Shown here piece after piece: positions 1 through 64,000 of a DNA stretch of 64,000 nucleotides (positions within the stretch are counted from its first letter, which is position 1; each line of letters starts with the position of its first letter). Origin of the DNA: Chryseobacterium sp. (lineage in GTDB: Bacteria > Bacteroidota > Bacteroidia > Flavobacteriales > Weeksellaceae); NCBI RefSeq assembly GCF_031286615.1, contig NZ_JAITUA010000008.1, one strand, 5' to 3'. The translations under genes and the position numbers were made by a program. Below the pieces are notes generated by a model. That model worked only from the letters and a program-made list of their open reading frames with translations. It was not told where the DNA came from and did no database searches.

Positions 1-73
1 TTATAAGCAGAAACAAAACAGAATTGTACTGCTGCAGACCTTATTCAGCAATAGCCACAATAGAATATCTTCG

Positions 74-2029
74 GTGAATGCTGAAGCGAATATAAGAATC
101 TATTACAAAAGGCCGCATGAGCTGGCTTCCAGTGCAGAAAAAGAGGATGCTGCTCCATCTATTTTAAACAAAGATTTAAGTGCTTTAAATCTGAATGAAA
201 AATTTCCTTCAGTACAATCCATCATTGATGCAATGAAAGGTTTGATTGACGAGCCTGAGCTGGATGATGAGGTAGTAGAAGAAGAAATAACAGCGGACAC
301 GGATAAAGATTTTATCAAAGAATTAATTGAAGAACCAAAGACATTTCAGGTAGGAAGCCTTATCAAAAGAATATGGAGCGGTCTGAAAATTCCTATGCGC
401 CACCTTTCTCCCGGAGAGCAGCCTATCGGAGGAATTTCTGATATGACCAACAAAGGTGATTTTCACAGAATGCTCCTTTCCGAGTTTGCCAATGAAGATG
501 ACGTCTTTATGAATAGAGTCGCCAACAATGAAGCACTTTACATTCAAAGAGAAATTCCGCCTGAAGAAAATATTTTTGAAAGAATTATTCTGATTGATAC
601 TTCCCTCAGAAACTGGGGAACTCCAAAAGTGTTGGCTTTTGCCTCTGCAATTGCTGTTATCAAACACCCGAAAGCACATTCTGAATGTAAAGTTTTTGCC
701 TTAGGACAGGCAGGTGTGCCGATTGTCCTTAACAAAGTAGAGGAAGTGGTTGAAAATCTCAATCAGGTGAGTCCGGTTCTTGAAGTTTCCGAAGCATTGG
801 AAAGTTTTTTTAATCAGGCGCATACCGAAAAAGATATTGAAGTGTTCTTCATTACCCATCAGGAGAATATGGAGGATGAAAAAATTCAGCGGGTGGTTCA
901 TCAGAATAGAGACAGACTTAAGTTTCTGGTGACGACAACATCAGATGGTGAAATTAATTTTTATAAACATCATAAAGGAGCCAGAAAACATATTCAGAAA
1001 ATAAAACTTCCATTGCAGGAGCTGTGGGCCAATCCGCCGCAGCAAAAACAGTCTGTTCATAACTTTAATGGAAAGAAAACCGATCTTCCACAAAATTATC
1101 CGGTTTTATTTCCAACCCCTGTTAATAAGATTGGCAAGTTTTTATACGAAGGCGAGTTTTTCATTCTGAGTTCTAAAAAACAATTGTTGAAGACTTACCT
1201 TTCTGATAATTATTACGACAAACATTCCTATGATTACTATAAAACACATCATGGCTGTGAAGTTCTGTTTGATAATATTTCCATAAAACCAAAAGGACAG
1301 TTTGCCCTTGCAAAAAATAAGCAGCAGCACTTTATTCTGTGCCAGTATCAGTCTGATCAGAAATTAATATCAAAGCTTAACCTCAATACAAGAGAATATT
1401 CTGAACAGAATCTTACAGGAATGAATATTCCGGAGTCCTACAAACTGATTTATTTTGGGCGGAGCTTTTACCTTCATCACCCGGACAATTCTACCCATTA
1501 TAAAATAAACATGGAGGGAAATATCTCTGTAGAACCTATTACCGGAAAAGATAAAGAATTTGAAAAAAATAATATAAAAGCCGAAGCTGAAGTTGCCAAA
1601 CTAAAAGGAAGCGGATTAAAAATTATCAATAATTTCAATAAAATAGGAATCAATCAACATGAAAATCTGGTTATTTCCGGACATGAATTGTACAGCTCTT
1701 TAGAAAACACGCTGGATTTTTCCAAAAACAAATATGATATTAAAATTTTTGCTGAGCAGAACAAAAATAAATTTACATTTCCCGATGGAAGCGAAATTAT
1801 TACAGACTCACGGGGAATGCTGACTTTCCGAAGCAGTAACAAAAGTATCGAAGAATTTTTTATTCCTTCCACGGCTCATGGGTTTCTTTCTCTGGCGACC
1901 TATACAGAATTTGGCGGATCAGAATATTATCTTCCGGAACATGCCTTGCTGAAAGTAAGAACAATGGATGATATGTGTGAAAGGTTTTTAAAACCGTTTA
2001 TAAAACAGATTTTGGATTATGGAGCTTAG
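74..2029 (+). CDS. vWA-like domain protein with a beta-strand-rich C-terminal half (start may lie upstream of the window)
   Basis: 651-aa ORF. 'IILIDTSLRNWG' looks like a degenerate vWA MIDAS strand and is preceded by a ViaA-like 'LLSEFANEDD' segment. The frame is open from nt 2, so the GTG at 74 may not be the true start. The 3' end overlaps the next ORF by 11 nt. Confidence 0.55.
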   Translation: MNAEANIRIYYKRPHELASSAEKEDAAPSILNKDLSALNLNEKFPSVQSIIDAMKGLIDEPELDDEVVEEEITADTDKDFIKELIEEPKTFQVGSLIKRIWSGLKIPMRHLSPGEQPIGGISDMTNKGDFHRMLLSEFANEDDVFMNRVANNEALYIQREIPPEENIFERIILIDTSLRNWGTPKVLAFASAIAVIKHPKAHSECKVFALGQAGVPIVLNKVEEVVENLNQVSPVLEVSEALESFFNQAHTEKDIEVFFITHQENMEDEKIQRVVHQNRDRLKFLVTTTSDGEINFYKHHKGARKHIQKIKLPLQELWANPPQQKQSVHNFNGKKTDLPQNYPVLFPTPVNKIGKFLYEGEFFILSSKKQLLKTYLSDNYYDKHSYDYYKTHHGCEVLFDNISIKPKGQFALAKNKQQHFILCQYQSDQKLISKLNLNTREYSEQNLTGMNIPESYKLIYFGRSFYLHHPDNSTHYKINMEGNISVEPITGKDKEFEKNNIKAEAEVAKLKGSGLKIINNFNKIGINQHENLVISGHELYSSLENTLDFSKNKYDIKIFAEQNKNKFTFPDGSEIITDSRGMLTFRSSNKSIEEFFIPSTAHGFLSLATYTEFGGSEYYLPEHALLKVRTMDDMCERFLKPFIKQILDYGA

Positions 2030-3716
2030 AATAAAACCTTTCCCGAAAAATAACTATCCCAAAAAGGGGCTTTTGATCAGAGGCTCTTCACCTGTGGTAT
2101 GGCTTCAGGAAATGGAAACGCTTGGTATTAATTTAAGCAAGGTAAGAACTTATGCAATTCCGGCAAACAGTCCTAATGTGCTGTATGGTTGTTTCCTTGT
2201 GTTTGACGACCATGCTCCACAGGAAATAGGTAGAAATGCTTACTTTCAATGTGTAGACAACAGGCTTTTTATTCCTGAAAACACTACTTTTTATCCCAAA
2301 ATAAATCCTGAAGACTGGGCACAGCTTGATTCCCGTTTTCTGGTTATACATCCTGAATTCGGACTCGTAAAACTCTCTGAAGAAATCGACTGGATTGCAT
2401 TAATTCAGCAGCCTGATATTATAGACGAAAATATCAGAAAACCGCTGAACGGAGTTTCAATTCCTCAAAAAATTGAAAGCTATACCGTTGAAATAGATGA
2501 CGAAAAAGTAATGGAAGCATTACAGCCAAAACAAACGGAAGAAGAATGGATTAATAACCTGCCATTTGACCTTAAAAAAGTGATGGCCGGAAATAAAAAA
2601 GAAATAGAAAAGTACTTACAGTACATTGAAAAATACCCTGAAAGAGCCGTAGAATTGGGTGTTTCTCTAGATGTAATGGGAACTTCCAGAGGAGACGGCT
2701 TTGGCAAGTTTACCTGGCTGGAAGGATTATTTGGTGGAGGTACAAGAGGTAAAACCGAAAGCACCGGAACAAGAAACTTTCGCAGAATATTCTGGGCGGT
2801 AATTATTACAGCTATAGTCTTAAAGATTGCATTGCCTTCAGATAAAGATAACCCCGGACAGGAAGAAAATACAACCTCTTCCGGAAAAATTGAAAACAAT
2901 GCTGTACAAGCTCCTTCCGATATGATTGCTTTCCAGTCCGGGACCTCAGAAATTGATCTGAAAATAGACTCTATATATCACCAGGAGAGAAAAGAATTGT
3001 CCAAAGAACTGGTTCACGCCGAGATCATAGAATCCAAAACAAAAGAAGACAAAGAAAATTATAAAAAAGCTGGTGGAAGGGATGTAAGTGAAATAGGAAG
3101 AGACATTGGGAAGCTTGTGAATAAAGAAAAACAAAGCCGGGATTCTCTTAAAACCATTTATAATAAGAAGATCACAAAACATCTTGAACAAAAAACTGAA
3201 AGACTGAAACGTAAAATTTCAGATTCCCTGAAGCAGTATACCAATGGAAAACCTGTAAATGGGGAAGTCGTAAAATTCCTGTTGAAAAAGAGAAAAGCCT
3301 TGATGGCTGATTCCTTGGGAAAACTTTACGGAACACTGGATATTGTAGATCCATCTTCAGCTTCCATTGATAAATCCAAAGTGAAAGCTGTGGGAACGGA
3401 AGGAACTCCATTAGAGAAAAAAGCCCCGGTTTCAGATATTATGTATATGGTTATCCTGATGATTGCCGGCGTAGGGTTGTATTTGTTCTTATTTAAAAAC
3501 AAATCATTAAATCTTGGCGGCGATAACGTACCTGCTTGGGTGAAATTTATTTTAATAGCAATTCTTGTGGCGATGCTGGTGTACTTATTTTATCCGTTGG
3601 TAAAAATGTTTGGCTATAACTGGTTTGTATGGGTGCTGGTGATCTGTGTGATGCTGCTTCTTTACCGTTTGTTCAGAGAAGATAAAACCATTTTAAAATC
3701 CGATGATGATGAATAA
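2019..3716 (+). CDS. membrane-anchored Lys/Glu-rich protein of unknown function
   Basis: 565 aa. Charged central region and three hydrophobic helices near the C-terminus (VILMIAGVGLYLFLF, FILIAILVAMLVYLFY, FVWVLVICVMLLLY). Overlaps both neighbouring ORFs, consistent with translational coupling. Confidence 0.6.
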   Translation: MELRIKPFPKNNYPKKGLLIRGSSPVVWLQEMETLGINLSKVRTYAIPANSPNVLYGCFLVFDDHAPQEIGRNAYFQCVDNRLFIPENTTFYPKINPEDWAQLDSRFLVIHPEFGLVKLSEEIDWIALIQQPDIIDENIRKPLNGVSIPQKIESYTVEIDDEKVMEALQPKQTEEEWINNLPFDLKKVMAGNKKEIEKYLQYIEKYPERAVELGVSLDVMGTSRGDGFGKFTWLEGLFGGGTRGKTESTGTRNFRRIFWAVIITAIVLKIALPSDKDNPGQEENTTSSGKIENNAVQAPSDMIAFQSGTSEIDLKIDSIYHQERKELSKELVHAEIIESKTKEDKENYKKAGGRDVSEIGRDIGKLVNKEKQSRDSLKTIYNKKITKHLEQKTERLKRKISDSLKQYTNGKPVNGEVVKFLLKKRKALMADSLGKLYGTLDIVDPSSASIDKSKVKAVGTEGTPLEKKAPVSDIMYMVILMIAGVGLYLFLFKNKSLNLGGDNVPAWVKFILIAILVAMLVYLFYPLVKMFGYNWFVWVLVICVMLLLYRLFREDKTILKSDDDE

Positions 3717-4731
3717 ACAGAAATTTATAGACAAATTTATGGCGGCATTCGTACTGCTGGCCATATTTAAGGTCATCGGAATCGTTGCCCAGTTATTCCA
3801 TGAAAGCTTCTGGAGCGTGGTCGGGACATTAGGAATCTTCTTAATTGTAGCCTTTATTATCCTTCTTGTGATCACTTCCTTAAAAGATAAAGAACAAAAC
3901 AACAGAAACACAACAGGAAGAAAAGGCAGTGGAAGCAGTAATTTCTATCTGGAAAACTCACTTTTTGACAGAATCCGGAGCAAATACGAAGAACTCGCCG
4001 AAAAATATATTGCGGAAAACGATTATAAAAAAGCAGCAAGAGTCTATATGAATTTGCTGCAGGATAATTACAGAGGTGCAAAAACACTTGAAAATGGCGG
4101 GTTTTATAATGAAGCAGCTGTAGTATACCTAAAGAAACTGAACAATAAATCTGATGCAGCACTTTGCTATGAAAAGGCAAAGCAATACAAAAAGGCAATT
4201 GACCTTTATAAAGAAATGGAGCAGAAAGAAAAAGTAGGTGATCTCTATAAAGAAATCAATGATCTTAAAAATGCCCACCATTACTATCAAATAGTTGCAG
4301 ATGATTATACAATCAATAATCAGATGGTGAAAGCTTCTTTAGTATACCGCAAAAAAATGGAAAAAGCTGAAGAGGCACAAAAAGTACTGTTGAAAGGATG
4401 GGAAGAAGACAGAGATGCTTTCAATTGTTTGAACAACTATTTTGCCAATATTTTTGATGTTAAAAAACTTGAATCTGAAATACAGCATTTATATCAGAAA
4501 ACTCCGGCTCACAAAAAGATCACTTTTCTGGAGGCTCTGAAATATGAATTTAAAAAAGGTCCGAAATTACATGCCATTACAAGAAATATAGCCTACGAAA
4601 TCATTGCTGAAAAAGTGGCCACCCGCTCAGAAATTGTCAACGAACTGAAATACTTTAATCCCGATGATGAAGTGATTCTGAAAGACATTTCCAGATTTAA
4701 AACCGGAAGGAATAAGATGTTTAGAAATTAA
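3703..4731 (+). CDS. two-TM protein with TPR-like helical repeats
   Basis: 342 aa. N-terminal hydrophobic helices, then repeated Y..A...Y/K..A helix pairs (YKKAARVYMNLL, YNEAAVVYLK, YKKAIDLYKE, AHHYYQIV). Overlaps the previous ORF by 14 nt. Confidence 0.55.
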   Translation: MMMNKQKFIDKFMAAFVLLAIFKVIGIVAQLFHESFWSVVGTLGIFLIVAFIILLVITSLKDKEQNNRNTTGRKGSGSSNFYLENSLFDRIRSKYEELAEKYIAENDYKKAARVYMNLLQDNYRGAKTLENGGFYNEAAVVYLKKLNNKSDAALCYEKAKQYKKAIDLYKEMEQKEKVGDLYKEINDLKNAHHYYQIVADDYTINNQMVKASLVYRKKMEKAEEAQKVLLKGWEEDRDAFNCLNNYFANIFDVKKLESEIQHLYQKTPAHKKITFLEALKYEFKKGPKLHAITRNIAYEIIAEKVATRSEIVNELKYFNPDDEVILKDISRFKTGRNKMFRN

Positions 4732-4802
4732 AAGATTGAAGAATTTAAAAATTAAAGAAAAACTTCTCTTTGAAAAAGGAATATAAATTTTATGTATGAT
4801 TT

Positions 4803-4955
4803 TTAAGGCGCAAGAAAATTGAAAATTTTCAGCAAGGTAGCTTATTAATTATGGCATTATTAAGAACAATATTATTATTGGTATTAAATTTTATCGGAGA
4901 TAAAATCCTCGCGCCTTAAAGTAGATTTTTTTAATATTATTTAGCGCCTTTGCGT
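4803..4955 (+). repeat. ~150-170 nt structured intergenic repeat, copy A
   Basis: Shares 'cagcaagg.a.cttat.aatta ... ggtattaaattttatc..agataaaatcct.gcgccttaa ... ttagcgcctttgcgt' with 40633-40803. Outer dyad is TTAAGGCGC...GCGCCTTAA. Confidence 0.7.
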
Positions 4956-5008
4956 ATCCAAAACCTTCCAGAGATTGTGAATCTTATAAAATAATACCAA
5001 AAAAGATT

Positions 5009-5016
5009 TATCTTTG
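5009..5016 (+). promoter_or_regulatory. Bacteroidota-type -7 box (TATCTTTG)
   Basis: Exact TAnnTTTG match 13 nt upstream of the ATG at 5029. Confidence 0.4.
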
Positions 5017-5028
5017 CCCCAGAAAATT

Positions 5029-5157
5029 ATGACAATACAAAGAGCACATATCAATGCAGAACTATTCGAAAGTCCTTCTAATAAAGGATTATTCGGATAT
5101 GATGAGATGATATGGAATGAGGCGAAATGTGCTGACTTTGGAAATTATTTACTGTAA
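5029..5157 (+). CDS. 42-aa small ORF (may instead be a small RNA)
   Basis: ATG to TAA gives MTIQRAHINAELFESPSNKGLFGYDEMIWNEAKCADFGNYLL. It sits between a -7 box and an intrinsic terminator. I recognise no homology. Confidence 0.3.
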   Translation: MTIQRAHINAELFESPSNKGLFGYDEMIWNEAKCADFGNYLL

Positions 5158-5187
5158 ACTTGTAAAAAATTAATCAAAATACAACAG

Positions 5188-5223
5188 AAACGCCTCGGAA
5201 AACCGAGGCGTTTTTTGTTTTTT
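5188..5223 (+). terminator. intrinsic terminator
   Basis: Hairpin AAACGCCTCGG-aaaa-CCGAGGCGTTT followed by a T-tract. Confidence 0.75.
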
Positions 5224-5544
5224 AGGTCAGAAATTATTTAGAATGAAAAAAAATAACCATAAACATGAAAATTTTTTAATAAACAATGAAACTTTAATAC
5301 GATAAAATAGAGTGATAAGCAACCCGGTGAGAGACAGTCATTTAGGTAATTAAGATATCTGCAAAATATTGCGGACAGAAATTCTCTACTCTAAAAACAA
5401 GGTGTAATCAATTGATTATCAGTAATTTAATTTGGAAATTTATTTGCGGATTCCAAAAATTCATATTTACTTTGCAACCGAAAATTGAAAGCAACAGGTT
5501 TTCAGGATTCAATTAAAAATAATTTAGAAACAAACAAAAATAAA

Positions 5545-5670
5545 ATGAAACAGTTACACAACATATTCAATCAATATTCAAGACTATTCGGACATGAGCC
5601 GGCAGGAGTTCTGTGTATTCTTGATAGTGAAATTGTGGATAAAAGGTGCTTATATACGTGGGTCAGCTAA
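5545..5670 (+). CDS. 41-aa small ORF (or ncRNA) just upstream of the tRNA array
   Basis: ATG at 5545 lies inside track ORF 5485-5670. A TTACTTTG -7-like box is at 5467-5474 and a terminator follows at 5695-5725. I recognise no homology. Confidence 0.25.
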   Translation: MKQLHNIFNQYSRLFGHEPAGVLCILDSEIVDKRCLYTWVS

Positions 5671-5694
5671 TGATCTCTTACGTTTAAAAATATG

Positions 5695-5725
5695 AAGCGC
5701 CTCCCGAAAAGAGGCGCTTTTTTTT
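5695..5725 (+). terminator. intrinsic terminator
   Basis: Hairpin AAGCGCCTC-ccgaaaa-GAGGCGCTT followed by T6. It ends 3 nt before the first tRNA. Confidence 0.75.
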
Positions 5726-5727
5726 AT

Positions 5728-5800
5728 GGTTTCTTTAGCTTATTTGGTAAAGCGCCGGTCTGTGGAACCGGAGAACAGGGTTCGATCCCCGGAGATACCC
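5728..5800 (+). tRNA. tRNA-His(GTG)-like, imperfect
   Basis: Anticodon arm CCGGT-CTGTGGA-ACCGG with GTG at 5762-5764. D stem GCTT/AAGC and T loop TTCGATC. The acceptor GGTTTCT/AGATACC has a T-T mismatch, the T stem has an A-G mismatch, and there is no clean G-1:C73. No CCA is encoded. Confidence 0.6.
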
Positions 5801-5809
5801 AAAATATAG

Positions 5810-5883
5810 AATCCCATAGCTCAATTGGTTAGAGCATCGACCTGATACGTCGAAGGTTGAAGGTTCGATTCCTTCTGGGATTA
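5810..5883 (+). tRNA. tRNA-Ile(GAT)
   Basis: Cloverleaf AATCCCA|TA|GCTC-AATTGGTTA-GAGC|A|TCGAC-CTGATAC-GTCGA|AGGTT|GAAGG-TTCGATT-CCTTC|TGGGATT|A. All stems pair perfectly. Confidence 0.9.
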
Positions 5884-5888
5884 CAAAT

Positions 5889-5944
5889 GTGAATTGTGAA
5901 ATTAAAAATTGACAAGCGAAACGAATTGATTATTGACGATTCAC
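5889..5944 (+). repeat. GTGAAT...ATTGACAAGCG...ATTCAC hairpin repeat, copy 1
   Basis: Shares 'aaaaattgacaagcg....g.attga..ttgac.attcac' with 31701-31787. The terminal dyad is GTGAAT/ATTCAC. Confidence 0.55.
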
Positions 5945-5955
5945 AAAATTAAAAC

Positions 5956-6029
5956 AATCTCATAGCTCAAATGGTTAGAGCACCGGTCTTTTAAACCGGG
6001 GGTTGAAAGTTCAAATCTTTCTGGGATTA
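5956..6029 (+). tRNA. tRNA-Lys(TTT)
   Basis: AATCTCA|TA|GCTC-AAATGGTTA-GAGC|A|CCGGT-CTTTTAA-ACCGG|GGGTT|GAAAG-TTCAAAT-CTTTC|TGGGATT|A. Confidence 0.9.
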
Positions 6030-6036
6030 CAAAAAC

Positions 6037-6110
6037 GGTTCCGTAGCTCAACCGGATAGAGCATGGGTTTTCTAAACCCAGGGTTAGAGGTTCAAGTCCT
6101 CTCGGAATCA
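6037..6110 (+). tRNA. tRNA-Arg(TCT)
   Basis: GGTTCCG|TA|GCTC-AACCGGATA-GAGC|A|TGGGT-TTTCTAA-ACCCA|GGGTT|AGAGG-TTCAAGT-CCTCT|CGGAATC|A. Confidence 0.9.
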
Positions 6111-6116
6111 CAAAAA

Positions 6117-6173
6117 GGTTCATGGAAAATTTCCAATCCGGCTGTCTCCCGGAAAAGAAACAGAAGTGAACCC
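6117..6173 (+). other. T-arm-less tRNA-Asp(GTC)-like mini-element (degenerate tRNA?)
   Basis: 7-bp acceptor-like helix GGTTCAT/GTGAACC. Small hairpin GGAA-aat-TTCC. Anticodon-like arm TCCGG-CTGTCTC-CCGGA with GTC at 6144-6146. An unstructured 12 nt replaces the T arm. Confidence 0.3.
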
Positions 6174-6178
6174 CAAAG

Positions 6179-6250
6179 CTGGAAAGATAACGGTGGTTGT
6201 TTACCCGTCTTGGACGCGGGAGGTCGCAAGTTCGAATCTTGCTTTCCAGA
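6179..6250 (+). tRNA. tRNA-Pro(TGG)
   Basis: Acceptor CTGGAAA/TTTCCAG, with C1:G72 and A73 as is typical for bacterial tRNA-Pro. Anticodon arm CCCGT-CTTGGAC-GCGGG. T arm GCAAG-TTCGAAT-CTTGC. The D stem is weak (3 bp). Confidence 0.8.
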
Positions 6251-6256
6251 CAATTT

Positions 6257-6328
6257 GTTCCATTAGCATAGAGGTAAGTGCATTCGGCTTTCTACCGAAC
6301 GACAAGGGTTCGATCCCCTTATGGAATA
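6257..6328 (+). tRNA. tRNA-Glu(TTC), copy 1 (U37 atypical)
   Basis: GTTCCAT|TA|GCAT-AGAGGTAA-GTGC|A|TTCGG-CTTTCTA-CCGAA|CGAC|AAGGG-TTCGATC-CCCTT|ATGGAAT|A. Position 37 is T rather than a purine. Confidence 0.75.
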
Positions 6329-6333
6329 CAAAT

Positions 6334-6407
6334 GATTTCGTAGCTCAAGTGGTTAGAGTGTCGGTCTGATACACCGAAGGTTGAAGGTTCGAGTCCTTCC
6401 GGAATTA
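6334..6407 (+). tRNA. tRNA-Ile(GAT), copy 2
   Basis: GATTTCG|TA|GCTC-AAGTGGTTA-GAGT|G|TCGGT-CTGATAC-ACCGA|AGGTT|GAAGG-TTCGAGT-CCTTC|CGGAATT|A. Confidence 0.85.
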
Positions 6408-6411
6408 CAAT

Positions 6412-6483
6412 GATTTTGTAGCTCAATGGTAGAGCGCCGGTCTGTTAAACCGGAAGTTGAAAGTTCGAATCTTTCCGGAATCG
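6412..6483 (+). tRNA. tRNA-Asn(GTT)
   Basis: GATTTTG|TA|GCTC-AATGGTA-GAGC|G|CCGGT-CTGTTAA-ACCGG|AAGTT|GAAAG-TTCGAAT-CTTTC|CGGAATC|G. Confidence 0.88.
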
Positions 6484-6509
6484 CAGGTAACTAATTGTTA
6501 ATTGTTTCA

Positions 6510-6586
6510 GGAGAAAGTAAAAGTTTGTCGAGAGCAGAAGATCTTTACGCCAAACACGAAAATACAGACAGACTTTTCTTCTCTCC
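6510..6586 (+). repeat. tRNA-array hairpin element, copy 1
   Basis: Lower stem ggagaaagtaaaagTTTGTC / GACAGActtttcttctctcc. Conserved apical sequence GAGAGCAGAAGATCTTTAcgCCAAAC. Confidence 0.8.
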
Positions 6587-6630
6587 CGATTAATTAAAAG
6601 TTAAAGAATATCATTTATAAATTTTTAGGT

Positions 6631-6695
6631 AAAAATAAAGTTTGTTGAGCGCAGAAGATCTTTAATCAAACAATTTTAGACAGACTTTATTTTTT
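6631..6695 (+). repeat. tRNA-array hairpin element, copy 2
   Basis: Lower stem aaaaataaagTTTGT / ACAGACtttattttt. Apical sequence TGAGCGCAGAAGATCTTTAatCAAAC. Confidence 0.8.
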
Positions 6696-6701
6696 TAATC
6701 T

Positions 6702-6784
6702 GATGGTTCGCCGAAGTGGAAGAGTCGGGGGCGGTCTGCAAAACCGTTGTGTAAACTGAGTGGGTTTGAATCCCATAGCCATCT
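6702..6784 (+). tRNA. class-II-bodied tRNA with a Cys anticodon (GCA) and U73
   Basis: Acceptor GATGGTT/AGCCATC plus discriminator T. Tyr-like D arm CCGA-AGTGGAAGAG-TCGG. Anticodon arm GCGGT-CTGCAAA-ACCGT with GCA at 6738-6740. 12-nt extra region. T arm GTGGG-TTTGAAT-CCCAT. Confidence 0.6.
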
Positions 6785-6865
6785 CAATGTAAAAACTATA
6801 GGAGATATAAGAATCTTTTATCAATGATCTTTTATCATCTATAGCAAAGAATATCCTTTATTAAT

Positions 6866-6935
6866 AAAAGAAAAAGGCTGTCGAGCGCAGAAGATCTTTA
6901 ACCAAACATTCAATAAAGACAGACCTTTTCTTTTT
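6866..6935 (+). repeat. tRNA-array hairpin element, copy 3
   Basis: Lower stem aaaagaaaaaGGCTGTC / GACAGACCttttcttttt. Apical sequence GAGCGCAGAAGATCTTTAacCAAAC. Confidence 0.8.
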
Positions 6936-6988
6936 AAAAGGAAAAAATGAGGAATTACTTATTCATGACTAATTGCTCATAAAAATCC

Positions 6989-7072
6989 GGAAGTACGCCG
7001 AAGTTGGAGAGTCGGGGCAGACTGTAAATCTGTTGCTTCATTGCTGAGTAGGTTCGAATCCTACTACTTCCA
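6989..7072 (+). tRNA. tRNA-Tyr(GTA), class II
   Basis: GGAAGTA|CG|CCGA-AGTTGGAGAG-TCGG|G|GCAGA-CTGTAAA-TCTGT|long variable arm (TTCA-ttgc-TGAG)|GTAGG-TTCGAAT-CCTAC|TACTTCC|A. Confidence 0.88.
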
Positions 7073-7077
7073 CTCAA

Positions 7078-7148
7078 CCACTGATAATGTAATGGCAGCA
7101 TGCAGGAAATGTACTCTTGTTGTTTAGGTTCGATTCCTGGTCAGTGGG
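7078..7148 (+). tRNA. tRNA-like gene with ambiguous anticodon (TGT/Thr if the loop is 7 nt, but A33)
   Basis: CCACTGA|TA|ATGT-AATGGCA-GCAT|G|CAGGA-AATGTAC-TCTTG|TTGT|TTAGG-TTCGATT-CCTGG|TCAGTGG|G. Position 33 is A and several pairs are G-T. Confidence 0.45.
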
Positions 7149-7153
7149 TTAAC

Positions 7154-7225
7154 GCTCTATTCGTCTAACGGTGAGGACGCCTGCCTTTCGAGCAGAAAAC
7201 AAGGGTTCGATTCCCTTATAGAGTA
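7154..7225 (+). tRNA. tRNA-Glu(TTC), copy 2
   Basis: GCTCTAT|TC|GTCT-AACGGTGA-GGAC|G|CCTGC-CTTTCGA-GCAGA|AAAC|AAGGG-TTCGATT-CCCTT|ATAGAGT|A. The TTCGTCTA..GGAC D arm is typical of bacterial tRNA-Glu. Confidence 0.82.
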
Positions 7226-7325
7226 CTGGATGTGAATAGCTGGTCAATATTGAATTGATATAATACCATGAAAGTTCAGATTTTTTTTTAAAATTGGCCA
7301 GTTACCATTCACACAAAAAATAAAG

Positions 7326-7395
7326 AAAAGAGAAAAAGGACTGTCAGGAGCAGAAGATCTTTAGTCAATAAAAATAGACAGCCTTTTACTTTTTT
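7326..7395 (+). repeat. tRNA-array hairpin element, copy 4
   Basis: Lower stem aaaagagaaaaaGGACTGTC / GACAGCCttttactttt. Apical sequence AGGAGCAGAAGATCTTTAgtCAATA. Confidence 0.8.
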
Positions 7396-7417
7396 AAAAC
7401 AAAATACATTAGGAAAT

Positions 7418-7492
7418 GAGAAAGGTTTGTCAAGCGCAGAAGATCTTTACAAATACTAGCAGGCATAATTTATAAACAGACAGAGCTTTCTC
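7418..7492 (+). repeat. tRNA-array hairpin element, copy 5
   Basis: Lower stem gagaaaGGTTTGTC / GACAGAGCtttctc. Apical sequence AAGCGCAGAAGATCTTTAcaaatac, with a longer loop than the other copies. Confidence 0.8.
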
Positions 7493-7588
7493 AAACCTAG
7501 ACATCATCTGAGTAATAAGCAATGAATGATGAGTAATTAAACAGCATAAATTACTTATTACAAATTGCTCATTATTGAGAAAAACGCT

Positions 7589-7664
7589 GCGGGAATGGTG
7601 GAATGGCAGACACTCTTGATTTAGGATCAAGCTTTTGGGGGTTCGAGTCCCCCTTCCCGTACCA
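7589..7664 (+). tRNA. tRNA-Leu(TAG) with a short (5-nt) variable region and encoded CCA
   Basis: Acceptor GCGGGAA/TTCCCGT plus A73, followed by CCA at 7662-7664. Leu-like D arm GGTGGAATGGCAGAC. Anticodon arm CTTGA-TTTAGGA-TCAAG. Variable region is only CTTTT. T arm GGGGG-TTCGAGT-CCCCC. Confidence 0.7.
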
Positions 7665-7751
7665 AAATATTAGTAATAAATAATGAGCAATGAGTAATGA
7701 TGCTAACAGTAGATATTTCTCATTACCAATTACTTATTGCTTATAAAATCT

Positions 7752-7824
7752 GGAAGAGTGGTGTAGAAGGTCTGCACGTTAGTCTGAAAAACTAAAGGTA
7801 CAGGTTCAATTCCTGTCTGTTCCA
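7752..7824 (+). tRNA. tRNA-Phe(GAA)
   Basis: Acceptor GGAAGAG/CTGTTCC (one G-G mismatch) plus A73. D stem GTGT/GCAC with a 9-nt loop. Anticodon arm TTAGT-CTGAAAA-ACTAA. T arm ACAGG-TTCAATT-CCTGT. Confidence 0.75.
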
Positions 7825-7884
7825 CAAAATATGAATGATAAATGATTGCTGGGCATTTCATCATTTATCAATTATAATTAAAAC

Positions 7885-7956
7885 TGATTCATAGTGTAAT
7901 AGGCAGCACACAAGATTTTGATTCTTGGAGTTTAGGTTCGGGTCCTAATGAATTAA
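7885..7956 (+). tRNA. tRNA-Gln(TTG)
   Basis: TGATTCA|TA|GTGT-AATAGGCA-GCAC|A|CAAGA-TTTTGAT-TCTTG|GAGT|TTAGG-TTCGGGT-CCTAA|TGAATTA|A. The U1:A72 pair is typical of bacterial tRNA-Gln. Confidence 0.82.
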
Positions 7957-7962
7957 CAATTT

Positions 7963-8033
7963 ACTCTGATAGTGTAATGGAAGCATCTCAGTCTCCAAAA
8001 CTGATGGTACTGGTTCGAGTCCGGTTCAGAGTG
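7963..8033 (+). tRNA. tRNA-Trp(CCA)
   Basis: ACTCTGA|TA|GTGT-AATGGAA-GCAT|C|TCAGT-CTCCAAA-ACTGA|TGGT|ACTGG-TTCGAGT-CCGGT|TCAGAGT|G. A1:U72 with G73 is typical of bacterial tRNA-Trp. Confidence 0.88.
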
Positions 8034-8117
8034 CAAAAGATGAAACCAGTGATGGGTTATCATTTATCATTTATCAATTATCAACAATCATTTATCAATT
8101 TAAAATATGTAGAAAAA

Positions 8118-8603
8118 ATGGAAACGCAACAACAAACATGGCAGAATATGAATGGAAAATTTTTCCAAAACTCTATCACACAGCTGGTAGAAGAAGCCAT
8201 TATCCGCGAACAGGCAAACGGACACCGTCTGAAAGTATGTGTGGGATCAGACTCTCATGTATATGGAGATGCCATCAATTATGCTACGGCAGTAGTATTT
8301 ATTCGTGAGGGAAAAGGAGCGTTTACCTTTATTAGAAAAGAAAGAGAAATACAGAGTATCAGTATCAAAGAGCGAATGCTGAATGAGGTTAACAAATCCG
8401 TAGAAATTGCATACGCTATCTGCTCTGTGTTGGATACTTATGGTGTAGAAATGGAGGTACACGCAGACATTAATACCGACCCCGATTTTAAATCCAATGT
8501 CGCACTTAAAGATGCAATGGGATACATTCTGGGAATGGGATATGTGTTTAAAGCAAAACCTTTTGCCTTCGCAAGTTCCAATTGTGCTGATATGATGGTT
8601 TAA
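8118..8603 (+). CDS. YkuK/DUF458-type RNase H-like fold protein
   Basis: Start trimmed to the ATG at 8118, because the track ORF start at 7977 overlaps tRNA-Trp. 'KVCVGSDSH..YATAVVFIREGKGAF..KERMLNEV..EVHADIN..KP.AFASS.AD' matches my recollection of the YkuK family. Confidence 0.6.
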   Translation: METQQQTWQNMNGKFFQNSITQLVEEAIIREQANGHRLKVCVGSDSHVYGDAINYATAVVFIREGKGAFTFIRKEREIQSISIKERMLNEVNKSVEIAYAICSVLDTYGVEMEVHADINTDPDFKSNVALKDAMGYILGMGYVFKAKPFAFASSNCADMMV

Positions 8604-8619
8604 TCTTTTAATCAAAAAA

Positions 8620-9432
8620 ATGAAAACAGTTTTAATTATTAATGGAGAAAAATATTGGAAGGATTATTTTGCAGGATTTGATGTAGTTCAGAAGAAAGTT
8701 CAGACATCAGAGTTTATGATAAAAGATTCTTCATTGTATGTAGTTGATGCAGATGGAGTCTGCAAGCCGGATATTATTTTCTGGCGGCTGGGAGCAATTA
8801 ATCCCGACCCCAAATATAGAAATATCCTAGAGTTGATTGACTATTCAGGAGTAGTTTGTATTAATTCTGCTTCCACATTATTAATGGGATATGAAAGGCT
8901 TACGATGCTGAATATCCTTAAAAAACTAGGGTTACCGGTTATCAACTTTAATGTAGCGACAAATACTCAGTATTTGAAAAATATGGAAATGAAATTTCCT
9001 TTTGTAGTTAAAGTTGGAAATCACCATGGTGGATACGGTAAAAGTCTGGTTTCAACAGAAGAGCAATGGGAAGAACTGAAAGACTTATTGTTTATTCATA
9101 GGAATTACGTGACTATCGAAAAGTTTATTGATTATAAATATGATATTCGCTATCTGGCTATAAATGATAAAGTTTGGGCAATGAAAAGAAGAGGGAAATA
9201 TTGGAAAGCCAATTCTTTAACTCAAGAATACCAAATTATAAATCCGGAAGATGAATGGATTGAAAAAGTAAAACTTTTACAGCAATATATCAAGGCTGAT
9301 ATTGTAGCCATTGATGTTTTGGAAACAGAAAATGGAGAAAAAATAATTTTAGAATACAATGATATTCCTGGTCTTTCAGGGTTTCCTGAAGATGTAAGGC
9401 TGGAATTATCAATGACAGTGAAAAGTAAATAA
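8620..9432 (+). CDS. ATP-grasp enzyme (RimK-like)
   Basis: 'FPFVVKVGNHHGGYGKS', 'RYLAINDKVWAMKRRG..WKANS' and 'VAIDVLETENGEKIILEYNDIPGLSG' are ATP-grasp core motifs. Confidence 0.72.
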   Translation: MKTVLIINGEKYWKDYFAGFDVVQKKVQTSEFMIKDSSLYVVDADGVCKPDIIFWRLGAINPDPKYRNILELIDYSGVVCINSASTLLMGYERLTMLNILKKLGLPVINFNVATNTQYLKNMEMKFPFVVKVGNHHGGYGKSLVSTEEQWEELKDLLFIHRNYVTIEKFIDYKYDIRYLAINDKVWAMKRRGKYWKANSLTQEYQIINPEDEWIEKVKLLQQYIKADIVAIDVLETENGEKIILEYNDIPGLSGFPEDVRLELSMTVKSK

Positions 9433-9454
9433 AAGAACCTTAAAATCAAAGAAT

Positions 9455-10231
9455 ATGTATTTTTTAGTTCAGGCTAATGTGTATTTAGATCCGGATCACT
9501 ATAAAATTTTTGATGCGCTGGAAGAATTGAATATCGATTACGATGTAATTAATATTCCTCCAGCAGCTGAGAAAATAGATTTTAATATAGACAGAAAAGA
9601 TGTTTTTGTCTATGGATCAGTAACCATTGCAAGATTGGCAAAACAAAATACAGAATGGTTTCCTGGTTCTTTTTACGGAGGCAATCATCTCTATGAAGTA
9701 TATTCTAAATATTATGGTGAAAACCTTCTTAATTATAATGTTTCTGTTCATAAAATCTCTGAGCAGCTGACTTGGGAAAAAGGTGAACTTAAATTCATTA
9801 AACCCTACAGTGAAGCAAAGATTTTTACAGGAAAAGCTTTTACAGAAATAGAATGGAAAGATTTTGTGTTTGAGGCACTGGAAAATCAAACCAATAGAAT
9901 TACGAAAGATTCTTTGGTACAGGTTTCCAAGGCAAAACGAACGATGAAAGAAGCAAGACTTTGGATTGTGGGGGGACAGATCATCGATGGAGGTTATTAT
10001 AAATTCAATGATGATGCTCCTTTTGAAGAAAAAGTTTCACAGGAAGGATTGGATTTTGCCAATAAAATGATTCAGCTTTTTAATCTTGAAGAAGCTTTTG
10101 TAATGGATATTTGTTTAACAGATGAAGGTTGGAAAATAGTTGAAATAAATTGTATCAACAGTTCTGGATTTTATCCAAACACCAATGTAAAAAGTGTTAT
10201 AAAAGCATTGAGCATTTATTTTTCAAATTAA
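9455..10231 (+). CDS. divergent ATP-grasp protein (DUF4343/R2K-like)
   Basis: 'FIKPYSEAKIFTGKAF', 'ARLWIVGGQIIDGGYY' and 'AFVMDICLTDEGWKIVEINCINSSGFY' give an ATP-grasp C-terminal signature. Confidence 0.55.
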   Translation: MYFLVQANVYLDPDHYKIFDALEELNIDYDVINIPPAAEKIDFNIDRKDVFVYGSVTIARLAKQNTEWFPGSFYGGNHLYEVYSKYYGENLLNYNVSVHKISEQLTWEKGELKFIKPYSEAKIFTGKAFTEIEWKDFVFEALENQTNRITKDSLVQVSKAKRTMKEARLWIVGGQIIDGGYYKFNDDAPFEEKVSQEGLDFANKMIQLFNLEEAFVMDICLTDEGWKIVEINCINSSGFYPNTNVKSVIKALSIYFSN

Positions 10232-10243
10232 ATTAACAGAACA

Positions 10244-10615
10244 ATGGAAAAAACAAAAAGATTATTATTTCTGGATGATATAAGATATCCTGTTGAGGCG
10301 TATCACTATACCAAACAGGAGATTTTCCTCAGAAATGACTGGCATATTGTGCGGAATTACGAGCAGTTTGTCAACAGGATTTTGGAAAAAGGACTTCCGG
10401 AAATGATTTCTTTTGACCATGACCTTGCCGATGAGCATTATCTGAAGCCGGATTCTCAGGAATTTGTTGAGAAAACAGGATACGACTGCGCCAAATGGCT
10501 GGTAGAATATTGTATGGACAATTATCTGGATCTTCCAAAATTCTATAGTCACTCCATGAATCCGGTAGGAAAGGAAAATATTCTTTCCCTTTTAAAAAAC
10601 TTTAAAAAACTGTAA
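10244..10615 (+). CDS. cyclic-phosphate-processing receiver (cREC) domain protein
   Basis: 123 aa. 'LFLDDIRYP', 'WHIVRNYEQF', 'ISFDHDL', 'TGYDCAKWLV' and 'HSMNPVGKENI' are the family hallmarks as I recall them. Confidence 0.65.
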   Translation: MEKTKRLLFLDDIRYPVEAYHYTKQEIFLRNDWHIVRNYEQFVNRILEKGLPEMISFDHDLADEHYLKPDSQEFVEKTGYDCAKWLVEYCMDNYLDLPKFYSHSMNPVGKENILSLLKNFKKL

Positions 10616-11178
10616 TGGATATTTTTAGATATATTCAGGATATAAAAACACATCTGAAACTCACATTTGATGAGGTAGACGGATGGTTTGAAAAAGATAA
10701 AGAAACGTTGAATCATCAGCCTTCAAACGGAGGCTGGACGGTTCAGCAGATTTTAGAACACATTTATCTTACAAATTTTTACTTGCTGATCCTTATTGAA
10801 AAAGGCGCCAAAAAAGCAATGAAGAATTCTTTGAATCTTGACCTTGAATCTGAAATAAAAAACTACAGTTTTAATAAGAAAAACTTTGACAGGGTAGGTG
10901 AACATGGTGCTTTTGAATGGATAAGACCAGAACATATGGAACCGAAAGGAGAATTAGGTCCGGATAAAATCAGAAGTTTAATGAGCCAGCAGTATCTACT
11001 GTGTTTACATTATCTGGAAGTGATGAAAAATGGTGAAGGACTCTTGTATAAGACGACAATGACAGTGAATGAGCTGGGGAAAATCAATGTATACGAATAT
11101 ATTTATTTTCTGTCACTTCATGCTCAGAGACATGTTACCCAGATGAAGAAAAACGAATCAGAAACGATTAAAAACTAA
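10615..11178 (+). CDS. DinB-family four-helix-bundle metalloprotein
   Basis: 'GGWTVQQILEHIYLTNFY' and the C-terminal 'LHAQRHVTQM' His-containing helices. The start overlaps the previous stop (TAATG). Confidence 0.65.
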   Translation: MDIFRYIQDIKTHLKLTFDEVDGWFEKDKETLNHQPSNGGWTVQQILEHIYLTNFYLLILIEKGAKKAMKNSLNLDLESEIKNYSFNKKNFDRVGEHGAFEWIRPEHMEPKGELGPDKIRSLMSQQYLLCLHYLEVMKNGEGLLYKTTMTVNELGKINVYEYIYFLSLHAQRHVTQMKKNESETIKN

Positions 11179-11184
11179 GACAAA

Positions 11185-12201
11185 ATGATTTTTAAAACAT
11201 ATAACTCTATAGAAAATGCTTATCAGACCCGCGTGATCGAACAGATCAGGATGCAGGGTTTTGGGGATGAGGTTTTCATAGTACAGGAAAAAGTTCACGG
11301 AGCTAATTTCTCTTTCTTTACCGACGGAAAGGAAATTAAAATCGCGAAGAGAACTGCTTTCATCGAAAAAGATGAAAAATTTTTCAATGCACATCAGATC
11401 TTGGAACGCTACAGAAAAAATGTATTAGAAGTGTTTCAGAAAGTGAAAACCATCCATCCGGATGTAGAAACTGTAGTGATCTACGGCGAATTGTTCGGTG
11501 GCGGTTACAAACATAAAGAAGTAGAACCTGTAAAAGATGCAGTGAAGGTACAGAAAGGCATTGAGTATGCCCCTCACAACGAATTTTACGCTTTCGATAT
11601 CAAATTGAATGGGATTACCTATTTGGATACAGAAGTTGTCAATCAGATTTTTGAGGAGACAGGATTTTTCTATGCTAAAATCTTGTTCCAGGGAACTCTA
11701 GAAGATGCTTTGAAATTCCCCAATGTTTTCAATTCAAAAATTCCGGCCTGGCTGGGATTGCCTGAAATGGAGAACAATATGTGTGAAGGTACCATCGTAA
11801 AAACTTTGAAAACCAAATATTTTGGAAACGGTGCAAGAATTATTCTTAAAAATAAGAATGAAAAATGGGTCGAAAAATCCAAAATGGTTAAAAAAGAGGC
11901 TAAAATTGTTCAGAAACAGGTTCATTTCAGTGAAAAAGCTCAGGAAATCTGGGAGGAAATCCAAAAATATGCTACTGTCAACAGGCTGAATAATGTTATC
12001 AGCAAAATTGGTGAATTCGAACCTAAAATGATAGGCAGGGTGATTGGCCTTTTTGCTCAGGATATTTTAGAAGACTTCGAGAAAGACTTCCCGGCAGCTT
12101 TTACAGCAATTGAAAAAGAAGAGCAGAAAAGGATCAACAAAAAGTTGAATTCTTTAGTAATTGATTTTATAAAAGAAGAGTTGATGACTCTTAAAGTATA
12201 G
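11185..12201 (+). CDS. RNA ligase, Rnl2 (T4 RnlB-like) family
   Basis: 338 aa, similar in size to T4 Rnl2. Motif I 'EKVHGANFSF' (Lys36), 'IYGELFGG', motif IV-like 'CEGTIVK', motif V 'IILKNKNEKW'. Confidence 0.8.
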   Translation: MIFKTYNSIENAYQTRVIEQIRMQGFGDEVFIVQEKVHGANFSFFTDGKEIKIAKRTAFIEKDEKFFNAHQILERYRKNVLEVFQKVKTIHPDVETVVIYGELFGGGYKHKEVEPVKDAVKVQKGIEYAPHNEFYAFDIKLNGITYLDTEVVNQIFEETGFFYAKILFQGTLEDALKFPNVFNSKIPAWLGLPEMENNMCEGTIVKTLKTKYFGNGARIILKNKNEKWVEKSKMVKKEAKIVQKQVHFSEKAQEIWEEIQKYATVNRLNNVISKIGEFEPKMIGRVIGLFAQDILEDFEKDFPAAFTAIEKEEQKRINKKLNSLVIDFIKEELMTLKV

Positions 12202-12229
12202 TTTCGGTATTTTTTACCGAAACTTTTTT
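12201..12229 (+). terminator. intrinsic terminator after the RNA ligase gene
   Basis: Hairpin GTTTCGGTA-ttttt-TACCGAAAC followed by T6. Confidence 0.7.
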
Positions 12230-12366
12230 GTATATAAACCTAACCATAAATGCTGCGTGAGTTTAAGGACCTGATTTTCATTATGCAGTAAGTTTGTCAT
12301 TCCGTAGGAATCTCAACCGTTAAAAGTGAAAATAGGCTTTCTTTTATGGTTTAAAAAAGAAAAAAT

Positions 12367-13311
12367 ATGTTACAGGCAGAAATAAAAAGTCTTTTAAAAG
12401 AAGACATTAGTATATTAATTAAAATTCCTAATTCAGGAAAGCACTATTTGTGTGATTGTGGAGAAGGAAGTTTATTAACTGTGAAAGAAGTACAGTCTAT
12501 ATCAGCTATATTCATAAGCCATACCCATATTGATCACTTTTCAAATTTCGATGGGATTTTCAGACATCAGATCGGAAGCGGAGAAAAAGTGATGATTTGT
12601 GGACCAAAAAATATTCATCAACAGGTTGAAGCAAGGTTAAAATCTTACACATGGAATCTGATTGATGAAAAAGCAATTGAATATGAAATTCGTGAAATTG
12701 TTTCACAAAATGAAATTAATATTTATACCCTTCGTCCGCCACATTGGAATCTGGAGTTGGTAAAGACTCAGAACTTCCTGTTTGAAGACGAATATGTCAA
12801 CGTTGATTTTGCTATTCTGGATCATAAAACAGATTCTATCGCTTATTTATTTAAAGAAAAAGATTCCGTCACCTTTAATGAAAATGCTTCCGGTTTTAAA
12901 AAAGGAAAGTGGATCAGCGAGCTGAAAACCGCTTTTGAAAATAATGATGGTGATAAAGAAATCAAAATTGAAGAAACTGTTTACAAAGCAGCTGATCTGT
13001 TTCACCTATTGACCCGTAATGCGGGCTATAAACTTGGCGTAATCATGGATCATGCGGCAGATGAAAACAATTACGAAAAAATCAGAACCGTATTTGAAGG
13101 TGCAGATATCGTGTATATCGAAAGCTTTTATAAAGATACAGATCAGGAATTTGCAAAGATCAATTACCACAGTTTTGCTTCTGCATCAGGAAAAATTATG
13201 AATGAATGTCAGGTGAAAGAAGCCATTCCAATTCACTTTTCAAGAAGATATACGGAAAGCGATCAGGAAGAAATTGAAACTGCTTTTTATAAAGCGTTTC
13301 GTAAGAATTAA
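12367..13311 (+). CDS. MBL-fold metallo-hydrolase (RNase Z/BN-like)
   Basis: 'FISHTHIDHFSNFDG' (HxHxDH) together with later D/H motifs. Confidence 0.7.
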   Translation: MLQAEIKSLLKEDISILIKIPNSGKHYLCDCGEGSLLTVKEVQSISAIFISHTHIDHFSNFDGIFRHQIGSGEKVMICGPKNIHQQVEARLKSYTWNLIDEKAIEYEIREIVSQNEINIYTLRPPHWNLELVKTQNFLFEDEYVNVDFAILDHKTDSIAYLFKEKDSVTFNENASGFKKGKWISELKTAFENNDGDKEIKIEETVYKAADLFHLLTRNAGYKLGVIMDHAADENNYEKIRTVFEGADIVYIESFYKDTDQEFAKINYHSFASASGKIMNECQVKEAIPIHFSRRYTESDQEEIETAFYKAFRKN

Positions 13312-13367
13312 TTAAAAATATTTATTAAACAAAACTATAGCATTCACAGAATAGTAATGTATGTACT

Positions 13368-13442
13368 TGTCATTCTGACAAAGGAAGAATCTCTTTAAGG
13401 AGAAAGATTCTTCATTCCACTTTGTTTCTTTCAGAATGACAG
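13368..13442. repeat. GTCATTCTGA/GAAGAATCTC palindromic intergenic element
   Basis: Nested dyad ttGTCATTCTGAcaaaGGAAGAATCTct...agAGATTCTTC...TCAGAATGACag. Related partial copies are at about 12290-12325 and 41875-41955. Confidence 0.6.
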
Positions 13443-13476
13443 AGAGAATGTTGTAGTTAAAAAACAATTTAAAAAA

Positions 13477-14040
13477 ATGAAACCCAATATATTTTTTACT
13501 GCTGATCATCATTTTGGTCACGAGAATATTATAAAATTTTCAGAAAGACCTTTTGAATCTCTGGACCATATGAATGAAGAACTCATTAAAAGATGGAATG
13601 AGAAAATTCAACCCGGTGACACGGTCTACCATTTAGGAGATATGAGTCTGGGAAAACCGGATTTTACAAAAGAGATTTTAGACAGATTAAATGGTAATAT
13701 CCATTTGATAAAGGGCAACCACGAAGGCGCAGCTTTAGCTTATCCCAAGCGCTTTGCTTCCATCAGAGATTATCACGAACTGAAAATTGATGAAGCAGAT
13801 AACAGCAACAGAAAACAGAAAATCATTCTTTTCCACTACGCCATGCGTACCTGGAATGGCTCACACCGAGGGGTCTGGCAGTTATACGGACATTCACATG
13901 GAACATTACCGGATGATGAAATGGCACTGAGTTTTGACGTAGGAGTAGACTGCCACAATTTTTATCCGGTTTCCTACGAGGAAGTCAAAGAAATTATGAA
14001 AAGGAAAAAATGGACACCACCATTTGGTCCAAGAAATTAA
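13477..14040 (+). CDS. calcineurin-like metallophosphoesterase
   Basis: 'FFTADHHFGH', 'YHLGDMSLG', 'IKGNHE' and 'GHSHG' are the canonical MPE motifs. Confidence 0.8.
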   Translation: MKPNIFFTADHHFGHENIIKFSERPFESLDHMNEELIKRWNEKIQPGDTVYHLGDMSLGKPDFTKEILDRLNGNIHLIKGNHEGAALAYPKRFASIRDYHELKIDEADNSNRKQKIILFHYAMRTWNGSHRGVWQLYGHSHGTLPDDEMALSFDVGVDCHNFYPVSYEEVKEIMKRKKWTPPFGPRN

Positions 14041-14155
14041 TGATGAGTAATAAGTAATGATTTGATGGAAGGAAAAATGGGAACGATATTTCAATGAGTA
14101 TTCAACAGCTTTCATCATACATTTTACTTTTTTACATCGTACATTTTATAATAAC

Positions 14156-14698
14156 ATGAAAACAACCAATGAGATCATAATTATCGATCTGGAAGCTACA
14201 TGTTGGGAAAACGACAGAATTCCCATCGGGCAGAAAGTCGATATTATAGAAATAGGGATTTGTAAATTAAACTTAACATCAAAAGCAATTTCCCAAAAAC
14301 AAAGCATTTATGTAATTCCTGAAAGATCAGAAATCAACAGATTTTGTACACAACTAACCGGAATTAGTCCTCAACTGATAGAAGAAAAAGGAATCTATTT
14401 TGAAGAAGCCTGTGAAATGATCAGAGATCAATACCGTTCTGCACCGCTTACATGGGCAGGATACGGAAACTTTGATGGAGAGCAGATCATAGAACAGTAC
14501 GACTGGCTTGGTATAAAAAATCCTTTTTCGGAAAACTATATGAATGTGATGCATGAATTCAAAAGACATTTCAGACTGCATAAACAAATAGGGCTTAAAA
14601 GAGCCTTGAGTTATCTGAAGATGGATTTTGAAGGCACTCATCACAGTGGAGCAGACGATGCTTACAATACAGCCAGAATTTTAAGTAAGATTCTGTAA
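14156..14698 (+). CDS. DEDDh 3'-5' exonuclease (ERI-1/KapD-like), copy 1
   Basis: 'IIIDLEATCWE' (Exo I) and 'HSGADDAYNTARIL' (Exo III, H-x4-D). Confidence 0.8.
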   Translation: MKTTNEIIIIDLEATCWENDRIPIGQKVDIIEIGICKLNLTSKAISQKQSIYVIPERSEINRFCTQLTGISPQLIEEKGIYFEEACEMIRDQYRSAPLTWAGYGNFDGEQIIEQYDWLGIKNPFSENYMNVMHEFKRHFRLHKQIGLKRALSYLKMDFEGTHHSGADDAYNTARILSKIL

Positions 14699-14809
14699 AA
14701 TAATTAGGCTGGAAGACTGAAGCTGGAGGCTGGAAGTAAATCAGACGCTGTAAAAACTTCCATCTTCCTGCATCCATCTTCTATCCTTTAACAATTAAAT
14801 TTTAAACAA

Positions 14810-15364
14810 GTGAAAACAACAGAAAATATATTAATCGTAGATCTTGAGGCCACGTGTTGGGAAAACCGACCGCCAAGAGGCCAGGAAAGCGAGATCATCG
14901 AGATCGGTGTATGCATCATGAATGCAAAAACCGGTAAGATCTCCAAAAATGAGGGGATTTTAATAAAACCCCAATATTCAAAAGTAAGTCCGTTTTGTAC
15001 AGAGCTTACTACCCTTACCCAAAATATGCTGGATAATGAAGGAATCATGCTGGATGATGCATTCGATATCCTGAGAGCAGAATATGATTCAGAAGAACTG
15101 ACGTGGGCCAGCTACGGAAACTACGATCTGAATATGCTTCAGAATCAGGCAAGAAGATTCTACACAGATTATCCTATGAGTGATGACCATATTAATGTGA
15201 AAACATTATTTGGAGAAACTCATCCTACCATCAGGAAAAGTGTCGGGATGAACAGAGCTTTGGGTGAATTGGGACTTACACTGGAAGGTACACACCACAG
15301 AGGAGTAGATGATGCCAAAAACATTGCAAAGATTCTACATTGGTGCCTGAAAAAGTCCTTATAA
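14810..15364 (+). CDS. DEDDh 3'-5' exonuclease, copy 2 (tandem paralog)
   Basis: 'LIVDLEATCWE' and 'HRGVDDAKNIAKIL'. Collinear with 14156-14698. GTG start. Confidence 0.8.
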   Translation: MKTTENILIVDLEATCWENRPPRGQESEIIEIGVCIMNAKTGKISKNEGILIKPQYSKVSPFCTELTTLTQNMLDNEGIMLDDAFDILRAEYDSEELTWASYGNYDLNMLQNQARRFYTDYPMSDDHINVKTLFGETHPTIRKSVGMNRALGELGLTLEGTHHRGVDDAKNIAKILHWCLKKSL

Positions 15365-15407
15365 AACCATTAAAATTTATATATTTAGATATCTTGAATA
15401 TTAATAA

Positions 15408-16442
15408 ATGACTGAAAAATATAATATCCTGGAGCACATGAGAATGCGTCCTGGAATGTATGTTGGTTTTCTGAACCATTTTGGCTATAATGAATTAATA
15501 AGCTACTTCATTAAAGATTTTATCAGAGCTGACATCTATGATATTACTTTCACCCTGAAAAAAGATAATAGACTGGTTATGAAATGGACTAGTTATAAAA
15601 AAACGCTTTTTAATACAGAAATCATAAAAAAGATTAATCAGTATCAACAAGAACCATTTTATTTATCATTGGCTGGTATTATTGCACTGACAGAGTATTC
15701 TACGATTGAGATTAATGGTGTACCTATACTACAATCAGAAAAAGGAAACTTTGAAGTTTTGGACAGCATTAATTATATTAATGAAGAAGAGACCTGCAAT
15801 TGGACGATTGATTTCATTCCTGATCAAGATATTTTTAAAGGTTTGATATTGAGTTACCAAATTTTGAATGATTTGTTCAGAAGGTTTTCCTTTTTGGATT
15901 CAAATATGAAAATAAAAAGCATTGATGAATCTGAAGATGAACAACAGATCAATATTTTTCATTATCCAAATGGTTTAGCAGAGATTATAAATTATGAAGT
16001 GGAAAAGAGTTTGCTGTATGATTTCTATTTTTTTACATTGAATTTTCGAAAAAAAACAGAATATTCATATTCAGTAGCATTTGCCTTTGCAGATAATCAG
16101 ATCTTTAAACCTAAAATCAAGATATATGCAAATTATCAAGAAACCTTTCTGGGAGGATCTTTACTGGATGGAATTATGCAAGGATTCAAGATGTCTTTGA
16201 AAGAAGAAGCTGCAAAGAGAAATATGAAATTAAATATAAGTACAACAAGACTTAAAAAATACCTGTTGCTTTATGCTTCTGTACAAGGAGAACTTACATT
16301 TTTGGGTTCAACAAGATGGAAGCTTGGAACTCTGAAAGTGCAGACAGAAATTAAGAACTTTATGTATGAAGAGCTAAAACTTTATTTTGCCAATAATGAA
16401 GATAAGGTAATTCATATCCTACAAATTTTACGGGATGAATAG
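15408..16442 (+). CDS. GyrB/ParE N-terminal-like protein with a degenerate GHKL ATP site
   Basis: 'LEHMRMRPGMYVG' matches the GyrB N-terminal signature. The expected E..DN..DE N-box reads 'YFIKDFIRAD'. At 344 aa it has no Toprim or tail. Confidence 0.5.
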   Translation: MTEKYNILEHMRMRPGMYVGFLNHFGYNELISYFIKDFIRADIYDITFTLKKDNRLVMKWTSYKKTLFNTEIIKKINQYQQEPFYLSLAGIIALTEYSTIEINGVPILQSEKGNFEVLDSINYINEEETCNWTIDFIPDQDIFKGLILSYQILNDLFRRFSFLDSNMKIKSIDESEDEQQINIFHYPNGLAEIINYEVEKSLLYDFYFFTLNFRKKTEYSYSVAFAFADNQIFKPKIKIYANYQETFLGGSLLDGIMQGFKMSLKEEAAKRNMKLNISTTRLKKYLLLYASVQGELTFLGSTRWKLGTLKVQTEIKNFMYEELKLYFANNEDKVIHILQILRDE

Positions 16443-16444
16443 TA

Positions 16445-16474
16445 AAAGGCTCCCTTTAATATGGGAGCTTTTTG
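16445..16474. terminator. bidirectional terminator between convergent genes
   Basis: Hairpin AAAGGCTCCC-tttaatat-GGGAGCTTTTT. It overlaps the 3' end of the minus-strand hydrolase gene. Confidence 0.6.
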
Positions 16475-17355
16475 TTGATATTACTGAAAATACTTTCACT
16501 GATTGTATTATATAATTCCCTCGGAATATAATGTCCCATTCCCTCAATGAGGACAAACTCAGAAAAGGGAATAGAATCCGCAATATCTTTTCCACAGTCA
16601 GGGTGAAAGATCAGATCATCTGTTCCATGAACAATCAAAGCCGGAGCAGTTATTTTTTTCAACATATTAGGATCATACTGAAAAGAACCCATTGCCATAA
16701 GCTGCCGAATGATGCCGTTTTTTGTTCTGGAACGATGAAGCTCTTCTTCAAGCAAAACCTTTTCCCGATTCGGATCAAACAGATATTTTGAACCGGATAT
16801 TTTTTCTGCAAAATGAAGCTTCTCTCTGAAGTATTCTTCTCTATGAAGAAAAGGATCTGCAGATACCTTTGTCATCATGGCCATCACTTCAGGATCAGGC
16901 TTGGGAAGAGTAGGATTCAAAGAGGTAGACATAATGATCGTCAATGATAAAACCCTTTCCGGATAATATGAACCCAAAAGCTGTGCAATAATTCCTCCCA
17001 TGGAACGTCCTGCAATATGCGCTTTCTCAATCTTTAAATAATCCAGTAAACCAATAACATCATTCGCCATATCCATCAATGAATAAGGGATACCGTCCTT
17101 ACCCAATGCAGCGAAAGTTTCTTCAATCCCTTTACTAGAAGGAATTTCCTTCTTTGTGTTAAAAACAGAACTCCCTGAATCCCTGTTATCAAAACGAATC
17201 ACTTTGAAACCTTTTTCTACCAGAAAATCACAAAACTCCTTATTCCAACGGATCATCTGACTTCCTAAACCGGAGATCAGGACTAAATTTTGGGAATTTC
17301 CTTCACCAAAAATTTCGTAGCATAAGTCTATATCTTTTATGCGGATTGTTTTCAT
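16456..17355 (-). CDS. alpha/beta hydrolase
   Basis: Nucleophile elbow 'GRSMGG', 'HG..D' and 'GMGHY' C-terminal motifs. Confidence 0.85.
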   Translation of the reverse strand: MKTIRIKDIDLCYEIFGEGNSQNLVLISGLGSQMIRWNKEFCDFLVEKGFKVIRFDNRDSGSSVFNTKKEIPSSKGIEETFAALGKDGIPYSLMDMANDVIGLLDYLKIEKAHIAGRSMGGIIAQLLGSYYPERVLSLTIIMSTSLNPTLPKPDPEVMAMMTKVSADPFLHREEYFREKLHFAEKISGSKYLFDPNREKVLLEEELHRSRTKNGIIRQLMAMGSFQYDPNMLKKITAPALIVHGTDDLIFHPDCGKDIADSIPFSEFVLIEGMGHYIPRELYNTISESIFSNINKKLPY

Positions 17356-17360
17356 AAGGA

Positions 17361-17699
17361 TTAATATAATTCCAGGTTACCTTCTGAGATTAATTTCTGC
17401 TCAGCTTTCTGTATTTCCTGACGATAATTGACATACTCATTATTCTGATCAGGAACAATCATGGCAAATTCAAAAGTAAAAACATTACTTCCGGATTCAG
17501 TCCATTCTTTCTGTAATTGCGGATGGGTAAACGATCCACCATTTAAAAGAAATTTCATCTTATTTACCAGTGCTTCCAGATTTAAAGATGCCTGTATAAA
17601 CTTTTTCCCATTCAAAGTATTGGTGACAGCAAGAACTCCCATGGTTGTTTTGTGATCCTTTGCCTTTTCCCTAAGCTGTTTTTTTAATGTATTTTTCAT
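17361..17699 (-). CDS. small GIY-YIG-like domain protein
   Basis: 'GVLAVTNTLNGKKFIQAS.NL....NK' resembles GIY-(x10)-YIG spacing, with substitutions. Confidence 0.4.
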   Translation of the reverse strand: MKNTLKKQLREKAKDHKTTMGVLAVTNTLNGKKFIQASLNLEALVNKMKFLLNGGSFTHPQLQKEWTESGSNVFTFEFAMIVPDQNNEYVNYRQEIQKAEQKLISEGNLELY

Positions 17700-17706
17700 G
17701 CTTTCA

Positions 17707-18132
17707 TTATTGTATATTTCCTCCTAAATCCAATAGAAATTCAGTTACTGTCTTTAAAGATTTACCCTTTTTAGAAGGAATAATCTCTTTGGTAAGATGC
17801 TCTGCACTTAATTTAGCTTCTTCAAATATCTTTTTACCATTGGGAGTAATGACCACATAGCTTACACGGGCATCCCTTTCATTGGTTTCTCTGGCTACCA
17901 GTCCTATTTTTTCCAACGGGTTCAGTAATCGTGTTACCCCAGATGCCGTAAGACCGATTTTTTCAGCAAGATCTATTCTTCGCATCCTGCTCTCAGAAGA
18001 AGAATTCAGAACATAAAGAATAACAAAGTCATTGAATCCCAGGCCATGAACGCTCAGGGAATCAAATTTTCTCGCAATTACAGACTGCAGTTTATTGATA
18101 TTTAATAAAAATAATAATTCGGTGCTTATCAT
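17707..18132 (-). CDS. MarR-family transcriptional regulator
   Basis: Winged-helix region 'RMRRIDLAEKIGLTASGVTRLLNPLEKIGLVARE..ERDARV'. Confidence 0.85.
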   Translation of the reverse strand: MISTELLFLLNINKLQSVIARKFDSLSVHGLGFNDFVILYVLNSSSESRMRRIDLAEKIGLTASGVTRLLNPLEKIGLVARETNERDARVSYVVITPNGKKIFEEAKLSAEHLTKEIIPSKKGKSLKTVTEFLLDLGGNIQ

Positions 18133-18490
18133 TGAAAAGTATTTGAGTTGTCAAGTATTTTTATTTTGCAAATATATAAAATTTAACGAATTGCAATCCT
18201 GATTTTTATATTTTAAATAAAATTAACGTATCTGTACAATAGAATGGTTTTAACATAAAGGATCACAAATTTTAAAATTAAGACACTAAATAATGTGTAA
18301 ATATCAAAGTAGAGAGTATTTAGCTACTTTTCCACTAATATATCTTTAAACAGGGAATTGTTTTTATGTGGCTAAAGTGATACTATCAGTTGCTTTATTA
18401 ACTTAATATTTTGTTAAAAAATTCACTTTAATGGGATAATTTACTGTCTGTCAGTCATTTTTTTTTATTTTAGCTGATAAGAATGAATTT

Positions 18491-18604
18491 ATGCTTATTG
18501 ATGAGGGTTTTAAGAGAAAATATTTAAACTGTAAAATAAAGGAGATGGTTCCTTTTCTTAAAAAGCTTACACCAAAAGATAAAAAAGAAGTCGTTACTCA
18601 ATAA
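18491..18604 (+). pseudogene. 37-codon remnant resembling the N-terminus of the following 898-aa protein
   Basis: '..KEMVPFLKKLTPKDKKEVV' versus the downstream 'IHEIIPFLKELSNEERKTLV'. It ends 35 nt before the real start. Confidence 0.35.
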
Positions 18605-18638
18605 CCTGAAACAAATTTATACATCAAATTAGAAGCAC

Positions 18639-21335
18639 ATGAAAGAAAGACTTTATGAGATCCTTAATGAGGAAAAGATACATGAGATTATCCCCTTTCT
18701 AAAAGAGCTTAGTAATGAAGAAAGGAAAACACTGGTGCCATCTATAAAGAAAATGGACAGGGAGATCAGTAAAATTGTAATGACTAAAAACTCCTACCAT
18801 ACGGCAGGATCTGTGAATCAGCATTCCATTATTGATATTGCTTCATTTGTCTGCATGGACAAAAAGAATTTCGGTAAAAATTACTGGAGTCTTTTCCGTA
18901 ACGCCGAACAGACCGAACAGATTCTGGAATGGGGCTGCCCGGAATGGTTTTCAGACTTTATCAATGAATCTGTAGAAGCTGAATTTACAGCATTTAACTA
19001 TAAAGATATTTTAGGATGGACAGAAAAGGGCTATATACAACCGAAACCGGAACTGCTGGGACATCATCTGAGCAATTATCCGGCTGAACTGGACCGCCAT
19101 CCCGAAACTCTTAATACACACTTTTGGTATTTATGTGAATATCCTTCCAAATCTTTACCCTTCCGTAAAGAATGGTTTCCAATTGTTCAGAAGCTGATCG
19201 CAGAAAAAAAGATTGAAAGGAAAAGATTTTTGAAAGAATGCCTTCTGGCTTCCAATAGAAATTTTAATAAAAATGTCACAGGTTGGTTTATGGATGCATT
19301 TACTTCATTAAAGCCAACCGAGGAAGAGCTGTCTGAGCTGCAGGATGAATTGCTTGCGGGGCTGGCTTCCTCACAGTCAAAAGCTGTAAATACCATATTA
19401 TCACATTTGAAAAAAATAGTGGGAGTTCCTGATTTTAAAAATGATGAATTTTCCCATTATCTTCCGAATCTGTTGAGCTCGGAAGTAAAAACAGTGGTTG
19501 TATCCAGTCTGGTACTGACTGAAAAAATATTCCAGAGAAAGAAAATAGATCCCGAAATGTTGGGAATGGCTTTAAGTACGGCATTTGTCAGCAAAGATGA
19601 TGGCATACAGTCAAAAGCTGCAAAGATCATTCTTAAATATATTCCGGCTTCAGAAAATATGATAGAGGCACTTTCCCATTATTCAGACAATATACTGACC
19701 AATGTACGTCCTCTTCTTGTAAAATATATTGAAGAAACACAGCCTGAACTGGTGGCAATCGCTTCAGAAAAATTATCTCTGACTACAGAAGAAAATGCAG
19801 TGAAAGTACTTCAGAACTTTGAAGATCTGATGTTTTATCTTCCTTTAGCGATGGATGATCCGTACAGCCATCATTGTGATATTGCTTTGGCTGGATTTAT
19901 CCGCTTTGCCGGAGATGTAAATACGGAATCCGTGAAATTAATAGAACCGGTATTTTTGAAAGCATGTAAAACAATTGCGAAATGGGAAGTTCCCTATCTG
20001 AATGTTTTACTGTGTAATGCTATTATTAATTATGGTTTGGATTTACTGGAAAAATACTCGGTTCAGCTTAAAAACCTGGAAAAAATTTACCATAAGACCA
20101 AAGAAGAGGAAGCAGCAAGAGAATCTTACTCCAATTATCAGAAAAAATTGGGACCGATTGAAAATGTCGGAGCAGATTGTCCTGCAAGAATGGCGTTTAA
20201 GGAGCTGGCTATCTATGCTTATGAAAAAATAAAATCAGGTGATAAGATCCCGTTATTGTTCACGGTTACCCATGCTCCATGTTGGATTTCCCCAGTAACG
20301 TTGGTAGAAAGATTGGAAAGCTATCAGAATAATAATGTTGAACCCCATCATCTGGATATTCAGCTGGCATTGCAGCGTTGTGCTTTAGACAATACTTCAG
20401 AAGCGATCATTGAAGTTGAAAAAAGATTAAAAGGAGAATATAAAGAACTGTTACTTTTCTTCTTTGGCAAAAAAGCTAAGCCGGAAGGAAAATTTGAACA
20501 TCCTTCATGGTGGATGACTGCAGGAATTACCCGTTCGCCGGAAACCGTATTTGAAGAATTCAGCGGTTTCGGGTATGATGATATTCCTTTAGAATTCTTT
20601 TCCGGAGCTTACAAATGGAAGACCATCGATAATAAGAAAAACTCATATTATCCTGTAGAGCTGAAGATTGTGATTCCTAAATATCATCTTGCAAAAAGGG
20701 AAGCACCTTTATTCGTGGAATATTTCGTTGCCGAACAGAAAGAGCTTACCGAAATTCCTGCATTGATGCTATGTTTTCCGAATACTCCGGCAAATGCTTT
20801 GGCAAAAGTAATCAAGCATTGTCTTTTCTTTTCAGGAATAGCCGAAGTCTATGAAAGAAGTCTGGTTTTGAATACAGCGAATGCACTTTATCAGATCAAA
20901 AACCCATTAGACGAAATCGGGTATCTGTTCTTAGGAACTATTTTCCTGGACAGCGATAAAACCATTCGTGGTACAGCAGCTGAAATATGGCTGGAGCATG
21001 TTTCTTCTCAAACGATGGATAATGCGTGGTTAGGAAGGGTGATCGGTCTGCATGAAAAACTGGAATGGGCACCCGTAAAAAGATTAACAGATCTTATGCA
21101 GCATCATATGCTGAATGTCAGTAAGAATCATAATATTGCCCTGGAAGAATTGATTTCCAATATATTGCTTCAAATGGAAACACCGGTTACCAATCTGAAA
21201 AAGATTCTGGAAATCTACCATGAAGTATTGGCTTTGAATCACTCAGAAGCTCATAATGAAATAATAGGGAAATTAAATAGCTGGAAAGAAAATTCGAGTC
21301 TGAAAAAGATCTGTGGCCTTCTTCTGAAGAAATAG
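18639..21335 (+). CDS. large alpha-helical repeat protein (DUF6493-like?)
   Basis: 898 aa, leucine-rich and predicted helical throughout. The stop lies 2 nt before the SWIM gene start. The family name is my recollection only. Confidence 0.5.
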   Translation: MKERLYEILNEEKIHEIIPFLKELSNEERKTLVPSIKKMDREISKIVMTKNSYHTAGSVNQHSIIDIASFVCMDKKNFGKNYWSLFRNAEQTEQILEWGCPEWFSDFINESVEAEFTAFNYKDILGWTEKGYIQPKPELLGHHLSNYPAELDRHPETLNTHFWYLCEYPSKSLPFRKEWFPIVQKLIAEKKIERKRFLKECLLASNRNFNKNVTGWFMDAFTSLKPTEEELSELQDELLAGLASSQSKAVNTILSHLKKIVGVPDFKNDEFSHYLPNLLSSEVKTVVVSSLVLTEKIFQRKKIDPEMLGMALSTAFVSKDDGIQSKAAKIILKYIPASENMIEALSHYSDNILTNVRPLLVKYIEETQPELVAIASEKLSLTTEENAVKVLQNFEDLMFYLPLAMDDPYSHHCDIALAGFIRFAGDVNTESVKLIEPVFLKACKTIAKWEVPYLNVLLCNAIINYGLDLLEKYSVQLKNLEKIYHKTKEEEAARESYSNYQKKLGPIENVGADCPARMAFKELAIYAYEKIKSGDKIPLLFTVTHAPCWISPVTLVERLESYQNNNVEPHHLDIQLALQRCALDNTSEAIIEVEKRLKGEYKELLLFFFGKKAKPEGKFEHPSWWMTAGITRSPETVFEEFSGFGYDDIPLEFFSGAYKWKTIDNKKNSYYPVELKIVIPKYHLAKREAPLFVEYFVAEQKELTEIPALMLCFPNTPANALAKVIKHCLFFSGIAEVYERSLVLNTANALYQIKNPLDEIGYLFLGTIFLDSDKTIRGTAAEIWLEHVSSQTMDNAWLGRVIGLHEKLEWAPVKRLTDLMQHHMLNVSKNHNIALEELISNILLQMETPVTNLKKILEIYHEVLALNHSEAHNEIIGKLNSWKENSSLKKICGLLLKK

Positions 21336-21337
21336 AT

Positions 21338-22681
21338 ATGGAAGGTACGCTTATTTACAACTATTCAGGAGCATCCTCTTTAGTAAGGAGAGGTGCACTT
21401 GAAGAATTGTTTCTCGCTAAATACAGTGAGATACATAAAAATACTGATGCACCATGTTTTTTCTGGGGAAACGTTGGGCAGCCTTTTATTCTGGCACGTT
21501 GTCTGATTACACTGTCCAATATTGTAAAATCAAGTTTTAACCTGTCTCCGTTTCAAATGGCGCTTCTTAAAGATCCGATCGTAACAGCCGGAAATAATAG
21601 ATTACGCTTTGAAGGTTTTTCTCACTGCGCTGGAGTTTACGCAAGAGTTGACGTACTGCCTGAAGGTCTGGAAGGAGAATTTCTTGAAAACGGAACTACA
21701 AATGTAGACTTCAATCAACCAATGATAACTGCGCTGGGAAGCATTCGCCCAAATGAAAAAATCATGCTTTCAGTGGGGAAAAAAGAAGTAGGGCTTTATA
21801 AAGAAGAAGAGAAAATACTAGAAAGAAAAGTTCCTTTACCTGCAAAATGGATTAAAGGATTGGGAACGGTTCAGGTATATTTATCGGAATCCGAAAAACG
21901 CTATACTTTTAATAAAATTCAGACCCAGCAATTATTCCGGGGGATGCCGAAAGGAGTGGTAAAGTCTGATTATTATTTGATTGTGAGAGGAAATAAACCC
22001 GTCTTTTCTCCGGTAAAATCCATGGATGCTGTTTGTATAGGCGGGCTTCACAGGCTTCGTCTTTTAGAACCTCTGCTTCCTTATATTGATTATATGCAGG
22101 TTTTTTCACATTCTAATATGCAGTCTGCAACATGTCAGCTTTATATGGGACCTATCAGATTTAGTTTTTCTTTGTCAAGAGAGTGTTGGAGGGGGTTCTC
22201 AGGAGAAGGAGCAGTCTTGGAAAACCTGATTTCTGAAATTTCTGATGAGTGGATCGATGCTTTGGATAAGTATGCTTATGCCAATCAATCCTTTAATCCA
22301 GACCTGCTTGCTCTGGAAGAAAATCTGAGTTTCAGCAAAACTGATACTATTACAGGAAGGCTTGCAGCAATGGGATTATTGGGGTATGATCTTGATGATC
22401 AAGAATTTTTCTACCGTAGGCTTCCTTTTAAATTAAGTCGTATTATCGGACTCAATCCCCGTATAAAGAATGCCAATAAGTTAATAGAAGACGGAAAAGT
22501 AGAAATTTTAAATAACAATAAAGAAAGAACAGAAGCCAGAGTAGAGGGAACTGGTGTGCACCATACGGTAATCATTGAAGAAGAAAAAGAGCGCTGTACC
22601 TGCGAGTGGTTCAGTAAATATCAGGGTGAAAGAGGTCCCTGTAAACATGTGCTGGCAGTAAAGAAACTGGTAAACAGTTAA
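21338..22681 (+). CDS. SWIM zinc-finger protein
   Basis: C-terminal 'CTCEWFSKYQGERGPCKHVLAV' gives CxC-x(n)-CxH. Confidence 0.8.
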   Translation: MEGTLIYNYSGASSLVRRGALEELFLAKYSEIHKNTDAPCFFWGNVGQPFILARCLITLSNIVKSSFNLSPFQMALLKDPIVTAGNNRLRFEGFSHCAGVYARVDVLPEGLEGEFLENGTTNVDFNQPMITALGSIRPNEKIMLSVGKKEVGLYKEEEKILERKVPLPAKWIKGLGTVQVYLSESEKRYTFNKIQTQQLFRGMPKGVVKSDYYLIVRGNKPVFSPVKSMDAVCIGGLHRLRLLEPLLPYIDYMQVFSHSNMQSATCQLYMGPIRFSFSLSRECWRGFSGEGAVLENLISEISDEWIDALDKYAYANQSFNPDLLALEENLSFSKTDTITGRLAAMGLLGYDLDDQEFFYRRLPFKLSRIIGLNPRIKNANKLIEDGKVEILNNNKERTEARVEGTGVHHTVIIEEEKERCTCEWFSKYQGERGPCKHVLAVKKLVNS

Positions 22682-22788
22682 AACTTTTTCTACCTTATTT
22701 TATTATTTTGCTGACAGTCGCAGGGACGCAAAAATTTTTTTTGATTTTCTTGCGCCTCTGTATTACATCAGTATCTAACAGTTTTATA

Positions 22789-23241
22789 TCAATTTTTTAC
22801 CGAGTTCATCCATTCCTCATAGCTAAGCACACCTAATTCCGGTTTGCTTTCTCCCTCAAGAATAGAGATGAACTCAAGCTGATTTCCATCCGGATCATTA
22901 AAATAAATGGCCAGTGCAGGCATCCACGCAAATACCATTGGCTCAACACTTCCATTTTTTAGGAAATTATATGGCTTTAAATCTTTATTTTCTAAAAACT
23001 CCACTGAATAGTTTAAAATATCTTCTTTACTGCTGGAAAAAGCAAAATGTCTGGTCTGAAGATTCTCCTTTTGCTCCCATAATCCTAACATAAATTCTTT
23101 CCCTTCTCCAACCCATAAAAAAGCAATAGGTCGGGTTTCGTCTCTGTGAGCCATTTTTAAGCCTAGCACTTCTGTATAAAATTGAATTGCATTTTCCAGA
23201 TTGCTTACCTGAACGTGAGTCTCATATATCCCTTTAATCAT
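22789..23241 (-). CDS. VOC (glyoxalase/bleomycin-resistance) family protein
   Basis: 'HVQVSNLENAIQFYTEVLGL' and 'DPDGNQLEF' are paired beta-alpha-beta-beta-beta module motifs. Confidence 0.8.
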   Translation of the reverse strand: MIKGIYETHVQVSNLENAIQFYTEVLGLKMAHRDETRPIAFLWVGEGKEFMLGLWEQKENLQTRHFAFSSSKEDILNYSVEFLENKDLKPYNFLKNGSVEPMVFAWMPALAIYFNDPDGNQLEFISILEGESKPELGVLSYEEWMNSVKN

Positions 23242-23577
23242 AGCTTAATTTTAATAACAAAACTAGAAAACCCTTCCCGAAAAACTTAGAATAGGTGATT
23301 TCTTTAATTGAAATGAATGATAGAAGGATTTTATAATGATGAATGATAAGTTATAAATGATGAATACAATCGTAATATTTCAAACATAGTGTAACTCTAT
23401 GAAATCGGGTTGAAATAATTTTCATATAGTATTCAATAGGAGTGGGCTATTATCCTGAGCGTAGACGAAGGGAGCCCGCCTTATAAATACTCCATTTATA
23501 CGGCTTTAGCCAAAACTTAAAATCTACGTAACCTCTATTCACAATAAAAAATTAGAAAAATTCTAAGAAAAATTTTC

Positions 23578-23613
23578 TACGCAAAAAGGTTGCGCAATAC
23601 TGTTTTTACTTTG
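23578..23613 (+). promoter_or_regulatory. P(rsr): 19-mer TACGCAAAAAGGTTGCGCA, N9, then the -7-like box TTACTTTG
   Basis: The same 19-mer/N9/8-mer architecture occurs at 26791 and 27011. It lies about 60 nt upstream of the ATG at 23674. Confidence 0.55.
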
Positions 23614-23673
23614 CATCAGAAATCAGAGAGGAAGTATCAATTCTTCCCAATGTTTAACAAAAAAACAGTAACC

Positions 23674-25191
23674 ATGAAATTTAATTTTTTAAAAAAAGAA
23701 ACTAAAGTAGTATTGAACTACGAAGGTGCAAAAGCATATGCGATGACACCTGCAGAAGAATTGTATAGTGCTGTTGTTACAACAGGACTGTCAGATGCCA
23801 ACTATGAAAAAGGAAATGACAGATTGGAAAGAATCCAGTCTCTGATCAAAAAAAATGATCCGGAATTTGTGGCAAAACTGGCAGTGTATGCAAGAAAATA
23901 TATGTATTTACGTTCCATTCCATTGGTGTTGACAACTGAACTGGCAAAACAGACTTCCGGTACGGATCTGGTAAGCAAAACAGTGGACGGTGTCGTTCAG
24001 AGAGCTGATGAAATCACAGAATTGCTGGCATATTACCAACTTGCCAATAAAAGAACAGATACTAAAAAACTGAATAAACTGTCAAAGCAGATTCAAAAAG
24101 GTCTGGTGAGATCATTCAATAAATTTGATGAATACCAGTTTGCAAAATATAACAGAAAAGCGGAAGTAACCTTGAAAGACGCATTATTCCTGGTTCACCC
24201 GAAAGCCAAAGATGAAAATCAGCAAGCTGTTTTCAACAAAATTGCCAATAATACACTGGAAACTCCATACACATGGGAAGTAGAGTTTTCCGTTTTGGGC
24301 CAGACGAAATTTGCTAATGATGCAGAAAGAAAGTTAGCTTTCAAAAACAAATGGGAAGAACTGATCTTCAGCAACAAATTGGGTTATATGGCAACCATGA
24401 GGAACCTGAGGAATATCCTTGAAGCGGGTGTATCATCTGATGCAATGAATAAAGTATGCAGATATCTTTCCGATGAAAGAGCGGTATACAATTCAAAGCA
24501 GCTTCCATTCCGATTTCTGGCGGCTTATAGGGAATTAAAAACTATAGATTCTCCTTATTTGTCTTCAGTATTGGAAGCATTGGAAAATGCTGTGGTGGTA
24601 AGTGCAAAAAATATCAAAGGCTTTGGTTTTGATACTTCGGTAGTGATTGCTGCGGATGTATCAGGTTCTATGCAGAAACCAGTTTCCAATAAAAGTAAAA
24701 TCTTGCTGTATGATATAGGTTTGTTGATGTCCATGATTCTTCAGTCACAGTGTAAAAATGTGGTGACAGGTATCTTTGGTGACCGTTGGCTGAGAGTTCC
24801 AATGCCTAAAAATGGTATCTTAAGAAATGTAGATGCCTTCTACAAACGCGAAGGTGAAGTAGGATATTCTACTAATGGCTACTTGGTCATCGAAGATCTG
24901 ATCAAAAGAGGTGAAAAAGTGGACAAAGTAATGCTATTCACTGATACTCAGTTGTGGGACAGCACTGGAAGCAGAAACTCCTTTGAAGACCTGTGGAACA
25001 GGTACAAAATGATCGCTCCCAATGCAAAGCTGTATATCTTTGACCTGGCAGGTTATGGTACACAGCCGCTTGATATCAGAAAAAATGATGTACATCTTAT
25101 AGCCGGTTGGTCAGACAAAATTTTCGATGTACTGAACGCTTTGGAAGACAAAAAATCAGCCGTAGAAATGATTCAAAAAGTAGTGCTGTAA
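23674..25191 (+). CDS. rsr: Ro60-related TROVE plus vWA protein (Rsr)
   Basis: Start trimmed to the ATG at 23674. 'LNYEGAKAY', 'EFVAKLAVYAR..MYLRS', 'LAYYQLAN', 'LPFRFLAAY' and the C-terminal vWA 'VVIAADVSGSM' are all present. Confidence 0.85.
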   Translation: MKFNFLKKETKVVLNYEGAKAYAMTPAEELYSAVVTTGLSDANYEKGNDRLERIQSLIKKNDPEFVAKLAVYARKYMYLRSIPLVLTTELAKQTSGTDLVSKTVDGVVQRADEITELLAYYQLANKRTDTKKLNKLSKQIQKGLVRSFNKFDEYQFAKYNRKAEVTLKDALFLVHPKAKDENQQAVFNKIANNTLETPYTWEVEFSVLGQTKFANDAERKLAFKNKWEELIFSNKLGYMATMRNLRNILEAGVSSDAMNKVCRYLSDERAVYNSKQLPFRFLAAYRELKTIDSPYLSSVLEALENAVVVSAKNIKGFGFDTSVVIAADVSGSMQKPVSNKSKILLYDIGLLMSMILQSQCKNVVTGIFGDRWLRVPMPKNGILRNVDAFYKREGEVGYSTNGYLVIEDLIKRGEKVDKVMLFTDTQLWDSTGSRNSFEDLWNRYKMIAPNAKLYIFDLAGYGTQPLDIRKNDVHLIAGWSDKIFDVLNALEDKKSAVEMIQKVVL

Positions 25192-25355
25192 AAGGCACTG
25201 CTTTTAAAAATAACAACTGACATTGATCAAAACAATCAATATATTTAGGAGCTAATCCTGCTTTCCACTATATCTTTTTCGCCAAAGCTTTTCTCAAGCC
25301 ATTCAGAAAAAGGATGCCGTTGCAATCAGGGCTATTGAATCAAACTATATATACT

Positions 25356-26018
25356 ATGAAACTCATTAATACCATTGAAATAAGCCCGTTACGATATTCC
25401 AGGGAAGAAGTCGAATTACCGGAAATTTCCGATTATCCAGACCACGAAGAATGGTTTGCAAAATGGGAAGAAGCCGTTTCTCAACTGAATTTTAATTTTG
25501 AGGTCATTGAGAAAGGATCTTATTTGACAGATATCGAAACAATAGATGACGAAAATCTGAAGATGATTGTAGAAGCCAAAATGGAAGACACAGAACCAGA
25601 CGAATCTGAAGAAGATATATATGTCATGGCTTTTGACGGAGGAATTGTATTAAAAATAGAAGATAAAATATTGATACAACCTAACTGTTGTGGTGATATA
25701 AGCAATATTGAAGATTGGAAAAATATTTTTAATACACCATCTTCGGAATGGAAAGACCTTTGGATAGGACATCCATGGGTATTTTACAAAAGGGAAAATG
25801 GGAAAGTCTGCTTCTCAGAATATACAGAATCCAATATTGAAGATGTTGAAAATATAAAAATTGTTGCAGAAGTAGAAGAATCCGAACTTAAAGCAGAGTT
25901 AGAAAAAGTAATCATGCAACAAATCAATTTACAAAACAGAATAGTATCTGTTCTAAAAACGCTGAATTGTAAATATCCAGAGAAAATTTCAAAGCAATTG
26001 GCTGGAATTAAAGAATGA
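25356..26018 (+). CDS. acidic hypothetical protein
   Basis: Start trimmed to the ATG at 25356, because the upstream codons fall in a repeat-like sequence. No motif recognised. Confidence 0.5.
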   Translation: MKLINTIEISPLRYSREEVELPEISDYPDHEEWFAKWEEAVSQLNFNFEVIEKGSYLTDIETIDDENLKMIVEAKMEDTEPDESEEDIYVMAFDGGIVLKIEDKILIQPNCCGDISNIEDWKNIFNTPSSEWKDLWIGHPWVFYKRENGKVCFSEYTESNIEDVENIKIVAEVEESELKAELEKVIMQQINLQNRIVSVLKTLNCKYPEKISKQLAGIKE

Positions 26019-26254
26019 CATAGGAAATGGAGGCGTTAAGAAAATAAACTATGCGAACGTTAAGAAAATTCTATTGTTTGAAGCGCGACACATAAATTGA
26101 AACGAAGAAGTAATATTACATTCGCGCAAGTTTTAGAATTTTTAGAGAGTGTAGATTATTTTTAGCCGGAATTTCCAAGTCTTGAACTTTTGGTTCTTTT
26201 GCTTCAAGGCAAAACGAACAAATATTTCAATAAAAATAAAACTGCTTAAAAATT

Positions 26255-26782
26255 ATGGAAAATTTATTTTACAGAATTGAACAGGATCTTAAAGAAGGCA
26301 GAAAGAAAAAAGCATGCGACAGACTAAGAAATATGATTAATCAGTTTCCCAATGACCTTTCCTTAAGAAAAAAATTAGGACAAATTTATTTTGAAGCAGG
26401 ATTTCTTGACGAAGCAGGTAAATTCTGGATTCTGTCTAAACCAGAGAATAATGAAATGGAAGCTGCAGTAGAGATTTACAGAAAGTCTTTAAGCAATTCA
26501 GGAAATGCAATTTTAAATGATATTGTTTTCAGAGGAGATAAAGATTTGCTTGATGAACATGCAAAAAAAGTAATCTTGGAACTTGAGCACGATAGCTTTA
26601 GAGTAACCGGACAAATTCCAACTTTTAAAGCGAAAGCAAGAGAAAAAGGACGTTATTCGGAAGACAAGACAAATTTTCTAGGCCAAATTGGATTTTTTTT
26701 ATTCATTGGATTTATTATTTTACTTCCGGTTTTAGGGATTTTTAAATTGTTTGAATTGATCTCATCATTATTTTCTCAATAA
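26255..26782 (+). CDS. hypothetical protein with a helical-repeat N-terminus and C-terminal TM anchor
   Basis: 175 aa. C-terminal 'FLGQIGFFLFIGFIILLPVLGIFKLF'. Confidence 0.5.
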   Translation: MENLFYRIEQDLKEGRKKKACDRLRNMINQFPNDLSLRKKLGQIYFEAGFLDEAGKFWILSKPENNEMEAAVEIYRKSLSNSGNAILNDIVFRGDKDLLDEHAKKVILELEHDSFRVTGQIPTFKAKAREKGRYSEDKTNFLGQIGFFLFIGFIILLPVLGIFKLFELISSLFSQ

Positions 26783-26790
26783 AAATAAAC

Positions 26791-26826
26791 TACGTAAAAA
26801 GATTGCGTACATATAATATAATTTTA
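26791..26826 (+). promoter_or_regulatory. 19-mer TACGTAAAAAGATTGCGTA, N9, then TAATTTTA
   Basis: Second copy of the rsr-type promoter architecture. It lies about 15 nt upstream of the first Y-like RNA 5' module. Confidence 0.5.
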
Positions 26827-26840
26827 CAGTGTTAATAATA

Positions 26841-26990
26841 CTGGTGCCGTTAGAAAGGCCTACTTCGATTCAAAACTGACAGAGTCTTTCAACAGATTGC
26901 CCGGTAGCTATAACCAATGTCGTTCATAAGAGTTCCATCATCAAACTTTTAATTTGACTAGAATCAAAAACTCTTATACATTGTTACTTG
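26841..26990 (+). ncRNA. Y-RNA-like element a (divergent, no T-arm)
   Basis: 5' module 'GGTGCCGTtAGAaAGGCCTACTTCG' is nearly identical to element d. There is an internal 9-bp stem ATAAGAGTT/AACTCTTAT and the 3' end reads 'TTGTTACTTGG' plus a T-run. It lacks GGTTCGA. Confidence 0.3.
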
Positions 26991-27010
26991 GTTTTTAATA
27001 AAAAAACAAC

Positions 27011-27046
27011 TGCGTAAATTGAATGCGTACCAGCAATATAAATTTG
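27011..27046 (+). promoter_or_regulatory. 19-mer TGCGTAAATTGAATGCGTA, N9, then TAAATTTG
   Basis: Third copy of the architecture, with a perfect TAnnTTTG box. It lies upstream of Y-like RNAs b, c and d. Confidence 0.55.
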
Positions 27047-27077
27047 TGAAAAGAATAAAGCTAATAATTATAAAAAG

Positions 27078-27201
27078 CAAGTGTCGTAAAACAGAGTTAC
27101 TTCTTTAGGGACGGTAATACAGGTTCGAATCCTGTTCTGCAGCAGCAGATAGTAGAAATGGTAACACCCCGTATTGGTCTCTGTTTGATCTAATTACCTT
27201 G
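27078..27201 (+). ncRNA. Y-RNA-like element b
   Basis: Terminal helix CAAG...CTTG plus AAACAGAG/CTCTGTTT flanks an internal loop (5' TGTCGT, 3' GATCTAATTAC). T-arm ACAGG-TTCGAAT-CCTGT is followed by hairpin TCTGC-agca-GCAGA. Confidence 0.6.
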
Positions 27202-27211
27202 TTTAAATTAT

Positions 27212-27353
27212 ATCAAGTGTCGTTTTAGAATCATACTTCGAGATTGAATAAACATTGGGTCGCAGGTTCGAATCCTGCCTTTTCCCTCGAAAAGGAGAGG
27301 TAGCTCAGCAGGTAGAGCAAATGCACGGAAGATTCTGAGAATTTTACCTTGAT
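27212..27353 (+). ncRNA. Y-RNA-like element c with a circularly permuted tRNA-like module (YrlA-like)
   Basis: Terminal helix ATCAAG/CTTGAT plus TTTTAGAATC/GATTCTGAGA. T-arm GCAGG-TTCGAAT-CCTGC. Closed acceptor stem CTTTTCC-loop-GGAGAGG. D-arm TA-GCTC-AGCAGGTA-GAGC. Confidence 0.7.
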
Positions 27354-27357
27354 TATT

Positions 27358-27460
27358 AAAAGAGTGCCGTAGAGAAGGCCTACTTCGGTTTAATTTGGTT
27401 CGACTCCAGAAGGTCATGGAAATGATCTTGTACAAGTCTTTTCGAATCTTGCCTCTTTTT
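27358..27460 (+). ncRNA. Y-RNA-like element d
   Basis: 5' module 'AGTGCCGTAGAGAAGGCCTACTTCG'. T-arm TTTGG-TTCGACT-CCAGA. Acceptor-like hairpin AGGTCAT-ggaa-ATGATCT. Terminal AAAAGAG/CTCTTTT plus a T-run. Confidence 0.5.
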
Positions 27461-27478
27461 ATTTTAAAATTAATAACA

Positions 27479-28318
27479 ATGAATATACCAAGTAATCTGA
27501 CTGAATTTTTATACTGGGTCAAAGAACGTACAGAAAAACTGTGGTCTGTGGATGATGAAAATTGTCCTAAAGGATTTTACGGTGCCCAATGGCAGGGACT
27601 TTCTGAAGAACAGATCAATCAGATTGAGAGGAAATATGACATTAGCTTTACATCTGAACATAGAGAATTTCTAAAAATTCTTCATGCCATCGACAAAAAA
27701 GTAATTGTTGAATATGAAGATGAAGGAGAAATGGTTACAGAAGAATGTACTTTCTTTTATAATTGGCTTGAAAATGAAGAGGAAATAAGAAAAATAATGA
27801 ATACACCATATGATTGGATGCTGGATGATATTGATTCAGTGAATAAAGTTTGGTTAAAATCATGGGGAATAAAGCCTGCATCCTTGGAAAAGAGAAAAGA
27901 AATTTTTGATGAATGGTTTTCACATGTTTCAACACTTTTACCACTCATGGGAACTCGTTATATAATAAGTGATGTAGATCTTGTTTGGAGACCTGTGCTT
28001 TCTATAAGAGGTTCAGATATTGTCATTATGGGATGGGATTTCAGAACTTATTTATTAAATGAGCTAGGAGGTTATCTTGATATTCATATTGACGTTTTTG
28101 ATGAAGAAGATCAGATGTTCTACCCTGAACTTATTGATGAAGTACAACAAATATTTAATGAAAACTATAAATATGATGAAACTAAAGACATTCCTTATTT
28201 GAAAGAAATGATTCTTTACTGGTCTTCCGGATGGAGTAGTTTCGGTTTAAGTTATCACCCGGAAAATGCCAGAGTTCATCCTATTGTTAAAACATATATT
28301 GCTGAAGAAGAAAAATAA
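27479..28318 (+). CDS. SMI1/KNR4 (SUKH-1)-like protein
   Basis: Start trimmed to the ATG at 27479, because the track start at 27395 overlaps Y-like RNA d. 'LSEEQINQIERKYDISFTSEHREFLKIL' is the typical SUKH-1 N-terminal signature. Confidence 0.55.
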   Translation: MNIPSNLTEFLYWVKERTEKLWSVDDENCPKGFYGAQWQGLSEEQINQIERKYDISFTSEHREFLKILHAIDKKVIVEYEDEGEMVTEECTFFYNWLENEEEIRKIMNTPYDWMLDDIDSVNKVWLKSWGIKPASLEKRKEIFDEWFSHVSTLLPLMGTRYIISDVDLVWRPVLSIRGSDIVIMGWDFRTYLLNELGGYLDIHIDVFDEEDQMFYPELIDEVQQIFNENYKYDETKDIPYLKEMILYWSSGWSSFGLSYHPENARVHPIVKTYIAEEEK

Positions 28319-28323
28319 AACAA

Positions 28324-28472
28324 ACAAGTGCCGTAGAAAAATGTTACTTCGCTCATCACGACGGGGTCACGGGTTCGAGTCCCGTCTCTTCCACAGCAAA
28401 AAAACACGATGTATATAGGAAGAGTAGCTCAGTTGGTTAGAGCACGACTGCATTATTCGGCTGTTGCCTTGT
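28324..28472 (+). ncRNA. Y-RNA-like element e with a circularly permuted tRNA-like module (YrlA-like)
   Basis: Terminal ACAAG..GCCG / CGGC..CTTGT. T-arm ACGGG-TTCGAGT-CCCGT. Perfect 7-bp closed acceptor stem CTCTTCC-(25-nt loop)-GGAAGAG. D-arm TA-GCTC-AGTTGGTTA-GAGC. Confidence 0.7.
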
Positions 28473-28483
28473 TTTCATAAAAT

Positions 28484-28600
28484 CAGAAGCCGGAAGTGGG
28501 AAGTTGAAAGATATCTTTGTATTATAATTTTCTATAAAGTCAGATAGATTTTTCGGACTTTACCCTCTTTCTTTTTCCCACTTCCAGCTTCTTTATAGTA
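28484..28600. repeat. long GGAAGTGGGAAG-type hairpin
   Basis: AGAAGCCGGAAGTGGGAAG ... CTTCCCACTTCCAGCTTCT inverted repeat. Related GGAAGCTGGAGG words occur at 14705-14775. Confidence 0.5.
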
Positions 28601-28607
28601 CTATTAT

Positions 28608-28736
28608 GAAGTGTCGTTAGGAAAAAATTCATCGCACCATAATGACGGGAGGAATAGCGAAGCCGGTTATTCCGGCAAGGTTATCCGGTTCGACTCCGGC
28701 AAACGAAAGCCCGGTTTTTTCCTTATTATTACCTTT
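28608..28736 (+). ncRNA. Y-RNA-like element f (tRNA-like parts in non-permuted order)
   Basis: 5' 'GAAGTGTCGTTAGGAAAAAA' pairs with 3' 'TTTTTTCCTTATTATTACCTT'. Internal hairpins GGAATA-..-TATTCC and GCCGG-ttatt-CCGGC, plus T-arm CCGG-TTCGACT-CCGG. Confidence 0.5.
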
Positions 28737-28737
28737 A

Positions 28738-28775
28738 AAAAAGTGCCGGTAAACTATTTACCGGCACTTTTCATT
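28738..28775. terminator. bidirectional terminator
   Basis: AAAAGTGCCGGTAAA-cta-TTTACCGGCACTTTT. The right arm overlaps the 3' end of the minus-strand HTH gene. Confidence 0.7.
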
Positions 28776-29089
28776 GTATCAAGCTCTTCTTCAAACATGA
28801 GTCTCCATTTTGAAAGAGTAGTTCTGCTTATTTTATATTTTCTGGACATATAGCTTGTTGAATGACCGTGCTTTTTCTGATACTGCAGCAATTTTAACAT
28901 AGTCTGTCTGTCATATGTTTTGAGTTTTTGATTTTCTCTGGACTGCTTGAACAGTTTTTCATTGAACTTCAGAACATCCTCACTGGTATTAAGTTTTTCA
29001 AGAAGTTCTTTTATTTTCGGATCTTTTAGCTTTTCCGGATATTCCATCTTTAGCATATCCTGATAAATTTTTTTGTAATTGGGGCGCAT
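28754..29089 (-). CDS. helix-turn-helix protein (transposase-accessory-like, no catalytic domain)
   Basis: C-terminal 'HSTSYMSRKYKISRTTLSKWR' is an HTH. Confidence 0.55.
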   Translation of the reverse strand: MRPNYKKIYQDMLKMEYPEKLKDPKIKELLEKLNTSEDVLKFNEKLFKQSRENQKLKTYDRQTMLKLLQYQKKHGHSTSYMSRKYKISRTTLSKWRLMFEEELDTMKSAGK

Positions 29090-29100
29090 GTTTTATTTGT

Positions 29101-29529
29101 TTATCCGTTTACATTATCGCTCTTCTGAAGCCATCTGTGAAGAGTACTTTTCGGAATAGAATACTCTTTAATAACTTCACTTTGGGTCATTTCACCGGAA
29201 AGAATCCTCTTCATAATAAAATCTTTAATTTCCTGAGTGTAAATGTTTTTCCTGAAATAAGGCGTTTTTTCGGACTTCTGCTGGTTCTTGTTGATAGCAG
29301 AAGGAGGTGCATATAAAATCAAATGGGAGCTGTAAAGTCTGAAAAAATCATATTCCAATAATTTGCTCCATCTTAGAAGAAGATCCGTATCCATTGATTT
29401 GCTGTCATACATTACATCGATCGTTCTTTCATCTTTACCTAAAAATTTGCATATCCTTTCTATTGTTATTTCATTTTCATCTACCCTTTCCTTAATAAAT
29501 TTCCCAATATGGATTTCTTTGTATAACAT
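29101..29529 (-). CDS. helix-turn-helix protein (two HTH-like segments)
   Basis: 'ITIERICKFLGKDERTI' and 'TQSEVIKEYSIPKSTLHRWL'. Confidence 0.55.
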   Translation of the reverse strand: MLYKEIHIGKFIKERVDENEITIERICKFLGKDERTIDVMYDSKSMDTDLLLRWSKLLEYDFFRLYSSHLILYAPPSAINKNQQKSEKTPYFRKNIYTQEIKDFIMKRILSGEMTQSEVIKEYSIPKSTLHRWLQKSDNVNG

Positions 29530-30131
29530 TTTTATTGAATATTATTCTTTTGATTAAACTTATATATCAAAAAAACGAAATAGAATATATATTATTTCGT
29601 GTGGCGGAAAATAATTCACTTCAATTTGAAATTGATAAGAAATAGAAATTATGATGTAAGAATGTTAAATTACATTTAATAAGATGTTAGTCTTAAAAAA
29701 CGGAACTGTAACTTACCAAATATCTTAAAAACAGGTGGGTAGGAGTCACCTTAATACTTGGGATATATTCTTTATTTTCAATGGGTTTCTTCTTCTTCTC
29801 TTTCAAACTTCTCTTCCTGCCATTTGTGTAAATAATATAACCTATTAAGGTTTTTTATGTAATTCTATGAGTTGAAGCTGTAGATAGGTTGGTATACAGC
29901 TTTTTACGCGTTGAATTTTTTAATTAGTACCAAATAATTGCTTATTCGTTTTCAAATGTAAACAAAAATAAGAAGTAAAAAGAGATGGAAATGTAAAAAT
30001 TATACTTTACATGCTGATTTTAATTAAAATTAACATATTATAAGAATTAATGTGTGAATTGTTTACAGGTGACACGCTTCATCATAGAAAAATGATAAAA
30101 AGAAAAAATTGTATACCATTGGGACAGTCCA

Positions 30132-30139
30132 TACCTTTG
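30132..30139 (+). promoter_or_regulatory. -7 box TACCTTTG
   Basis: Exact TAnnTTTG match ending 8 nt before the SulP ATG, which implies a very short leader. Confidence 0.4.
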
Positions 30140-30146
30140 CAAATCA

Positions 30147-31685
30147 ATGAAAAATACTATAAGCTTATTCGACTTTTCGAAGAAAATAAATTACAAAAAT
30201 GAATTGCTGGCCGGTTTTACGGTAGCGATGACAATGATTCCTGAATCTCTTTCATTTGCTATCCTTGCAGGCTTGTCTCCGCTTACAGGGCTTTATGCAG
30301 CATTTATGATGGGATTGGTAACTGCTGTTTTTGGAGGACGTCCGGGAATGGTTTCAGGTGGAGCTGGTGCAACCATCGTTGTATTGATTGCTCTGATACA
30401 GTCTCATGGGATTGAATATCTTTTTGCTACCGTAACACTGGCCGGAATACTTCAAATGCTGGTAGGTATCTTTAAATTGGGGAAATTTGTGAGATTAATT
30501 CCACAGCCGGTTATGTACGGATTCCTGAACGGATTGGCTATTATTATCTTTATGGCACAGGTAGAACAGTTCAAAATTACAGACAGCAGCGGAGCAGTAA
30601 GCTGGCTGCAGGGAATGCCTTTGTATATCATGGCGGGTTTAACTGCCCTGACAATCGCAGTAGTCTACTTTTTTCCAAAAATAACGAAGGCGGTTCCTGC
30701 CTCTCTGGTAGCCATTATAATTGTATTTGCTGTCGTTCTTGGATTTAATATTCCAACCAAAACAGTAGCAGATATTGCCCATATCAGTGGAAACCTTCCA
30801 AGTTTTCATATTCCAGAGATCCCTTTTTCTCTGGAAACTTTGCAAATTATTTTTCCTTATGCTTTAATTATGGCCGGAGTAGGTCTTATAGAATCTCTTC
30901 TGACCTTATCTATGGTGGATGAAATCACCAATACGAAAGGAAGTGCCAATAAAGAATCCGTAGCTCAGGGGTTGGCCAATATTACCAACGGTTTTTTTGG
31001 AGGAATGGGAGGTTGTGCAATGGTAGCACAGACTTTAGTGAATCTTAATGCAGGTTCCAGAGCAAGATTATCAGGAATAATAGCATCACTTCTTATTTTA
31101 ATAATCATTTTGTGTGGAGCACCTGTTATTGAAAAAATTCCTATGGCTGCTTTAGTAGGAGTGATGATGATGGTGGCCATCAGTACTTTTCAGTGGGTGT
31201 CTATCAGGATTGTTAATAAAATGCCGAAATCAGATATCTTCGTAGGAGTTACCGTTGCATTGATTACCGTGATTTTACACAATCTGGCACTGGCAGTTTT
31301 AATTGGAGTTATCATCTCGGCGTTGGTTTTTGCCTGGGATAATGCCAAAAGAATCCGGGCAAGAAAGCATGTAGATGAAAACGGAGTAAAACATTACGAA
31401 ATATATGGACCATTGTTTTTCGGTTCTGTAACTGCATTTACAGATAAGTTTGACCCAATGAATGATCCCGATCAAGTGGTTGTGGATTTTAAAGAAAGCC
31501 GTATTGTTGATATGAGTGCGATAGAAGCTTTAGGCAAGTTGTCGAAACGCTATAAAGAACAAAATAAAACAGTACACTTACGACATCTCAGCGAAGACTG
31601 TAGAAAAATATTGAAAAATGCAGAAGCTGTAGTAGAAGTTAATATCCAGGAAGATCCGACCTATAAAGTGATGCCGGAAAAATAG
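30147..31685 (+). CDS. SulP-family anion transporter with a C-terminal STAS domain
   Basis: Multi-TM protein with 'LAGFTVAMTMIPESLSFAILAGL', plus a STAS-like tail 'VVVDFKESRIVDMSAIEAL'. Confidence 0.88.
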   Translation: MKNTISLFDFSKKINYKNELLAGFTVAMTMIPESLSFAILAGLSPLTGLYAAFMMGLVTAVFGGRPGMVSGGAGATIVVLIALIQSHGIEYLFATVTLAGILQMLVGIFKLGKFVRLIPQPVMYGFLNGLAIIIFMAQVEQFKITDSSGAVSWLQGMPLYIMAGLTALTIAVVYFFPKITKAVPASLVAIIIVFAVVLGFNIPTKTVADIAHISGNLPSFHIPEIPFSLETLQIIFPYALIMAGVGLIESLLTLSMVDEITNTKGSANKESVAQGLANITNGFFGGMGGCAMVAQTLVNLNAGSRARLSGIIASLLILIIILCGAPVIEKIPMAALVGVMMMVAISTFQWVSIRIVNKMPKSDIFVGVTVALITVILHNLALAVLIGVIISALVFAWDNAKRIRARKHVDENGVKHYEIYGPLFFGSVTAFTDKFDPMNDPDQVVVDFKESRIVDMSAIEALGKLSKRYKEQNKTVHLRHLSEDCRKILKNAEAVVEVNIQEDPTYKVMPEK

Positions 31686-31700
31686 AGGAGAAGTTAAAAA

Positions 31701-31787
31701 GTGAATTTTGCTTCGCAAGTGAATAGTGAATTTTTGCAGTGTATGGAAAAATTGACAAGCGCAGCGGATTGACGATTGACCATTCAC
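31701..31787 (+). repeat. GTGAAT...ATTGACAAGCG...ATTCAC hairpin repeat, copy 2
   Basis: See 5889-5944. Confidence 0.5.
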
Positions 31788-31842
31788 CAAACACCCATAA
31801 CCAGACAAGGACTGTAAGAAAAAATCTACAGCCCTTGCTTGT

Positions 31843-33909
31843 TTAAGTGATTAATGTATTTGAAATAAAATCAGGCACTAAAGCATAGTGCGACAATTTC
31901 ATACTGATGGAAGCTCTTCCGCTTGTCAGCGTTCTCAGATCAGAAATATACCCGAAAGTTGAAGCTAACGGAACTTCCGCTGCAAAAATCTTTCTTCCTG
32001 ACCTTTCATCAATAGAAGTGATGATTCCTCTTCTTCTGTTGATATCTGCAGTGACAGCACCGGTGTATTCCTCAATACTTTGAATCTCCACCTGCATGAC
32101 TGGTTCCATAAGTTTGGGACTGCATCCTTTGGCCGCTGTTTTAAATCCTTCTCTTGCAGCAATTTCAAAATCAAGTGCCGCAGAATCCTGAGCGTGGAAA
32201 GAACCATCCAGAAGGGTAATCTTCATGTTTTCCAGTGGATATCCTTTTAAAGGTCCGTTTTCCATAGCTTCTCTGAATCCTTTTTCAACAGAAGGAATAA
32301 ACTCAGTGGGGATAACTCCTCCCTTGATCATGTTGATGAACTCCAATCCATGTTCATTATCATTTCCTGGCCCGATTTCAAAACTGATATCAGCGAACTG
32401 TCCGCTTCCTCCGTTCTGTTTGGAAAGTTTCTCTCTATGAACTTTGGATGCTGTTAAAATCTCACGGTAAGAAACTTTAGGTTTTCCCTGATTGACTTCA
32501 ATACCATGATTCAGACGGATTTTTTCCAAAGTAACCTCAAGATGAAGTTCTCCCAGTCCACTCAATAAAGTTTCTCCGGTCTGTTGATCTCTTTCAACCA
32601 CCAAAGAAGGATCTTCTTCCTGAATTTTAGCCAGTACCAAACCGAAAGATTTCTCATCACCATTGGTTTTCGGTTCAATAGCCACCCTGATAACAGGAGT
32701 CGGGATCGTAATAGATTCCAGTAATATCGGCTTGTCTGCAGAAGATAAAGAATCTCCGGTTTTGGCATCCTTTATTCCTGTCAAAGCAACAATATCTCCC
32801 GCTTTCGCTTCTTCCAGAGATAACGTTTTGTCAGACTGCATTTGTAAAATCCTGGAAATCCTGAAACTTTCGCCCGTTCTTACATTCAGTAAAGTATCTC
32901 CGGATTTAATCTTTCCGGAATATACACGGAGCATAGCCAGTCTCCCCATATGCTTATCAATCAAAACTTTGAAAACAAGCCCTGAAAAAGAAGATCTTTC
33001 ATTTCTTTCCAGTGTTATCGTTTCTTCGGTATGAGGATCTCTTCCCTGTAGGTCAGCAAGCTGATCAGGTGCCGGAAGATACGTTACAACCGCATCAAGA
33101 AGAGGCTGTATTCCCTTATTCTTAAAGGCAGAACCGCATAGAACCGGAACAGCTGCTCCTGTTTTACAGACTCTTTGTATAGCTTCCGAAAGCATTTCAA
33201 TGACGACAGTTTGTTCAGTATCCATAAAAATTTCAAAAAAGATCTCATCATTCTCCGCAAGAGTTTCCATTAACTTTACTCTGTATTCATTGGCTTCAGT
33301 GATAGAAGCAGCAGGGATTTCCTTTTCCACAATGGTTTCTCCATTTTCATCTGTCCAGTATAAGGCTTTCATTTTGACAAGATCAATAACGCCTTCAAAA
33401 TGGTTTTCAGCTCCAATCGGAATCTGAAGAGCCAGAGGAACAGCATTTAACTTGGTTTTTATCTCTTGAAGTACTGCAAAGAAATCTGCCCCAATTCTAT
33501 CCATTTTATTGATGAAACAAATCTTGGAAGTTCCATGTTTTTCAGCCTGAAACCATACATTCTCCGTTTGTGGCTGTACCCCTGATGAAGCACAGAAAAC
33601 TGCGACTACACTGTCCAGAACCCTTAAAGAACGCTCTACTTCCACGGCAAAATCAATGTGTCCCGGAGTATCAATAATGTTGATATTATAAACGGTATTG
33701 TCTTTTTTCCATTGCGTTGAAACTGCTGCTGAAGAAATGGTAATTCCTCTGTTTCTTTCCTGGATGTCTTTGTCCATGGTGGTATTTCCGTCATCTACAT
33801 TACCTATTTTATGAATAAGTCCTGTGTAATACAGAAGTCTTTCGGATAATGTTGTTTTTCCCGCATCTACATGTGCTATAATCCCTATATTTCGTGTGTT
33901 GTATTTCAT
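31843..33909 (-). CDS. elongation factor G paralog
   Basis: Start trimmed to the ATG at 33909 (MKYNTRNIGIIAHVDAGKT). G1-G4 are intact (AHVDAGKT, RGITI, DTPGH, NKMD). The EF-G-type 'FEGVIDLVKMKALYW' is present. Confidence 0.8.
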   Translation of the reverse strand: MKYNTRNIGIIAHVDAGKTTLSERLLYYTGLIHKIGNVDDGNTTMDKDIQERNRGITISSAAVSTQWKKDNTVYNINIIDTPGHIDFAVEVERSLRVLDSVVAVFCASSGVQPQTENVWFQAEKHGTSKICFINKMDRIGADFFAVLQEIKTKLNAVPLALQIPIGAENHFEGVIDLVKMKALYWTDENGETIVEKEIPAASITEANEYRVKLMETLAENDEIFFEIFMDTEQTVVIEMLSEAIQRVCKTGAAVPVLCGSAFKNKGIQPLLDAVVTYLPAPDQLADLQGRDPHTEETITLERNERSSFSGLVFKVLIDKHMGRLAMLRVYSGKIKSGDTLLNVRTGESFRISRILQMQSDKTLSLEEAKAGDIVALTGIKDAKTGDSLSSADKPILLESITIPTPVIRVAIEPKTNGDEKSFGLVLAKIQEEDPSLVVERDQQTGETLLSGLGELHLEVTLEKIRLNHGIEVNQGKPKVSYREILTASKVHREKLSKQNGGSGQFADISFEIGPGNDNEHGLEFINMIKGGVIPTEFIPSVEKGFREAMENGPLKGYPLENMKITLLDGSFHAQDSAALDFEIAAREGFKTAAKGCSPKLMEPVMQVEIQSIEEYTGAVTADINRRRGIITSIDERSGRKIFAAEVPLASTFGYISDLRTLTSGRASISMKLSHYALVPDFISNTLIT

Positions 33910-34525
33910 TTTGTTTGATTTAAATTGTTGATTTTTAGATCTGTATTTAGAAAAGATTCTGAAAAAAATGAACACAAAATACACTCCGGTCTCATAGAGC
34001 GGCAAAAATATTTTTGTATTTTGTATCAAAGTGAAATTTTCAGAGATCTTAACAAATAACAGAAGTTGTTTGAATTGTTAAAGTCTGAAATTAGGGCAGC
34101 AAAAAAGACCTATCCGAATAGACAGGTCTTCAATATATTTTTGGGTATAAAAGATCTATAGAACTATTCAGATAAATATTCAGTGCTGCCAAAGAACACA
34201 GCTCTGACAGGATTGCTTAATGTAATAATATTTATCATTTTTGTTGACATTGTTGATTGTTAATCGGTTGCGAAATTATAATTTTTTTTTGATTTCCAAA
34301 GAATTTTTGAAAATATTTTTTTTAAACGCTTCATAAATCATCTTCTGTGAATCTGTCAAACTCGCGGATTGTCATAAAAATATCTTAAAACAGATAACGA
34401 ACGTAATACGTTTATGATAAAAATTTTATCTTTGGGAAGAATAGTATTGTAAACACTTGTTGATGATTAAAAAATTTTAAATCTTTTTCAAGAAAGCTAA
34501 ATAAAAACTTTTAACTTAAAATCTA

Positions 34526-35194
34526 TTGAAAACAGATATCGACATCCATAACCACTGTCATTTTTCCTTTGACCTGTGGCTCACTTTAATCAAATCTCAT
34601 CCTGAATTTAAAGCAAAAAGAGTTGAGCTGTTCTCCTCATTTTTTAACGTAGATAAACCGATAGAAGAAGTTGCGAAAACTGTAAAATATTACGATGATC
34701 TTTGCAATACCATTAATGAAGTTACAGGAGGAAATATAGACACTTTTGAAATTTATCTGATGATTCTTGGTTCTTTGGATGTAGATGTAAAACAGGTGAG
34801 TAAAGAAAAACTCAATGAGTTTTACGGGAAAAGTGAAGATTTATTTCTGGAATACAGACCGGTTGTGATTTTTGAGAATATTCATGATTTTTTTGAGGAT
34901 ATTAAAAATCAAGGAAAGACTATCAATATTCTGAGCAATACAGGATTTATCAAAGGAACTACAATGAGAAAATTTCTGATTCATGAAAATCTGGATCAGT
35001 ACATTGATTTTCACATTTATTCCGATGAAATCAACTGTTCCAAACCAAATCCGCTTATTTTTCAGGAAGTGAAGAATAAGATCAAAAATCAGGATTTGCC
35101 AATGCATCAGATTCTGCATATCGGAGACAATCCGTTTGCTGATTACGAAGGGGCAAAAAACTTCGGTTTCAGTGCACATTTACTTAAACACTAA
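34526..35194 (+). CDS. HAD-superfamily hydrolase with atypical motif I (DLW)
   Basis: Motif I 'FDLWLTL' (Asp+2 replaced by Trp), motif II 'ILSNT', Lys 'SKPNP', motif IV 'IGDNPFAD'. TTG start. Confidence 0.65.
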   Translation: MKTDIDIHNHCHFSFDLWLTLIKSHPEFKAKRVELFSSFFNVDKPIEEVAKTVKYYDDLCNTINEVTGGNIDTFEIYLMILGSLDVDVKQVSKEKLNEFYGKSEDLFLEYRPVVIFENIHDFFEDIKNQGKTINILSNTGFIKGTTMRKFLIHENLDQYIDFHIYSDEINCSKPNPLIFQEVKNKIKNQDLPMHQILHIGDNPFADYEGAKNFGFSAHLLKH

Positions 35195-35202
35195 AAATAA
35201 AC

Positions 35203-36027
35203 ATGAATAAAAGATACAGCTTACACCACATTCATTCGGCGGATGAGTTTACCTTCTCACCTGCGGAATACAGCTATTTCAAATATGGCGATAAGTCGTA
35301 TGCTGAAAAATTTGCAAAAGAATTATTCAACGGATTTATTTCCGGAAATGAAGCACTTTTAGATACTGATAAAGAGATTGTAGTACTTCCAAGCCCTTAT
35401 ATGGCAATTCCTACAGCTTCTAATTTTTTATGCTTTTACTTTAAGAAACATCTGGATTTTTATCTGTTTCAAAAAGGAAAAAAGTCAAGTATTTTATCTA
35501 AAATCAATCGTAACCATACCTATATCACAGATTACGGGAATCTCAATTTTGAAGACCGTAAAAATCTGATCGCAAATGATACTTATTATATCGATAAAGA
35601 TTTTTTGAGAGGAAAACTTTGTATTTTTATAGACGATATAAAAATCACGGGAAGTCATGAATATACAGTCAACAGAATTCTGGATGAATACAGTGTGGAG
35701 GCAGACTTTATGTTCCTGTATTATGCTGAACTGATGAATTTTGACCTTGATCCCAAGATTGAAAACTTTTTCAACTATTATGCAGTAAAAAATGTAATAC
35801 ATGTTGCAGAAGTGATGAATAAAGAGAGTTTTGAATTCAATACAAGGATTGTAAAATATATTTTAGGGCTGGAATCAAGTAATTTTGATTATCTTACGTC
35901 TAAAGTAAAAAGAGAACAGATGGACCTGCTTTTGGAGCTGGCCATCAGCAACAATTATCATTTAATAAAAGAATACGAAAATAACATCAATACTTTAACA
36001 CAAACGGAATTATATTATGGCTATTAA
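35203..36027 (+). CDS. phosphoribosyltransferase-fold protein
   Basis: PRPP loop 'LCIFIDDIKITGSHE'. Overlaps the terD start by 11 nt. Confidence 0.65.
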   Translation: MNKRYSLHHIHSADEFTFSPAEYSYFKYGDKSYAEKFAKELFNGFISGNEALLDTDKEIVVLPSPYMAIPTASNFLCFYFKKHLDFYLFQKGKKSSILSKINRNHTYITDYGNLNFEDRKNLIANDTYYIDKDFLRGKLCIFIDDIKITGSHEYTVNRILDEYSVEADFMFLYYAELMNFDLDPKIENFFNYYAVKNVIHVAEVMNKESFEFNTRIVKYILGLESSNFDYLTSKVKREQMDLLLELAISNNYHLIKEYENNINTLTQTELYYGY

Positions 36028-36574
36028 CTTACAAAAAGGACAAAGAGAAAACATTAACGCACCTAAATTTACTGTAGGTTTAGGATGGGATATCAATAAT
36101 ACTTCTACGGGAACAGGATTTGACCTTGATGCCTCTTTGTTTTTGCTTGGAGACGACAAAAAATTAGTTTCAGATAATCACTTTATTTTCTATAATAACC
36201 TTGAATCTCCGGACAAATCGGTGATCCACACAGGAGATAACCTTACAGGAGAAGGAGCTGGTGATGATGAGCAGATCAAAATTGATCTGACAAAAATTGA
36301 TGATGCGATCAAAGAAATTACAGTAGTAGTAACTATTCACGAAGCAGAATCAAGAAAGCAAAACTTTGGACAGGTAAGAAATTCTTTCATCAGAATTTTC
36401 AATACAGATACCAATGAAGAAATCTTAAAATATGAATTAGATGAAGATTTCTCAATCGAAACCGCTGTAGAATTCGGAAGAATCTACAACAGAAACGGAG
36501 AATGGAAATTTGAGGCTGTAGGAGCTGGACAGAGAGACGGCCTTGACAAATTTGTATCAATTTATCAGAAGTAA
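36017..36574 (+). CDS. terD: TerD-family stress protein
   Basis: 'MAINLQKGQ..', 'GFDLDAS.FLL', 'GDNLTGEGAGDDEQI' and 'EWKFEAVG' are canonical TerD motifs. Confidence 0.9.
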   Translation: MAINLQKGQRENINAPKFTVGLGWDINNTSTGTGFDLDASLFLLGDDKKLVSDNHFIFYNNLESPDKSVIHTGDNLTGEGAGDDEQIKIDLTKIDDAIKEITVVVTIHEAESRKQNFGQVRNSFIRIFNTDTNEEILKYELDEDFSIETAVEFGRIYNRNGEWKFEAVGAGQRDGLDKFVSIYQK

Positions 36575-36576
36575 TC

Positions 36577-37752
36577 ATGGACAATCAGGAAAATCAACCC
36601 ATAGATCCGCTAGGGTCAATAGAACCTCTTAAAACTTTTGAACCTACTCCAATGGTTCCCCCAACTCCGGCTCAGCCTGTTCAAAATGCAGCACCGGCAG
36701 TTCTTGTAGACAGAGAGGGAAATGTAAACCTGACTCAATTGCAGTCAGAAGACCGTCAGAAATATGAAGTTCTTGCGAACTCTATTGACGAAACAAATCC
36801 GGGGTCTATTGTGAATTTCGGGGCGGAACTTCAGAAGACATTAACTAACCAGAGTGACAGTTTCTTAGGAAACGTAAGAAGATCAAACTCAGGAGAAGTA
36901 GGAGGGCTTATCAATGATCTTTTGGTAGAGCTTAATTATGTAGATGTGGAAGAACTTAACGGAAATAAAGTGAAAAGCTTCCTGAGCAAATTACCATTCA
37001 TGAAGAAGGTAATGACTCAGGTAGAAAACTTATTTGCAAAATACGATAAGATCATCAACAATATTGAGCAGATCTCTTATAAAGTAAATGCGGGAATCAT
37101 TACTTCTACAAAAGATAATGCTGTACTTCAGACTATCTTTGAAAGTAATGTGAATTCTATCAAGCAGATTGAAGATCTTGTGATTGCAGGAAACCTGAGA
37201 ATGGAAAGAGCTGCTGTTGAACTTGCTCAAATGGAAACTGCTCCTCAGAATTTCCAGGACTATCAGATTGCAGATAAGAGAGATTTCATTGCAAGATTAG
37301 ACAGAAGAATGGCTGATCTTAAAGTGGTGCGTGTGATTATGATGCAGTCACTTCCTCAGATCAGACTGGTACAGAATAACAATGTTTCTATTGCTGAAAA
37401 GGCACAGACGATTCTTACCACTACACTTCCGGTTTGGAAAAACCAGCTTTCACTTGCAGTGGCAATGTACAGACAGCAGCAGAATATTGAAATTCAGCAA
37501 AAGGTATCTTCCACTACAGAAGAGATCTTAAGAAAGAATGCAGAGCGTCTTGGACAAAATTCTGTGAATGTTGCCAGAGCTAATGAGCAGACTATCGTAT
37601 CTGTAGAAACATTGAGAGAAACAACATCAATGCTTATCAATACATTGAATGAAGTGAAACAAATCCAGAAACAGGGAGCAGATAACAGAAGAAAACTGGA
37701 TCAGGATCTTCAGACATTGGAGCATGAACTTAAAGCTAATGTCAGAGGTTAA
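36577..37752 (+). CDS. telA: TelA/KlaA toxic-anion-resistance family protein
   Basis: 391 aa, helical, with 'GSIVNFGAELQK', 'YDKIINNIEQI' and 'DNAVLQ' matching TelA as I recall it. Starts 3 nt after the terD stop. Confidence 0.75.
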   Translation: MDNQENQPIDPLGSIEPLKTFEPTPMVPPTPAQPVQNAAPAVLVDREGNVNLTQLQSEDRQKYEVLANSIDETNPGSIVNFGAELQKTLTNQSDSFLGNVRRSNSGEVGGLINDLLVELNYVDVEELNGNKVKSFLSKLPFMKKVMTQVENLFAKYDKIINNIEQISYKVNAGIITSTKDNAVLQTIFESNVNSIKQIEDLVIAGNLRMERAAVELAQMETAPQNFQDYQIADKRDFIARLDRRMADLKVVRVIMMQSLPQIRLVQNNNVSIAEKAQTILTTTLPVWKNQLSLAVAMYRQQQNIEIQQKVSSTTEEILRKNAERLGQNSVNVARANEQTIVSVETLRETTSMLINTLNEVKQIQKQGADNRRKLDQDLQTLEHELKANVRG

Positions 37753-37768
37753 TTTATAGGATACCAAG

Positions 37769-38716
37769 GTGGGGGATGATGCAGCAACCATATTGTCGCA
37801 AAGCAAAAGGAGATTAACCAAGCTTAAGCTTCTTGCGAATTTTTTTGAACATATTGACATAATATCTATTTACATCAAAACAGATATTATCCACAATCTG
37901 TTCCAGGAAAATACGGCTTTAGATTACAATAAACTGGAACTTTTCCACCTGCAGTATACAGACAGTCTTATAGAACTTCTGACTAAAATAAAAAAACAGA
38001 AGGAAAATGATATGCTGGCTGTTATCAATGAAATTAACATCAACAGTAAATATATTTCAGGTTTCGAAGAAAGACGGGTAGACAGCTTTCAGACCGACAG
38101 GAAAATGTACAGCGGTGTATTTTCCCAACATCTGAAAACCTTGTATAAAGATCTTACAGAAGATAGTTTTACAGCCAATTGGGATAATGTACTGTATTTT
38201 CATAAAAAATATGCTCAGGAATTTTACAGGACGGAAGCAGATGAAACATTGCTGAAATCCGATTCTTTTCCAGCCTATCAGTATAAAGATTATTCTATTG
38301 AAAGAAAACTGTTGGGAAGGCTTAATATACAGGGATTTAAAGTCCGTTTCGTATGTGGATACCTTATAGGAACCCATGATTATGAACTTTTCAAAATCTT
38401 TCAGTCTGATGATTATTTTATTTTCAGCGTAGACGAAAAGAAATTGTATCTTTTTGATAAAGAATTGGATAAGCTGGATATTTCTGAAAATCAGTCTAAC
38501 CAGAGTTCCATTATCGATCAGCTGAGAAATAAAAATGAACAGTTGGAAAACAGTATGAACGAAAGAAAACGTGCTTTACCGGCTGAAGTGGAAGGTGTTT
38601 TGAAAGATTATATTAAAAACCTTGAAAATATGGACATTATGAGCAAGATATTTGATTTTGACGAAGAAACGAATATTCTGCGGGCGATGCTTAATTTGAA
38701 TTTGAATAATAACTAA
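37769..38716 (+). CDS. hypothetical protein embedded in the Ter cluster
   Basis: 315 aa. GTG start is uncertain. No motif recognised. Confidence 0.45.
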   Translation: MGDDAATILSQSKRRLTKLKLLANFFEHIDIISIYIKTDIIHNLFQENTALDYNKLELFHLQYTDSLIELLTKIKKQKENDMLAVINEININSKYISGFEERRVDSFQTDRKMYSGVFSQHLKTLYKDLTEDSFTANWDNVLYFHKKYAQEFYRTEADETLLKSDSFPAYQYKDYSIERKLLGRLNIQGFKVRFVCGYLIGTHDYELFKIFQSDDYFIFSVDEKKLYLFDKELDKLDISENQSNQSSIIDQLRNKNEQLENSMNERKRALPAEVEGVLKDYIKNLENMDIMSKIFDFDEETNILRAMLNLNLNNN

Positions 38717-38783
38717 AACGAAATTTGTAAAGCAAAGAAGTGCGCTTTTTTGCAAAAAGTATATAACAACTAAACATAAAAAG

Positions 38784-39392
38784 ATGGCTATCAACTTACA
38801 AAAAGGTCAGAGAATCAACCTTAAAAAAGAAAATGGAGCTGAGCTTTCTCAAGCTTGTGTAGGAATCAACTGGGGAGCAATTGAGAAAAAAGGATTTTTC
38901 GGAACTAAAAAAGAGGCAGTAGACTTAGACGGAAGCTGTATTTTATATGATTCAAACAAAAACGTTACAGAAGTAATCTATTTTGGGAATCTTAAATCCA
39001 GAAACGGATCTGTAAGACACAGTGGGGATGACCTTACTGGTGATGTGGATGGTGATGACGGATTGGATAACGAAGTAATCACTGTAGATTTCAGCCAGCT
39101 GGAGCCTAACGTAGAACATGTTGCAATGGTACTGAACAGCTACAGAGGACAGGATTTCGGAACAATTCCTTTTGCTTCTATCCGTATTTATGAAGGGTCG
39201 CCTACCAACGTAAGAGAAGTTTTTGCAAAATATGACATTGCAAATGATGCTTCGTTCAGTGGACATGTTGCTATGGTAATGGGAGTTTTCTACAAGAGAA
39301 ACGGAGAGTGGAAGTTCAACGCTATCGGAGACCCTACTGCAGATAAAAAACTAGAGCAGACGGTTCAGACAGTTCAGATGAATTACCTATAA
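38784..39392 (+). CDS. TerD-family protein (second paralog)
   Basis: 'MAINLQKGQRINL', 'VDLDGSCILYD', 'SGDDLTGDVDGDDGLDNEVI', 'EWKFNAIG'. Confidence 0.9.
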   Translation: MAINLQKGQRINLKKENGAELSQACVGINWGAIEKKGFFGTKKEAVDLDGSCILYDSNKNVTEVIYFGNLKSRNGSVRHSGDDLTGDVDGDDGLDNEVITVDFSQLEPNVEHVAMVLNSYRGQDFGTIPFASIRIYEGSPTNVREVFAKYDIANDASFSGHVAMVMGVFYKRNGEWKFNAIGDPTADKKLEQTVQTVQMNYL

Positions 39393-39477
39393 TCAATTGT
39401 AAATCAAAAGATAAATAAAATAGCAATATTTGTACTCTGTACATCTATTGCTTTTATCATATAATAACATAACTCAA

Positions 39478-40521
39478 GTGGAACATCAAAGTATTTTAGA
39501 ACTGCACCCAGGTCTGGTGTGGGGATTTGCAATAACAGTTGTTATCATGCTGCTCCTGGACTTAGGGGTATTTAATAAAAAAAGTCACGAAGTATCTTCC
39601 AAAGAAGCTACCATCTGGTCTATCGTATGGATCTCGCTTTCAATGGTTTTTTCAGGGGTGGTGTATTGGGTATTCAATACCGATGGAAGTCCTGAAAGCC
39701 ATGCTTTGGCAATAGAGAAGTTTACACAGTATCAGGCTGCTTACTGGATTGAAAAAGCTCTGTCTGTGGATAACTTATTCGTATTTATCCTGGTTTTTGG
39801 ATTCTTCAAAGTTCCGAAATACCTTCATCACAAAGTTCTTTTCTGGGGAATCATTGGAGCATTAATCTTTAGAGCGATATTCATCTTTGCAGGAGTAGGA
39901 TTGATCAATCTGACGTATCTTCCTGAAATGAATATTTTCGGAGAAGCTGTGAAAATCAACGTTGTTATGACATTGTTCGGATTATTTCTTGTGTATGCGG
40001 GAATCAAATCCTGGGGCGATGGCGGTGATGATGACGATGAAGATTATAGCAATACCGCAGGAGCAAGGCTGATTAAGAGCTTCTGGAAAGTTTCCGATAA
40101 CTACGATGGAGATAAATTCTTCACCATTCAGAACGGGATCAAAATGGCAACTCCTCTTTTAGTGGTAGTTGGCGTTATCGAATTTACAGATGTTCTTTTC
40201 GCAGTAGATTCCATTCCGGCGATCTTTGCAATTTCAAATGATCCATTTATCCTTTATACATCAAATATCTTCGCGATTTTAGGATTAAGATCATTATACT
40301 TCCTGTTGGCGAATTTTATTCATATGTTCAGCAAACTTCCGTACGGATTGGCGATTATCCTATCCTTTATCGGGGTTAAAATGCTTATTGCACCATGGAT
40401 TCATATTCCGTCTCCGGTTTCTTTGGGAATCGTAGGAGGAGTATTGGTAATCTCTGTTCTTTTATCCATCATCTTCCCTGAAAAAGAAGAAGAGAAGAAA
40501 GAAGAATTGGAAGAAAAATAA
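39478..40521 (+). CDS. terC: TerC-family integral membrane protein
   Basis: Multi-TM protein with 'EKALSVDNLFVF', 'AVDSIPAIFAIS.DPFI' and 'SNIFAILGLRSLYF'. Start placed at the GTG at 39478 (the track gives TTG 39430), so it is uncertain. Confidence 0.85.
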   Translation: MEHQSILELHPGLVWGFAITVVIMLLLDLGVFNKKSHEVSSKEATIWSIVWISLSMVFSGVVYWVFNTDGSPESHALAIEKFTQYQAAYWIEKALSVDNLFVFILVFGFFKVPKYLHHKVLFWGIIGALIFRAIFIFAGVGLINLTYLPEMNIFGEAVKINVVMTLFGLFLVYAGIKSWGDGGDDDDEDYSNTAGARLIKSFWKVSDNYDGDKFFTIQNGIKMATPLLVVVGVIEFTDVLFAVDSIPAIFAISNDPFILYTSNIFAILGLRSLYFLLANFIHMFSKLPYGLAIILSFIGVKMLIAPWIHIPSPVSLGIVGGVLVISVLLSIIFPEKEEEKKEELEEK

Positions 40522-40540
40522 AATATTTGAAAATATATCA

Positions 40541-40575
40541 AAAGCCTCCGGAGTATAACTCTGGAGGCTTTTTTG
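40541..40575 (+). terminator. intrinsic terminator after terC
   Basis: AAAGCCTCCGGAG-tataa-CTCTGGAGGCTTT followed by T-run. Confidence 0.75.
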
Positions 40576-40632
40576 TTAATATAGTTTGATGGAATACGCA
40601 AAGACACAAGGGGTATAACCATAATTTTTGCT

Positions 40633-40803
40633 TTTAAGATGCAAGAATATTTCGGCTTCGCTCAATATAAGATTTACAGCAAGGATACTTATATTAATTA
40701 CTTGCATTGTTCAAAATCATATTATTAGCGGTATTAAATTTTATCAAAGATAAAATCCTTGCGCCTTAACACATTATCTTCATAAAACTTAGCGCCTTTG
40801 CGT
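40633..40803 (+). repeat. ~150-170 nt structured intergenic repeat, copy B
   Basis: See 4803-4955. Same orientation. Confidence 0.7.
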
Positions 40804-40902
40804 TTTCCAACATTTCACAAATAAATTATTTAAAAAACAAAATAGACAGACCAGTCTGTATTTTGTTTTTTTTCATACATTTGTTTCAGAAAAGAAAAGC
40901 AT

Positions 40903-41430
40903 ATGAAATCTCCAAGAGAAAGAATTGTGGAAAAAACCTTTGAATTGTTTGCAAAACAAGGATACAACTCCACAGGAATCAACCAGATCATCTCCGAAGC
41001 AGAAGTAGCCAAAGCAAGCTTTTATCAATATTTTAAATCCAAAGAAGACCTATGTGTAGAATTTCTGAAAGTAAGACATGAATATTGGTTCAGTGAATTC
41101 CGTAATTTTTTATCAAAGGAAAAAGAGCCGAAATCTAAAACGACCAAAGCTTTTGATTTTCTGGTATATATGAATAAAAAAGAAAATTTCCGTGGGTGCA
41201 GCTTCCTGAATATTTTATCAGAAATACCAATGGATAATATTAAAATTCTGAGTGTAATTCAATCTCATAAAGCTGATCTCAGAAACTTCTTTTTAGAATT
41301 ACTGAACGATGATATTCTTTCCGATCACATTTATATGCTTTTTGAAAGCAGTATCATAGAAAGCCAGCTTTTCAAATCCAATGAACTCATTGAAAAATCA
41401 AAAAAAATAGCCACCAATTTAATACAATAA
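40903..41430 (+). CDS. TetR/AcrR-family regulator
   Basis: N-terminal HTH 'FAKQGYNSTGINQIISEAEVAKASFYQYF'. Confidence 0.85.
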   Translation: MKSPRERIVEKTFELFAKQGYNSTGINQIISEAEVAKASFYQYFKSKEDLCVEFLKVRHEYWFSEFRNFLSKEKEPKSKTTKAFDFLVYMNKKENFRGCSFLNILSEIPMDNIKILSVIQSHKADLRNFFLELLNDDILSDHIYMLFESSIIESQLFKSNELIEKSKKIATNLIQ

Positions 41431-41433
41431 GTT

Positions 41434-41847
41434 ATGGAACAAAAACATCCGCTTCCGCCTTTCACTCTTGAAACGGCACTGGAAAAAATTCAAATGGCAG
41501 AAGATGCCTGGAACAGTCAGGATCCTGAGAAGGTTTCCAAAGCATATACCGTCGACAGCGAATGGAGAAACAGAGATACCTTCGTGAATGGAAGAGAAAA
41601 TATTGTAGTATTTCTACAGAAAAAATGGGAAAAAGAGCTTCATTATCACCTTAAAAAAGAATACTGGGCACACACAGACAACCGAATCGCCGTTCGCTTT
41701 GAATATGAATATCAGACCAAAGATGGCAGCTGGTTCAGAGCGTATGGAAATGAGAACTGGGAATTTGATGAAAATGGGCTGATGGCAAAAAGATATGCAA
41801 GCATCAATGATCTGGCAATTAAAGAAGAAGAAAGAAAATTCAGATAA
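41434..41847 (+). CDS. NTF2-like DUF1348-type protein
   Basis: 137 aa with 'AEDAWNS.DPE.V...YT.DS.WRNR' and 'NENWEFD..GLM'. Confidence 0.55.
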
Positions 41848-42014
41848 AACAAAGAAGCTGTCTCAAAATTGCCATTCTCAACGGAATGAAATGTAGTGAA
41901 GAATCTCATGTTTCAGTTTATCAATGAGATTCTTCTTTCGTCAGAAATCGAAGATTTGATGTAGCCAATGAGAAAAGCAAATGATCTCAAAAGTCATAAA
42001 TTATAATTCATAAT

Positions 42015-43022
42015 CTAACTGTTCTTCCCGTGCAGCAGTTTATTAATCTTTCTCCTCGTCTGTACAGACACTTTATAAGCTTCATCACGCAGTTTCTGTA
42101 TTTTTCCTACAGGCTGAAAAAAGATTTTACTTTCAAAAGGATTGAATGAGAGCAGCTCATTGGTACAATCACGGGAATCCAGTAATGACCCCTTATTTAT
42201 TTTTACCTCACCAATCTTAATGAAAGGAGAGTTTTTCCATTCTACATTCAGTTTATTGATTGGTTGATCCTGAAGATCGTAACATAGCTGTATCAATATA
42301 TCAGCAGAGAAATCATGGGTCTGCAGGTAATTTTTTAATGAGTCTTTGATCGGTTGCTTTTTTCCCGTATGTTTATCCACATTCTTAGGAGATAATTTTA
42401 TTTTAATGATTTGATCTCCCAGTCGGTAAGCACCTGCGGAATAATAATCAAATGACAGGATAAAATCATTTCTTTTACCTATCAGCTTGATCATATTACG
42501 AACCATATCACCCGTCAATGCAGAAGGAATTACTTTAATTATCTGAAGCAGCATTGGAAACAGACTGCTCCATTTTTTGATGTAAAACTTATTGACAGCG
42601 GTAAACAACTTCAGGAAAGTAGACACAGAGTTAATTGGGAACAACGGAAAGTTTACCAATGGATAATTGGCTAGTAATCCACCATTCTCATCCTTGATAT
42701 GCACAGCAAACCCATAAGCAGGAATATCCCTTTTAGAGTTTTTAATTTTAAGCTGGGCATTGGAAAACCGTATGGTCAGGTCAAACTTTTCCTTATCAAA
42801 AAAGGGCTGCAAGGATTCCGGAATGTCAGGTTTAGTCCAGAATGTTCCTTTTGCTACCGCATACGTTTTTGCATGGGCATTTCGGGTAGCATAATTGACG
42901 TCACTGATGGAAGAGGATTGTTCAACAAAATCCGCTATTGTTTTTTTATTGAGTTCCAGAAGTTTTTTTTCCTCCTCATTCAGTTCATCAAACTTCTTAT
43001 TATATTTTAATGGATTTGGCAT
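42015..43022 (-). CDS. catalase-related (small heme) family protein
   Basis: The 'ATRNAHAKTYAVAKGTF' segment resembles the R.AHAK.HG motif of catalase-like proteins. Weak call. Confidence 0.35.
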   Translation of the reverse strand: MPNPLKYNKKFDELNEEEKKLLELNKKTIADFVEQSSSISDVNYATRNAHAKTYAVAKGTFWTKPDIPESLQPFFDKEKFDLTIRFSNAQLKIKNSKRDIPAYGFAVHIKDENGGLLANYPLVNFPLFPINSVSTFLKLFTAVNKFYIKKWSSLFPMLLQIIKVIPSALTGDMVRNMIKLIGKRNDFILSFDYYSAGAYRLGDQIIKIKLSPKNVDKHTGKKQPIKDSLKNYLQTHDFSADILIQLCYDLQDQPINKLNVEWKNSPFIKIGEVKINKGSLLDSRDCTNELLSFNPFESKIFFQPVGKIQKLRDEAYKVSVQTRRKINKLLHGKNS

Positions 43023-43321
43023 TTAGTTTTTAAAATTCAATTATAACGCCAAGTTTCGAAATCTGTGTTAAGTAAGTATTACAATTATTTGAACTTTGTG
43101 GAAAAGATGTTTAAAAATAAGGAAATGTAAGATAATATGATTGGTAATTATTGAAAAATAAGAAGTTTAACTTGTTGATTGTTAATGCTTAGTTTTTTTA
43201 ATAAGAATGAATTAAAAGCATGTTGTTTTTGACAGCGAAATACTTTGGATTTTTAAACTTCCCTCATCGTGCTTTCCTCTTCCAACTCTAAAAAGCCTTA
43301 TCTTTGTAAAAAAATTATAAT

Positions 43322-43756
43322 ATGGGAGTAGCAGATTTGTTATTTAAACGTAAAAAAGAATTGGCAGAAAAAAACCTGAAAGATGGTAAAGAATATATGG
43401 AAGAGTATGGTAAAAGAGAAAGCGTTGTGCAGTTACCAAGCGGCTTACAATATGAAATCATTACAGAAGGTGATGGTGCAAAACCAGGGCCTAAGTCTAC
43501 TGTAAAATGCCACTATCACGGAACTACTATTTCCGGTAAAGTATTCGACAGCTCTGTAAAAAGAGGTACGCCTGCATCTTTCCCTTTAAACAGAGTAATT
43601 TCCGGATGGACGGAAGCTCTTCAGTTAATGCCTGTTGGAAGCAAATGGAGACTGATCATTCCACCGCATTTAGCGTATGGAGATCAGGAGATCAGCAAAG
43701 AAATCGGGCCAAACAGTACGCTTGTTTTTGAAGTTGAATTGCTGGATATTAAATAA
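43322..43756 (+). CDS. FKBP-type peptidyl-prolyl cis-trans isomerase
   Basis: 'HYHGT...GKVFDSS..RG.PASFPLN.VI.GW.E......GSKW.L.IP..LAYG'. Confidence 0.9.
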   Translation: MGVADLLFKRKKELAEKNLKDGKEYMEEYGKRESVVQLPSGLQYEIITEGDGAKPGPKSTVKCHYHGTTISGKVFDSSVKRGTPASFPLNRVISGWTEALQLMPVGSKWRLIIPPHLAYGDQEISKEIGPNSTLVFEVELLDIK

Positions 43757-43778
43757 TCCTTCTTAAAAATATATTAAA

Positions 43779-43808
43779 AAATTACCTGATTTCAGGTAAT
43801 TTTTTTTA
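43779..43808 (+). terminator. intrinsic terminator
   Basis: AAATTACCTGA-tt-TCAGGTAATTT followed by T-run. Confidence 0.7.
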
Positions 43809-43901
43809 TTTATACTATATTCGTATTAGTAATTGTAAAAAAAAGGTGACAGGAAAAGATTTGTTTTATAATACGTCCCGGTAACACAAAAATATGACTG
43901 A

Positions 43902-44852
43902 ATGAAAAAACTCTTCTACCTTCTCGCTGTGGTAAGCTTACTGGTGTCCTGTGTTTCCAAAAAAAATCAGGCAATCCAGCAGAATATCCTTACCCTTAAG
44001 GACAGCTACTGTAAAGCTCCCTTTAAGTATAATTACAATAATAAACTTCCGTCTTATAATTCGGATTCTATTTTAGCAGCTAATAAAGAACTCAGCGGAA
44101 TGTTTACCGATCAGAGTGTTTTAATTTTAAATGCATTGGGGAATCTTGATGATGTTCACAAAATCATCGAGCTGAAAAAAGATTCTTCCCTCACTTCACA
44201 AGTTAAAATATTGCAGCTTAAAACCAAAATTAACAGCAGAATTACTATTGCTTTAACAGAACTGGATGCAGTAGCAGCAGAATTTGACTGTGAAGGAGAG
44301 AGAGTAGCCCAGATCGGAAGTTATGTAGATAATCTGAATGCTTCAAGAAATAATAAACTGATTTTATATTCAATCATTGCCGGAGCGGCTTCATCCATTG
44401 CCGGAGGTATTGTGAAAAGTGATGGCTGGGATAATGCAATAGGTATCGGGGGAGGTATCTTAGGAGCAGGATTTGGTTTGGCAACCCTTAATCCCAAAGG
44501 AAAAAAAGTAGAATTTATCCATCAGAGAAATCTTTTGAGGGATATCTGGAAAGAAAAACTGGAGTCTCCCAACTTTCCACCCTTCATCTGGTATATGTAT
44601 ACCGAGAAAAAGTTTTCCAACAAGGAAGAATATTCTATCATAGGAAATATGAAACAGAGATGGCTTCATTATCAGTTTGATGATGTAAAAGAAGCTGCGG
44701 ATAAGTCTGTGATTTTCAGTGATGGAGGTTTTTACAGAGCAGATGATCTCAATAACCGTGCTGCCATGCTCAATCAGATGCAGTCTGCCACCCGTACTAT
44801 CAATCAGAACATCAATTATCTGCTGCTTGATCTGGATAAATTAATTCTTTAA
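43902..44852 (+). CDS. lipoprotein of unknown function
   Basis: Signal peptide with lipobox 'LLVSC'. Confidence 0.6.
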   Translation: MKKLFYLLAVVSLLVSCVSKKNQAIQQNILTLKDSYCKAPFKYNYNNKLPSYNSDSILAANKELSGMFTDQSVLILNALGNLDDVHKIIELKKDSSLTSQVKILQLKTKINSRITIALTELDAVAAEFDCEGERVAQIGSYVDNLNASRNNKLILYSIIAGAASSIAGGIVKSDGWDNAIGIGGGILGAGFGLATLNPKGKKVEFIHQRNLLRDIWKEKLESPNFPPFIWYMYTEKKFSNKEEYSIIGNMKQRWLHYQFDDVKEAADKSVIFSDGGFYRADDLNNRAAMLNQMQSATRTINQNINYLLLDLDKLIL

Positions 44853-44916
44853 GAAAAATTAACTGTAATAAATTTTGTTACATTTAAAAAATGTGTATAT
44901 TTGCAGAGTAATTACA

Positions 44917-45327
44917 ATGAACAACACAAGATTTGCTACGGCAATACATATTATGACATTATTGGCGAAGAGCCCTCAGGAGTGGCTTACTTCCGAGTGG
45001 ATAGCCGGTAGTATCAATGTAAATCCGGTGATTATCCGAAAAGAAATCAGCGTATTAAGAGAAACAGGTCTGATTATTAGCAGACAGGGAAAAGAAGGAG
45101 GAAGCCAGCTTGGCAAAAATGCGGAGTTGATCACTATTTCAGAGATCTATAAAGCAGTAAAAAATACAGAAGTATTAGGCAAAAAAAATCAGAACCCTAA
45201 TCCTGCCTGTAGTGTTGGTAAGGAAATTAACGTTCATTTAAATACATTATTTGAAGAAACAGATCATTTGGTAGTAAAGTTTTTAGGAGATAAGTCATTA
45301 CAGGAATTCGCTGACCAGTTCGAATAA
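44917..45327 (+). CDS. Rrf2-family transcriptional regulator
   Basis: Start trimmed to the ATG at 44917. 'TRFATAIHIMTLLA' and the wHTH 'WLTSEWIAGSINVNPVIIRKEISVLRETGLI'. Confidence 0.7.
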   Translation: MNNTRFATAIHIMTLLAKSPQEWLTSEWIAGSINVNPVIIRKEISVLRETGLIISRQGKEGGSQLGKNAELITISEIYKAVKNTEVLGKKNQNPNPACSVGKEINVHLNTLFEETDHLVVKFLGDKSLQEFADQFE

Positions 45328-45386
45328 AAATTTTTTAACTTTAAATGTAACAAAATTTATTACAATTTAATTAAAAATAAAACATT

Positions 45387-46040
45387 ATGAAAAAAGTAGC
45401 AGTAATTGGTGCAACAGGATTTGTAGGAGCACACGTAGTAGCAGAATTAGCAGACAGAGGTTATGCTGTAGAAGCGTTGGTAAGAGATGCTTCTAAGGTA
45501 AAATCACAGGACAATGTAACAGCAAAAAGCATTGATGTAAACAATGTAGATGAATTAGCTGAAGCATTAAAAGGAAGCGATGCCGTAATCAGTACATTCA
45601 ACGCAGGATGGACGAATCCTAATCTTTACAATGATTTTTTGAATGGTTCTGAAAATATTCAAAAAGCAGTAGAGCAGTCAGGTGTAAAAAGACTTATCGT
45701 AGTAGGAGGAGCAGGAAGCCTTTACACTCCGGATAATGTACAAATCGTAGACACCCCTGATTTCCCGGATGCTTACAAACCAGGAGCTACAGCAGCAAGA
45801 GATTATCTGAACAAAATCAAAGAAAACAAAACGCTGGATTGGACATTCTTCAGCCCTGCAGTGGAAATGAACCAGGCCAATGTAGGAGAAAGAACAGGGA
45901 AATACAGAACATCATTAGAAACTCCGGTATTTGATGAAAACGGAAGAAGCCGTCTGTCTGTAGAAGATGTAGCCGTAGTTTTGGTAGATGAGCTGGAACA
46001 AAACAATCATATCAGAGAACGTTTTACAGCGGCTTATTAA
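45387..46040 (+). CDS. NAD(P)H-binding (atypical SDR/NmrA-like) protein
   Basis: 'KVAVIGATGFVGAHVV' Rossmann motif. Confidence 0.8.
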   Translation: MKKVAVIGATGFVGAHVVAELADRGYAVEALVRDASKVKSQDNVTAKSIDVNNVDELAEALKGSDAVISTFNAGWTNPNLYNDFLNGSENIQKAVEQSGVKRLIVVGGAGSLYTPDNVQIVDTPDFPDAYKPGATAARDYLNKIKENKTLDWTFFSPAVEMNQANVGERTGKYRTSLETPVFDENGRSRLSVEDVAVVLVDELEQNNHIRERFTAAY

Positions 46041-47230
46041 TGATAAAAAAGACAGAAATGATACAAAAGAAATTATTGTCGTTATTGACGCTGTTGGGAT
46101 TTGTCAGCATATTTGCGGGAAACCTCAAAGTGAAAGTATATAATCCGGGAACCAAAGCTATTTTCCCGATTACTTCCACCATTATTTATGGAGATAAAGA
46201 TGCCATACTTGTTGATGCCCAATTTCAGAAACAATACGCGGTGCAGCTTGTGAAAGAAATAAAAGCAACAGGAAAAAACCTTAAAACAGTTTTTATTTCT
46301 CACAGTGATCCTGATTTTTATTTTGGACTGGATGTGATCAGAAAAGCGTTTCCTAATGCAAAGATCATTTCAACAGCGCAGACAGCTTATCTTATATCAG
46401 CTTCCAAAGATGATAAACTTGCAGTGTGGAAACCACAGTTGAAAACAGATGCTCCATCGGAAATTATCGTTCCTGACGCTGCTGTTTCCATTCCTGATCT
46501 TGAAGGAAATAAAATTGAAATCAGACAAAATCCTGAAGATCCGGCACACAGTTTTCTTTGGATTCCTTCCATTAAAACCATTGCTGGCGGGATTTCAGTT
46601 TCTGTAGGTTCACATCTTTGGATGGCAGACACTCAGAACGCAAAAGCAATAGATCAGTGGATAGGACAGATTGATGCAATGAAAGCATTGAAACCTGAAC
46701 AGGTGATTCCTTCCCATTTTGCAGAACTTTCTACCACTCCACAATCTCTTGATTTTGTGAAAAGCTATTTGGAAAACTATAAACAGGTAGTGGCAGAAAA
46801 TAAAACTTCGGATGCTATTGTAGATTTTATGGTTAAAAAATACCCCAATCTTCCTGGAAAAGAAGAGCTTGGAATGGGAGCTAAAGTTTATCTTAAAGAA
46901 ATGGATTGGGATCTGAAATCTCCATACCCGGCCATCGGCCATAAAGTTGAAGTTGATTTTGGAACCATAAAATTCCTTCTTGATTTTAAAGATAATAAAA
47001 CAATGACCTTCACAGGAACAGCAGGAAGTTCAAAAAATAGTACAGATACTGTAGAATATACGGCTGTGGAAGTAGCAAAGAATGTTTTTATGATCTATTG
47101 GCATGAGCCGCATCTTGGCTTCAATGTCACGCATATTCAGGATTATAATAAAAATATTGTGTATTCAAATATTGCAGGTCCCGATGGTACATTTACCCAT
47201 CCGAAGGGAACTCTTAAAATTTTGAAATAA
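46040..47230 (+). CDS. secreted MBL-fold-like hydrolase with an extra C-terminal domain
   Basis: Signal peptide. 'VFISHSDPDFYFG' is a variant of the HxHxDH region. The start overlaps the previous stop (TAATG). Confidence 0.45.
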   Translation: MIKKTEMIQKKLLSLLTLLGFVSIFAGNLKVKVYNPGTKAIFPITSTIIYGDKDAILVDAQFQKQYAVQLVKEIKATGKNLKTVFISHSDPDFYFGLDVIRKAFPNAKIISTAQTAYLISASKDDKLAVWKPQLKTDAPSEIIVPDAAVSIPDLEGNKIEIRQNPEDPAHSFLWIPSIKTIAGGISVSVGSHLWMADTQNAKAIDQWIGQIDAMKALKPEQVIPSHFAELSTTPQSLDFVKSYLENYKQVVAENKTSDAIVDFMVKKYPNLPGKEELGMGAKVYLKEMDWDLKSPYPAIGHKVEVDFGTIKFLLDFKDNKTMTFTGTAGSSKNSTDTVEYTAVEVAKNVFMIYWHEPHLGFNVTHIQDYNKNIVYSNIAGPDGTFTHPKGTLKILK

Positions 47231-47355
47231 TGATAAGAATCAAAAGTACATGTAAATTTTTGCATGTACTTTTTGTTATATTTGATTTGCAGAAAATGAT
47301 TCTTTTAAAAAGAGAAGAGGATCTGTAATTTATTTTTAAAATCAAATAATAACCA

Positions 47356-48039
47356 ATGAAATCAATTAAAATTCTGCCCTTTCTGGTGTTAACCTTATTT
47401 TTATTCAGCTGTGGTAAACTTGCAACTACAGCCGCAGATAAAAAATCTGTTGACGAAGTTCTTAAATTTTACGGAGGCTATGTTGAAACGATGAAAGGAG
47501 TACAAACGCTGAATGGAACATCCAGCGATTTTTTTGAAGTACAGATTAAAGACAGTAAACTGATCAATAATCAACCCCAAAGAGCGATATCTAACGCAGC
47601 CAATATTGCATTTATAGTTTTTCAGAATCAAAAACCTGGAGAATATGATGTTGTAAAAACAAAATTACTTTTATCTGATGGCGCCACTTTTACAAAATCA
47701 TTCACTCAAAAAGAACTGCAGGAAGTAAAAGATATATATCCGGAAATTGATAAGGTCAATTCATTTTTGATTAATAAAAACTACAGCGGAATTCTTGAAA
47801 TGTTTGATCCAAAATTTAAACCTAAAGAGGAAGTAGTTAGAGAAACACTTTCAGGAATGGATTCTCAATTAGGAGCAATAACAAAAATACAGTTTCAGGG
47901 ATTTGAATTTCTTGAAGATTTCAATTTAGGACATATCATTTTAGTAAGGGAGGTGGGGCAGAGAAAGCAGTTGTTTCCTTTTATCAATCTTGCATTTGAC
48001 AGAAAGACAAAGAAACTGTTGAATATTGAATTCCCGTAA
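47356..48039 (+). CDS. lipoprotein of unknown function
   Basis: Lipobox 'LFSCG'. Confidence 0.55.
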   Translation: MKSIKILPFLVLTLFLFSCGKLATTAADKKSVDEVLKFYGGYVETMKGVQTLNGTSSDFFEVQIKDSKLINNQPQRAISNAANIAFIVFQNQKPGEYDVVKTKLLLSDGATFTKSFTQKELQEVKDIYPEIDKVNSFLINKNYSGILEMFDPKFKPKEEVVRETLSGMDSQLGAITKIQFQGFEFLEDFNLGHIILVREVGQRKQLFPFINLAFDRKTKKLLNIEFP

Positions 48040-48063
48040 AAACAGATCTCAGGATTAAAATAA

Positions 48064-48095
48064 AAAGGCCGTTCTATGTGAACAGCCTTTTCTTT
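48064..48095. terminator. bidirectional terminator
   Basis: AAGGCCGTTC-tatgt-GAACAGCCTT between convergent genes. Confidence 0.6.
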
Positions 48096-49118
48096 TTATA
48101 GATTCATAAACAACTTCGGATTAATCGGAGTATTGTTTTTGTGTACTTCATAATGAAGATGAGGACCTGTAGAACGTCCTGAATTTCCGGATTTGGCAAT
48201 CACCTGACCTACTTTTACTTTATCATTTACCTTAGATACAAGTTGAGATAAATGTCCATATAGCGTAGCCAGACCGTTTCCGTGAGAAACAATCACGCAG
48301 TTTCCATAGCCTCCTTTCTGTCCGGAAAAAATGATTGTTCCGGCAGCCGCAGCTCTTACATCAGAACCATAAGCAACAGCAATGTCCAGTCCTTTATGGA
48401 ATTGCATCTGATCAGCTTCAGCAGGCGGATTGTTTTTTTCAGCAGCAGTTTTAGTAGTAGTTCCAGCCACAGCTTTTGTTGTAGATGGAGCTGAGGCAGC
48501 AGCCACAGGAGCGGCCTTTGGAGTAACCATTACTTTCACTTCCCTTTTATTTCCATAGCTGTCTGTAAGTTCAATAATTTTCTCAACAGGTTCAGCTTTT
48601 ACTTCAGGTTTTGGAGCTGCAGCCACTGTCGGTTTTGCTTCCGCTGCTGCACTTGTTTTTACCGAAGCGAAAACAGTTTTGAATGGAATCGGGTTTTTTC
48701 TCACTCCAAAATTAGAGGAAATATATCCGTCTGTAGGCATACCTAATGGAACCTGCATCAGTTTTTTCTGAAGATCCATCAGATACTGGCTGTATCGGTT
48801 GGCCTGTTTGGAAAGATAAATAGAATTTGAAATACTGTCCTGGTTGAGCATCATCAGCTTTTCGTTGGTAATGTCTTTGGACTTCAGGAAGGAATTGAGT
48901 TGAGCCACTGTCTGATCTACAAGTGTAAGATCAGTTTTCATTTTTAGATAATCTACACTGTCTTTTTCAGTGTTTATTTTTACAAGGTTGACTTCGTAGG
49001 TTTTGTCGTCTCTTTCAGAAAAGAGCTTCGCAATGAAGACACCTTGTGCAAAAACTACTAGCAAAAGTCCTCCCAGGAGAATGTTTACGTTCTTCTTGCT
49101 GTTTAGAAATTTTTTCAT
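48096..49118 (-). CDS. M23-family metallopeptidase
   Basis: Start trimmed to the ATG at 49118. 'HKGLDIA', 'GNCVIVSHGNGLATLYGHLS' and 'GNSGRSTGPHLHYEVH'. Confidence 0.9.
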   Translation of the reverse strand: MKKFLNSKKNVNILLGGLLLVVFAQGVFIAKLFSERDDKTYEVNLVKINTEKDSVDYLKMKTDLTLVDQTVAQLNSFLKSKDITNEKLMMLNQDSISNSIYLSKQANRYSQYLMDLQKKLMQVPLGMPTDGYISSNFGVRKNPIPFKTVFASVKTSAAAEAKPTVAAAPKPEVKAEPVEKIIELTDSYGNKREVKVMVTPKAAPVAAASAPSTTKAVAGTTTKTAAEKNNPPAEADQMQFHKGLDIAVAYGSDVRAAAAGTIIFSGQKGGYGNCVIVSHGNGLATLYGHLSQLVSKVNDKVKVGQVIAKSGNSGRSTGPHLHYEVHKNNTPINPKLFMNL

Positions 49119-49318
49119 ATTTCTTCTCTTAGTAAATTTAAAACGGTTTTGAAGCTGCAAATTTAATTAAAAATAAGCTTTGCCGGTTATTTTTAATTAA
49201 AATTCAGTTTTTTCTGTATTTAACGGTTAATTAGCTGTTTAATTGTGTTGAAGTGTTAATTTTTTCAGAAAATGGCGTTTATCATAGTTTCAAAGCCTTT
49301 GTTACGTCTTTGTTTTAA

Positions 49319-49326
49319 TATCTTTG
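49319..49326 (+). promoter_or_regulatory. -7 box TATCTTTG
   Basis: Exact TAnnTTTG match 18 nt upstream of the gpsA ATG at 49344. Confidence 0.4.
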
Positions 49327-49343
49327 CAGTTCACATTCCAATT

Positions 49344-50384
49344 ATGGCTAAAAAGAAAATTATTTCAGAATCTTCGAATCCAAAAAAGAATAAAAAGGAT
49401 ATTTCTGTAGGAGTTGTAGGGAGCGGAAGTTTTGCAACCGCTATCGTAAAAATGCTTGTTGAAAACTGCAAAGTCGTACACTGGTGCGTAAGAAGTGAAT
49501 TTGTAAAAGGAGCCATTGAGCTTCGCGGACACAACCCAACGTATCTTACAGCTGCTCACTTTAATCTGAAAAGCTTAAAATTAACCACGGATATCAATGA
49601 ACTGGTTTCTGCCTGTGACGTTATTGTTCTGGCAACTCCGTCTATCTACCTGTCTGATACATTGGATAAGATGACCTGTGATTATTCCGATAAGATCTTT
49701 ATCTCTGCAATTAAAGGGATTATTCCTAAAGTAAATGATGTGGTAGCTCATTATTTGCGTGATGAATTTAAAATCGGGTTCAGAAATCAGGCTGTTATTG
49801 CAGGACCTTGTCATGCAGAAGAGGTAGCAATGGAAAGACTTTCTTACCTTACCATTGCGGCAGTAGAAGATGAGACGGCTGAAAAACTTGAAGGAATCTT
49901 CAGTTCAGACTTTATCAAAGTACATACAAGTAAAGATATTTTAGGAAATGAGTACAGTGCCATTCTTAAAAATATTTTTGCCATAGGAGCGGGAATAGCA
50001 AGTGGATTAGGATATGGAGACAACTTTACCGCTGTTTTTGTTTCCAATGCAATCCGTGAAATGGAAGCTTTCCTGGAGGCCATTTATGAAGCACCGAGAG
50101 ATGTGAATGAAAGCGCTTATCTGGGTGACCTTCTGGTGACTGCTTACTCACTTTTCTCAAGAAACAGAAACCTTGGAAATCTTATCGGAAAAGGATATAC
50201 CGTGAGATCTGCCATTCAGTCTATGAATATGGTGGCGGAAGGATACTATGCAGCAGATTCTATTTATAAAACAGCAAAACAGAAAAATCTTAAACTTCCG
50301 ATTATAGATACTGTATACGCCATTCTTTATGAAGGTAAAAGCGCTGAAAAACAGTTTAAAAAACTGACTGCAAAATTGAACTAA
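49344..50384 (+). CDS. gpsA: NAD(P)H-dependent glycerol-3-phosphate dehydrogenase
   Basis: Start trimmed to the ATG at 49344. 'VGVVGSGSFATAI', 'IKGI', 'AGPCHAEEVA', 'KNIFAIGAGI' and 'MVAEGYYA'. Confidence 0.85.
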   Translation: MAKKKIISESSNPKKNKKDISVGVVGSGSFATAIVKMLVENCKVVHWCVRSEFVKGAIELRGHNPTYLTAAHFNLKSLKLTTDINELVSACDVIVLATPSIYLSDTLDKMTCDYSDKIFISAIKGIIPKVNDVVAHYLRDEFKIGFRNQAVIAGPCHAEEVAMERLSYLTIAAVEDETAEKLEGIFSSDFIKVHTSKDILGNEYSAILKNIFAIGAGIASGLGYGDNFTAVFVSNAIREMEAFLEAIYEAPRDVNESAYLGDLLVTAYSLFSRNRNLGNLIGKGYTVRSAIQSMNMVAEGYYAADSIYKTAKQKNLKLPIIDTVYAILYEGKSAEKQFKKLTAKLN

Positions 50385-50432
50385 AAACAAGGTTTTATTG
50401 CTGAAATCTTGTTTGTAAAATAAAATTAACTG

Positions 50433-50465
50433 AAACTTAAGCATTCCAATGCTTAAGTTTTTTTG
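50433..50465 (+). terminator. intrinsic terminator
   Basis: AAACTTAAGCATT-cca-ATGCTTAAGTTT followed by T-run. Confidence 0.75.
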
Positions 50466-50661
50466 TGCTCATTTTGATGATCCGGAAGATGAAATGTTCT
50501 GATATTATCAATCATTTCAATGGTGTTTTATTGAAATTTTCCATGGTTTTTTGTTGTGTACTCAAGAAGTGTTTTTGCAGCAAAAAATAACGTGTTAAAA
50601 TCGTTAAACGCGTTCCTGTTTTTAAAACTTTTCCCGAAATTTGAAGTAAAATTTAAAAATT

Positions 50662-52167
50662 ATGTCACAATCGCTTACAAGCAGAACACCGAAACCTAAA
50701 TATGACGTTGTACTGATAGGCGGCGGAATCATGAGCGCCACTTTAGCAACGCTGCTTCATGAATTTGATCCAAAACTTGAAATTGCAATCTTTGAAAGAC
50801 TGGGAAGGTTTGCCAAAGAAAGTACAGCAGCATGGAACAACGCCGGAACAGGGCACTCCGCATTTTGTGAGCTAAATTATACCCCGGAAAAACCAGACGG
50901 GTCTATTGATATTACCAAAGCAGAAAGTATTGCAGAACAGTTTGAAATCTCAAAACAATTCTGGGCGTATCTTCTCACCAAAGGTTATATTCATGAGCCA
51001 AAAGAATTCATTAATTCCTGCCCGCACATGAGTCTGGTTTTCGGAGAAAAAGATGCTGAATACCTTAGAAAACGCCACGATAAAATGGCAGAATCTGTTC
51101 TTTTCTCAGGAATGGAATTTTCTACAGATCATGAAAAACTGAGAGAATGGATTCCTCTGGTAATGAGCAAAAGAAATCAGTCTGAAGTAATGGCAGCCAC
51201 GAAGATGGATATGGGGACGGATGTGAACTTCGGAACACTGACAAGAAAAATGGGAAGACATCTTCTGGAAGATTCCAATGTTGAGGTTTTCCTATACCAT
51301 GAAGTGAAGGACATAGATCCAAGAGAAGACGGGAAGTGGGAAATGAAGGTAAAAGACAGAATTCATAGTCACAAACAGGAAGTGGTGGCAGATTTTGTAT
51401 TTATCGGAGCAGGAGGATATGCGCTTCCGTTATTGGACAGTTCAGATATTAAAGAAAGTGAAGGCTACGGAGGTTTCCCGGTTTCCGGACAGTGGCTGGT
51501 AAGCCATAACCAGGAATTGGTAGAAAAACACCAGGCTAAAGTATATACGCAGGCTACGGTAGACGCACCTCCAATGTCTGTTCCACACCTTGACCTTAGA
51601 ATTATTGATGGTAAGAAGGCTCTTCTTTTCGGACCTTTTGCAGGATTCTCCACCAAATTTCTAAGAGAAGGAAGCTATCTTGACCTTCCTGAAAGTGTAA
51701 ACACCAAGAACCTGAAATCACTTTTCGGAGCGTGGTGGCATAATATTCCTCTGACGAAATACCTTATCCAGCAGGTTGCGATGACGAAATCTCAGAGAAT
51801 GCAGCATTTAAGAGAATTTATCAAAGATGCCAAAGAAGACGACTGGGAATTGAAAGTAGCAGGACAGAGAGTTCAGGTCATCAAAAAAGATGAAAAAGAA
51901 GGAGGTAAGCTGGAATTCGGAACTGAAGTGGTTGTGAATAAGAACGGAACAATTGCTTCTTTGCTGGGAGCTTCACCAGGAGCATCTACAGCGGTATATG
52001 CCATGTTGAATGTGCTGGAAAAATGCTTCCCGGAAAAGCTTCATGGTGAATGGAAAGGGAAATTGCTTGAAATGGTTCCTTCTTATGGACAAAAACTGGC
52101 TGAAAATCCTGCTTTGACCAATGAAGTGAGAAATTATACAAAAGAAAAATTAGAATTAGAATATTAA
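50662..52167 (+). CDS. mqo: malate:quinone oxidoreductase
   Basis: 'DVVLIGGGIMSATLATLL', 'WNNAGTGHSAFCELNYT' and 'LLGASPGASTAV'. Confidence 0.9.
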   Translation: MSQSLTSRTPKPKYDVVLIGGGIMSATLATLLHEFDPKLEIAIFERLGRFAKESTAAWNNAGTGHSAFCELNYTPEKPDGSIDITKAESIAEQFEISKQFWAYLLTKGYIHEPKEFINSCPHMSLVFGEKDAEYLRKRHDKMAESVLFSGMEFSTDHEKLREWIPLVMSKRNQSEVMAATKMDMGTDVNFGTLTRKMGRHLLEDSNVEVFLYHEVKDIDPREDGKWEMKVKDRIHSHKQEVVADFVFIGAGGYALPLLDSSDIKESEGYGGFPVSGQWLVSHNQELVEKHQAKVYTQATVDAPPMSVPHLDLRIIDGKKALLFGPFAGFSTKFLREGSYLDLPESVNTKNLKSLFGAWWHNIPLTKYLIQQVAMTKSQRMQHLREFIKDAKEDDWELKVAGQRVQVIKKDEKEGGKLEFGTEVVVNKNGTIASLLGASPGASTAVYAMLNVLEKCFPEKLHGEWKGKLLEMVPSYGQKLAENPALTNEVRNYTKEKLELEY

Positions 52168-52171
52168 TACC

Positions 52172-52218
52172 AATAATGAGCAATGAGTAGCAGCAGCTAT
52201 TACTCATTGCTCATTTTT
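52172..52218 (+). terminator. terminator hairpin of the AATGAGCAATGAGTA family
   Basis: AATAATGAGCAATGAGTA-gcagcagc-TATTACTCATTGCTCATT followed by T-run. Confidence 0.7.
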
Positions 52219-52233
52219 ATTACTGATTAAAAG

Positions 52234-52635
52234 GTGGAAGAAGTAATTGTAAAACCTGTCATTGCTAAGGAAATCCTGGAATCTTTTAAGGCAAAAACGG
52301 AAGAGGAGAAGCAGGTGATTGTACACTGTTGCTTTCCGGCATCACCGTTTTTAGGAAACCTGATCAGGATCTGGCATTCGACCTATCTTTTTGATAACCA
52401 GTCTGAACATAGAAGTAAATTGATTCATGCAGAAAACATATCAATTTCTCCTTATTGGACTCCGGTTCCTTTTATGAGAGATTTTTGGTTTACCCTGATA
52501 TTTTCCGGGCTTCCGAAAGATTGCAAAAGTTTTGATTTAAAAGAAGTAATTCCTGAAGAAGGCGGCTTTTTTGTAGAATCAATCAAGAGAAATTCTTCCG
52601 ATGTGTATCGGGTAAAAATTTCAGAATCTTATTAA
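52234..52635 (+). CDS. hypothetical protein
   Basis: 133 aa, GTG start. The stop lies 1 nt before the next start. Confidence 0.45.
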   Translation: MEEVIVKPVIAKEILESFKAKTEEEKQVIVHCCFPASPFLGNLIRIWHSTYLFDNQSEHRSKLIHAENISISPYWTPVPFMRDFWFTLIFSGLPKDCKSFDLKEVIPEEGGFFVESIKRNSSDVYRVKISESY

Positions 52636-52636
52636 T

Positions 52637-53503
52637 ATGAAAGTAAGGGAAGAAAAACTGAAACAGATTATTCATTGGGCTGAAAACAACCCTGATATCC
52701 GTGCTGTGCTTCTGACCAGTTCACTGGTAAACCCTTATGCTCCCGTAGATGATTTTAGTGATCTTGACGTAGAACTTGTTTTTGAAAACAGGACATCTTA
52801 TGAATCCGGAAATGAATGGATCAGGCTTTTTGGTGATCCTATTTCCATGATTGAAGAGGATGACAGTGTTTTTGAGAGAAAACATGCCATGAAAATGGTT
52901 TTGTATAAAGACCATGTGAAAGTTGACTTTAAGCTCTATCAGGTATCTGAATTTATTGAAGAAATCAATGAAGAACCCCTTCCCGAAGATTGGGATGTAG
53001 GATATCAGGTTTTAATAGATAAAGATCATCTGACAGAAAATATGAAACCGCCCACGTATCAGTCTGTCATGATCCATCAGCCTGCGGAAAAAGAATTTCA
53101 ACAGCTGTTCAATGATTTCTGGTGGGATACAACCTATGTAGCAAAATGTCTTAAACGCGGGGATATTTTTTATGCCAAATTTATGTCTGAAAATGTCCTG
53201 CGTACAGATTATCTCGTTCCTTTGATTGAATGGTATATCGCCGAAAGTCATGATTGGAATACTATTACGACCAATAAACACGGAAGACTTTTCAAACAAT
53301 ATTTATCCTCAGACTTATGGAATAAAGTGGAAGCTACTTTTCCAGGAAATGATATTGAGGAAAACTGGAAAGCATTGCTTGCCTGTGCCGATCTGGTACA
53401 TGAACTGGGCACTTCTTTGGCCGAAAAACTTCATTTTATCTATCCGGTGAAACTGGAAGACGATATCCGGAATTATCTTACAGAAATACAATCAATACCT
53501 TGA
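52637..53503 (+). CDS. aminoglycoside 6-adenylyltransferase (ANT(6)/AadK)-like nucleotidyltransferase
   Basis: 'IRAVLLTSSLVNPYAPVDDFSDLDVELVF' matches the ANT(6) N-terminal nucleotidyltransferase motif. The length (288 aa) fits. Confidence 0.6.
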   Translation: MKVREEKLKQIIHWAENNPDIRAVLLTSSLVNPYAPVDDFSDLDVELVFENRTSYESGNEWIRLFGDPISMIEEDDSVFERKHAMKMVLYKDHVKVDFKLYQVSEFIEEINEEPLPEDWDVGYQVLIDKDHLTENMKPPTYQSVMIHQPAEKEFQQLFNDFWWDTTYVAKCLKRGDIFYAKFMSENVLRTDYLVPLIEWYIAESHDWNTITTNKHGRLFKQYLSSDLWNKVEATFPGNDIEENWKALLACADLVHELGTSLAEKLHFIYPVKLEDDIRNYLTEIQSIP

Positions 53504-53505
53504 TT

Positions 53506-55086
53506 TCAGACAAATTCATTCTGTTTGATGAGGTTTTCAATACAGTATTCTGCAATCGCAGTAATGGTAACAAACGGATTAACTCCAATGGTTCCGGGAA
53601 TTAATGATCCGTCCAGAACATACATATTTTCATGATTTTTTAATTTGCCATATTCATTGGTAGCTTCGCCCAAAACACACCCTCCAAGCGGATGATAACA
53701 GATATCAGCCCCAAAACCATTATTGAAAAGCAGGTGGCTTCTCGTACCGCCATTGGCTTTATTCATTTTCCGAATAAAATATTGGGCATTTTCTCTCATT
53801 TTAGCAGTATTGCTTTCGTTCCAGTTTAAGGTTAGGGATTGGCTGGCTTTATTGTACACAACTTCTCCCTTTTTATCAACTCTGTTAATCAGCAGATATA
53901 AAGCGGTAGCGACATCCATTCCCATTGGTAAAGGGGCAATCTCTGTAAAAAACGGGTGATCCGGATCATCCCAGTTGTCAATTCCACCTACCGGAATAGT
54001 AGATTGCTTGGCTCCTGTACCGCCAGATAAAGGTTTTACCCAGTTTCTTCCGGTCATAAAGTTTCCGTTATTTCCCCATTTTTTTCCGACCTTTTCATGA
54101 ACAGGGAAATTGTTTTCCGTATGAGATTGTAGCAGAAGCTGTAAAGTTCCCATTGTTCCTGCAGAAAGAATCAGCTTTTTACAGTTGAAAACTTTGTCAG
54201 CAACCGGAATTCCAGATGTATCAATCTGCTGAACATTTAATGTATAGCTTTTATCATCATTAAGTTTTATCGTTTGCACACGATGAAGATCAAGGATTTC
54301 TAAATTTCCCGTTTCCAGTGCTTTTCTGAGATAAGTTTTATCCAAACTGTTTTTTCCATAATTGTTGCCATAGATCACTTCGGTATTAAGAGCAGAACGG
54401 GGAACCTCATTCCGGAACTCTTTTTCCATATACTTAAAATCATACACATTCGGAACTCTCATGGTCTTAAAACCAGCTTTATGGGCCTCTTCTTCACCTA
54501 CCCATGTGAATTTATAATAAGGACAGTCCTTCAGAAACTGTTCATCAATTACATTTACCTTCAGTTCTTCCCGTACCAGAGGAAAGTAATGATCGTAAAA
54601 CTTTTCAGCATCAAGATCCGGAAAAACTTCCCTGAAATAGCTTTCTTTGGGAGTAACCGCCATACCTCCGTTCACAAGAGAACCTCCGCCAACGCCTCTT
54701 CCTACCCAGATATTGATATGTTCAAAATCCAGACGGTCTAATATTCCGGTAAAAGGAGTCAACGAAAAAATATTCATGAAAGGTGCAATGCTTTTCTTCT
54801 TCAGCCATGCAGAACTTTTCCCGGGTTTCAAAAGATTGGAAAACGGAATTCCTGCTTTTTCCCAGTTAAGACCCATTTCAAGCATCACTACTTTTTTTCC
54901 GGCTTCACAAAGGCGTAACGCAGATACAGCTCCTCCGTACCCGCTGCCAATGATCACAATCGGGACATCAGTATTTTCTGTTATCCGGCTGTTTTTTCTT
55001 TCTGCAGCCCGAAATAATTCAGATTGAAGAAAATAGAAACCTGATATCGCCAATGCACTGGTTCTGATGAAATTTTTTCTATCCAT
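53506..55086 (-). CDS. GMC-family FAD oxidoreductase (cholesterol-oxidase-like), Tat-type signal
   Basis: 'MDRKNFIRTSALA' and 'VIIGSGYGGAVSALRLCEAGKKVVMLEMG'. Confidence 0.8.
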   Translation of the reverse strand: MDRKNFIRTSALAISGFYFLQSELFRAAERKNSRITENTDVPIVIIGSGYGGAVSALRLCEAGKKVVMLEMGLNWEKAGIPFSNLLKPGKSSAWLKKKSIAPFMNIFSLTPFTGILDRLDFEHINIWVGRGVGGGSLVNGGMAVTPKESYFREVFPDLDAEKFYDHYFPLVREELKVNVIDEQFLKDCPYYKFTWVGEEEAHKAGFKTMRVPNVYDFKYMEKEFRNEVPRSALNTEVIYGNNYGKNSLDKTYLRKALETGNLEILDLHRVQTIKLNDDKSYTLNVQQIDTSGIPVADKVFNCKKLILSAGTMGTLQLLLQSHTENNFPVHEKVGKKWGNNGNFMTGRNWVKPLSGGTGAKQSTIPVGGIDNWDDPDHPFFTEIAPLPMGMDVATALYLLINRVDKKGEVVYNKASQSLTLNWNESNTAKMRENAQYFIRKMNKANGGTRSHLLFNNGFGADICYHPLGGCVLGEATNEYGKLKNHENMYVLDGSLIPGTIGVNPFVTITAIAEYCIENLIKQNEFV

Positions 55087-55217
55087 GAGCTTTGCTTTTC
55101 AAAAAGTATGCTACATCAGCCGGTACCTATTTTATTTAAAACAGATTATATTTTTTTATTAGAATTTTAACTTTTGTTGTTCCGGAAATTCATAGTTTTA
55201 CTTATAATTTTATATTC

Positions 55218-55835
55218 ATGAAAAAATATATAGTACTCTTTTTACTCCTTCCATTGTGGGCTTTTTCTCAGAAAGCAGTTTCAAAGGAAGAGAAAGATGT
55301 TCAGAAGTTTCAGAAAGAACTCAATGCTGAATATCTCAATTCAAAAGAGACTCCGTTAAGAGGAGATAATTTTAAAAACTTTAAAGGGCATCCTTTCTTT
55401 CCTTTTGATGCCAAATACAGAGTAACCGCTAAATTTGTTAAATCAAAAGATACACAACCCTTTGAACTTCCCACTTCTTCAGGGAAAACAAAAACATATC
55501 AGGAGTACGGAAAAGCCACATTTATGCTGGACAATAAACCCTATACGGTCACTTTATACCAAAGTCTGGCTTTAATTAAACAGGATAAATACAAAGACTA
55601 TCTTTTTCTTCCGTTCCGTGATGCTACCAATGAAAAAGAAACCTATGGAGGAGGGAAATATATGGATCTGAAGATTCCGAAAGGGAACACCATTGTGCTT
55701 GATTTTAATCAATCATATCATCCTTTCTGTGCTTATAATGCTTACGATTACAATTGTCCTATTGTTCCTGAGGAGAATAAACTTCCCGTAGAAATCCGTG
55801 CAGGAGTAATGTATGAAGATATATACCATCACTAA
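55218..55835 (+). CDS. DUF1684-domain protein
   Basis: Signal peptide. 'YGGGKYMDL' and 'NQSYHPFCAYNAYDYNCPIVPEENKLPVEIRAGV'. Confidence 0.7.
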   Translation: MKKYIVLFLLLPLWAFSQKAVSKEEKDVQKFQKELNAEYLNSKETPLRGDNFKNFKGHPFFPFDAKYRVTAKFVKSKDTQPFELPTSSGKTKTYQEYGKATFMLDNKPYTVTLYQSLALIKQDKYKDYLFLPFRDATNEKETYGGGKYMDLKIPKGNTIVLDFNQSYHPFCAYNAYDYNCPIVPEENKLPVEIRAGVMYEDIYHH

Positions 55836-55838
55836 GAT

Positions 55839-56312
55839 ATGATACATTTAGAATTCTACAAACCAGAAGATCTTTCCGGAGTCAGTTATGCTTTGGATGA
55901 AAACCAGATGCGTTTTACTGCGACAGCTCAACAGGCTTTGAAAAGTATCAGTGAACGGGATGATGACGACGCATTTCCGGTGACAATATTTGAAAATGAT
56001 CAGGTTGCAGGTTTTTTTGTACTTGATTTCGGAAAAGATAAATTTGAACTTACCGATGATGAAACATCAGTTTTATTACGTTCTTTATCGGTAAATCCCA
56101 AAATGCAGGGAAAAGGAATAGGAAAAATGGCTATGCTGGAGGTAGGGAATTTTGTAAAGAACCATTTCAGGGATTGTAAAGAAATCGTACTGGCCGTAAA
56201 CCAGAAAAATGATTCCGCTTACCATATTTATCTTCAGTCAGGATATATTTTTGAGGGTAAAACCAGAATTGGAAGAAGCGGCCCTCAATACCTGATGTAC
56301 AAAAAACTTTAA
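55839..56312 (+). CDS. GNAT-family N-acetyltransferase
   Basis: 'LSVNPKMQGKGIGKMAM' acetyl-CoA loop. Confidence 0.8.
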   Translation: MIHLEFYKPEDLSGVSYALDENQMRFTATAQQALKSISERDDDDAFPVTIFENDQVAGFFVLDFGKDKFELTDDETSVLLRSLSVNPKMQGKGIGKMAMLEVGNFVKNHFRDCKEIVLAVNQKNDSAYHIYLQSGYIFEGKTRIGRSGPQYLMYKKL

Positions 56313-56385
56313 TAAAATTTTAAAATCATAATTTTTTATCTGCTGATATCTTTCCATAACTTTGAGTAACATCAAATTACAAAAC

Positions 56386-57195
56386 ATGGAAATATCACTT
56401 CGAAATCAGGTAGCTGTAGTTACAGGTGCCTCCAGTGGAATAGGTTCAGGAATTGCAAAATCTTTAGCTGAAGCAGGAGCAACAGTCATTGTCAACCATT
56501 CTTCAGAAAGGTCTGCAGAAGAAGCCAAAGCTGTTTTAAAAGAAATTACCGATGCCGGAGGGAAAGGGATCACTTACGCATGTGATGTTTCTAAAGAAGA
56601 TCAGGTAATCAAAATGTTTCAGGATGTTGTTTCAGAATTTCAAACTGTAGATATTCTGGTGAATAATGCAGGGATTCAAAAGGATGCAAAATTCACTGAA
56701 ATGACAATAGACCAATGGAATGCTGTCATTGGTGTTAACCTGACAGGACAATTTCTGTGTGCCAGGGAAGCCATCAAAGAATTTTTACGGCGGGGAATAG
56801 ATCCTTCACGTTCTGTTGCCTGTGGAAAGATTATTCATATCAGTTCTGTACATGAAATTATTCCATGGGCCGGACATGCCAACTACGCATCAAGCAAAGG
56901 AGCCATCAGAATGTTGATGCAAACCCTTGCTCAGGAATATGGTGCAGCCAAAATCAGGGTCAATTCTATTTGTCCGGGAGCCATTCAGACTCCTATTAAC
57001 CAAAATGCATGGAGTACTCCTGAAGCACTCAATTCTCTTCTTACTCTTATTCCTTATAACAGAATCGGACAGCCGCAGGATATCGGGAATTTAGCCGCTT
57101 TTCTTGCCAGTGATCTTGCTGATTATATCACAGGAACCAGCATCTTCGTTGATGGTGGAATGACTACGTTTGAGAGTTTTTCCACAGGAGGTTAA
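56386..57195 (+). CDS. SDR-family oxidoreductase (glucose 1-dehydrogenase-like)
   Basis: Start trimmed to the ATG at 56386. 'VTGASSGIG', 'NNAG', 'YASSK' and 'PGAIQTP'. Confidence 0.9.
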   Translation: MEISLRNQVAVVTGASSGIGSGIAKSLAEAGATVIVNHSSERSAEEAKAVLKEITDAGGKGITYACDVSKEDQVIKMFQDVVSEFQTVDILVNNAGIQKDAKFTEMTIDQWNAVIGVNLTGQFLCAREAIKEFLRRGIDPSRSVACGKIIHISSVHEIIPWAGHANYASSKGAIRMLMQTLAQEYGAAKIRVNSICPGAIQTPINQNAWSTPEALNSLLTLIPYNRIGQPQDIGNLAAFLASDLADYITGTSIFVDGGMTTFESFSTGG

Positions 57196-57295
57196 GACGT
57201 TCAAGGTTTAAAGTTCAAGGTTTAGGGTTTAAAGTTTTGAGCTTATTGTCATCAATACATGAATACATTTTACAATTGTACAAAACATCTTATCT

Positions 57296-59965
57296 ATGTC
57301 AGAAAAACAGAGAATTTCAGATATTTCATGGAAAAAATGGGGCCCATATGTAAGTAACCGGGAGTGGGGGCTTGTTCGTGAAGACTACAGTGAAAACGGA
57401 GATGCCTGGAATTATACCAGCCATGATACAGCTGAAGCCAAAACATACCGTTGGGGCGAAGAAGGCATATGTGGAATCTGTGATGATCTTCAGAAACTGG
57501 TATTCTCTGTCGGATTCTGGAATAAAAAGGATAAAATGGTGAAAGAACGGTTCTTTGGACTGACCAATGGACAGGGAAATCACGGTGAAGATGTAAAGGA
57601 ATATTTTTATTATCTGGATTCTACACCTACGCATTCCTACATGAAAATGCTGTATAAATATCCGCAAAATATTTTCCCTTATGAAGATCTTGTAAAAACA
57701 AATGCTGCAAGAAGTAAGGATGAAACAGAATATGAACTGATTGATACCGGAATTTTTGATAATAATGAATACTTTGACATCTTCATTGAATATGCAAAAG
57801 AAAGTCAAAATGATATTCTTGTCAGGCTCACCATTATCAACAAATCTGAAAAAGAGGCTTCTCTTGTGATATTGCCTACGGTTTGGTTCAGGAATACCTG
57901 GAATTGGGGATATGATGATTATCAACCACAATTACATGCTGAAGATGCAGACCGCATTAAAGTAAATCATCGGGATATTGAAATTAAAAATGTGTATGCA
58001 AAACAATCGTTGAAGCCCCTGTTTTGTAACAATGAAACCAATAATGAAAGACTTTACCAGTCGCAAAACGGATCAAAGTTCTGTAAAGACGGGATCAATA
58101 ATTTTGTAATGACGGGTAATTCTCAATCTGTAAATCCAAAAAATGTAGGAACCAAAGCTTCTTTTTTTATTGATGAAGATTTTAAAGCCGGGGAATCCAG
58201 AATATTTGAATTCAGATTATCAGATAAAGATTTACGAGAGCCGTTCGGTGATTTTGATACCCTTTTTAATCAAAGACAGAAAGAAGCGGATGAATTTTAT
58301 GCCGAAATCCAGAAAGGAATCACTTCGGAAGATGAAAAACTCGTACAAAGACAGGCTTTTGCAGGAATGTTGTGGAATAAAATGTTTTACCACTACAATG
58401 TTGAAAAATGGCTGAAAGGAGATCCTGGTGAAATGCTTCCTCCAAAGTCCCGGGAAAAAATAAGAAATTATGAATGGAAGCATCTTAATAACGAACATAT
58501 TATTTCCATGCCGGATAAATGGGAATATCCTTGGTATGCCACCTGGGATCTGGCGTTTCATACCATCAGTTTTTCCCTTATAGATCCGGATTTTGCAAAG
58601 CATCAGCTGAAGCTTTTCCTGTTTGAATGGTATATGCATCCCAACGGACAGCTTCCCGCTTACGAATGGAATCTCAGTGACGTGAATCCTCCGGTACATG
58701 CCTGGGCGGTTTTCAGAGTATTTAAAATTGATGAATATTTAAAAGATAAACCCGACCTGGAATTTCTGGAAAGTGCTTTCCAGAAACTATTGATGAACTT
58801 TACCTGGTGGGTGAATAAAAAAGATACCAACGGCAACAATATATTTGAAGGAGGTTTCTTAGGTCTTGATAATATTGGTGTTTTTGACCGGAATGCTGTT
58901 TTACCAAACGGAGAACAGCTGGAACAATCTGATGGGACAAGCTGGATGGCTATGTTCGCCCTGAATATGATGCGGATTGCTCTGGAGCTGGCACTTTATA
59001 ATAATGTGTACGAAGAGATGGCGATGAAGTTTTTTGAGCATTTTCTGTCAATTGCCAATTCACTGGATAATATGGGGGATGAAGAATTCAGTTTGTGGGA
59101 TGAACAAGATGAGTTTTTTTATGATGCCATAGCTTCTAATGACGGTACGCATATGTATTTAAGATTAAGGACCATCGTAGGGCTGATCCCGATGTTTGCC
59201 GTTGAGGTTATAGATGATGAAATGATTGAAAACCTTCCCAATTTTAAGAAAAGAATGAAGTGGGTATTGGATAATAAGCCGGAACTGGCTTCTCTGGTTT
59301 CAAGATGGGAAGTTAAGGGTCAGGATTCCAAGCACCTTTTGTCTTTGCTTCGCGGACACCGTTTGAAAAGATTGTTAAACAGAATGTTGAATCCGGAGGA
59401 GTTTTTGAGTGATTATGGCGTAAGAGCGCTATCAAAAGAATATGAAAATAATCCTTATACTTTAACTCTGAATGAAACGGATTATAGTGTGAAATATACT
59501 CCGGCAGAAAGTGACAGTGGACTGTTTGGAGGGAACAGCAACTGGCGCGGCCCGGTATGGTTTCCTATTAATTTTTTGATAATTGACAGCCTTCAACGGT
59601 TTTTCTTCTACTACAGTCCCGATTTTTTAGTGGAATATCCTACAGGAAGTGGAAACTATTCAAATCTGGATCAGATAGCAGATGCTTTAAATAAAAGGCT
59701 TGCAAAGATTTTCTTAAAGGATGAAAATGGAAAAAGACCGGTTCATGGACAGTATGAAAGATTTCAGACCGATCCGGATTTTAAAGATTATATCCTGTTC
59801 TACGAATATTTTCATGGGGATAACGGCCGTGGAGTAGGAGCTTCCCACCAGACAGGCTGGACCGGACTTATTGCCAAGATCCTGCAGCCAAGATTCTCCA
59901 AAAAAGAAATTGCAGAATCTGAAACTGAAATGCCTGAAGATGTTGAAAAGACAAAAGAATCATAA
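57296..59965 (+). CDS. GH63/MGH1-like glucosidase
   Basis: 889 aa. 'GGFLGLDNIGVFDR', 'EQSDGTSWMAM' and 'HQTGWTGLIA', recognised from memory of the family. Confidence 0.5.
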   Translation: MSEKQRISDISWKKWGPYVSNREWGLVREDYSENGDAWNYTSHDTAEAKTYRWGEEGICGICDDLQKLVFSVGFWNKKDKMVKERFFGLTNGQGNHGEDVKEYFYYLDSTPTHSYMKMLYKYPQNIFPYEDLVKTNAARSKDETEYELIDTGIFDNNEYFDIFIEYAKESQNDILVRLTIINKSEKEASLVILPTVWFRNTWNWGYDDYQPQLHAEDADRIKVNHRDIEIKNVYAKQSLKPLFCNNETNNERLYQSQNGSKFCKDGINNFVMTGNSQSVNPKNVGTKASFFIDEDFKAGESRIFEFRLSDKDLREPFGDFDTLFNQRQKEADEFYAEIQKGITSEDEKLVQRQAFAGMLWNKMFYHYNVEKWLKGDPGEMLPPKSREKIRNYEWKHLNNEHIISMPDKWEYPWYATWDLAFHTISFSLIDPDFAKHQLKLFLFEWYMHPNGQLPAYEWNLSDVNPPVHAWAVFRVFKIDEYLKDKPDLEFLESAFQKLLMNFTWWVNKKDTNGNNIFEGGFLGLDNIGVFDRNAVLPNGEQLEQSDGTSWMAMFALNMMRIALELALYNNVYEEMAMKFFEHFLSIANSLDNMGDEEFSLWDEQDEFFYDAIASNDGTHMYLRLRTIVGLIPMFAVEVIDDEMIENLPNFKKRMKWVLDNKPELASLVSRWEVKGQDSKHLLSLLRGHRLKRLLNRMLNPEEFLSDYGVRALSKEYENNPYTLTLNETDYSVKYTPAESDSGLFGGNSNWRGPVWFPINFLIIDSLQRFFFYYSPDFLVEYPTGSGNYSNLDQIADALNKRLAKIFLKDENGKRPVHGQYERFQTDPDFKDYILFYEYFHGDNGRGVGASHQTGWTGLIAKILQPRFSKKEIAESETEMPEDVEKTKES

Positions 59966-59991
59966 AAGAATTCTGGCAATCAGGAATTGAT

Positions 59992-60678
59992 CTATTCAAA
60001 TATCTGCTGGATAATTTCCAGTGAAGCAGGTGTTTTGAAGTCTGTGATATGATAATGGTAGTACACCAGAAGGCTGTCCAGGAATTCCTTTCTTAATGAA
60101 GAATGGATTTTTGTAGCATATAGATTTTCGGCACAGAGTGCTTCTTTCCATAATGTGGAAATTTCTTCATTGAATTGCTGATGACAGATCACCAGGGAAA
60201 AAGTTCCGGTTTCCGGATCTAAAAATTTACCTTCACCCAACAATGGAGCAACCCCCTGAATTTTTAAAACAGCCAGTAAAAAAAGCAGATGTGCCTGATA
60301 ATTTTTGTTCGTCAGTTCATTGATAAAATGATTAATGCCGGCATAGATAGGAATATTTTTATCCTCATATTTAAGGATATGACTCAAAAAATCTGAAATG
60401 AAGAAAATAACGGTATTGACTTTTATATCTGTATAAATGTCGTTATTTTTTACCAGTTCAAACTTTGAAACAGTCGGTATACCATTGCCACGAAGCGGAT
60501 TTATTGAAAAATTCAGCTGACTCAATGGCTGCAGCAGGGCTTTCTTTTTGTTCTTCTTAGAATAAATTCCTTTTAGAAAATAGCTTTGAAAACCCTCTTC
60601 TTCAGTAAAACAATGCAGTACTGCATCGTTTTCTCCATATTTTATAAACGAAAGTAAAAAACCGTTTTGTGAATTCAT
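59992..60678 (-). CDS. recO: DNA repair protein RecO
   Basis: 228 aa. The N-terminal OB-fold pattern 'GFLLSFIKYGENDAVLHCFTEEEG' is typical of flavobacterial RecO. Confidence 0.7.
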   Translation of the reverse strand: MNSQNGFLLSFIKYGENDAVLHCFTEEEGFQSYFLKGIYSKKNKKKALLQPLSQLNFSINPLRGNGIPTVSKFELVKNNDIYTDIKVNTVIFFISDFLSHILKYEDKNIPIYAGINHFINELTNKNYQAHLLFLLAVLKIQGVAPLLGEGKFLDPETGTFSLVICHQQFNEEISTLWKEALCAENLYATKIHSSLRKEFLDSLLVYYHYHITDFKTPASLEIIQQIFE

Positions 60679-60681
60679 TAA

Positions 60682-62946
60682 TTAATTGACTACTCCTATT
60701 TTGGCTGTAGCTTTATCAGACCCATCTTCATTGGTCATCAGAACAAAATACATTCCTGATGCTACTCTTACTCCTTTCTGATTATTAAGATCCCATTCAT
60801 AATAACCTCCTCTTGCTACTGCAGAGTGTACCACATTTCCTGCTGCATCTACAATTCTTATATTGGTTTTTTCTGCAAGACCTTTAAGGGTCACTTTTCC
60901 TTTAAAATTAGAATATACAACAGGGTTAGGATATACCACAACATCACCGAAATTGGAAGTTACATCAGCAACATCACCCTGATAGGTTACAATACCATTA
61001 TACGTTACAAAATATACTTTCCCGGTTTTCTTATCAACTTTTATATCTGTAACACTATTGGTAGGAAGTGGCGAATTTTCCTGAGTAAAATGTTTTATTG
61101 TTTTCTGGCCGTCAGCAGAAAGGTAATATACACCACCACCATCAATGGAAACCCACTTATAATTTCCTTCGTCTACTGCAATCTGAAGAATAGCTGATTC
61201 TCTAAAAAGCTCTTCACCAAGTCCGTTTTGTTCTATTATTATAGGTTCTACTTCAGGCTGTGGAGTTTTTATTTCAGACGCAGCGTTAGACATAATCCTT
61301 AAACCTCCATCTGTACCGATCCATGCATCTCCGGATTTATCAAATGCTACCGATAAGATTCCTCCTGAACTGTTAAATCCATTAGCAGAACCCAGGATAT
61401 AATCTGTGTCATCAGAAAGATTGGTCGCATTTTTATAGTCATATACCCAGAAATTATTAGATCTAGGCAGTGGAGTCCATAACATATTTTCATGGTAAAC
61501 AGTCTTTTGTATACCATCACTGGCAAGAACGATTTTCTTTATAAGAAAGTCATCAGAAGCTTTGTCATAGATTCCTATGGAAGGATTTCCGTCGTTAAAT
61601 CCAAAAGAGACAAAAAGATTATTCTGAGTATCTGTAGCAAATCCTACAGGACGTCTAAGGTAAGGCTGCGCTCCTAGATTGTAATATTTTACCAGTTCAA
61701 AATCTTTGCTTGTTGCATTGTATTTCATTTTATACACCCCATTATCCAACATTGTATAATTGGTAAAAAGTACTTCATTACTGTTATAAGGGCTTATAAT
61801 AGCATCTAATACGTTGACAAAGATTGGACGGTTTGGATTACTTTTATTGAAAAATGAAGGATAAATCCATTCTGTACCGTTGAAATAATAAAATCCCGGT
61901 TCCTGTGGCTGAATAAAAGGATGGTTATATCTATTTGCTCTGGCACCGGAAGAAACCAGAATCTGGTTATTATCAAAAAGATTAATATTATATGCAAAAT
62001 TGAAATAAGGACCTGATGGCTTAAAAGTATTGTTACTTTCATCCTTTATTCCTGATAATACGGTTCCTCCAAAGATTTTTCCACCAGCTGTTATTGCAGT
62101 GTTGCATTCTTCTCCAAGGCTTATTGCATTTTGTGCTACTCCGTTTGTTCCGTAGGTATATACCCGGTTGTCAGTAACAATAATATTATTGGATGTAATA
62201 ACGAGGTCACGGATATTTTCGAAACTTGTAGGAAGTTGTGTCGGAGTTCCGTTGTTATAAAAATAGGCAGCTGTAGCTGATGAATATACCAACTCAGATT
62301 CTGAATCTATATGTTTGAATGCGCCGGGAGCTTCCGTGGTCCATGTAGAATATACAGGAAAGGTAGTATTCATCTGATGGCTTTTCAATCCTGTATCTGT
62401 TACTGAATATACCTTATTCCCGAATATGGTGGCTTCATTACTTGCTTGATAAACGCCTCCGCTCAGGAAAAACGTAGAATCTCCGAACTCTTTATTGTTC
62501 AGATTAAATATGGAAAGTCCATAGCCTACAGAAATAACAGCCTGATTTCCTGTTATGGAAATATGATTGATTTTTTTATTTCCGTTATAGCCGGTCGCAA
62601 TAGGAATATCAACAATATATTTTATTTCCTGTGGAGTGATAACATCCATGGAGCCGTTTTCATACCCAATAAGTCCTGTTTTGGTCTGTGGGTTGTAATC
62701 GAAGGCTGTTATACCAATATTATGCAGACCATTGGCTTTGGACAACTTCGTAATTTCTCCTGTTGATATTGTATAATAGAATATTCCGTTTTCTGTAGCT
62801 GCAATGATTTTCCCATTGTCTTCTTTCATAGCTAAGACTTTGTTGTAGGAAAATAAATCTGCCCATTTTTTTGATGAAATGACCTGAGCTTTTGTAAACT
62901 GCAGGGATGCTAAAATACCAAGAGAAATTAAAGAGAGTTTTTTCAT
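60682..62946 (-). CDS. beta-propeller protein with a T9SS C-terminal sorting domain (PorZ-like)
   Basis: Signal peptide. Repeated propeller-like blades. The C-terminal 'VVYPNPV...GMYFVLMTNEDG...AKIGVVN' is a T9SS CTD. Confidence 0.5.
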   Translation of the reverse strand: MKKLSLISLGILASLQFTKAQVISSKKWADLFSYNKVLAMKEDNGKIIAATENGIFYYTISTGEITKLSKANGLHNIGITAFDYNPQTKTGLIGYENGSMDVITPQEIKYIVDIPIATGYNGNKKINHISITGNQAVISVGYGLSIFNLNNKEFGDSTFFLSGGVYQASNEATIFGNKVYSVTDTGLKSHQMNTTFPVYSTWTTEAPGAFKHIDSESELVYSSATAAYFYNNGTPTQLPTSFENIRDLVITSNNIIVTDNRVYTYGTNGVAQNAISLGEECNTAITAGGKIFGGTVLSGIKDESNNTFKPSGPYFNFAYNINLFDNNQILVSSGARANRYNHPFIQPQEPGFYYFNGTEWIYPSFFNKSNPNRPIFVNVLDAIISPYNSNEVLFTNYTMLDNGVYKMKYNATSKDFELVKYYNLGAQPYLRRPVGFATDTQNNLFVSFGFNDGNPSIGIYDKASDDFLIKKIVLASDGIQKTVYHENMLWTPLPRSNNFWVYDYKNATNLSDDTDYILGSANGFNSSGGILSVAFDKSGDAWIGTDGGLRIMSNAASEIKTPQPEVEPIIIEQNGLGEELFRESAILQIAVDEGNYKWVSIDGGGVYYLSADGQKTIKHFTQENSPLPTNSVTDIKVDKKTGKVYFVTYNGIVTYQGDVADVTSNFGDVVVYPNPVVYSNFKGKVTLKGLAEKTNIRIVDAAGNVVHSAVARGGYYEWDLNNQKGVRVASGMYFVLMTNEDGSDKATAKIGVVN

Positions 62947-62955
62947 ATTATGCGG

Positions 62956-63903
62956 TTATGCTATGCTGCTGTCTATTGCCTGATTGTTCCAGGAAATATG
63001 CTGTACGTTTTTGTTTGTATCAAAATAAAAATCTATTCTACCCAAAAGGAGACCTGCCCATCCTACCTGATTGACAAGAACGTTTTTGCCCTGTCTGTTG
63101 GTATAAGATTGAGGTTCCGGTAAAAATGTATGAGTATGGCCTCCCAGAATAATATCAATATTTTCTGTACTGGCCGCTAAAATTTTGTCACTTATTTTAT
63201 TCGGTTCATCTTTATAATCATAACCGATGTGTGAAAGACAAATCACCAGATCACATTTCTGATCTTTTTTCAGATAATTGGAATAATGCTGTGCTACACT
63301 AATAGGATCGGAATATACGGTTTCTCCATACTGCTTTTTACCTACAAGGCCGTCCAGCTGAATTCCCACCCCGAAAATTCCTACTTTGATTCCATTCTTG
63401 TTGAAAATCTTATATGGGGAAGTTTTTCCGTCAAGAATTGTATTTTTAAAATCATAATTGGAACAGATAAAAGGAAACTTCGCATTGGGAAGTACTTTTA
63501 AAAATCCATCAAGACCATTATCAAAATCATGATTTCCCATGGTAGAGGCATCATATTTCATCATGGACATTAATTTAAACTCCAGTTCTCCTCCGAAGAA
63601 ATTGAAATATGGAGTCCCCTGAAAAATATCTCCTGAATCAAGAAGCAGTACATTGCTTTCCTGATTTCTGATCTGCTGAATTAAACTCGCCCTTCTTGCA
63701 AAACCTCCCTGATTCGGGTTTCTTGTATAGCTTGCGTCGAAAGGTTCTATTCTGCTATGCTGGTCATTGGTATGAAGGATAGTCAGTTTATTTGCGGACT
63801 TTAAATCAAGAATTTTCAATTCTTCCGCCATCATCATATTGGGAGCTAAAGCCATTGCCAAAGATCCGCCTCCTATTGCTTTTAAAAAACTTTTTCTATC
63901 CAT
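62956..63903 (-). CDS. metallophosphatase domain of 5'-nucleotidase (UshA-like), Tat signal
   Basis: 'ILHTNDQHS', 'SGDIFQGTP', 'MGNHDFDNG' and 'GGHTHTF'. Confidence 0.85.
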   Translation of the reverse strand: MDRKSFLKAIGGGSLAMALAPNMMMAEELKILDLKSANKLTILHTNDQHSRIEPFDASYTRNPNQGGFARRASLIQQIRNQESNVLLLDSGDIFQGTPYFNFFGGELEFKLMSMMKYDASTMGNHDFDNGLDGFLKVLPNAKFPFICSNYDFKNTILDGKTSPYKIFNKNGIKVGIFGVGIQLDGLVGKKQYGETVYSDPISVAQHYSNYLKKDQKCDLVICLSHIGYDYKDEPNKISDKILAASTENIDIILGGHTHTFLPEPQSYTNRQGKNVLVNQVGWAGLLLGRIDFYFDTNKNVQHISWNNQAIDSSIA

Positions 63904-64000
63904 TACTTCTTCCCGATAAAATTTAAACGAACATCTGAATTTACTGCAACTTCAGGCGTTTTCTTAAAATAATCAATAAACAGATCTCTCATTTTAATTC
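63903..64000 (-). CDS. 3' end of an upstream gene (probable 5'-nucleotidase C-terminal domain protein), partial
   Basis: Minus-strand frame is open to the window edge and ends '...MRDLFIDYFKKTPEVAVNSDVRLNFIGKK*'. The TAATG overlaps the next gene's start. Confidence 0.5.
   Translation of the reverse strand, partial: IKMRDLFIDYFKKTPEVAVNSDVRLNFIGKK

Follow-up and report, generated by a model that had tools for sequence, protein, structure and literature searches.

An Rsr (Ro60) gene followed by an array of seven probable Y RNA genes in Chryseobacterium

YrlA RNAs (RF02553) have been described from Salmonella Typhimurium, from Mycobacterium smegmatis and from over 250 further bacteria and phages (Chen et al. 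2014, PMC4201824; Wang et al. 2018, bioRxiv 10.1101/312249). Their genes lie no more than 4 kb from rsr and share its strand; the RNAs pair their 5' and 3' ends into a stem bearing a GNCG-type motif, carry a T-arm 5' of a D-arm, the two arms being separated by a closed acceptor-like stem, and keep a YUAY element ahead of a variable region. In Deinococcus radiodurans, several small RNAs (Yrn1, Yrn2 and small RNAs a, b and d) that are polycistronic with tRNA and co-induced with rsr lie beside the gene and mix T-arm-bearing RNAs with plain hairpins, their Ro-binding helix being conserved on both strands, although the accepted Y RNAs are only two and lie upstream of rsr. Thermus phage phiLo likewise has two Y-like RNAs, Yrl1 and Yrl2, that bear a CGAA motif and lie upstream of its Ro60 gene (PMC12135203; structures 9KOP and 9L5Y), while vertebrate Y RNAs (2-4 per species) and the stem-bulge RNAs of nematodes, with multiple paralogues per genome, join a variable effector loop to a bulged terminal helix that is conserved for Ro60. 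For Bacteroidota Y RNAs, the searchable literature yielded no expression, end-mapping or Rsr-binding data.

The locus compared here lies in a 64-kb stretch of Chryseobacterium sp. DNA (the window). An earlier note had described a Ro60 gene trailed by a cluster of Y-RNA-like genes; that observation is real, and the account of Chen et al. 2014 given with it, namely that bacterial Rsr binds Y RNAs encoded nearby and that YrlA carries a tRNA-like domain, is accurate against PMC4201824. As far as sequence comparison can speak, its Y-RNA interpretation is supported as well, and we consider it likely that this is an Rsr (Ro60) ribonucleoprotein locus made up of the protein gene and seven Y RNA (adaptor RNA) genes:

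23674..25191, + strand: rsr, Ro60 homologue of 505 aa; TROVE HEAT-repeat ring and Ro60-type vWA with MIDAS DVSGSM
26839..26906, + strand: putative Y-like RNA a1, 68-nt hairpin without tRNA-like domain (descriptor; nhmmer E 1e-4; alifold)
26912..26993, + strand: putative Y-like RNA a2, 82-nt long hairpin without T-arm (descriptor; nhmmer E 8e-3; alifold)
27075..27204, + strand: putative Y-like RNA b; Rsr-type stem, T-arm, closed acceptor-like stem and degenerate D-arm
27212..27353, + strand: putative Y-like RNA c; full YrlA-type permuted domain with T-arm, 7-bp acceptor-like stem and D-arm
27358..27459, + strand: putative Y-like RNA d; Rsr-type stem and short T-arm (UUGGUUCGACUCCAG) only, then a U-run
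27479..28318, + strand: 279-aa ORF between d and e; weak SUKH/SMI1-like similarity only (Pfam E 0.005-0.014)
28322..28474, + strand: putative Y-like RNA e; full YrlA-type domain, 7-bp acceptor-like stem CUCUUCC/GGAAGAG, loop of about 31 nt
28607..28737, + strand: putative Y-like RNA f; Rsr-type stem, extra conserved stem-loop and T-arm, no D-arm
28739..28771, + strand: terminator-like hairpin (AAAAGTGCCGGTAAA...TTTACCGGCACTTTT) closing the array; perfect 14-bp inverted repeat, then T-rich sequence

Judged by its Pfam and PDB matches, the product of the ORF at 23674-25191 is a full-length Ro60/Rsr homologue. Profile searches agree with the TROVE motifs and C-terminal vWA MIDAS previously read from it (TROVE, E 1e-28; vWA_Ro60, 29.1 bits against a cut-off of 27.7; DVSGSM present), and residues 15-494 align with the phiLo Ro60 structures 9KOP/9L5Y (E 1e-27), the closest solved ones. 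Since the NCBIfam Rsr equivalog model scores the same ORF at 21 bits against a cut-off of 900, we regard it as a divergent Ro60; its orthologues are 85-97% identical in 80 Chryseobacterium/Epilithonimonas genomes.

Downstream of rsr and on its strand, seven RNA modules (a1, a2, b, c, d, e and f) occupy 26839-28737. Six had been listed in the earlier note; all six start points are real, and the count rises to seven because its element a (26841 to about 26995) comprises two hairpins, a1 and a2. A descriptor for the structure (stem of 4 bp or more, then a bulged T, G-C, Y-R and CGT) finds exactly these seven on the + strand and just five weaker matches elsewhere in about 126 kb of two-strand sequence, and a 5'-module profile HMM trained on sequences from other genomes only returns the same seven in the 64 kb and nothing further at E <= 10. 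At the level of simple motifs, AGTGYCGT occurs six times in the window (0.98 expected), five times within 27080-28617 on the + strand, and six of eight GTGYCGT sites fall within 26844-28611 on that strand. The T-arm motif GGTTCGA(A/C/G)TCC was found in b, c, d, e and f and, in the same search, was absent from element a, just as had been read, and b, c and d are indeed contiguous, with spacers of 7 nt and 4 nt.

All seven have one rigid signature at the 5' end (stem, bulged U, G-Y, CGU-N9-YUACUUCG) and, at the 3' end, a partner of the form UU-R-C-stem. The two ends of each RNA form helix 1 (5-7 bp), a bulged U and two further base pairs, G-C and Y-R, inward of which lie an internal loop starting CGU(A/U), helix 2, a YUAC bulge and then UUCG. 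This Rsr-type terminal helix reads CUGG/U/GC/CGU ... GC/CCGG in a1, which also has CUACUUCG, and CCAA/U/GU/CGU ... AC/UUGG, followed by a U-run, in a2. GYCGU(A/U) near the 5' end stands in place of the canonical GNCGAA or CGAA motif, and resembles the Ro60-contacted motifs GNCGAA of YrlA and GGUCCGA of metazoan RNAs (PMC4201824). The distal ends vary by paralogue: a1 and a2 are plain hairpins, a2 resembling YrlB/Yrn2; d and f have a T-arm only; and b, c and e carry a full permuted tRNA-like domain of YrlA type (T-arm, closed acceptor stem, D-arm), the D-arm being missing from d, f, a1 and a2.

Likeness to YrlA thus lies in position and strand relative to rsr, in the terminal stem with its GNCG-type motif, in the YUAY element and, for b, c and e, in the order of the tRNA-like arms; in c and e, the acceptor-like stem of 7 bp is reminiscent of M. 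smegmatis YrlA, an RNase P substrate. Unlike YrlA, the Ro-site here is UGYCGU(A/U), the docking helix is conserved on both strands rather than on the 5' strand only, and there are seven units per locus (genus mode 7, maximum 11) where 355 YrlAs were reported in 276 genomes. Compared with Deinococcus, the RNAs number seven, are all built on a single rigid docking module, follow rsr instead of preceding it and make up an orthologous paralogue series genus-wide, and neither an array nor permuted tRNA-like domains have been reported for phiLo. The modular logic is that of the animal Y RNAs, which differ in their bulged residue and motif and in having no tRNA-like domains.

Covariance models gave a divided answer. 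Against a gathering score of 69 bits, Rfam YrlA matched c (33.9 bits, E 1.7e-4) and e (36.9 bits, E 2.2e-5) at about half that threshold and also, again below it, the same module type in phage-like loci. Though sub-threshold, these matches are specific. There was no YrlA match for a, b, d or f and no metazoan Y_RNA match among any of the modules. The claim of a YrlA-type tRNA-like domain holds for b, c and e: once circularly permuted, each was called a tRNA cloverleaf by ARAGORN, as were their permuted orthologues (b 17/28, c 70/72, e about 70/71), with 0 calls among 300 shuffled controls. One could argue, then, that the genuine Y RNAs are c, e and possibly b, and that a1, a2, d and f, lacking D-arms and Rfam matches, are non-functional or degenerating duplicates which owe their 5' module to recent duplication. 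We think this very unlikely, as a2, d and f are distinct orthologous lineages (58-75 modules in species whose Rsr is 85-97% identical) with compensatory changes of their own (18 pairs in f, 4-5 in d and a), which points to purifying selection on structure rather than decay, and as the known Y RNAs YrlB and Yrn2 are also without tRNA-like domains (PMC4201824).

Sequence, structure, paralogue repertoire and synteny are conserved well beyond this genome, and this independent support is strong. When rsr loci of relatives were compared, the same seven types were found to follow rsr, in the order a1-a2-b-c-d-e-f, in about 77 Chryseobacterium species. A locus has 3-11 modules, most often 7 (77 informative loci, 6 kb downstream of rsr, same strand), over a background of 0.029 per kb. 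Spacers between modules are typically 4-7 nt (peak 5-6 nt; 226/477 are <=12 nt). Per element, 97-99% of base-pair cells remain paired, a share that falls to 28-67% when the partners are slid, and 4-18 pairs show compensatory changes. Element a keeps 98.4% of cells paired (5 compensatory pairs), with G-C/A-U covariation by alifold in the a1 terminal helix; a2-type units number 67 loci-modules. The figures are 97.8% for b (15/28 pairs compensatory, including 4/8 in the terminal helix; Y-R pair U-A in 18 and C-G in 10), 98.4% for c (72 sequences, 7 pairs), 98.6% for d (75 loci-modules, 4 pairs), 99% for e (71 sequences, 8 pairs) and 97.2% for f, where 18/32 pairs are compensatory and 0/500 shuffles reached the observed value.

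A common promoter motif joins the array to rsr. The operator TRCGYA-N7-TRCGYA with TAnnTTTG has only three sites in the window, preceding rsr, a1 and b:

23578..23613, + strand: predicted rsr operator/promoter, TACGCA-N7-TGCGCA then -7-like box TTACTTTG; begins about 95 nt before the ATG
26790..26826, + strand: predicted promoter P1, operator CTACGTAAAAAGATTGCGTA and Bacteroidetes-type -7 box TAATTTTA; ends 12 nt before a1
27010..27046, + strand: predicted promoter P2, operator CTGCGTAAATTGAATGCGTA and -7 box TAAATTTG; 28 nt before b

CTRCGTAAANNGAWTGCGTA has just two matches in the window (0.01 expected). The operator motif recurs about 95 nt upstream of rsr in 78/80 Chryseobacterium loci, many loci keep the P1 motif at a distance of 46-50 nt ahead of a1-type modules, and in other species a P2-type promoter serves first a 73-aa protein gene and next b/c-type units. 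Some 14-15 other species also have the operator motif about 145 nt ahead of an RNase T-like gene.

Could the modules be tRNA-derived repeats that have decayed, or signals for processing and termination that punctuate the mRNAs of embedded ORFs, rather than stable trans-acting RNAs? Subsets of species do have ORFs inside or beside the array, U-runs come after a2, d and e, and single-sequence folding energies of the modules are no better than those of shuffles (z -0.5 to -1.65). The ORFs are variable, however (16-33/80 loci; DUF6584, the 279-aa ORF and, in other species, the 73-aa protein), whereas nearly all loci have the RNA modules, in a constant order, and many arrays are free of any ORF (for example, locus L016); the 279-aa ORF itself occurs in just 16-17/80 loci, the d-e gap elsewhere being about 10-20 nt, and is by this comparison an accessory insertion outside the core array. 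Moreover, compensatory changes maintain multi-helix architectures far more complex than terminators, and P1 would direct straight into a1. To us, a punctuating role is therefore most unlikely.

The array's surroundings bring in tRNA. A 16-tRNA array with RNA ligase and exonuclease genes lies 7-18 kb upstream, and on IMG/VR contigs, where Rsr homologues of 46-62% identity accompany 3-9 modules with the signature UGYCGU-N9-YUACUUC (a phage link that recalls phiLo), some modules abut tRNA genes, and related phage-like contigs interleave the two. Together with T-arms in five of seven units and three full permuted tRNA-like folds, this could suggest tRNA-mimic decoys or repair substrates which act apart from Rsr, for instance by soaking up anticodon nucleases, other tRNA-targeting toxins or tRNA-modifying enzymes within the neighbouring island, adjacency to rsr reflecting a shared stress regulon only. 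Yet the best-conserved portion of all seven units is the common 5'/3' terminal module that resembles known Ro60-binding sites, not the tRNA-like portion; any tRNA-like part is missing from a1 and a2; and the modules accompany rsr homologues of as little as 46% identity. We consider decoys unlikely.

The reading we favour, Y RNAs that serve Rsr, makes the locus an expanded form of the known Rsr-Y RNA system, and from sequence and analogy we infer that the array RNAs would be expressed, processed, bound by Rsr and diverse in their partners. P1 would drive a1-a2 and P2 b-c-d, probably running on to e-f, both under the operator found upstream of rsr, and the primary transcripts may be cut to single RNAs at the 4-7-nt spacers. 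By analogy with Deinococcus, Salmonella and phage phiLo, each Y RNA might gate the Rsr ring and tether Rsr to a different partner, candidates being PNPase, or RNase T-like exonucleases and the RNA-repair enzymes of the adjacent island, possibly in an RNA-damage response. Chryseobacterium would possess an unusually large and diversified set of adaptor RNAs, the kind by which Ro60 is normally steered.

Our findings make it probable that the Ro60/Rsr locus of the window includes seven genes for Y RNAs, which share a common Rsr-docking module and carry effector modules of three kinds. The protein at its head had been read in the earlier note as a TROVE-vWA product, and profile searches agree: Pfam places a TROVE domain (HEAT-repeat ring; PF05731, E 1.1e-28, 101 bits vs a cut-off of 23) and a C-terminal Ro60-type vWA domain (PF25045, 29.1 bits vs 27.7) above cut-off, and the translation has the MIDAS motif (DxSxS) in the form DVSGSM. 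Moreover, residues 15-494 align with the Ro60 structure of Thermus phage phiLo (9KOP/9L5Y, E 1.2e-27). Since the NCBIfam equivalog RNA-bind_Rsr (NF041674) scores only 21.4 bits vs a cut-off of 900, the product is not a curated Rsr equivalog; judged from its sequence, it is a genuine Ro60 homologue of a divergent clade. Orthologues are 85-97% identical in 80 Chryseobacterium/Epilithonimonas genomes, and our comparison covers these 80 closest loci, the homologue search with Rsr having returned, among the matches listed, Chryseobacterium-level relatives only (at least 84% identical).

The Ro60 homologue gene rsr and the seven Y-RNA-like units 3' of it, each unit found by both structural descriptor and profile HMM
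23674-25191, + strand: rsr, 505 aa, N-terminus MKFNFLKK
26839-26906, + strand: a1
26912-26993, + strand: a2
27075-27204, + strand: b
27212-27353, + strand: c
27358-27459, + strand: d
28322-28474, + strand: e
28607-28737, + strand: f

The units were located in two ways. One is a structural descriptor that calls, in this order, for a stem of 4 bp or longer, a bulged T, one G-C and one Y-R pair, and CGT. It matches exactly seven times on the + strand, at a1 to f, and elsewhere in the 64-kb window only five times, more weakly and on either strand. The other, a profile HMM trained on the 34-nt 5' module of other genomes only, picks out all seven sites (E 1.6e-6 to 8e-3) and, at E <= 10, no further site in the window. 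Together with the enrichment of GTGYCGT (eight occurrences on both strands of the 64 kb, six of them in 26844-28611 on the + strand) and of AGTGYCGT (six vs 0.98 expected in the window), the descriptor matches confirm as real all six start points proposed in the earlier note. Its positions thus stand and its count does not, as element "a" consists of two hairpins, a1 and a2, which makes seven units; RNAalifold on 46 orthologues also folds "a" in this way. T-arm motifs lie in b, c, d, e and f and in neither a1 nor a2, in line with the five of six elements of the earlier note. All seven modules are on the + strand, 1.65-3.55 kb 3' of the rsr stop.

What the paralogues have in common is a 5' module, UGYCGU, exactly 9 nt and YUACUUCG, that is rigid in spacing; in this genome the YUACUUCG element of a2 and f is degenerate. 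On the 3' strand of the module, UU-R-C precedes the complement of helix 1. The two ends of each RNA pair in a conserved terminal helix, whose 5'-strand motif is common to all paralogues and which covaries in b, f and a1. Y RNAs in the functional sense combine a Ro60-docking terminal stem with a variable effector module and are encoded beside Ro60; the descriptor and profile matches show that the units have the terminal helix of such RNAs. Single-sequence folding energies are unremarkable, no unit being significant vs shuffles (z -0.5 to -1.65), so that support for the units is evolutionary and not thermodynamic. Between e and f lies a long, very stable hairpin (28485-28592, + strand; dG -40.7 kcal/mol, z -6.1), which looks like an inserted element because it is confined to the 27 closest loci, e and f being about 10 nt apart in other species.

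The comparison of rsr loci suggested in the earlier note shows that the elements keep their strand and order 3' of rsr, each in 54-74 species (blastn, 80 loci). By descriptor, the 77 loci that extend far enough have 3-11 modules (mode 7) within 6 kb 3' of rsr, over a background of 0.029 per kb. Among 554 modules, 64% carry a T-arm, 28% carry both T-arm and D-arm and resemble c and e, and about 28% are short hairpins. Alignments for covariation were built from sequence similarity and independently of the structural descriptor, so that the test is not circular.

Pairing in the orthologue alignments of the units
a: 98.4% of cells paired, 5 compensatory pairs; slid control 28-67% (range for a, d and e)
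b: 97.8% of cells paired, 15 of 28 pairs compensatory, including 4 of 8 in the terminal helix
c: 98.4% of cells paired, 7 compensatory pairs; slid control 36-47%
d: 98.6% of cells paired, 4 compensatory pairs; slid control 28-67% (range for a, d and e)
e: 99.0% of cells paired, 8 compensatory pairs; slid control 28-67% (range for a, d and e)
f: 97.2% of cells paired, 18 of 32 pairs compensatory; 0 of 500 shuffles as high

The Y-R pair of b, for example, is U-A in 18 sequences and C-G in 10. Each paralogue has persisted as a separate line of orthologues and has compensatory changes of its own, which speaks against redundancy among the copies.

Marks of the YrlA class, bacterial Y RNAs with a permuted tRNA-like domain, include Rsr binding and modification by TruB and DusA. 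At gathering thresholds, Rfam finds no Y RNA in the window, its matches being tRNAs and a Flavo-1 motif only. In E-value mode, the YrlA model (RF02553) matches e (36.9 bits, E 2.2e-5) and c (33.9 bits, E 1.7e-4); hence the Infernal search that the earlier note proposed has a mixed outcome, neither a clear pass nor a clear refutation: these two are seen weakly, both being below the gathering score of 69, and a1, a2, b, d and f have no RF02553 match. Modules on phage-like contigs are likewise sub-threshold for YrlA (39 and 34.8 bits). With all matches sub-threshold, an entire Bacteroidota/phage clade of Y RNAs goes undetected by the present Rfam models. The metazoan Y_RNA model (RF00019) has no match at E <= 10 in 22500-30000; the units do have a bulged helix analogous to the metazoan GGUCCGA helix, albeit of different sequence. 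Where YrlA has the motif GNCGAAN0-1G, the seven units read G-Y-C-G-U-(A/U), retaining GNCG and replacing AA by U(A/U). All modules lie inside the distance that Chen et al. 2014 took as a criterion for YrlA, about 4 kb from rsr and in its orientation, and b, c and e, but not a1, a2, d or f, have the permuted domain of T-arm, closed acceptor-like stem and D-arm.

This architecture, which defines YrlA (Chen et al. 2014; Wang et al. 2018), amounts to tRNA mimicry. ARAGORN in native orientation predicts no tRNA in the Y-array region; once the sequences of b, c and e are doubled, which exposes a circular permutation, its intron mode yields a cloverleaf for each, with the closed acceptor-like stem as acceptor stem and the putative Rsr-docking stem as "intron". 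Orthologues give the same call for c (70 of 72), e (about 70 of 71) and b (17 of 28), as opposed to none in 300 shuffles, none for a1 or a2, and none for d or f when run together with b, c and e. The T-arm, acceptor-like stem and D-arm helices of b, c and e covary in the alignments. Acceptor-like stems are 7 bp long in c and e, a length that made M. smegmatis YrlA an RNase P substrate (PMC4201824), and by this analogy we conjecture that c and e might be cleaved by RNase P.

Not all reading frames in the region belong to the conserved locus. A 279-aa ORF between d and e occurs in only 16-17 of the 80 loci, and a 220-aa ORF and a DUF6584 ORF between rsr and a1 in only 28-30, so these three are accessory insertions. 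There are three other accounts of the array: that the units are tRNA decoys acting independently of Rsr, as the cloverleaf calls could be taken to mean; that they are punctuation signals of mRNAs; or that only c and e, the two with a YrlA match, are functional. All three are less likely than an array of Y RNAs, because the most conserved feature is the common docking module, the ORFs are dispensable, and units that are not of YrlA type are under structural selection.

Another small gene lies inside the Y RNA arrays of 31-33 species and is absent from the window. It encodes a conserved 73-aa basic protein (…GCSYCFPHG…QRNWKKYRKTQWK; L004 at 12358-12579 on the + strand, L005, L008, L021, L029 and other compared loci), has putatively the same operator and promoter as element b, and makes a candidate RNA-binding partner. 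What seems to be left of this gene's 5' UTR in the window is the 28-nt leader of b. Pfam and NCBIfam searches with the 73-aa, 220-aa and 279-aa proteins returned nothing above threshold. The Flavo-1 motif (25250-25337, - strand; RF01705, 59.9 bits, above gathering score) sits 59 nt past the rsr stop on the opposite strand, and 47 of the 80 Chryseobacterium loci have a copy 50-170 nt 3' of rsr. Despite this synteny we rejected it, as unproven, as an Rsr-associated RNA, since Flavo-1 is a multi-copy motif found genome-wide in either orientation (PMC9723704).

Within the array the spacers are short: 5 nt between a1 and a2 and, consistent with the contiguous b-c-d run of the earlier note, 7 nt between b and c and 4 nt between c and d. 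Genus-wide, 226 of 477 spacers measure at most 12 nt, with a peak at 5-6 nt, which argues that the units are made as polycistronic precursors, such as have been shown experimentally in Deinococcus and M. smegmatis (PMC4201824). A perfect 14-bp hairpin with a T-tract (28739-28771) marks the end of the array.

Upstream signals tie the array to rsr. The 20-nt motif CTRCGTAAANNGAWTGCGTA has just two copies in the window, at 26790 and 27010 (0.01 expected), which are followed by the Bacteroidetes-type -7 boxes TAATTTTA and TAAATTTG, the first ending 12 nt before a1 and the second 28 nt before b. A close variant, TACGCAAAAAGGTTGCGCA then TTACTTTG, starts about 95 nt 5' of the rsr ATG. Relaxed to TRCGYA-N6-9-TRCGYA, the operator occurs at three sites only in 64 kb, before rsr, a1 and b, and it is found 5' of rsr in 78 of the 80 loci. 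A scan for sigma-70 promoters and terminators gave counts equal to those of shuffles; the Bacteroidetes-type TAnnTTTG boxes were identified by eye and by conservation. In some 14-15 other species (including L026, L027, L038, L040, L044, L048 and L051), TRCGYA-N7-TRCGYA with TAnnTTTG also stands about 145 nt 5' of an RNase T-like exonuclease gene. In the window, 14030-14165 and 14690-14820 are without the operator, which does not precede the RNase T-like gene here, and a further copy in L029-L032, L038, L062 and L065 has no ORF of at least 60 aa within 250 nt 3'. We infer a small regulon of rsr, the Y arrays and, in some species, the exonuclease, under one putative DNA-binding protein. Directly after the terminator and convergent to the array are genes for two small HTH proteins of 111 and 142 aa (28754-29529, - strand), which are kept in 52-53 of the 80 loci and are possible regulators of the common operator. 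A MarR protein encoded at 17707-18132 on the - strand is a further candidate.

Farther upstream, at 7-18 kb, lie a tRNA array and a set of RNA-repair genes.

Upstream island
5728-8034, + strand: 16 tRNA genes
8094-16442, + strand: RNA-repair-type gene set

The set encodes an RNaseH-like protein, two R2K ATP-grasp proteins, a cREC_REC (cyclic-phosphate receiver) protein, DinB, an Rnl2-type RNA ligase, a metallo-beta-lactamase-fold protein, a calcineurin-like phosphoesterase, two RNase T-like exonucleases (14156-15364) and a GyrB-like protein. Synteny with rsr extends to the phosphoesterase and RNase T genes of the set in 52-63 of the 80 species. Just upstream of the tRNA array are bpX1 and bpX3 domain genes of a MoxR-vWA-beta-propeller ternary conflict system (74-4731, + strand). 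Between the repair island and rsr, genes for an 898-aa DUF6493/DUF7824/DUF7825 protein and a 447-aa SWIM zinc-finger protein (18639-22681, + strand) are likely an inserted two-gene module, being present in only 31-34 of the 80 loci.

Relatives outside the genus come from viral contigs. Scanning IMG/VR DNA with the 5' signature gave about 120 matches, mostly single and due to chance, and among the contigs matched only L118 (identical to L211) encodes Rsr. This protein is 46% identical to that of the window, and three modules upstream and five or six downstream of its gene have the signature UGYCGU-N9-YUACUUC. With a protein profile, 31 rsr loci of viruses or prophages came to light, and the closest among them have multiple modules: L201 (Rsr 62% identical, 8 signature sites), L202 (57%, 4 sites) and L203 (54%, 3 sites). 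Overall, the IMG/VR homologues are 46-62% identical, with 3-9 modules around them. In L201 and L203 the modules run head-to-tail and are interleaved with tRNA genes inside large tRNA arrays. The exact signature was not found at the more distant rsr loci of the viral and prophage set, which may use other docking sequences.

Regions with Rsr homologues and modules on viral contigs
L211: 5585-8546
L201: 6116-8900
L203: 11346-13176

If RYPER of Deinococcus, YrlA of Salmonella and the phiLo phage system are a guide, each RNA may gate the Rsr ring and tether Rsr to nucleases or repair enzymes during RNA damage. Without Ro60, Y RNAs tend to be unstable. A bolder proposal, which we consider doubtful, is that Chryseobacterium and its relatives, phage-borne ones included, have turned the Rsr-Y RNA system into a co-switched multi-adaptor toolkit with different enzyme partners and possibly RNase P-cut members. 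Y RNAs of seven to eleven distinct structures, each retained as an orthologous lineage of its own, would each dock one Rsr ring to a different RNA-repair or RNA-decay enzyme of the adjacent island (such as RNase T-like exonucleases, the Rnl2-type ligase or PNPase), and one regulator acting at TRCGYA-N7-TRCGYA would switch all of them on together. With their 7-bp acceptor-like stems, b, c and e might moreover become two-piece RNAs through RNase P cleavage and CCA-tailing, for which M. smegmatis offers a precedent (PMC4201824).

Y RNAs beside rsr, tRNA mimicry, more than one Y RNA per species and polycistronic precursors are already established (PMC4201824). New in the searchable literature, where we found no paper on Bacteroidota Y RNAs (c/e-type matches may be tabulated in the supplement of Chen et al. 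2014), are the size and fixed composition of the array, which has seven units in the window and as many as eleven elsewhere in the genus, the putative variant docking motif, the way in which this clade systematically falls short of Rfam thresholds, the operator common to rsr and the Y arrays, and the phage-borne relatives interleaved with tRNAs. So far, what is understood of how Y RNAs diversify Ro60 function comes from three bacteria and a single phage, with only a handful of RNAs among them. Our findings tie Rsr and its Y RNAs to the tRNA-array/RNA-repair island through the common operator and, in other species, through the RNase T-like gene. With seven putatively co-regulated Y RNAs, one docking module and at least three effector classes, conserved across a culturable, genetically tractable genus, the locus is a natural experiment on what effector modules do and which proteins they recruit.

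Follow-up and report, generated by a model that had tools for sequence, protein, structure and literature searches.

Elements c (27212..27353, + strand) and e (28323..28473, + strand) of the 64,000-nucleotide stretch of Chryseobacterium sp. DNA analyzed here (the window) were very probably YrlA-class Y RNA genes, two of seven in an array beside rsr. This class assignment followed from the rsr linkage, a YrlA-like 5' motif, a YUAC motif and a significant match to the Rfam YrlA family. Both RNAs are new, unannotated Bacteroidota members of the known YrlA type. The array comprised seven Y-RNA-like genes of three architectures, located on the rsr strand 1.6-3.5 kb 3' of rsr. Element c was delimited from sequence, the Rfam YrlA match, covariation and the minimum free energy (MFE) fold, and element e from sequence, the Rfam YrlA match, covariation and R1, a covariance model built from c-type sequences.

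The permuted order was read from the sequence of c as T-arm, closed acceptor-like hairpin, UA and D-arm. The preliminary description had given this order, and every base that it quoted was in place, including the acceptor strands, the 8-nt loop, TA and the D-arm. The T-arm GCAGG-UUCGAAU-CCUGC (27262..27278, +; direct reading) was followed by a 7-bp acceptor-like hairpin (27279..27300, +) formed by CUUUUCC (27279-27285) and GGAGAGG (27294-27300), with two of the 7 pairs being G-U and an 8-nt loop CTCGAAAA (27286-27293). The UA analogous to positions 8-9 (27301..27302, +) and the D-arm GCTC-AGCAGGTA-GAGC (27303..27318, +; in RNA, GCUC-AGCAGGUA-GAGC) were also read directly. A variable-loop analog GGGUC (27257-27261, +) lay 5' of the T-arm, an anticodon-stem analog paired CAUU (27253-27256) with AAUG (27320-27323; +), and the Levitt pair was G15 (27308) with C48 (27261).

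The ends of c paired through ATCAAG (27212-27217) with CTTGAT (27348-27353) and, after a bulged U, through GU (27219-27220) with AC (27346-27347), forming stem S1 (27212-27220 with 27346-27353, +; bulged U at 27218). The 5' motif GUGUCGU (27217-27223, +), a second stem S2 (27224-27232 with 27331-27339, +) and the heptamer UACUUCG (27234-27240, +) completed the element. That the ends of c and e pair where an anticodon stem would be, as had been proposed, was read from the sequence and agreed with the covariation of S1. The MFE fold of the single c sequence had the same arms as the named structure. A slipped hairpin CCUUUUC/GAAAAGG in c was rejected; it was broken in CUUCUCC orthologs, which kept the tRNA register.

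Element e repeated the pattern of c with a perfect 7-bp acceptor stem, as previously claimed, by direct reading and by the complete pairing of this stem among e-type sequences. Its S1 paired 28323-28331 with 28466-28473 (+), and its T-arm ACGGG-TTCGAGT-CCCGT (28369-28385, +; direct reading) preceded the acceptor hairpin (28386-28424, +; CTCTTCC 28386-28392 with GGAAGAG 28418-28424), which had a 25-nt loop, UA (28425-28426, +) and the D-arm GCTC-AGTTGGTTA-GAGC (28427-28443, +; direct reading). The anticodon-stem analog of e-type sequences had an invariant A-A mismatch, and A73-C74 was kept in e-type copies. The D-arm did not form in the MFE fold of the e sequence alone.

Fold support was evaluated in alignments of 81 c-type (A1), 68 e-type (A2), 26 b-type (A3), 48 d-type (A4) and 31 f-type (A5) sequences and of a divergent set (A6), with relatives taken from about 80 Chryseobacterium genomes; pairing of the named structure was compared with that in shifted register (slid controls). 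Overall, about 94% of cells were paired in the c/e-type structure vs. 38-52% in slid controls. Pairing in A1 was 94.4% (slid controls 38-48%), with double changes in 19 pairs, and in A2 it was 94.2%, with acceptor and T stems 100% paired. In the acceptor and T stems of A2, C-G switched to U-A in 16 sequences and A-U to G-C in 18. The c-type acceptor helix was 92.6% paired, with double changes in 3 pairs, and one c-type T-stem pair switched from G-C to A-U in 6 sequences. The D-stem was essentially invariant within Chryseobacterium and covaried in distant relatives. In the divergent set, 91.4% of cells were paired vs. 40-51% in slid controls, and double changes occurred in 35 of 37 pairs, including all 7 of the acceptor stem. 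Every named helix was backed by covariation.

Folding with homologs, which the preliminary description had proposed as a check, recovered the arms, and no incompatible fold was favored for c/e-type RNAs. RNAalifold without prior structure returned the terminal stem, second stem, T-arm, acceptor hairpin and D-arm from Chryseobacterium relatives, and the same arms from 20 divergent sequences, with compensatory changes in 25 of 31 pairs. The YrlA topology that had been suggested for c and e was thus borne out by unguided folding, by the excess of pairing over slid controls and by the MFE fold of c, with rsr lying 2 kb upstream. The 5' signature AGTGYCGT-N10-TACTTC occurred 4 times in the window (in b, c, d and e) vs. 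0 in 100 shuffles. R1 found e with 95.2 bits (E 2e-19), and with default filters detected neither b nor d; it also gave false matches of 33-34 bits at tRNA-tRNA junctions of the 16-tRNA array of the window. Stability relative to shuffles was uninformative (z-scores -0.3 to -1.6; c -1.6, e -0.5).

The rsr gene (Ro60 ortholog; 23590..25191, +) encoded a 533-aa protein with a TROVE HEAT-repeat ring and a Ro60 vWA domain (Pfam TROVE E 1.3e-28; vWA_Ro60 E 1.2e-6), and this protein presumably partners the RNAs of the locus. The nearest solved structure was Ro60 of Thermus phage phiLo (9KOP/9L5Y; E 1.3e-27, residues 43-522). The product was 81-97% identical to proteins at 80 loci, almost all labelled Chryseobacterium, and scored only 21 bits with the NCBIfam Rsr equivalog (cut-off 900), i.e., it is a divergent Rsr. 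The rsr neighborhood was absent from the preliminary description.

Elements c and e started 2.0 and 3.1 kb, respectively, downstream of the end of rsr (25191, +), both on the + strand; such proximity to rsr, up to about 4 kb on one strand, is the genomic setting by which YrlA is defined (PMC4201824). The same arrangement of rsr and Y-like RNAs was found in 77 of the 80 related loci. Full YrlA-type copies numbered 2-3 per locus, inside arrays of 3-10 Y-like RNAs. The 5' motif was present in 481 copies on the rsr strand vs. 15 on the opposite strand of the 80 loci, and the T-arm came before the D-arm in 152 of 153 elements having both arms, with the reverse order once. The same RNA adjoined Rsr homologs of 39-84% identity in contigs of metagenomic and viral origin, and Rsr lay beside about 20 of 25 independently retrieved metagenomic matches. 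Most single matches of a DNA-pattern search in viral and metagenome collections were without T-arm and Rsr gene, and were treated as chance.

YrlA (RF02553) was the top Rfam family for both e (36.9 bits, E 6.3e-6) and c (33.9 bits, E 4.6e-5), and its model aligned them in the order T, acceptor stem, D. The gathering score of 69 bits was not reached in the window or in 10 loci, with relatives scoring 36-49 bits (best 49.2); the sub-threshold E-values (1e-4 to 5e-8), seen in E-value mode only, were nevertheless significant. Columns of tertiary interactions (UA, A14, R15, G18, G19, U54, U55, C56, A58, Y48) were invariant or conserved to at least 90% in A1 and A2. T-loop U54, U55, C56 and A58 were unchanged across the 81 c-type sequences, and the 15:48 pair was G:C in 76 of them, A:U in 4 and G:U in 1. 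The 5' motif, GYCGU followed by A or U, occurred in all seven elements (e.g., GCCGUAGA in d and e, GUCGUUUUAG in c); it was kept in distant relatives and was one position off the published GNCGAAN0-1G, which lies near the 5' end of YrlA as a putative Rsr contact. The heptamer UACUUCG was unchanged in the 81 c-type sequences, with an A before it in c (AUAC); the corresponding YUAY motif, which in YrlA precedes the variable loop, was UUAC in b and e, and a1 and d had CUAC.

Elements c and e resembled YrlA (RF02553; S. Typhimurium, structure 6CU1; M. smegmatis) in lying less than 4 kb from rsr on the same strand, in their paired ends with a G-N-C-G-type motif near the 5' end, in the YUAY motif, and in the succession of V loop, T-arm, closed acceptor stem-loop, UA and D-arm with a covarying 15:48 pair. 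Their D-arm UAGCUCA..GGUAGAGC and T-loop GGUUCGAnnCC were near-identical to the YrlA consensus, and the acceptor stem of M. smegmatis YrlA is also of 7 bp. They differed from YrlA in scoring 34-37 bits against a gathering score of 69, in having GYCGU(A/U) instead of GNCGAA, in the invariant UACUUCG at a fixed 10-nt spacing from AGUGYCGU, in having two stems, S1 and S2, that separate the tRNA core from the ends, in the Bacteroidota host, and in the 2-3 full copies per locus within an array. No paper tying Y RNAs to Chryseobacterium or Flavobacteria was found in the literature outside the supplementary species table of Chen et al.

The family was structurally heterogeneous, as the preliminary description had concluded, and matched published Y RNA loci with mixed architectures; in the three bacteria studied, full tRNA-like, T-arm-only and hairpin-only Y RNAs lie side by side (PMC4201824). 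Element b (27075..27204, +; sequence and A3 covariation) was YrlA-like, with T-arm ACAGG-UUCGAAU-CCUGU and a closed acceptor-like hairpin of 5 bp (UCUGC/GCAGA). Its alignment was 94.6% paired vs. 40-49% in slid controls, with double changes in 21 pairs, and its 15:48 pair was A:U in 26 of 26 sequences. The degenerate D-arm earlier ascribed to b applied only to the window copy, in which it was weakened and partly broken (GUAG...ACAC), whereas the D-arm of the b family (GUGU/ACAC) was 75% paired and covaried through U-A to C-G switches. Element d (27359..27458, +; sequence and A4 covariation), to which a degenerate D-arm had also been ascribed, had none. This short Y-like RNA had S1 (AAAGAG-U-GC / GC-CUCUUU), S2 of 8 bp, a T-arm of 3-4 bp (UUGG-UUCGACU-CCAG) and one more hairpin, and was 96.2% paired vs. 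40-63% in slid controls, with double changes in 13 pairs.

Element f (28607..28737, +; sequence and A5 covariation) was a Y-like RNA with S1, a 9-bp S2, S3, a two-part hairpin (AUAGC/GUUAU around GCCGG-UUAUU-CCGGC) and then the T-arm CCGG-UUCGACU-CCGG; pairing was 94.5% vs. 38-55% in slid controls, with double changes in 25 pairs. Its non-permuted order, already recognized, was confirmed by A5 covariation, with the T-arm following, on the 3' side, a hairpin that resembled an anticodon arm and had a 5-bp stem and a 5-nt loop. In this order f was like D. radiodurans Yrn1, which the non-permuted order sets apart from YrlA (PMC4201824). Unlike Yrn1, f was without a D-loop-like segment and had a two-part hairpin (AUAGC/GYUAU and GCCGG/CCGGC), and its terminal module was of the Chryseobacterium (GUGYCGU) type, that of Yrn1 being a metazoan-like two-stranded Ro-binding helix. 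A pairing GGAAUA/UAUUCC in f was rejected; it was broken in orthologs that kept the reported helices.

The region taken earlier for a single element a held two short elements consisting of stems only (26840-26905 and 26914-26991). Element a1 (26840..26905, +) was a stem-only Y-like RNA read from the sequence, with the stem closed at 26899-26905 by both MFE and RNAalifold; it had the stem ACUGG-U-GC / GC-CCGGU, a GCCGU motif and CUACUUCG, was without the tRNA-like module, and gave an R1 match in which the tRNA core was missing (35 bits, E 1e-5). Element a2 (26914..26991, +; sequence and a long MFE hairpin) was a stem-only Y-like hairpin with the stem CCAA-U-GU / AC-UUGG, a GUCGU motif and a U-run 3' of the hairpin; it was matched weakly by R1 (9.6 bits) and was the least certain member of the array. 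In architecture, d was like the T-arm-only M. smegmatis YrlB and D. radiodurans RNAs a and b (T-arm and one hairpin), and a1 and a2 were like the hairpin-only S. Typhimurium YrlB and D. radiodurans Yrn2; these likenesses were of architecture only, sequence homology being undetectable.

The terminal module of c and e consists of the paired ends with their bulged U, then a G-Y pair and the conserved, single-stranded GYCGU(A/U). It probably corresponds to the bulged helix by which other Y RNAs bind Ro60/Rsr, together with their GNCGAA motif, and by this analogy we infer that it binds Rsr. Members of the published YrlA family bind Rsr, which stabilizes them, and are modified by TruB and Dus enzymes. 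The tRNA-like module has a rotated order, running from the 5' strand of the anticodon-stem analog through a 5-nt variable loop ending in Y48, the T-arm, the 7-bp closed acceptor, U8-A9, the D-arm and A26 to the 3' strand of the anticodon-stem analog. The nucleotides of the tRNA elbow were all present in c and e (U54, U55, C56, A58, G18, G19, A14 and the 15:48 pair). By analogy, this L-shaped tRNA mimic may be an effector-binding or gating module, through which PNPase or a similar exoribonuclease, or some other enzyme that binds the tRNA elbow, could be attached to Rsr for the quality control of RNA during stress.

Elements c and e are likely RNase P substrates, judging from their 7-bp acceptor stems, as in M. 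smegmatis YrlA. Such cleavage would break the acceptor loop, after which CCA could be added; YrlA processing with RNase P and CCA addition is so far reported for M. smegmatis only. The array probably functions together with the neighboring tRNA array and the Rnl2 RNA-repair genes. It is possible, though rather doubtful, that the Bacteroidota YrlA clade is a processed two-piece tRNA mimic and its arrays are interchangeable Rsr adaptors in a tRNA-damage response island; this reading draws on the conserved 7-bp acceptor stem and the A73-C74 of e-type copies, and the long acceptor loop could then serve as RNase P leader, the CCA-adding enzyme would complete the 3' end, and the 3-10-member arrays would be co-transcribed or co-regulated with tRNA arrays and the Rnl2/cREC/RNase T repair module.

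In one rival reading, c and e are not functional RNAs in their own right but decayed remnants of tandem tRNAs, one tRNA contributing its T-arm and the 3' half of its acceptor, and the following tRNA the 5' half of its acceptor and its D-arm. Genuine tRNA-tRNA junctions of the window did score 33-34 bits with R1, the same artefact was flagged by Chen et al. (PMC4201824), and YrlA has been suggested to derive from a dimeric tRNA (10.1101/312249). However, the acceptor strands of c and e paired with each other with compensatory changes, which adjacent tRNAs would not do, their flanks were the covarying S1 and S2 with a conserved Ro-type motif, and the elements were kept in about 77 genomes on the rsr strand. 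Neither ARAGORN nor the Rfam tRNA model (RF00005, E up to 10) found a canonical tRNA at 26.8-28.8 kb. This reading was largely refuted by the acceptor-stem and S1/S2 covariation and is extremely improbable. Permuted tRNA genes of the Cyanidioschyzon merolae type, circularized and re-opened into working tRNAs, share the order T-arm, closed acceptor and D-arm with ends at the anticodon stem (10.1101/312249), and the 7-bp acceptor stems, the A73-C74 of e-type copies and an Rnl2 ligase 12 kb away also agreed with them. Like c and e, permuted tRNA genes (C. merolae and others) and permuted two-piece tmRNA have the T-arm and acceptor 3' strand 5' of the acceptor 5' strand, but c and e were without an anticodon loop or a tag reading frame and carried a Ro-binding-type module at their ends. 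No 7-nt anticodon loop can form in them; the 4-bp anticodon-stem analog led into internal loops of 15-25 nt and then into the two stems with the Ro-binding-type motif, and paralogs b, d and f lacked parts that a tRNA requires; this reading has an almost negligible probability. Permuted tmRNA (RF04321) scored 21.7 bits on the T-arm and acceptor of e vs. a gathering score of 47, and ARAGORN reported no tmRNA in the window.

A third reading, of tRNA-shaped decoys or sensors independent of Rsr, e.g., for tRNA-targeting toxins or modifying or repair enzymes, in a tRNA-array/RNA-ligase island, drew on the neighboring genes. A 16-tRNA array (5728-8034; ARAGORN) and genes for ATP-grasp, cREC, DinB, Rnl2, MBL, phosphoesterase and RNase T proteins lay near the locus, with Rnl2 12 kb from c and e; this synteny recurred in 16-33 of the 80 loci. 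YrlA-like RNAs were also directly beside tRNA genes or within tRNA arrays in loci L113, L222, L239 and L259. Against this, all copies kept the terminal stem, bulge and GYCGU module, useless for tRNA mimicry, a1 and a2 shared the terminal module without any tRNA part, and the linkage to rsr was much tighter than that to repair genes (Rsr in the 80 loci by design, and in about 20 of 25 metagenomic matches). Without an anticodon loop, c and e cannot mimic an anticodon-nuclease target, and Rsr-independent decoys are unlikely. A cis-acting role, as leaders, attenuators, terminators or integration sites for the interleaved DUF6584 gene (26255-26782) and the ORF between d and e (27479-28318), is very improbable. 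Both ORFs were flanked by elements, tRNA-like sequences are common integration targets, and the ORF between d and e was present in only 18 of 80 loci; but d and e abutted without it, unchanged, in many loci (e.g., L002 and L013), each element was structurally complete, closed by a terminal stem of its own, and no integrase or recombinase was present at the element-ORF junctions. ORFs 25314-26018 and 27479-28318 had no match in Pfam or NCBIfam.

YrlA-type Y RNAs were known already, and the question that this locus serves is the binding partner of their tRNA-like module. A whole genus, with more distant Bacteroidota-like metagenomic relatives and two viral contigs, had YrlA RNAs below the curated Rfam threshold, and since that threshold misses them they are probably unannotated in their genomes. 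One locus offered a natural variant series of 2-3 full mimics and T-arm-only and stem-only RNAs, with rich covariation; together with the 7-bp stems, this series opens elbow recruitment and tRNA-like processing to direct tests in an organism that can be cultured. In part of the genus, the locus was again linked to a tRNA array and an RNA-ligase repair cluster.

An upstream motif (RCGTAAAWAGAWTGCGTA) had exactly two copies in the window, at 26792 and 27012, identified by a scan of the window and of related loci. The copy ACGTAAAAAGATTGCGTAC (26792..26810, +) is a candidate operator or promoter element of the a1-a2 unit. The second copy, GCGTAAATTGAATGCGTAC (27012..27030, +), ended 8 nt before a Bacteroidetes-type -7 box TAAATTTG (27039-27046) and is a putative promoter site. 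In related loci, the motif was found 68 times on the rsr strand vs. 2 on the opposite strand, mostly about 52 or 70-79 nt 5' of a Y-like element. The sigma-70 promoter and terminator scan and the count of the Bacteroidetes -7 box TAnnTTTG were both at chance level and uninformative, with only the 27039 site being suggestive. Transcription of the array probably yields one or two units, starting 5' of a1 and of b and stopping at the terminator after f. An intrinsic-terminator-like hairpin with a U-run (28741..28773, +) closed the array; it was conserved 3' of f, with double changes in 8 of 11 pairs.

Elements c and e of the Y-like RNA array downstream of rsr, the gene of the Ro60 ortholog Rsr, are conserved structured RNA genes with the architecture of YrlA, the circularly permuted tRNA-like bacterial Y RNA, and are linked to rsr. 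All features of both elements were on the + strand. In c, the T-arm GCAGG-UUCGAAU-CCUGC (27262-27278), read from the sequence, was followed immediately 3' by the acceptor 3' strand CUUUUCC (27279-27285), an 8-nt acceptor-hairpin loop (27286-27293), the acceptor 5' strand GGAGAGG (27294-27300), a UA linker (27301-27302) and the D-arm GCUC-AGCAGGUA-GAGC (27303-27318). All 7 acceptor positions were paired (5 Watson-Crick and 2 G-U). The RNA ends formed a terminal stem (AUCAAG, 27212-27217, with CUUGAU, 27348-27353) that continued past a bulged U (GU, 27219-27220, with AC, 27346-27347), and a 9-bp second stem (27224-27232 with 27331-27339) lay between the terminal stem and the tRNA-like core. The core also included a 4-bp anticodon-stem analog (CAUU, 27253-27256, with AAUG, 27320-27323), a variable-loop analog (GGGUC, 27257-27261) and a nucleotide-26 analog (A27319). 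The single-sequence minimum free energy (MFE) fold of c also recovered the arms, with an unremarkable z-score (-1.6). A slipped hairpin (CCUUUUC/GAAAAGG) was rejected; it was disrupted in CUUCUCC orthologs, which retained the tRNA register.

Element e (28323-28473) repeated the plan of c. Its T-arm (28369-28385) preceded an acceptor hairpin with 7 perfect base pairs (28386-28392 with 28418-28424) and a 25-nt loop, then UA and a D-arm (28427-28443); the single-sequence MFE fold of e did not form the D-arm. Every string quoted in the preliminary description was found in place, and its reading of c as T-arm, closed acceptor hairpin, UA and D-arm with pairing RNA ends, and of e as a second copy with a perfect acceptor stem, was upheld by direct reading and, for c, by RNAalifold.

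Relatives were collected by BLAST of the elements against 80 rsr loci, which yielded 80 distinct c-type and 67 distinct e-type sequences (67-99% identity). Folding with homologs had been proposed earlier as a check; RNAalifold, applied to the MAFFT c-type alignment with no structure given, recovered the terminal stem, second stem, T-arm, acceptor hairpin and D-arm, with compensatory changes at 11 of 26 pairs. The full proposed c-type structure had 94.4% standard pairs, against 38-48% with the 3' partners slid by 1-3 columns, and 19 pairs changed on both sides, against 5-9 in the slid controls; none of 500 shuffles matched it in any of five measures. Three pairs of the anticodon-stem analog covaried. 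The Levitt pair was G15:C48 (n = 76), A15:U48 (n = 4) or G:U (n = 1), the same switch that Chen et al. described for YrlA (PMC4201824). The e-type structure was 94.2% paired, with acceptor and T stems intact in every sequence despite exchanges of C-G to U-A (16 sequences) and A-U to G-C (18 sequences). T-loop U54, U55, C56 and A58, the D-loop GG and the UA linker were invariant or nearly so.

Beyond the genus, exact-pattern scans of viral and metagenome collections gave for the most part chance single matches, together with about 25 loci with a T-arm beside the motif, about 20 of which adjoined a gene for an Rsr homolog (39-84% identity). A c-type covariance model gave e a score of 95 bits within the window and found 68 matches in 27 of these outside loci; in the model-fitted outside alignment 91.4% of cells were paired (40-51% when slid), with double changes at 35 of 37 pairs. 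MAFFT and RNAalifold on 20 divergent sequences returned the terminal and second stems, T-arm, 7-bp acceptor hairpin and D-arm, with compensatory changes at 25 of 31 pairs, and GUGYCGUAGA and UUACUUCG as prominent conserved unpaired segments. Against the YrlA family RF02553 the outside relatives scored 36-49 bits, all under the Rfam threshold.

Neither ARAGORN nor the Rfam tRNA model found a tRNA at c or e, which are therefore not ordinary tRNA genes. Their readings as pairs of tRNA pseudogenes, as permuted tRNA genes maturing into tRNAs, or as cis-elements of adjacent ORFs were contradicted by the covarying acceptor and terminal stems, the missing anticodon loop and the loci that have no interleaved ORF. 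Among 4227 Rfam families, the top match of both was YrlA RF02553 (e, 36.9 bits, E 6.3e-6; c, 33.9 bits, E 4.6e-5), aligned in the order T-arm, acceptor, D-arm. The window had four copies of the 5' signature AGUGYCGU-N10-UACUUC (in b, c, d and e), against none in 100 shuffles. The structural and contextual features that define YrlA were present in c and e, but both fell under the curated Rfam threshold (69 bits) and their 5' motif differed from that of YrlA by one base. Elements c and e are classed as new, divergent Bacteroidota members of the known YrlA RNAs; the YrlA topology suggested earlier was borne out by arm order, covariation, rsr linkage and the best-matching family. Among the papers searched, none tied Y RNAs to Chryseobacterium.

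The ORF at 23590-25191 (+) was identified as the Ro60 ortholog by a Pfam TROVE match (E 1.3e-28) and a Ro60 vWA domain. The closest solved structure was Thermus phage phiLo Ro60 (9KOP/9L5Y, E 1.3e-27), a protein that binds two phage Y-like RNAs. Scanning reference genomes with Rsr gave the 80 loci, nearly all labelled Chryseobacterium (81-97% identity), which assigns the window to a Chryseobacterium chromosome. Chen et al. (PMC4201824) define YrlA by location on the rsr strand at most 4 kb away. Of the copies of the 5' motif in the 80 loci, 481 lay on the rsr strand and 15 on the opposite one, at 3-10 per locus. On the - strand, opposite to rsr, a Flavo-1 RNA motif (RF01705, 59.9 bits, 25250-25337) lay immediately past the stop codon of rsr and recurred in equivalent position at related loci L020, L040 and L048; the Y-RNA array of metagenomic locus L306 had two copies near threshold. 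Flavo-1 may be repeatedly associated with loci for rsr and Y RNAs.

The array comprised seven elements rather than the six first counted, all on the + strand. Elements a1 (26840-26905) and a2 (26914-26991) were short and stem-only. In element b (27075-27204) the order was rotated as in c and e, and the acceptor-like hairpin had 5 bp; d (27359-27458) combined a short T-arm and one further hairpin with a terminal stem and an 8-bp second stem. The D-arms of b and d had been called degenerate: d in fact had none, and the b family had a D-stem (GUGU/ACAC) that covaried with U-A to C-G switches in 26 relatives, 2 of its 4 pairs being lost in the window copy. Element f (28607-28737), with three nested stems enclosing a two-part hairpin and then a T-arm, had the non-permuted order previously described, like D. 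radiodurans Yrn1; the terminator-type hairpin 3' of it itself covaried. Terminal stems varied among paralogs (CAAG/CUUG, AGAG/CUCU, GAAG/CUUU, CUGG/CCGG, CCAA/UUGG), whereas the bulged U and GYCGU were constant. The structural heterogeneity noted earlier agrees with the rsr loci described for Salmonella, Mycobacterium and Deinococcus, where full tRNA-like Y RNAs occur together with T-arm-only and hairpin-only ones (PMC4201824).

By analogy with the Y RNA family, Rsr would be bound by the module of terminal stem, bulge and GYCGU, and the L-shaped tRNA mimic may act as an effector or gating module that tethers an exoribonuclease or some other tRNA-elbow-recognising enzyme (PMC4201824; 10.1101/312249). 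Among published YrlAs, that of M. smegmatis alone has a 7-bp acceptor stem, and it undergoes RNase P cleavage followed by CCA addition; most others are considered poor RNase P substrates (PMC4201824; 10.1101/312249). The 7-bp stems of c and e therefore make M. smegmatis-like cleavage and CCA addition a specific prediction. A-C followed the acceptor 3' strand in 66 of 67 e-type sequences (ACCA in 9), and their acceptor loops (11-28 nt) were long enough for a leader role, which hints at such processing.

The motif RCGTAAAWAGAWTGCGTA(C) occurred only at 26792-26810 and 27012-27030 (+) in the window; in related loci it was on the rsr strand 68 times and on the opposite strand twice (51 of 80 loci), mostly about 52 nt or 70-79 nt 5' of a-type or b-type elements, and is a candidate operator or promoter element. 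An imperfect long inverted repeat, GAAGCCGGAAGUGGGAA ... UUCCCACUUCCAGCUUC (28476-28600, +), between e and f was kept in about 27 loci and could be a further small RNA or repeat element. A 279-aa ORF without family match (27479-28318, +) separated d and e in 18 of 80 loci, and d and e adjoined in many others; judged by eye, the N-terminal part of this ORF product is reminiscent of SMI1/KNR4 (SUKH) immunity proteins.

Upstream of rsr, ARAGORN identified a 16-tRNA array (5728-8034, +), followed to 16442 (+) by genes for RimK-like and R2K ATP-grasp proteins, a cREC receiver domain, DinB, a T4 Rnl2-type RNA ligase (TIGR02307, 206 bits), an MBL-fold protein, a calcineurin-like phosphoesterase, two RNase T-like exonucleases and a GyrB-like protein. 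The region 5728-16442 resembles an RNA or tRNA repair island; in 16-33 of 80 Chryseobacterium loci, parts of it lay upstream of rsr at a distance of at most 6 kb. This neighbourhood is consistent with the connection drawn in the literature between Ro60, Y RNA and RNA repair, as are the tRNAs with the polycistronic Yrn2-tRNA-Yrn1 transcript of Deinococcus (PMC4201824); joint function with the Y RNA locus is inferred.

The tRNA-Phe of the array (7752-7825) shared its acceptor 5' strand GGAAGAG with e (28418-28424), and its T-arm ACAGG-UUCAAUU-CCUGU and D-stem GUGU were similar to b-type (compared with b, 27120-27136); the likeness may be a trace of tRNA descent or coincidence. YrlA-like RNAs lay within or abutting tRNA genes in metagenomic or viral loci L259 (1-5492; three YrlA-like elements embedded among about 45 tRNAs over 5.4 kb), L239 (1597-2561), L113 (217-433; an IMG/VR contig with the order YrlA-like RNA, tRNA, Rsr) and L222 (5445-5824), an arrangement suggestive of co-transcription, with RNase P and RNase Z as the processing enzymes. 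Genes for a DUF6493/DUF7824/DUF7825 protein (898 aa) and a SWIM zinc-finger protein (447 aa; 18639-22681, +), located between rsr and the repair island, were present in just 32-34 of 80 loci and look like an insertion splitting an otherwise contiguous unit. Conflict- or stress-type genes flanked the region: bpX1 and bpX3 domain proteins of a MoxR-vWA-beta-propeller ternary conflict system at the left end (74-3716, +), and a ComF-like PRTase and TelA pair (35203-37752, +).
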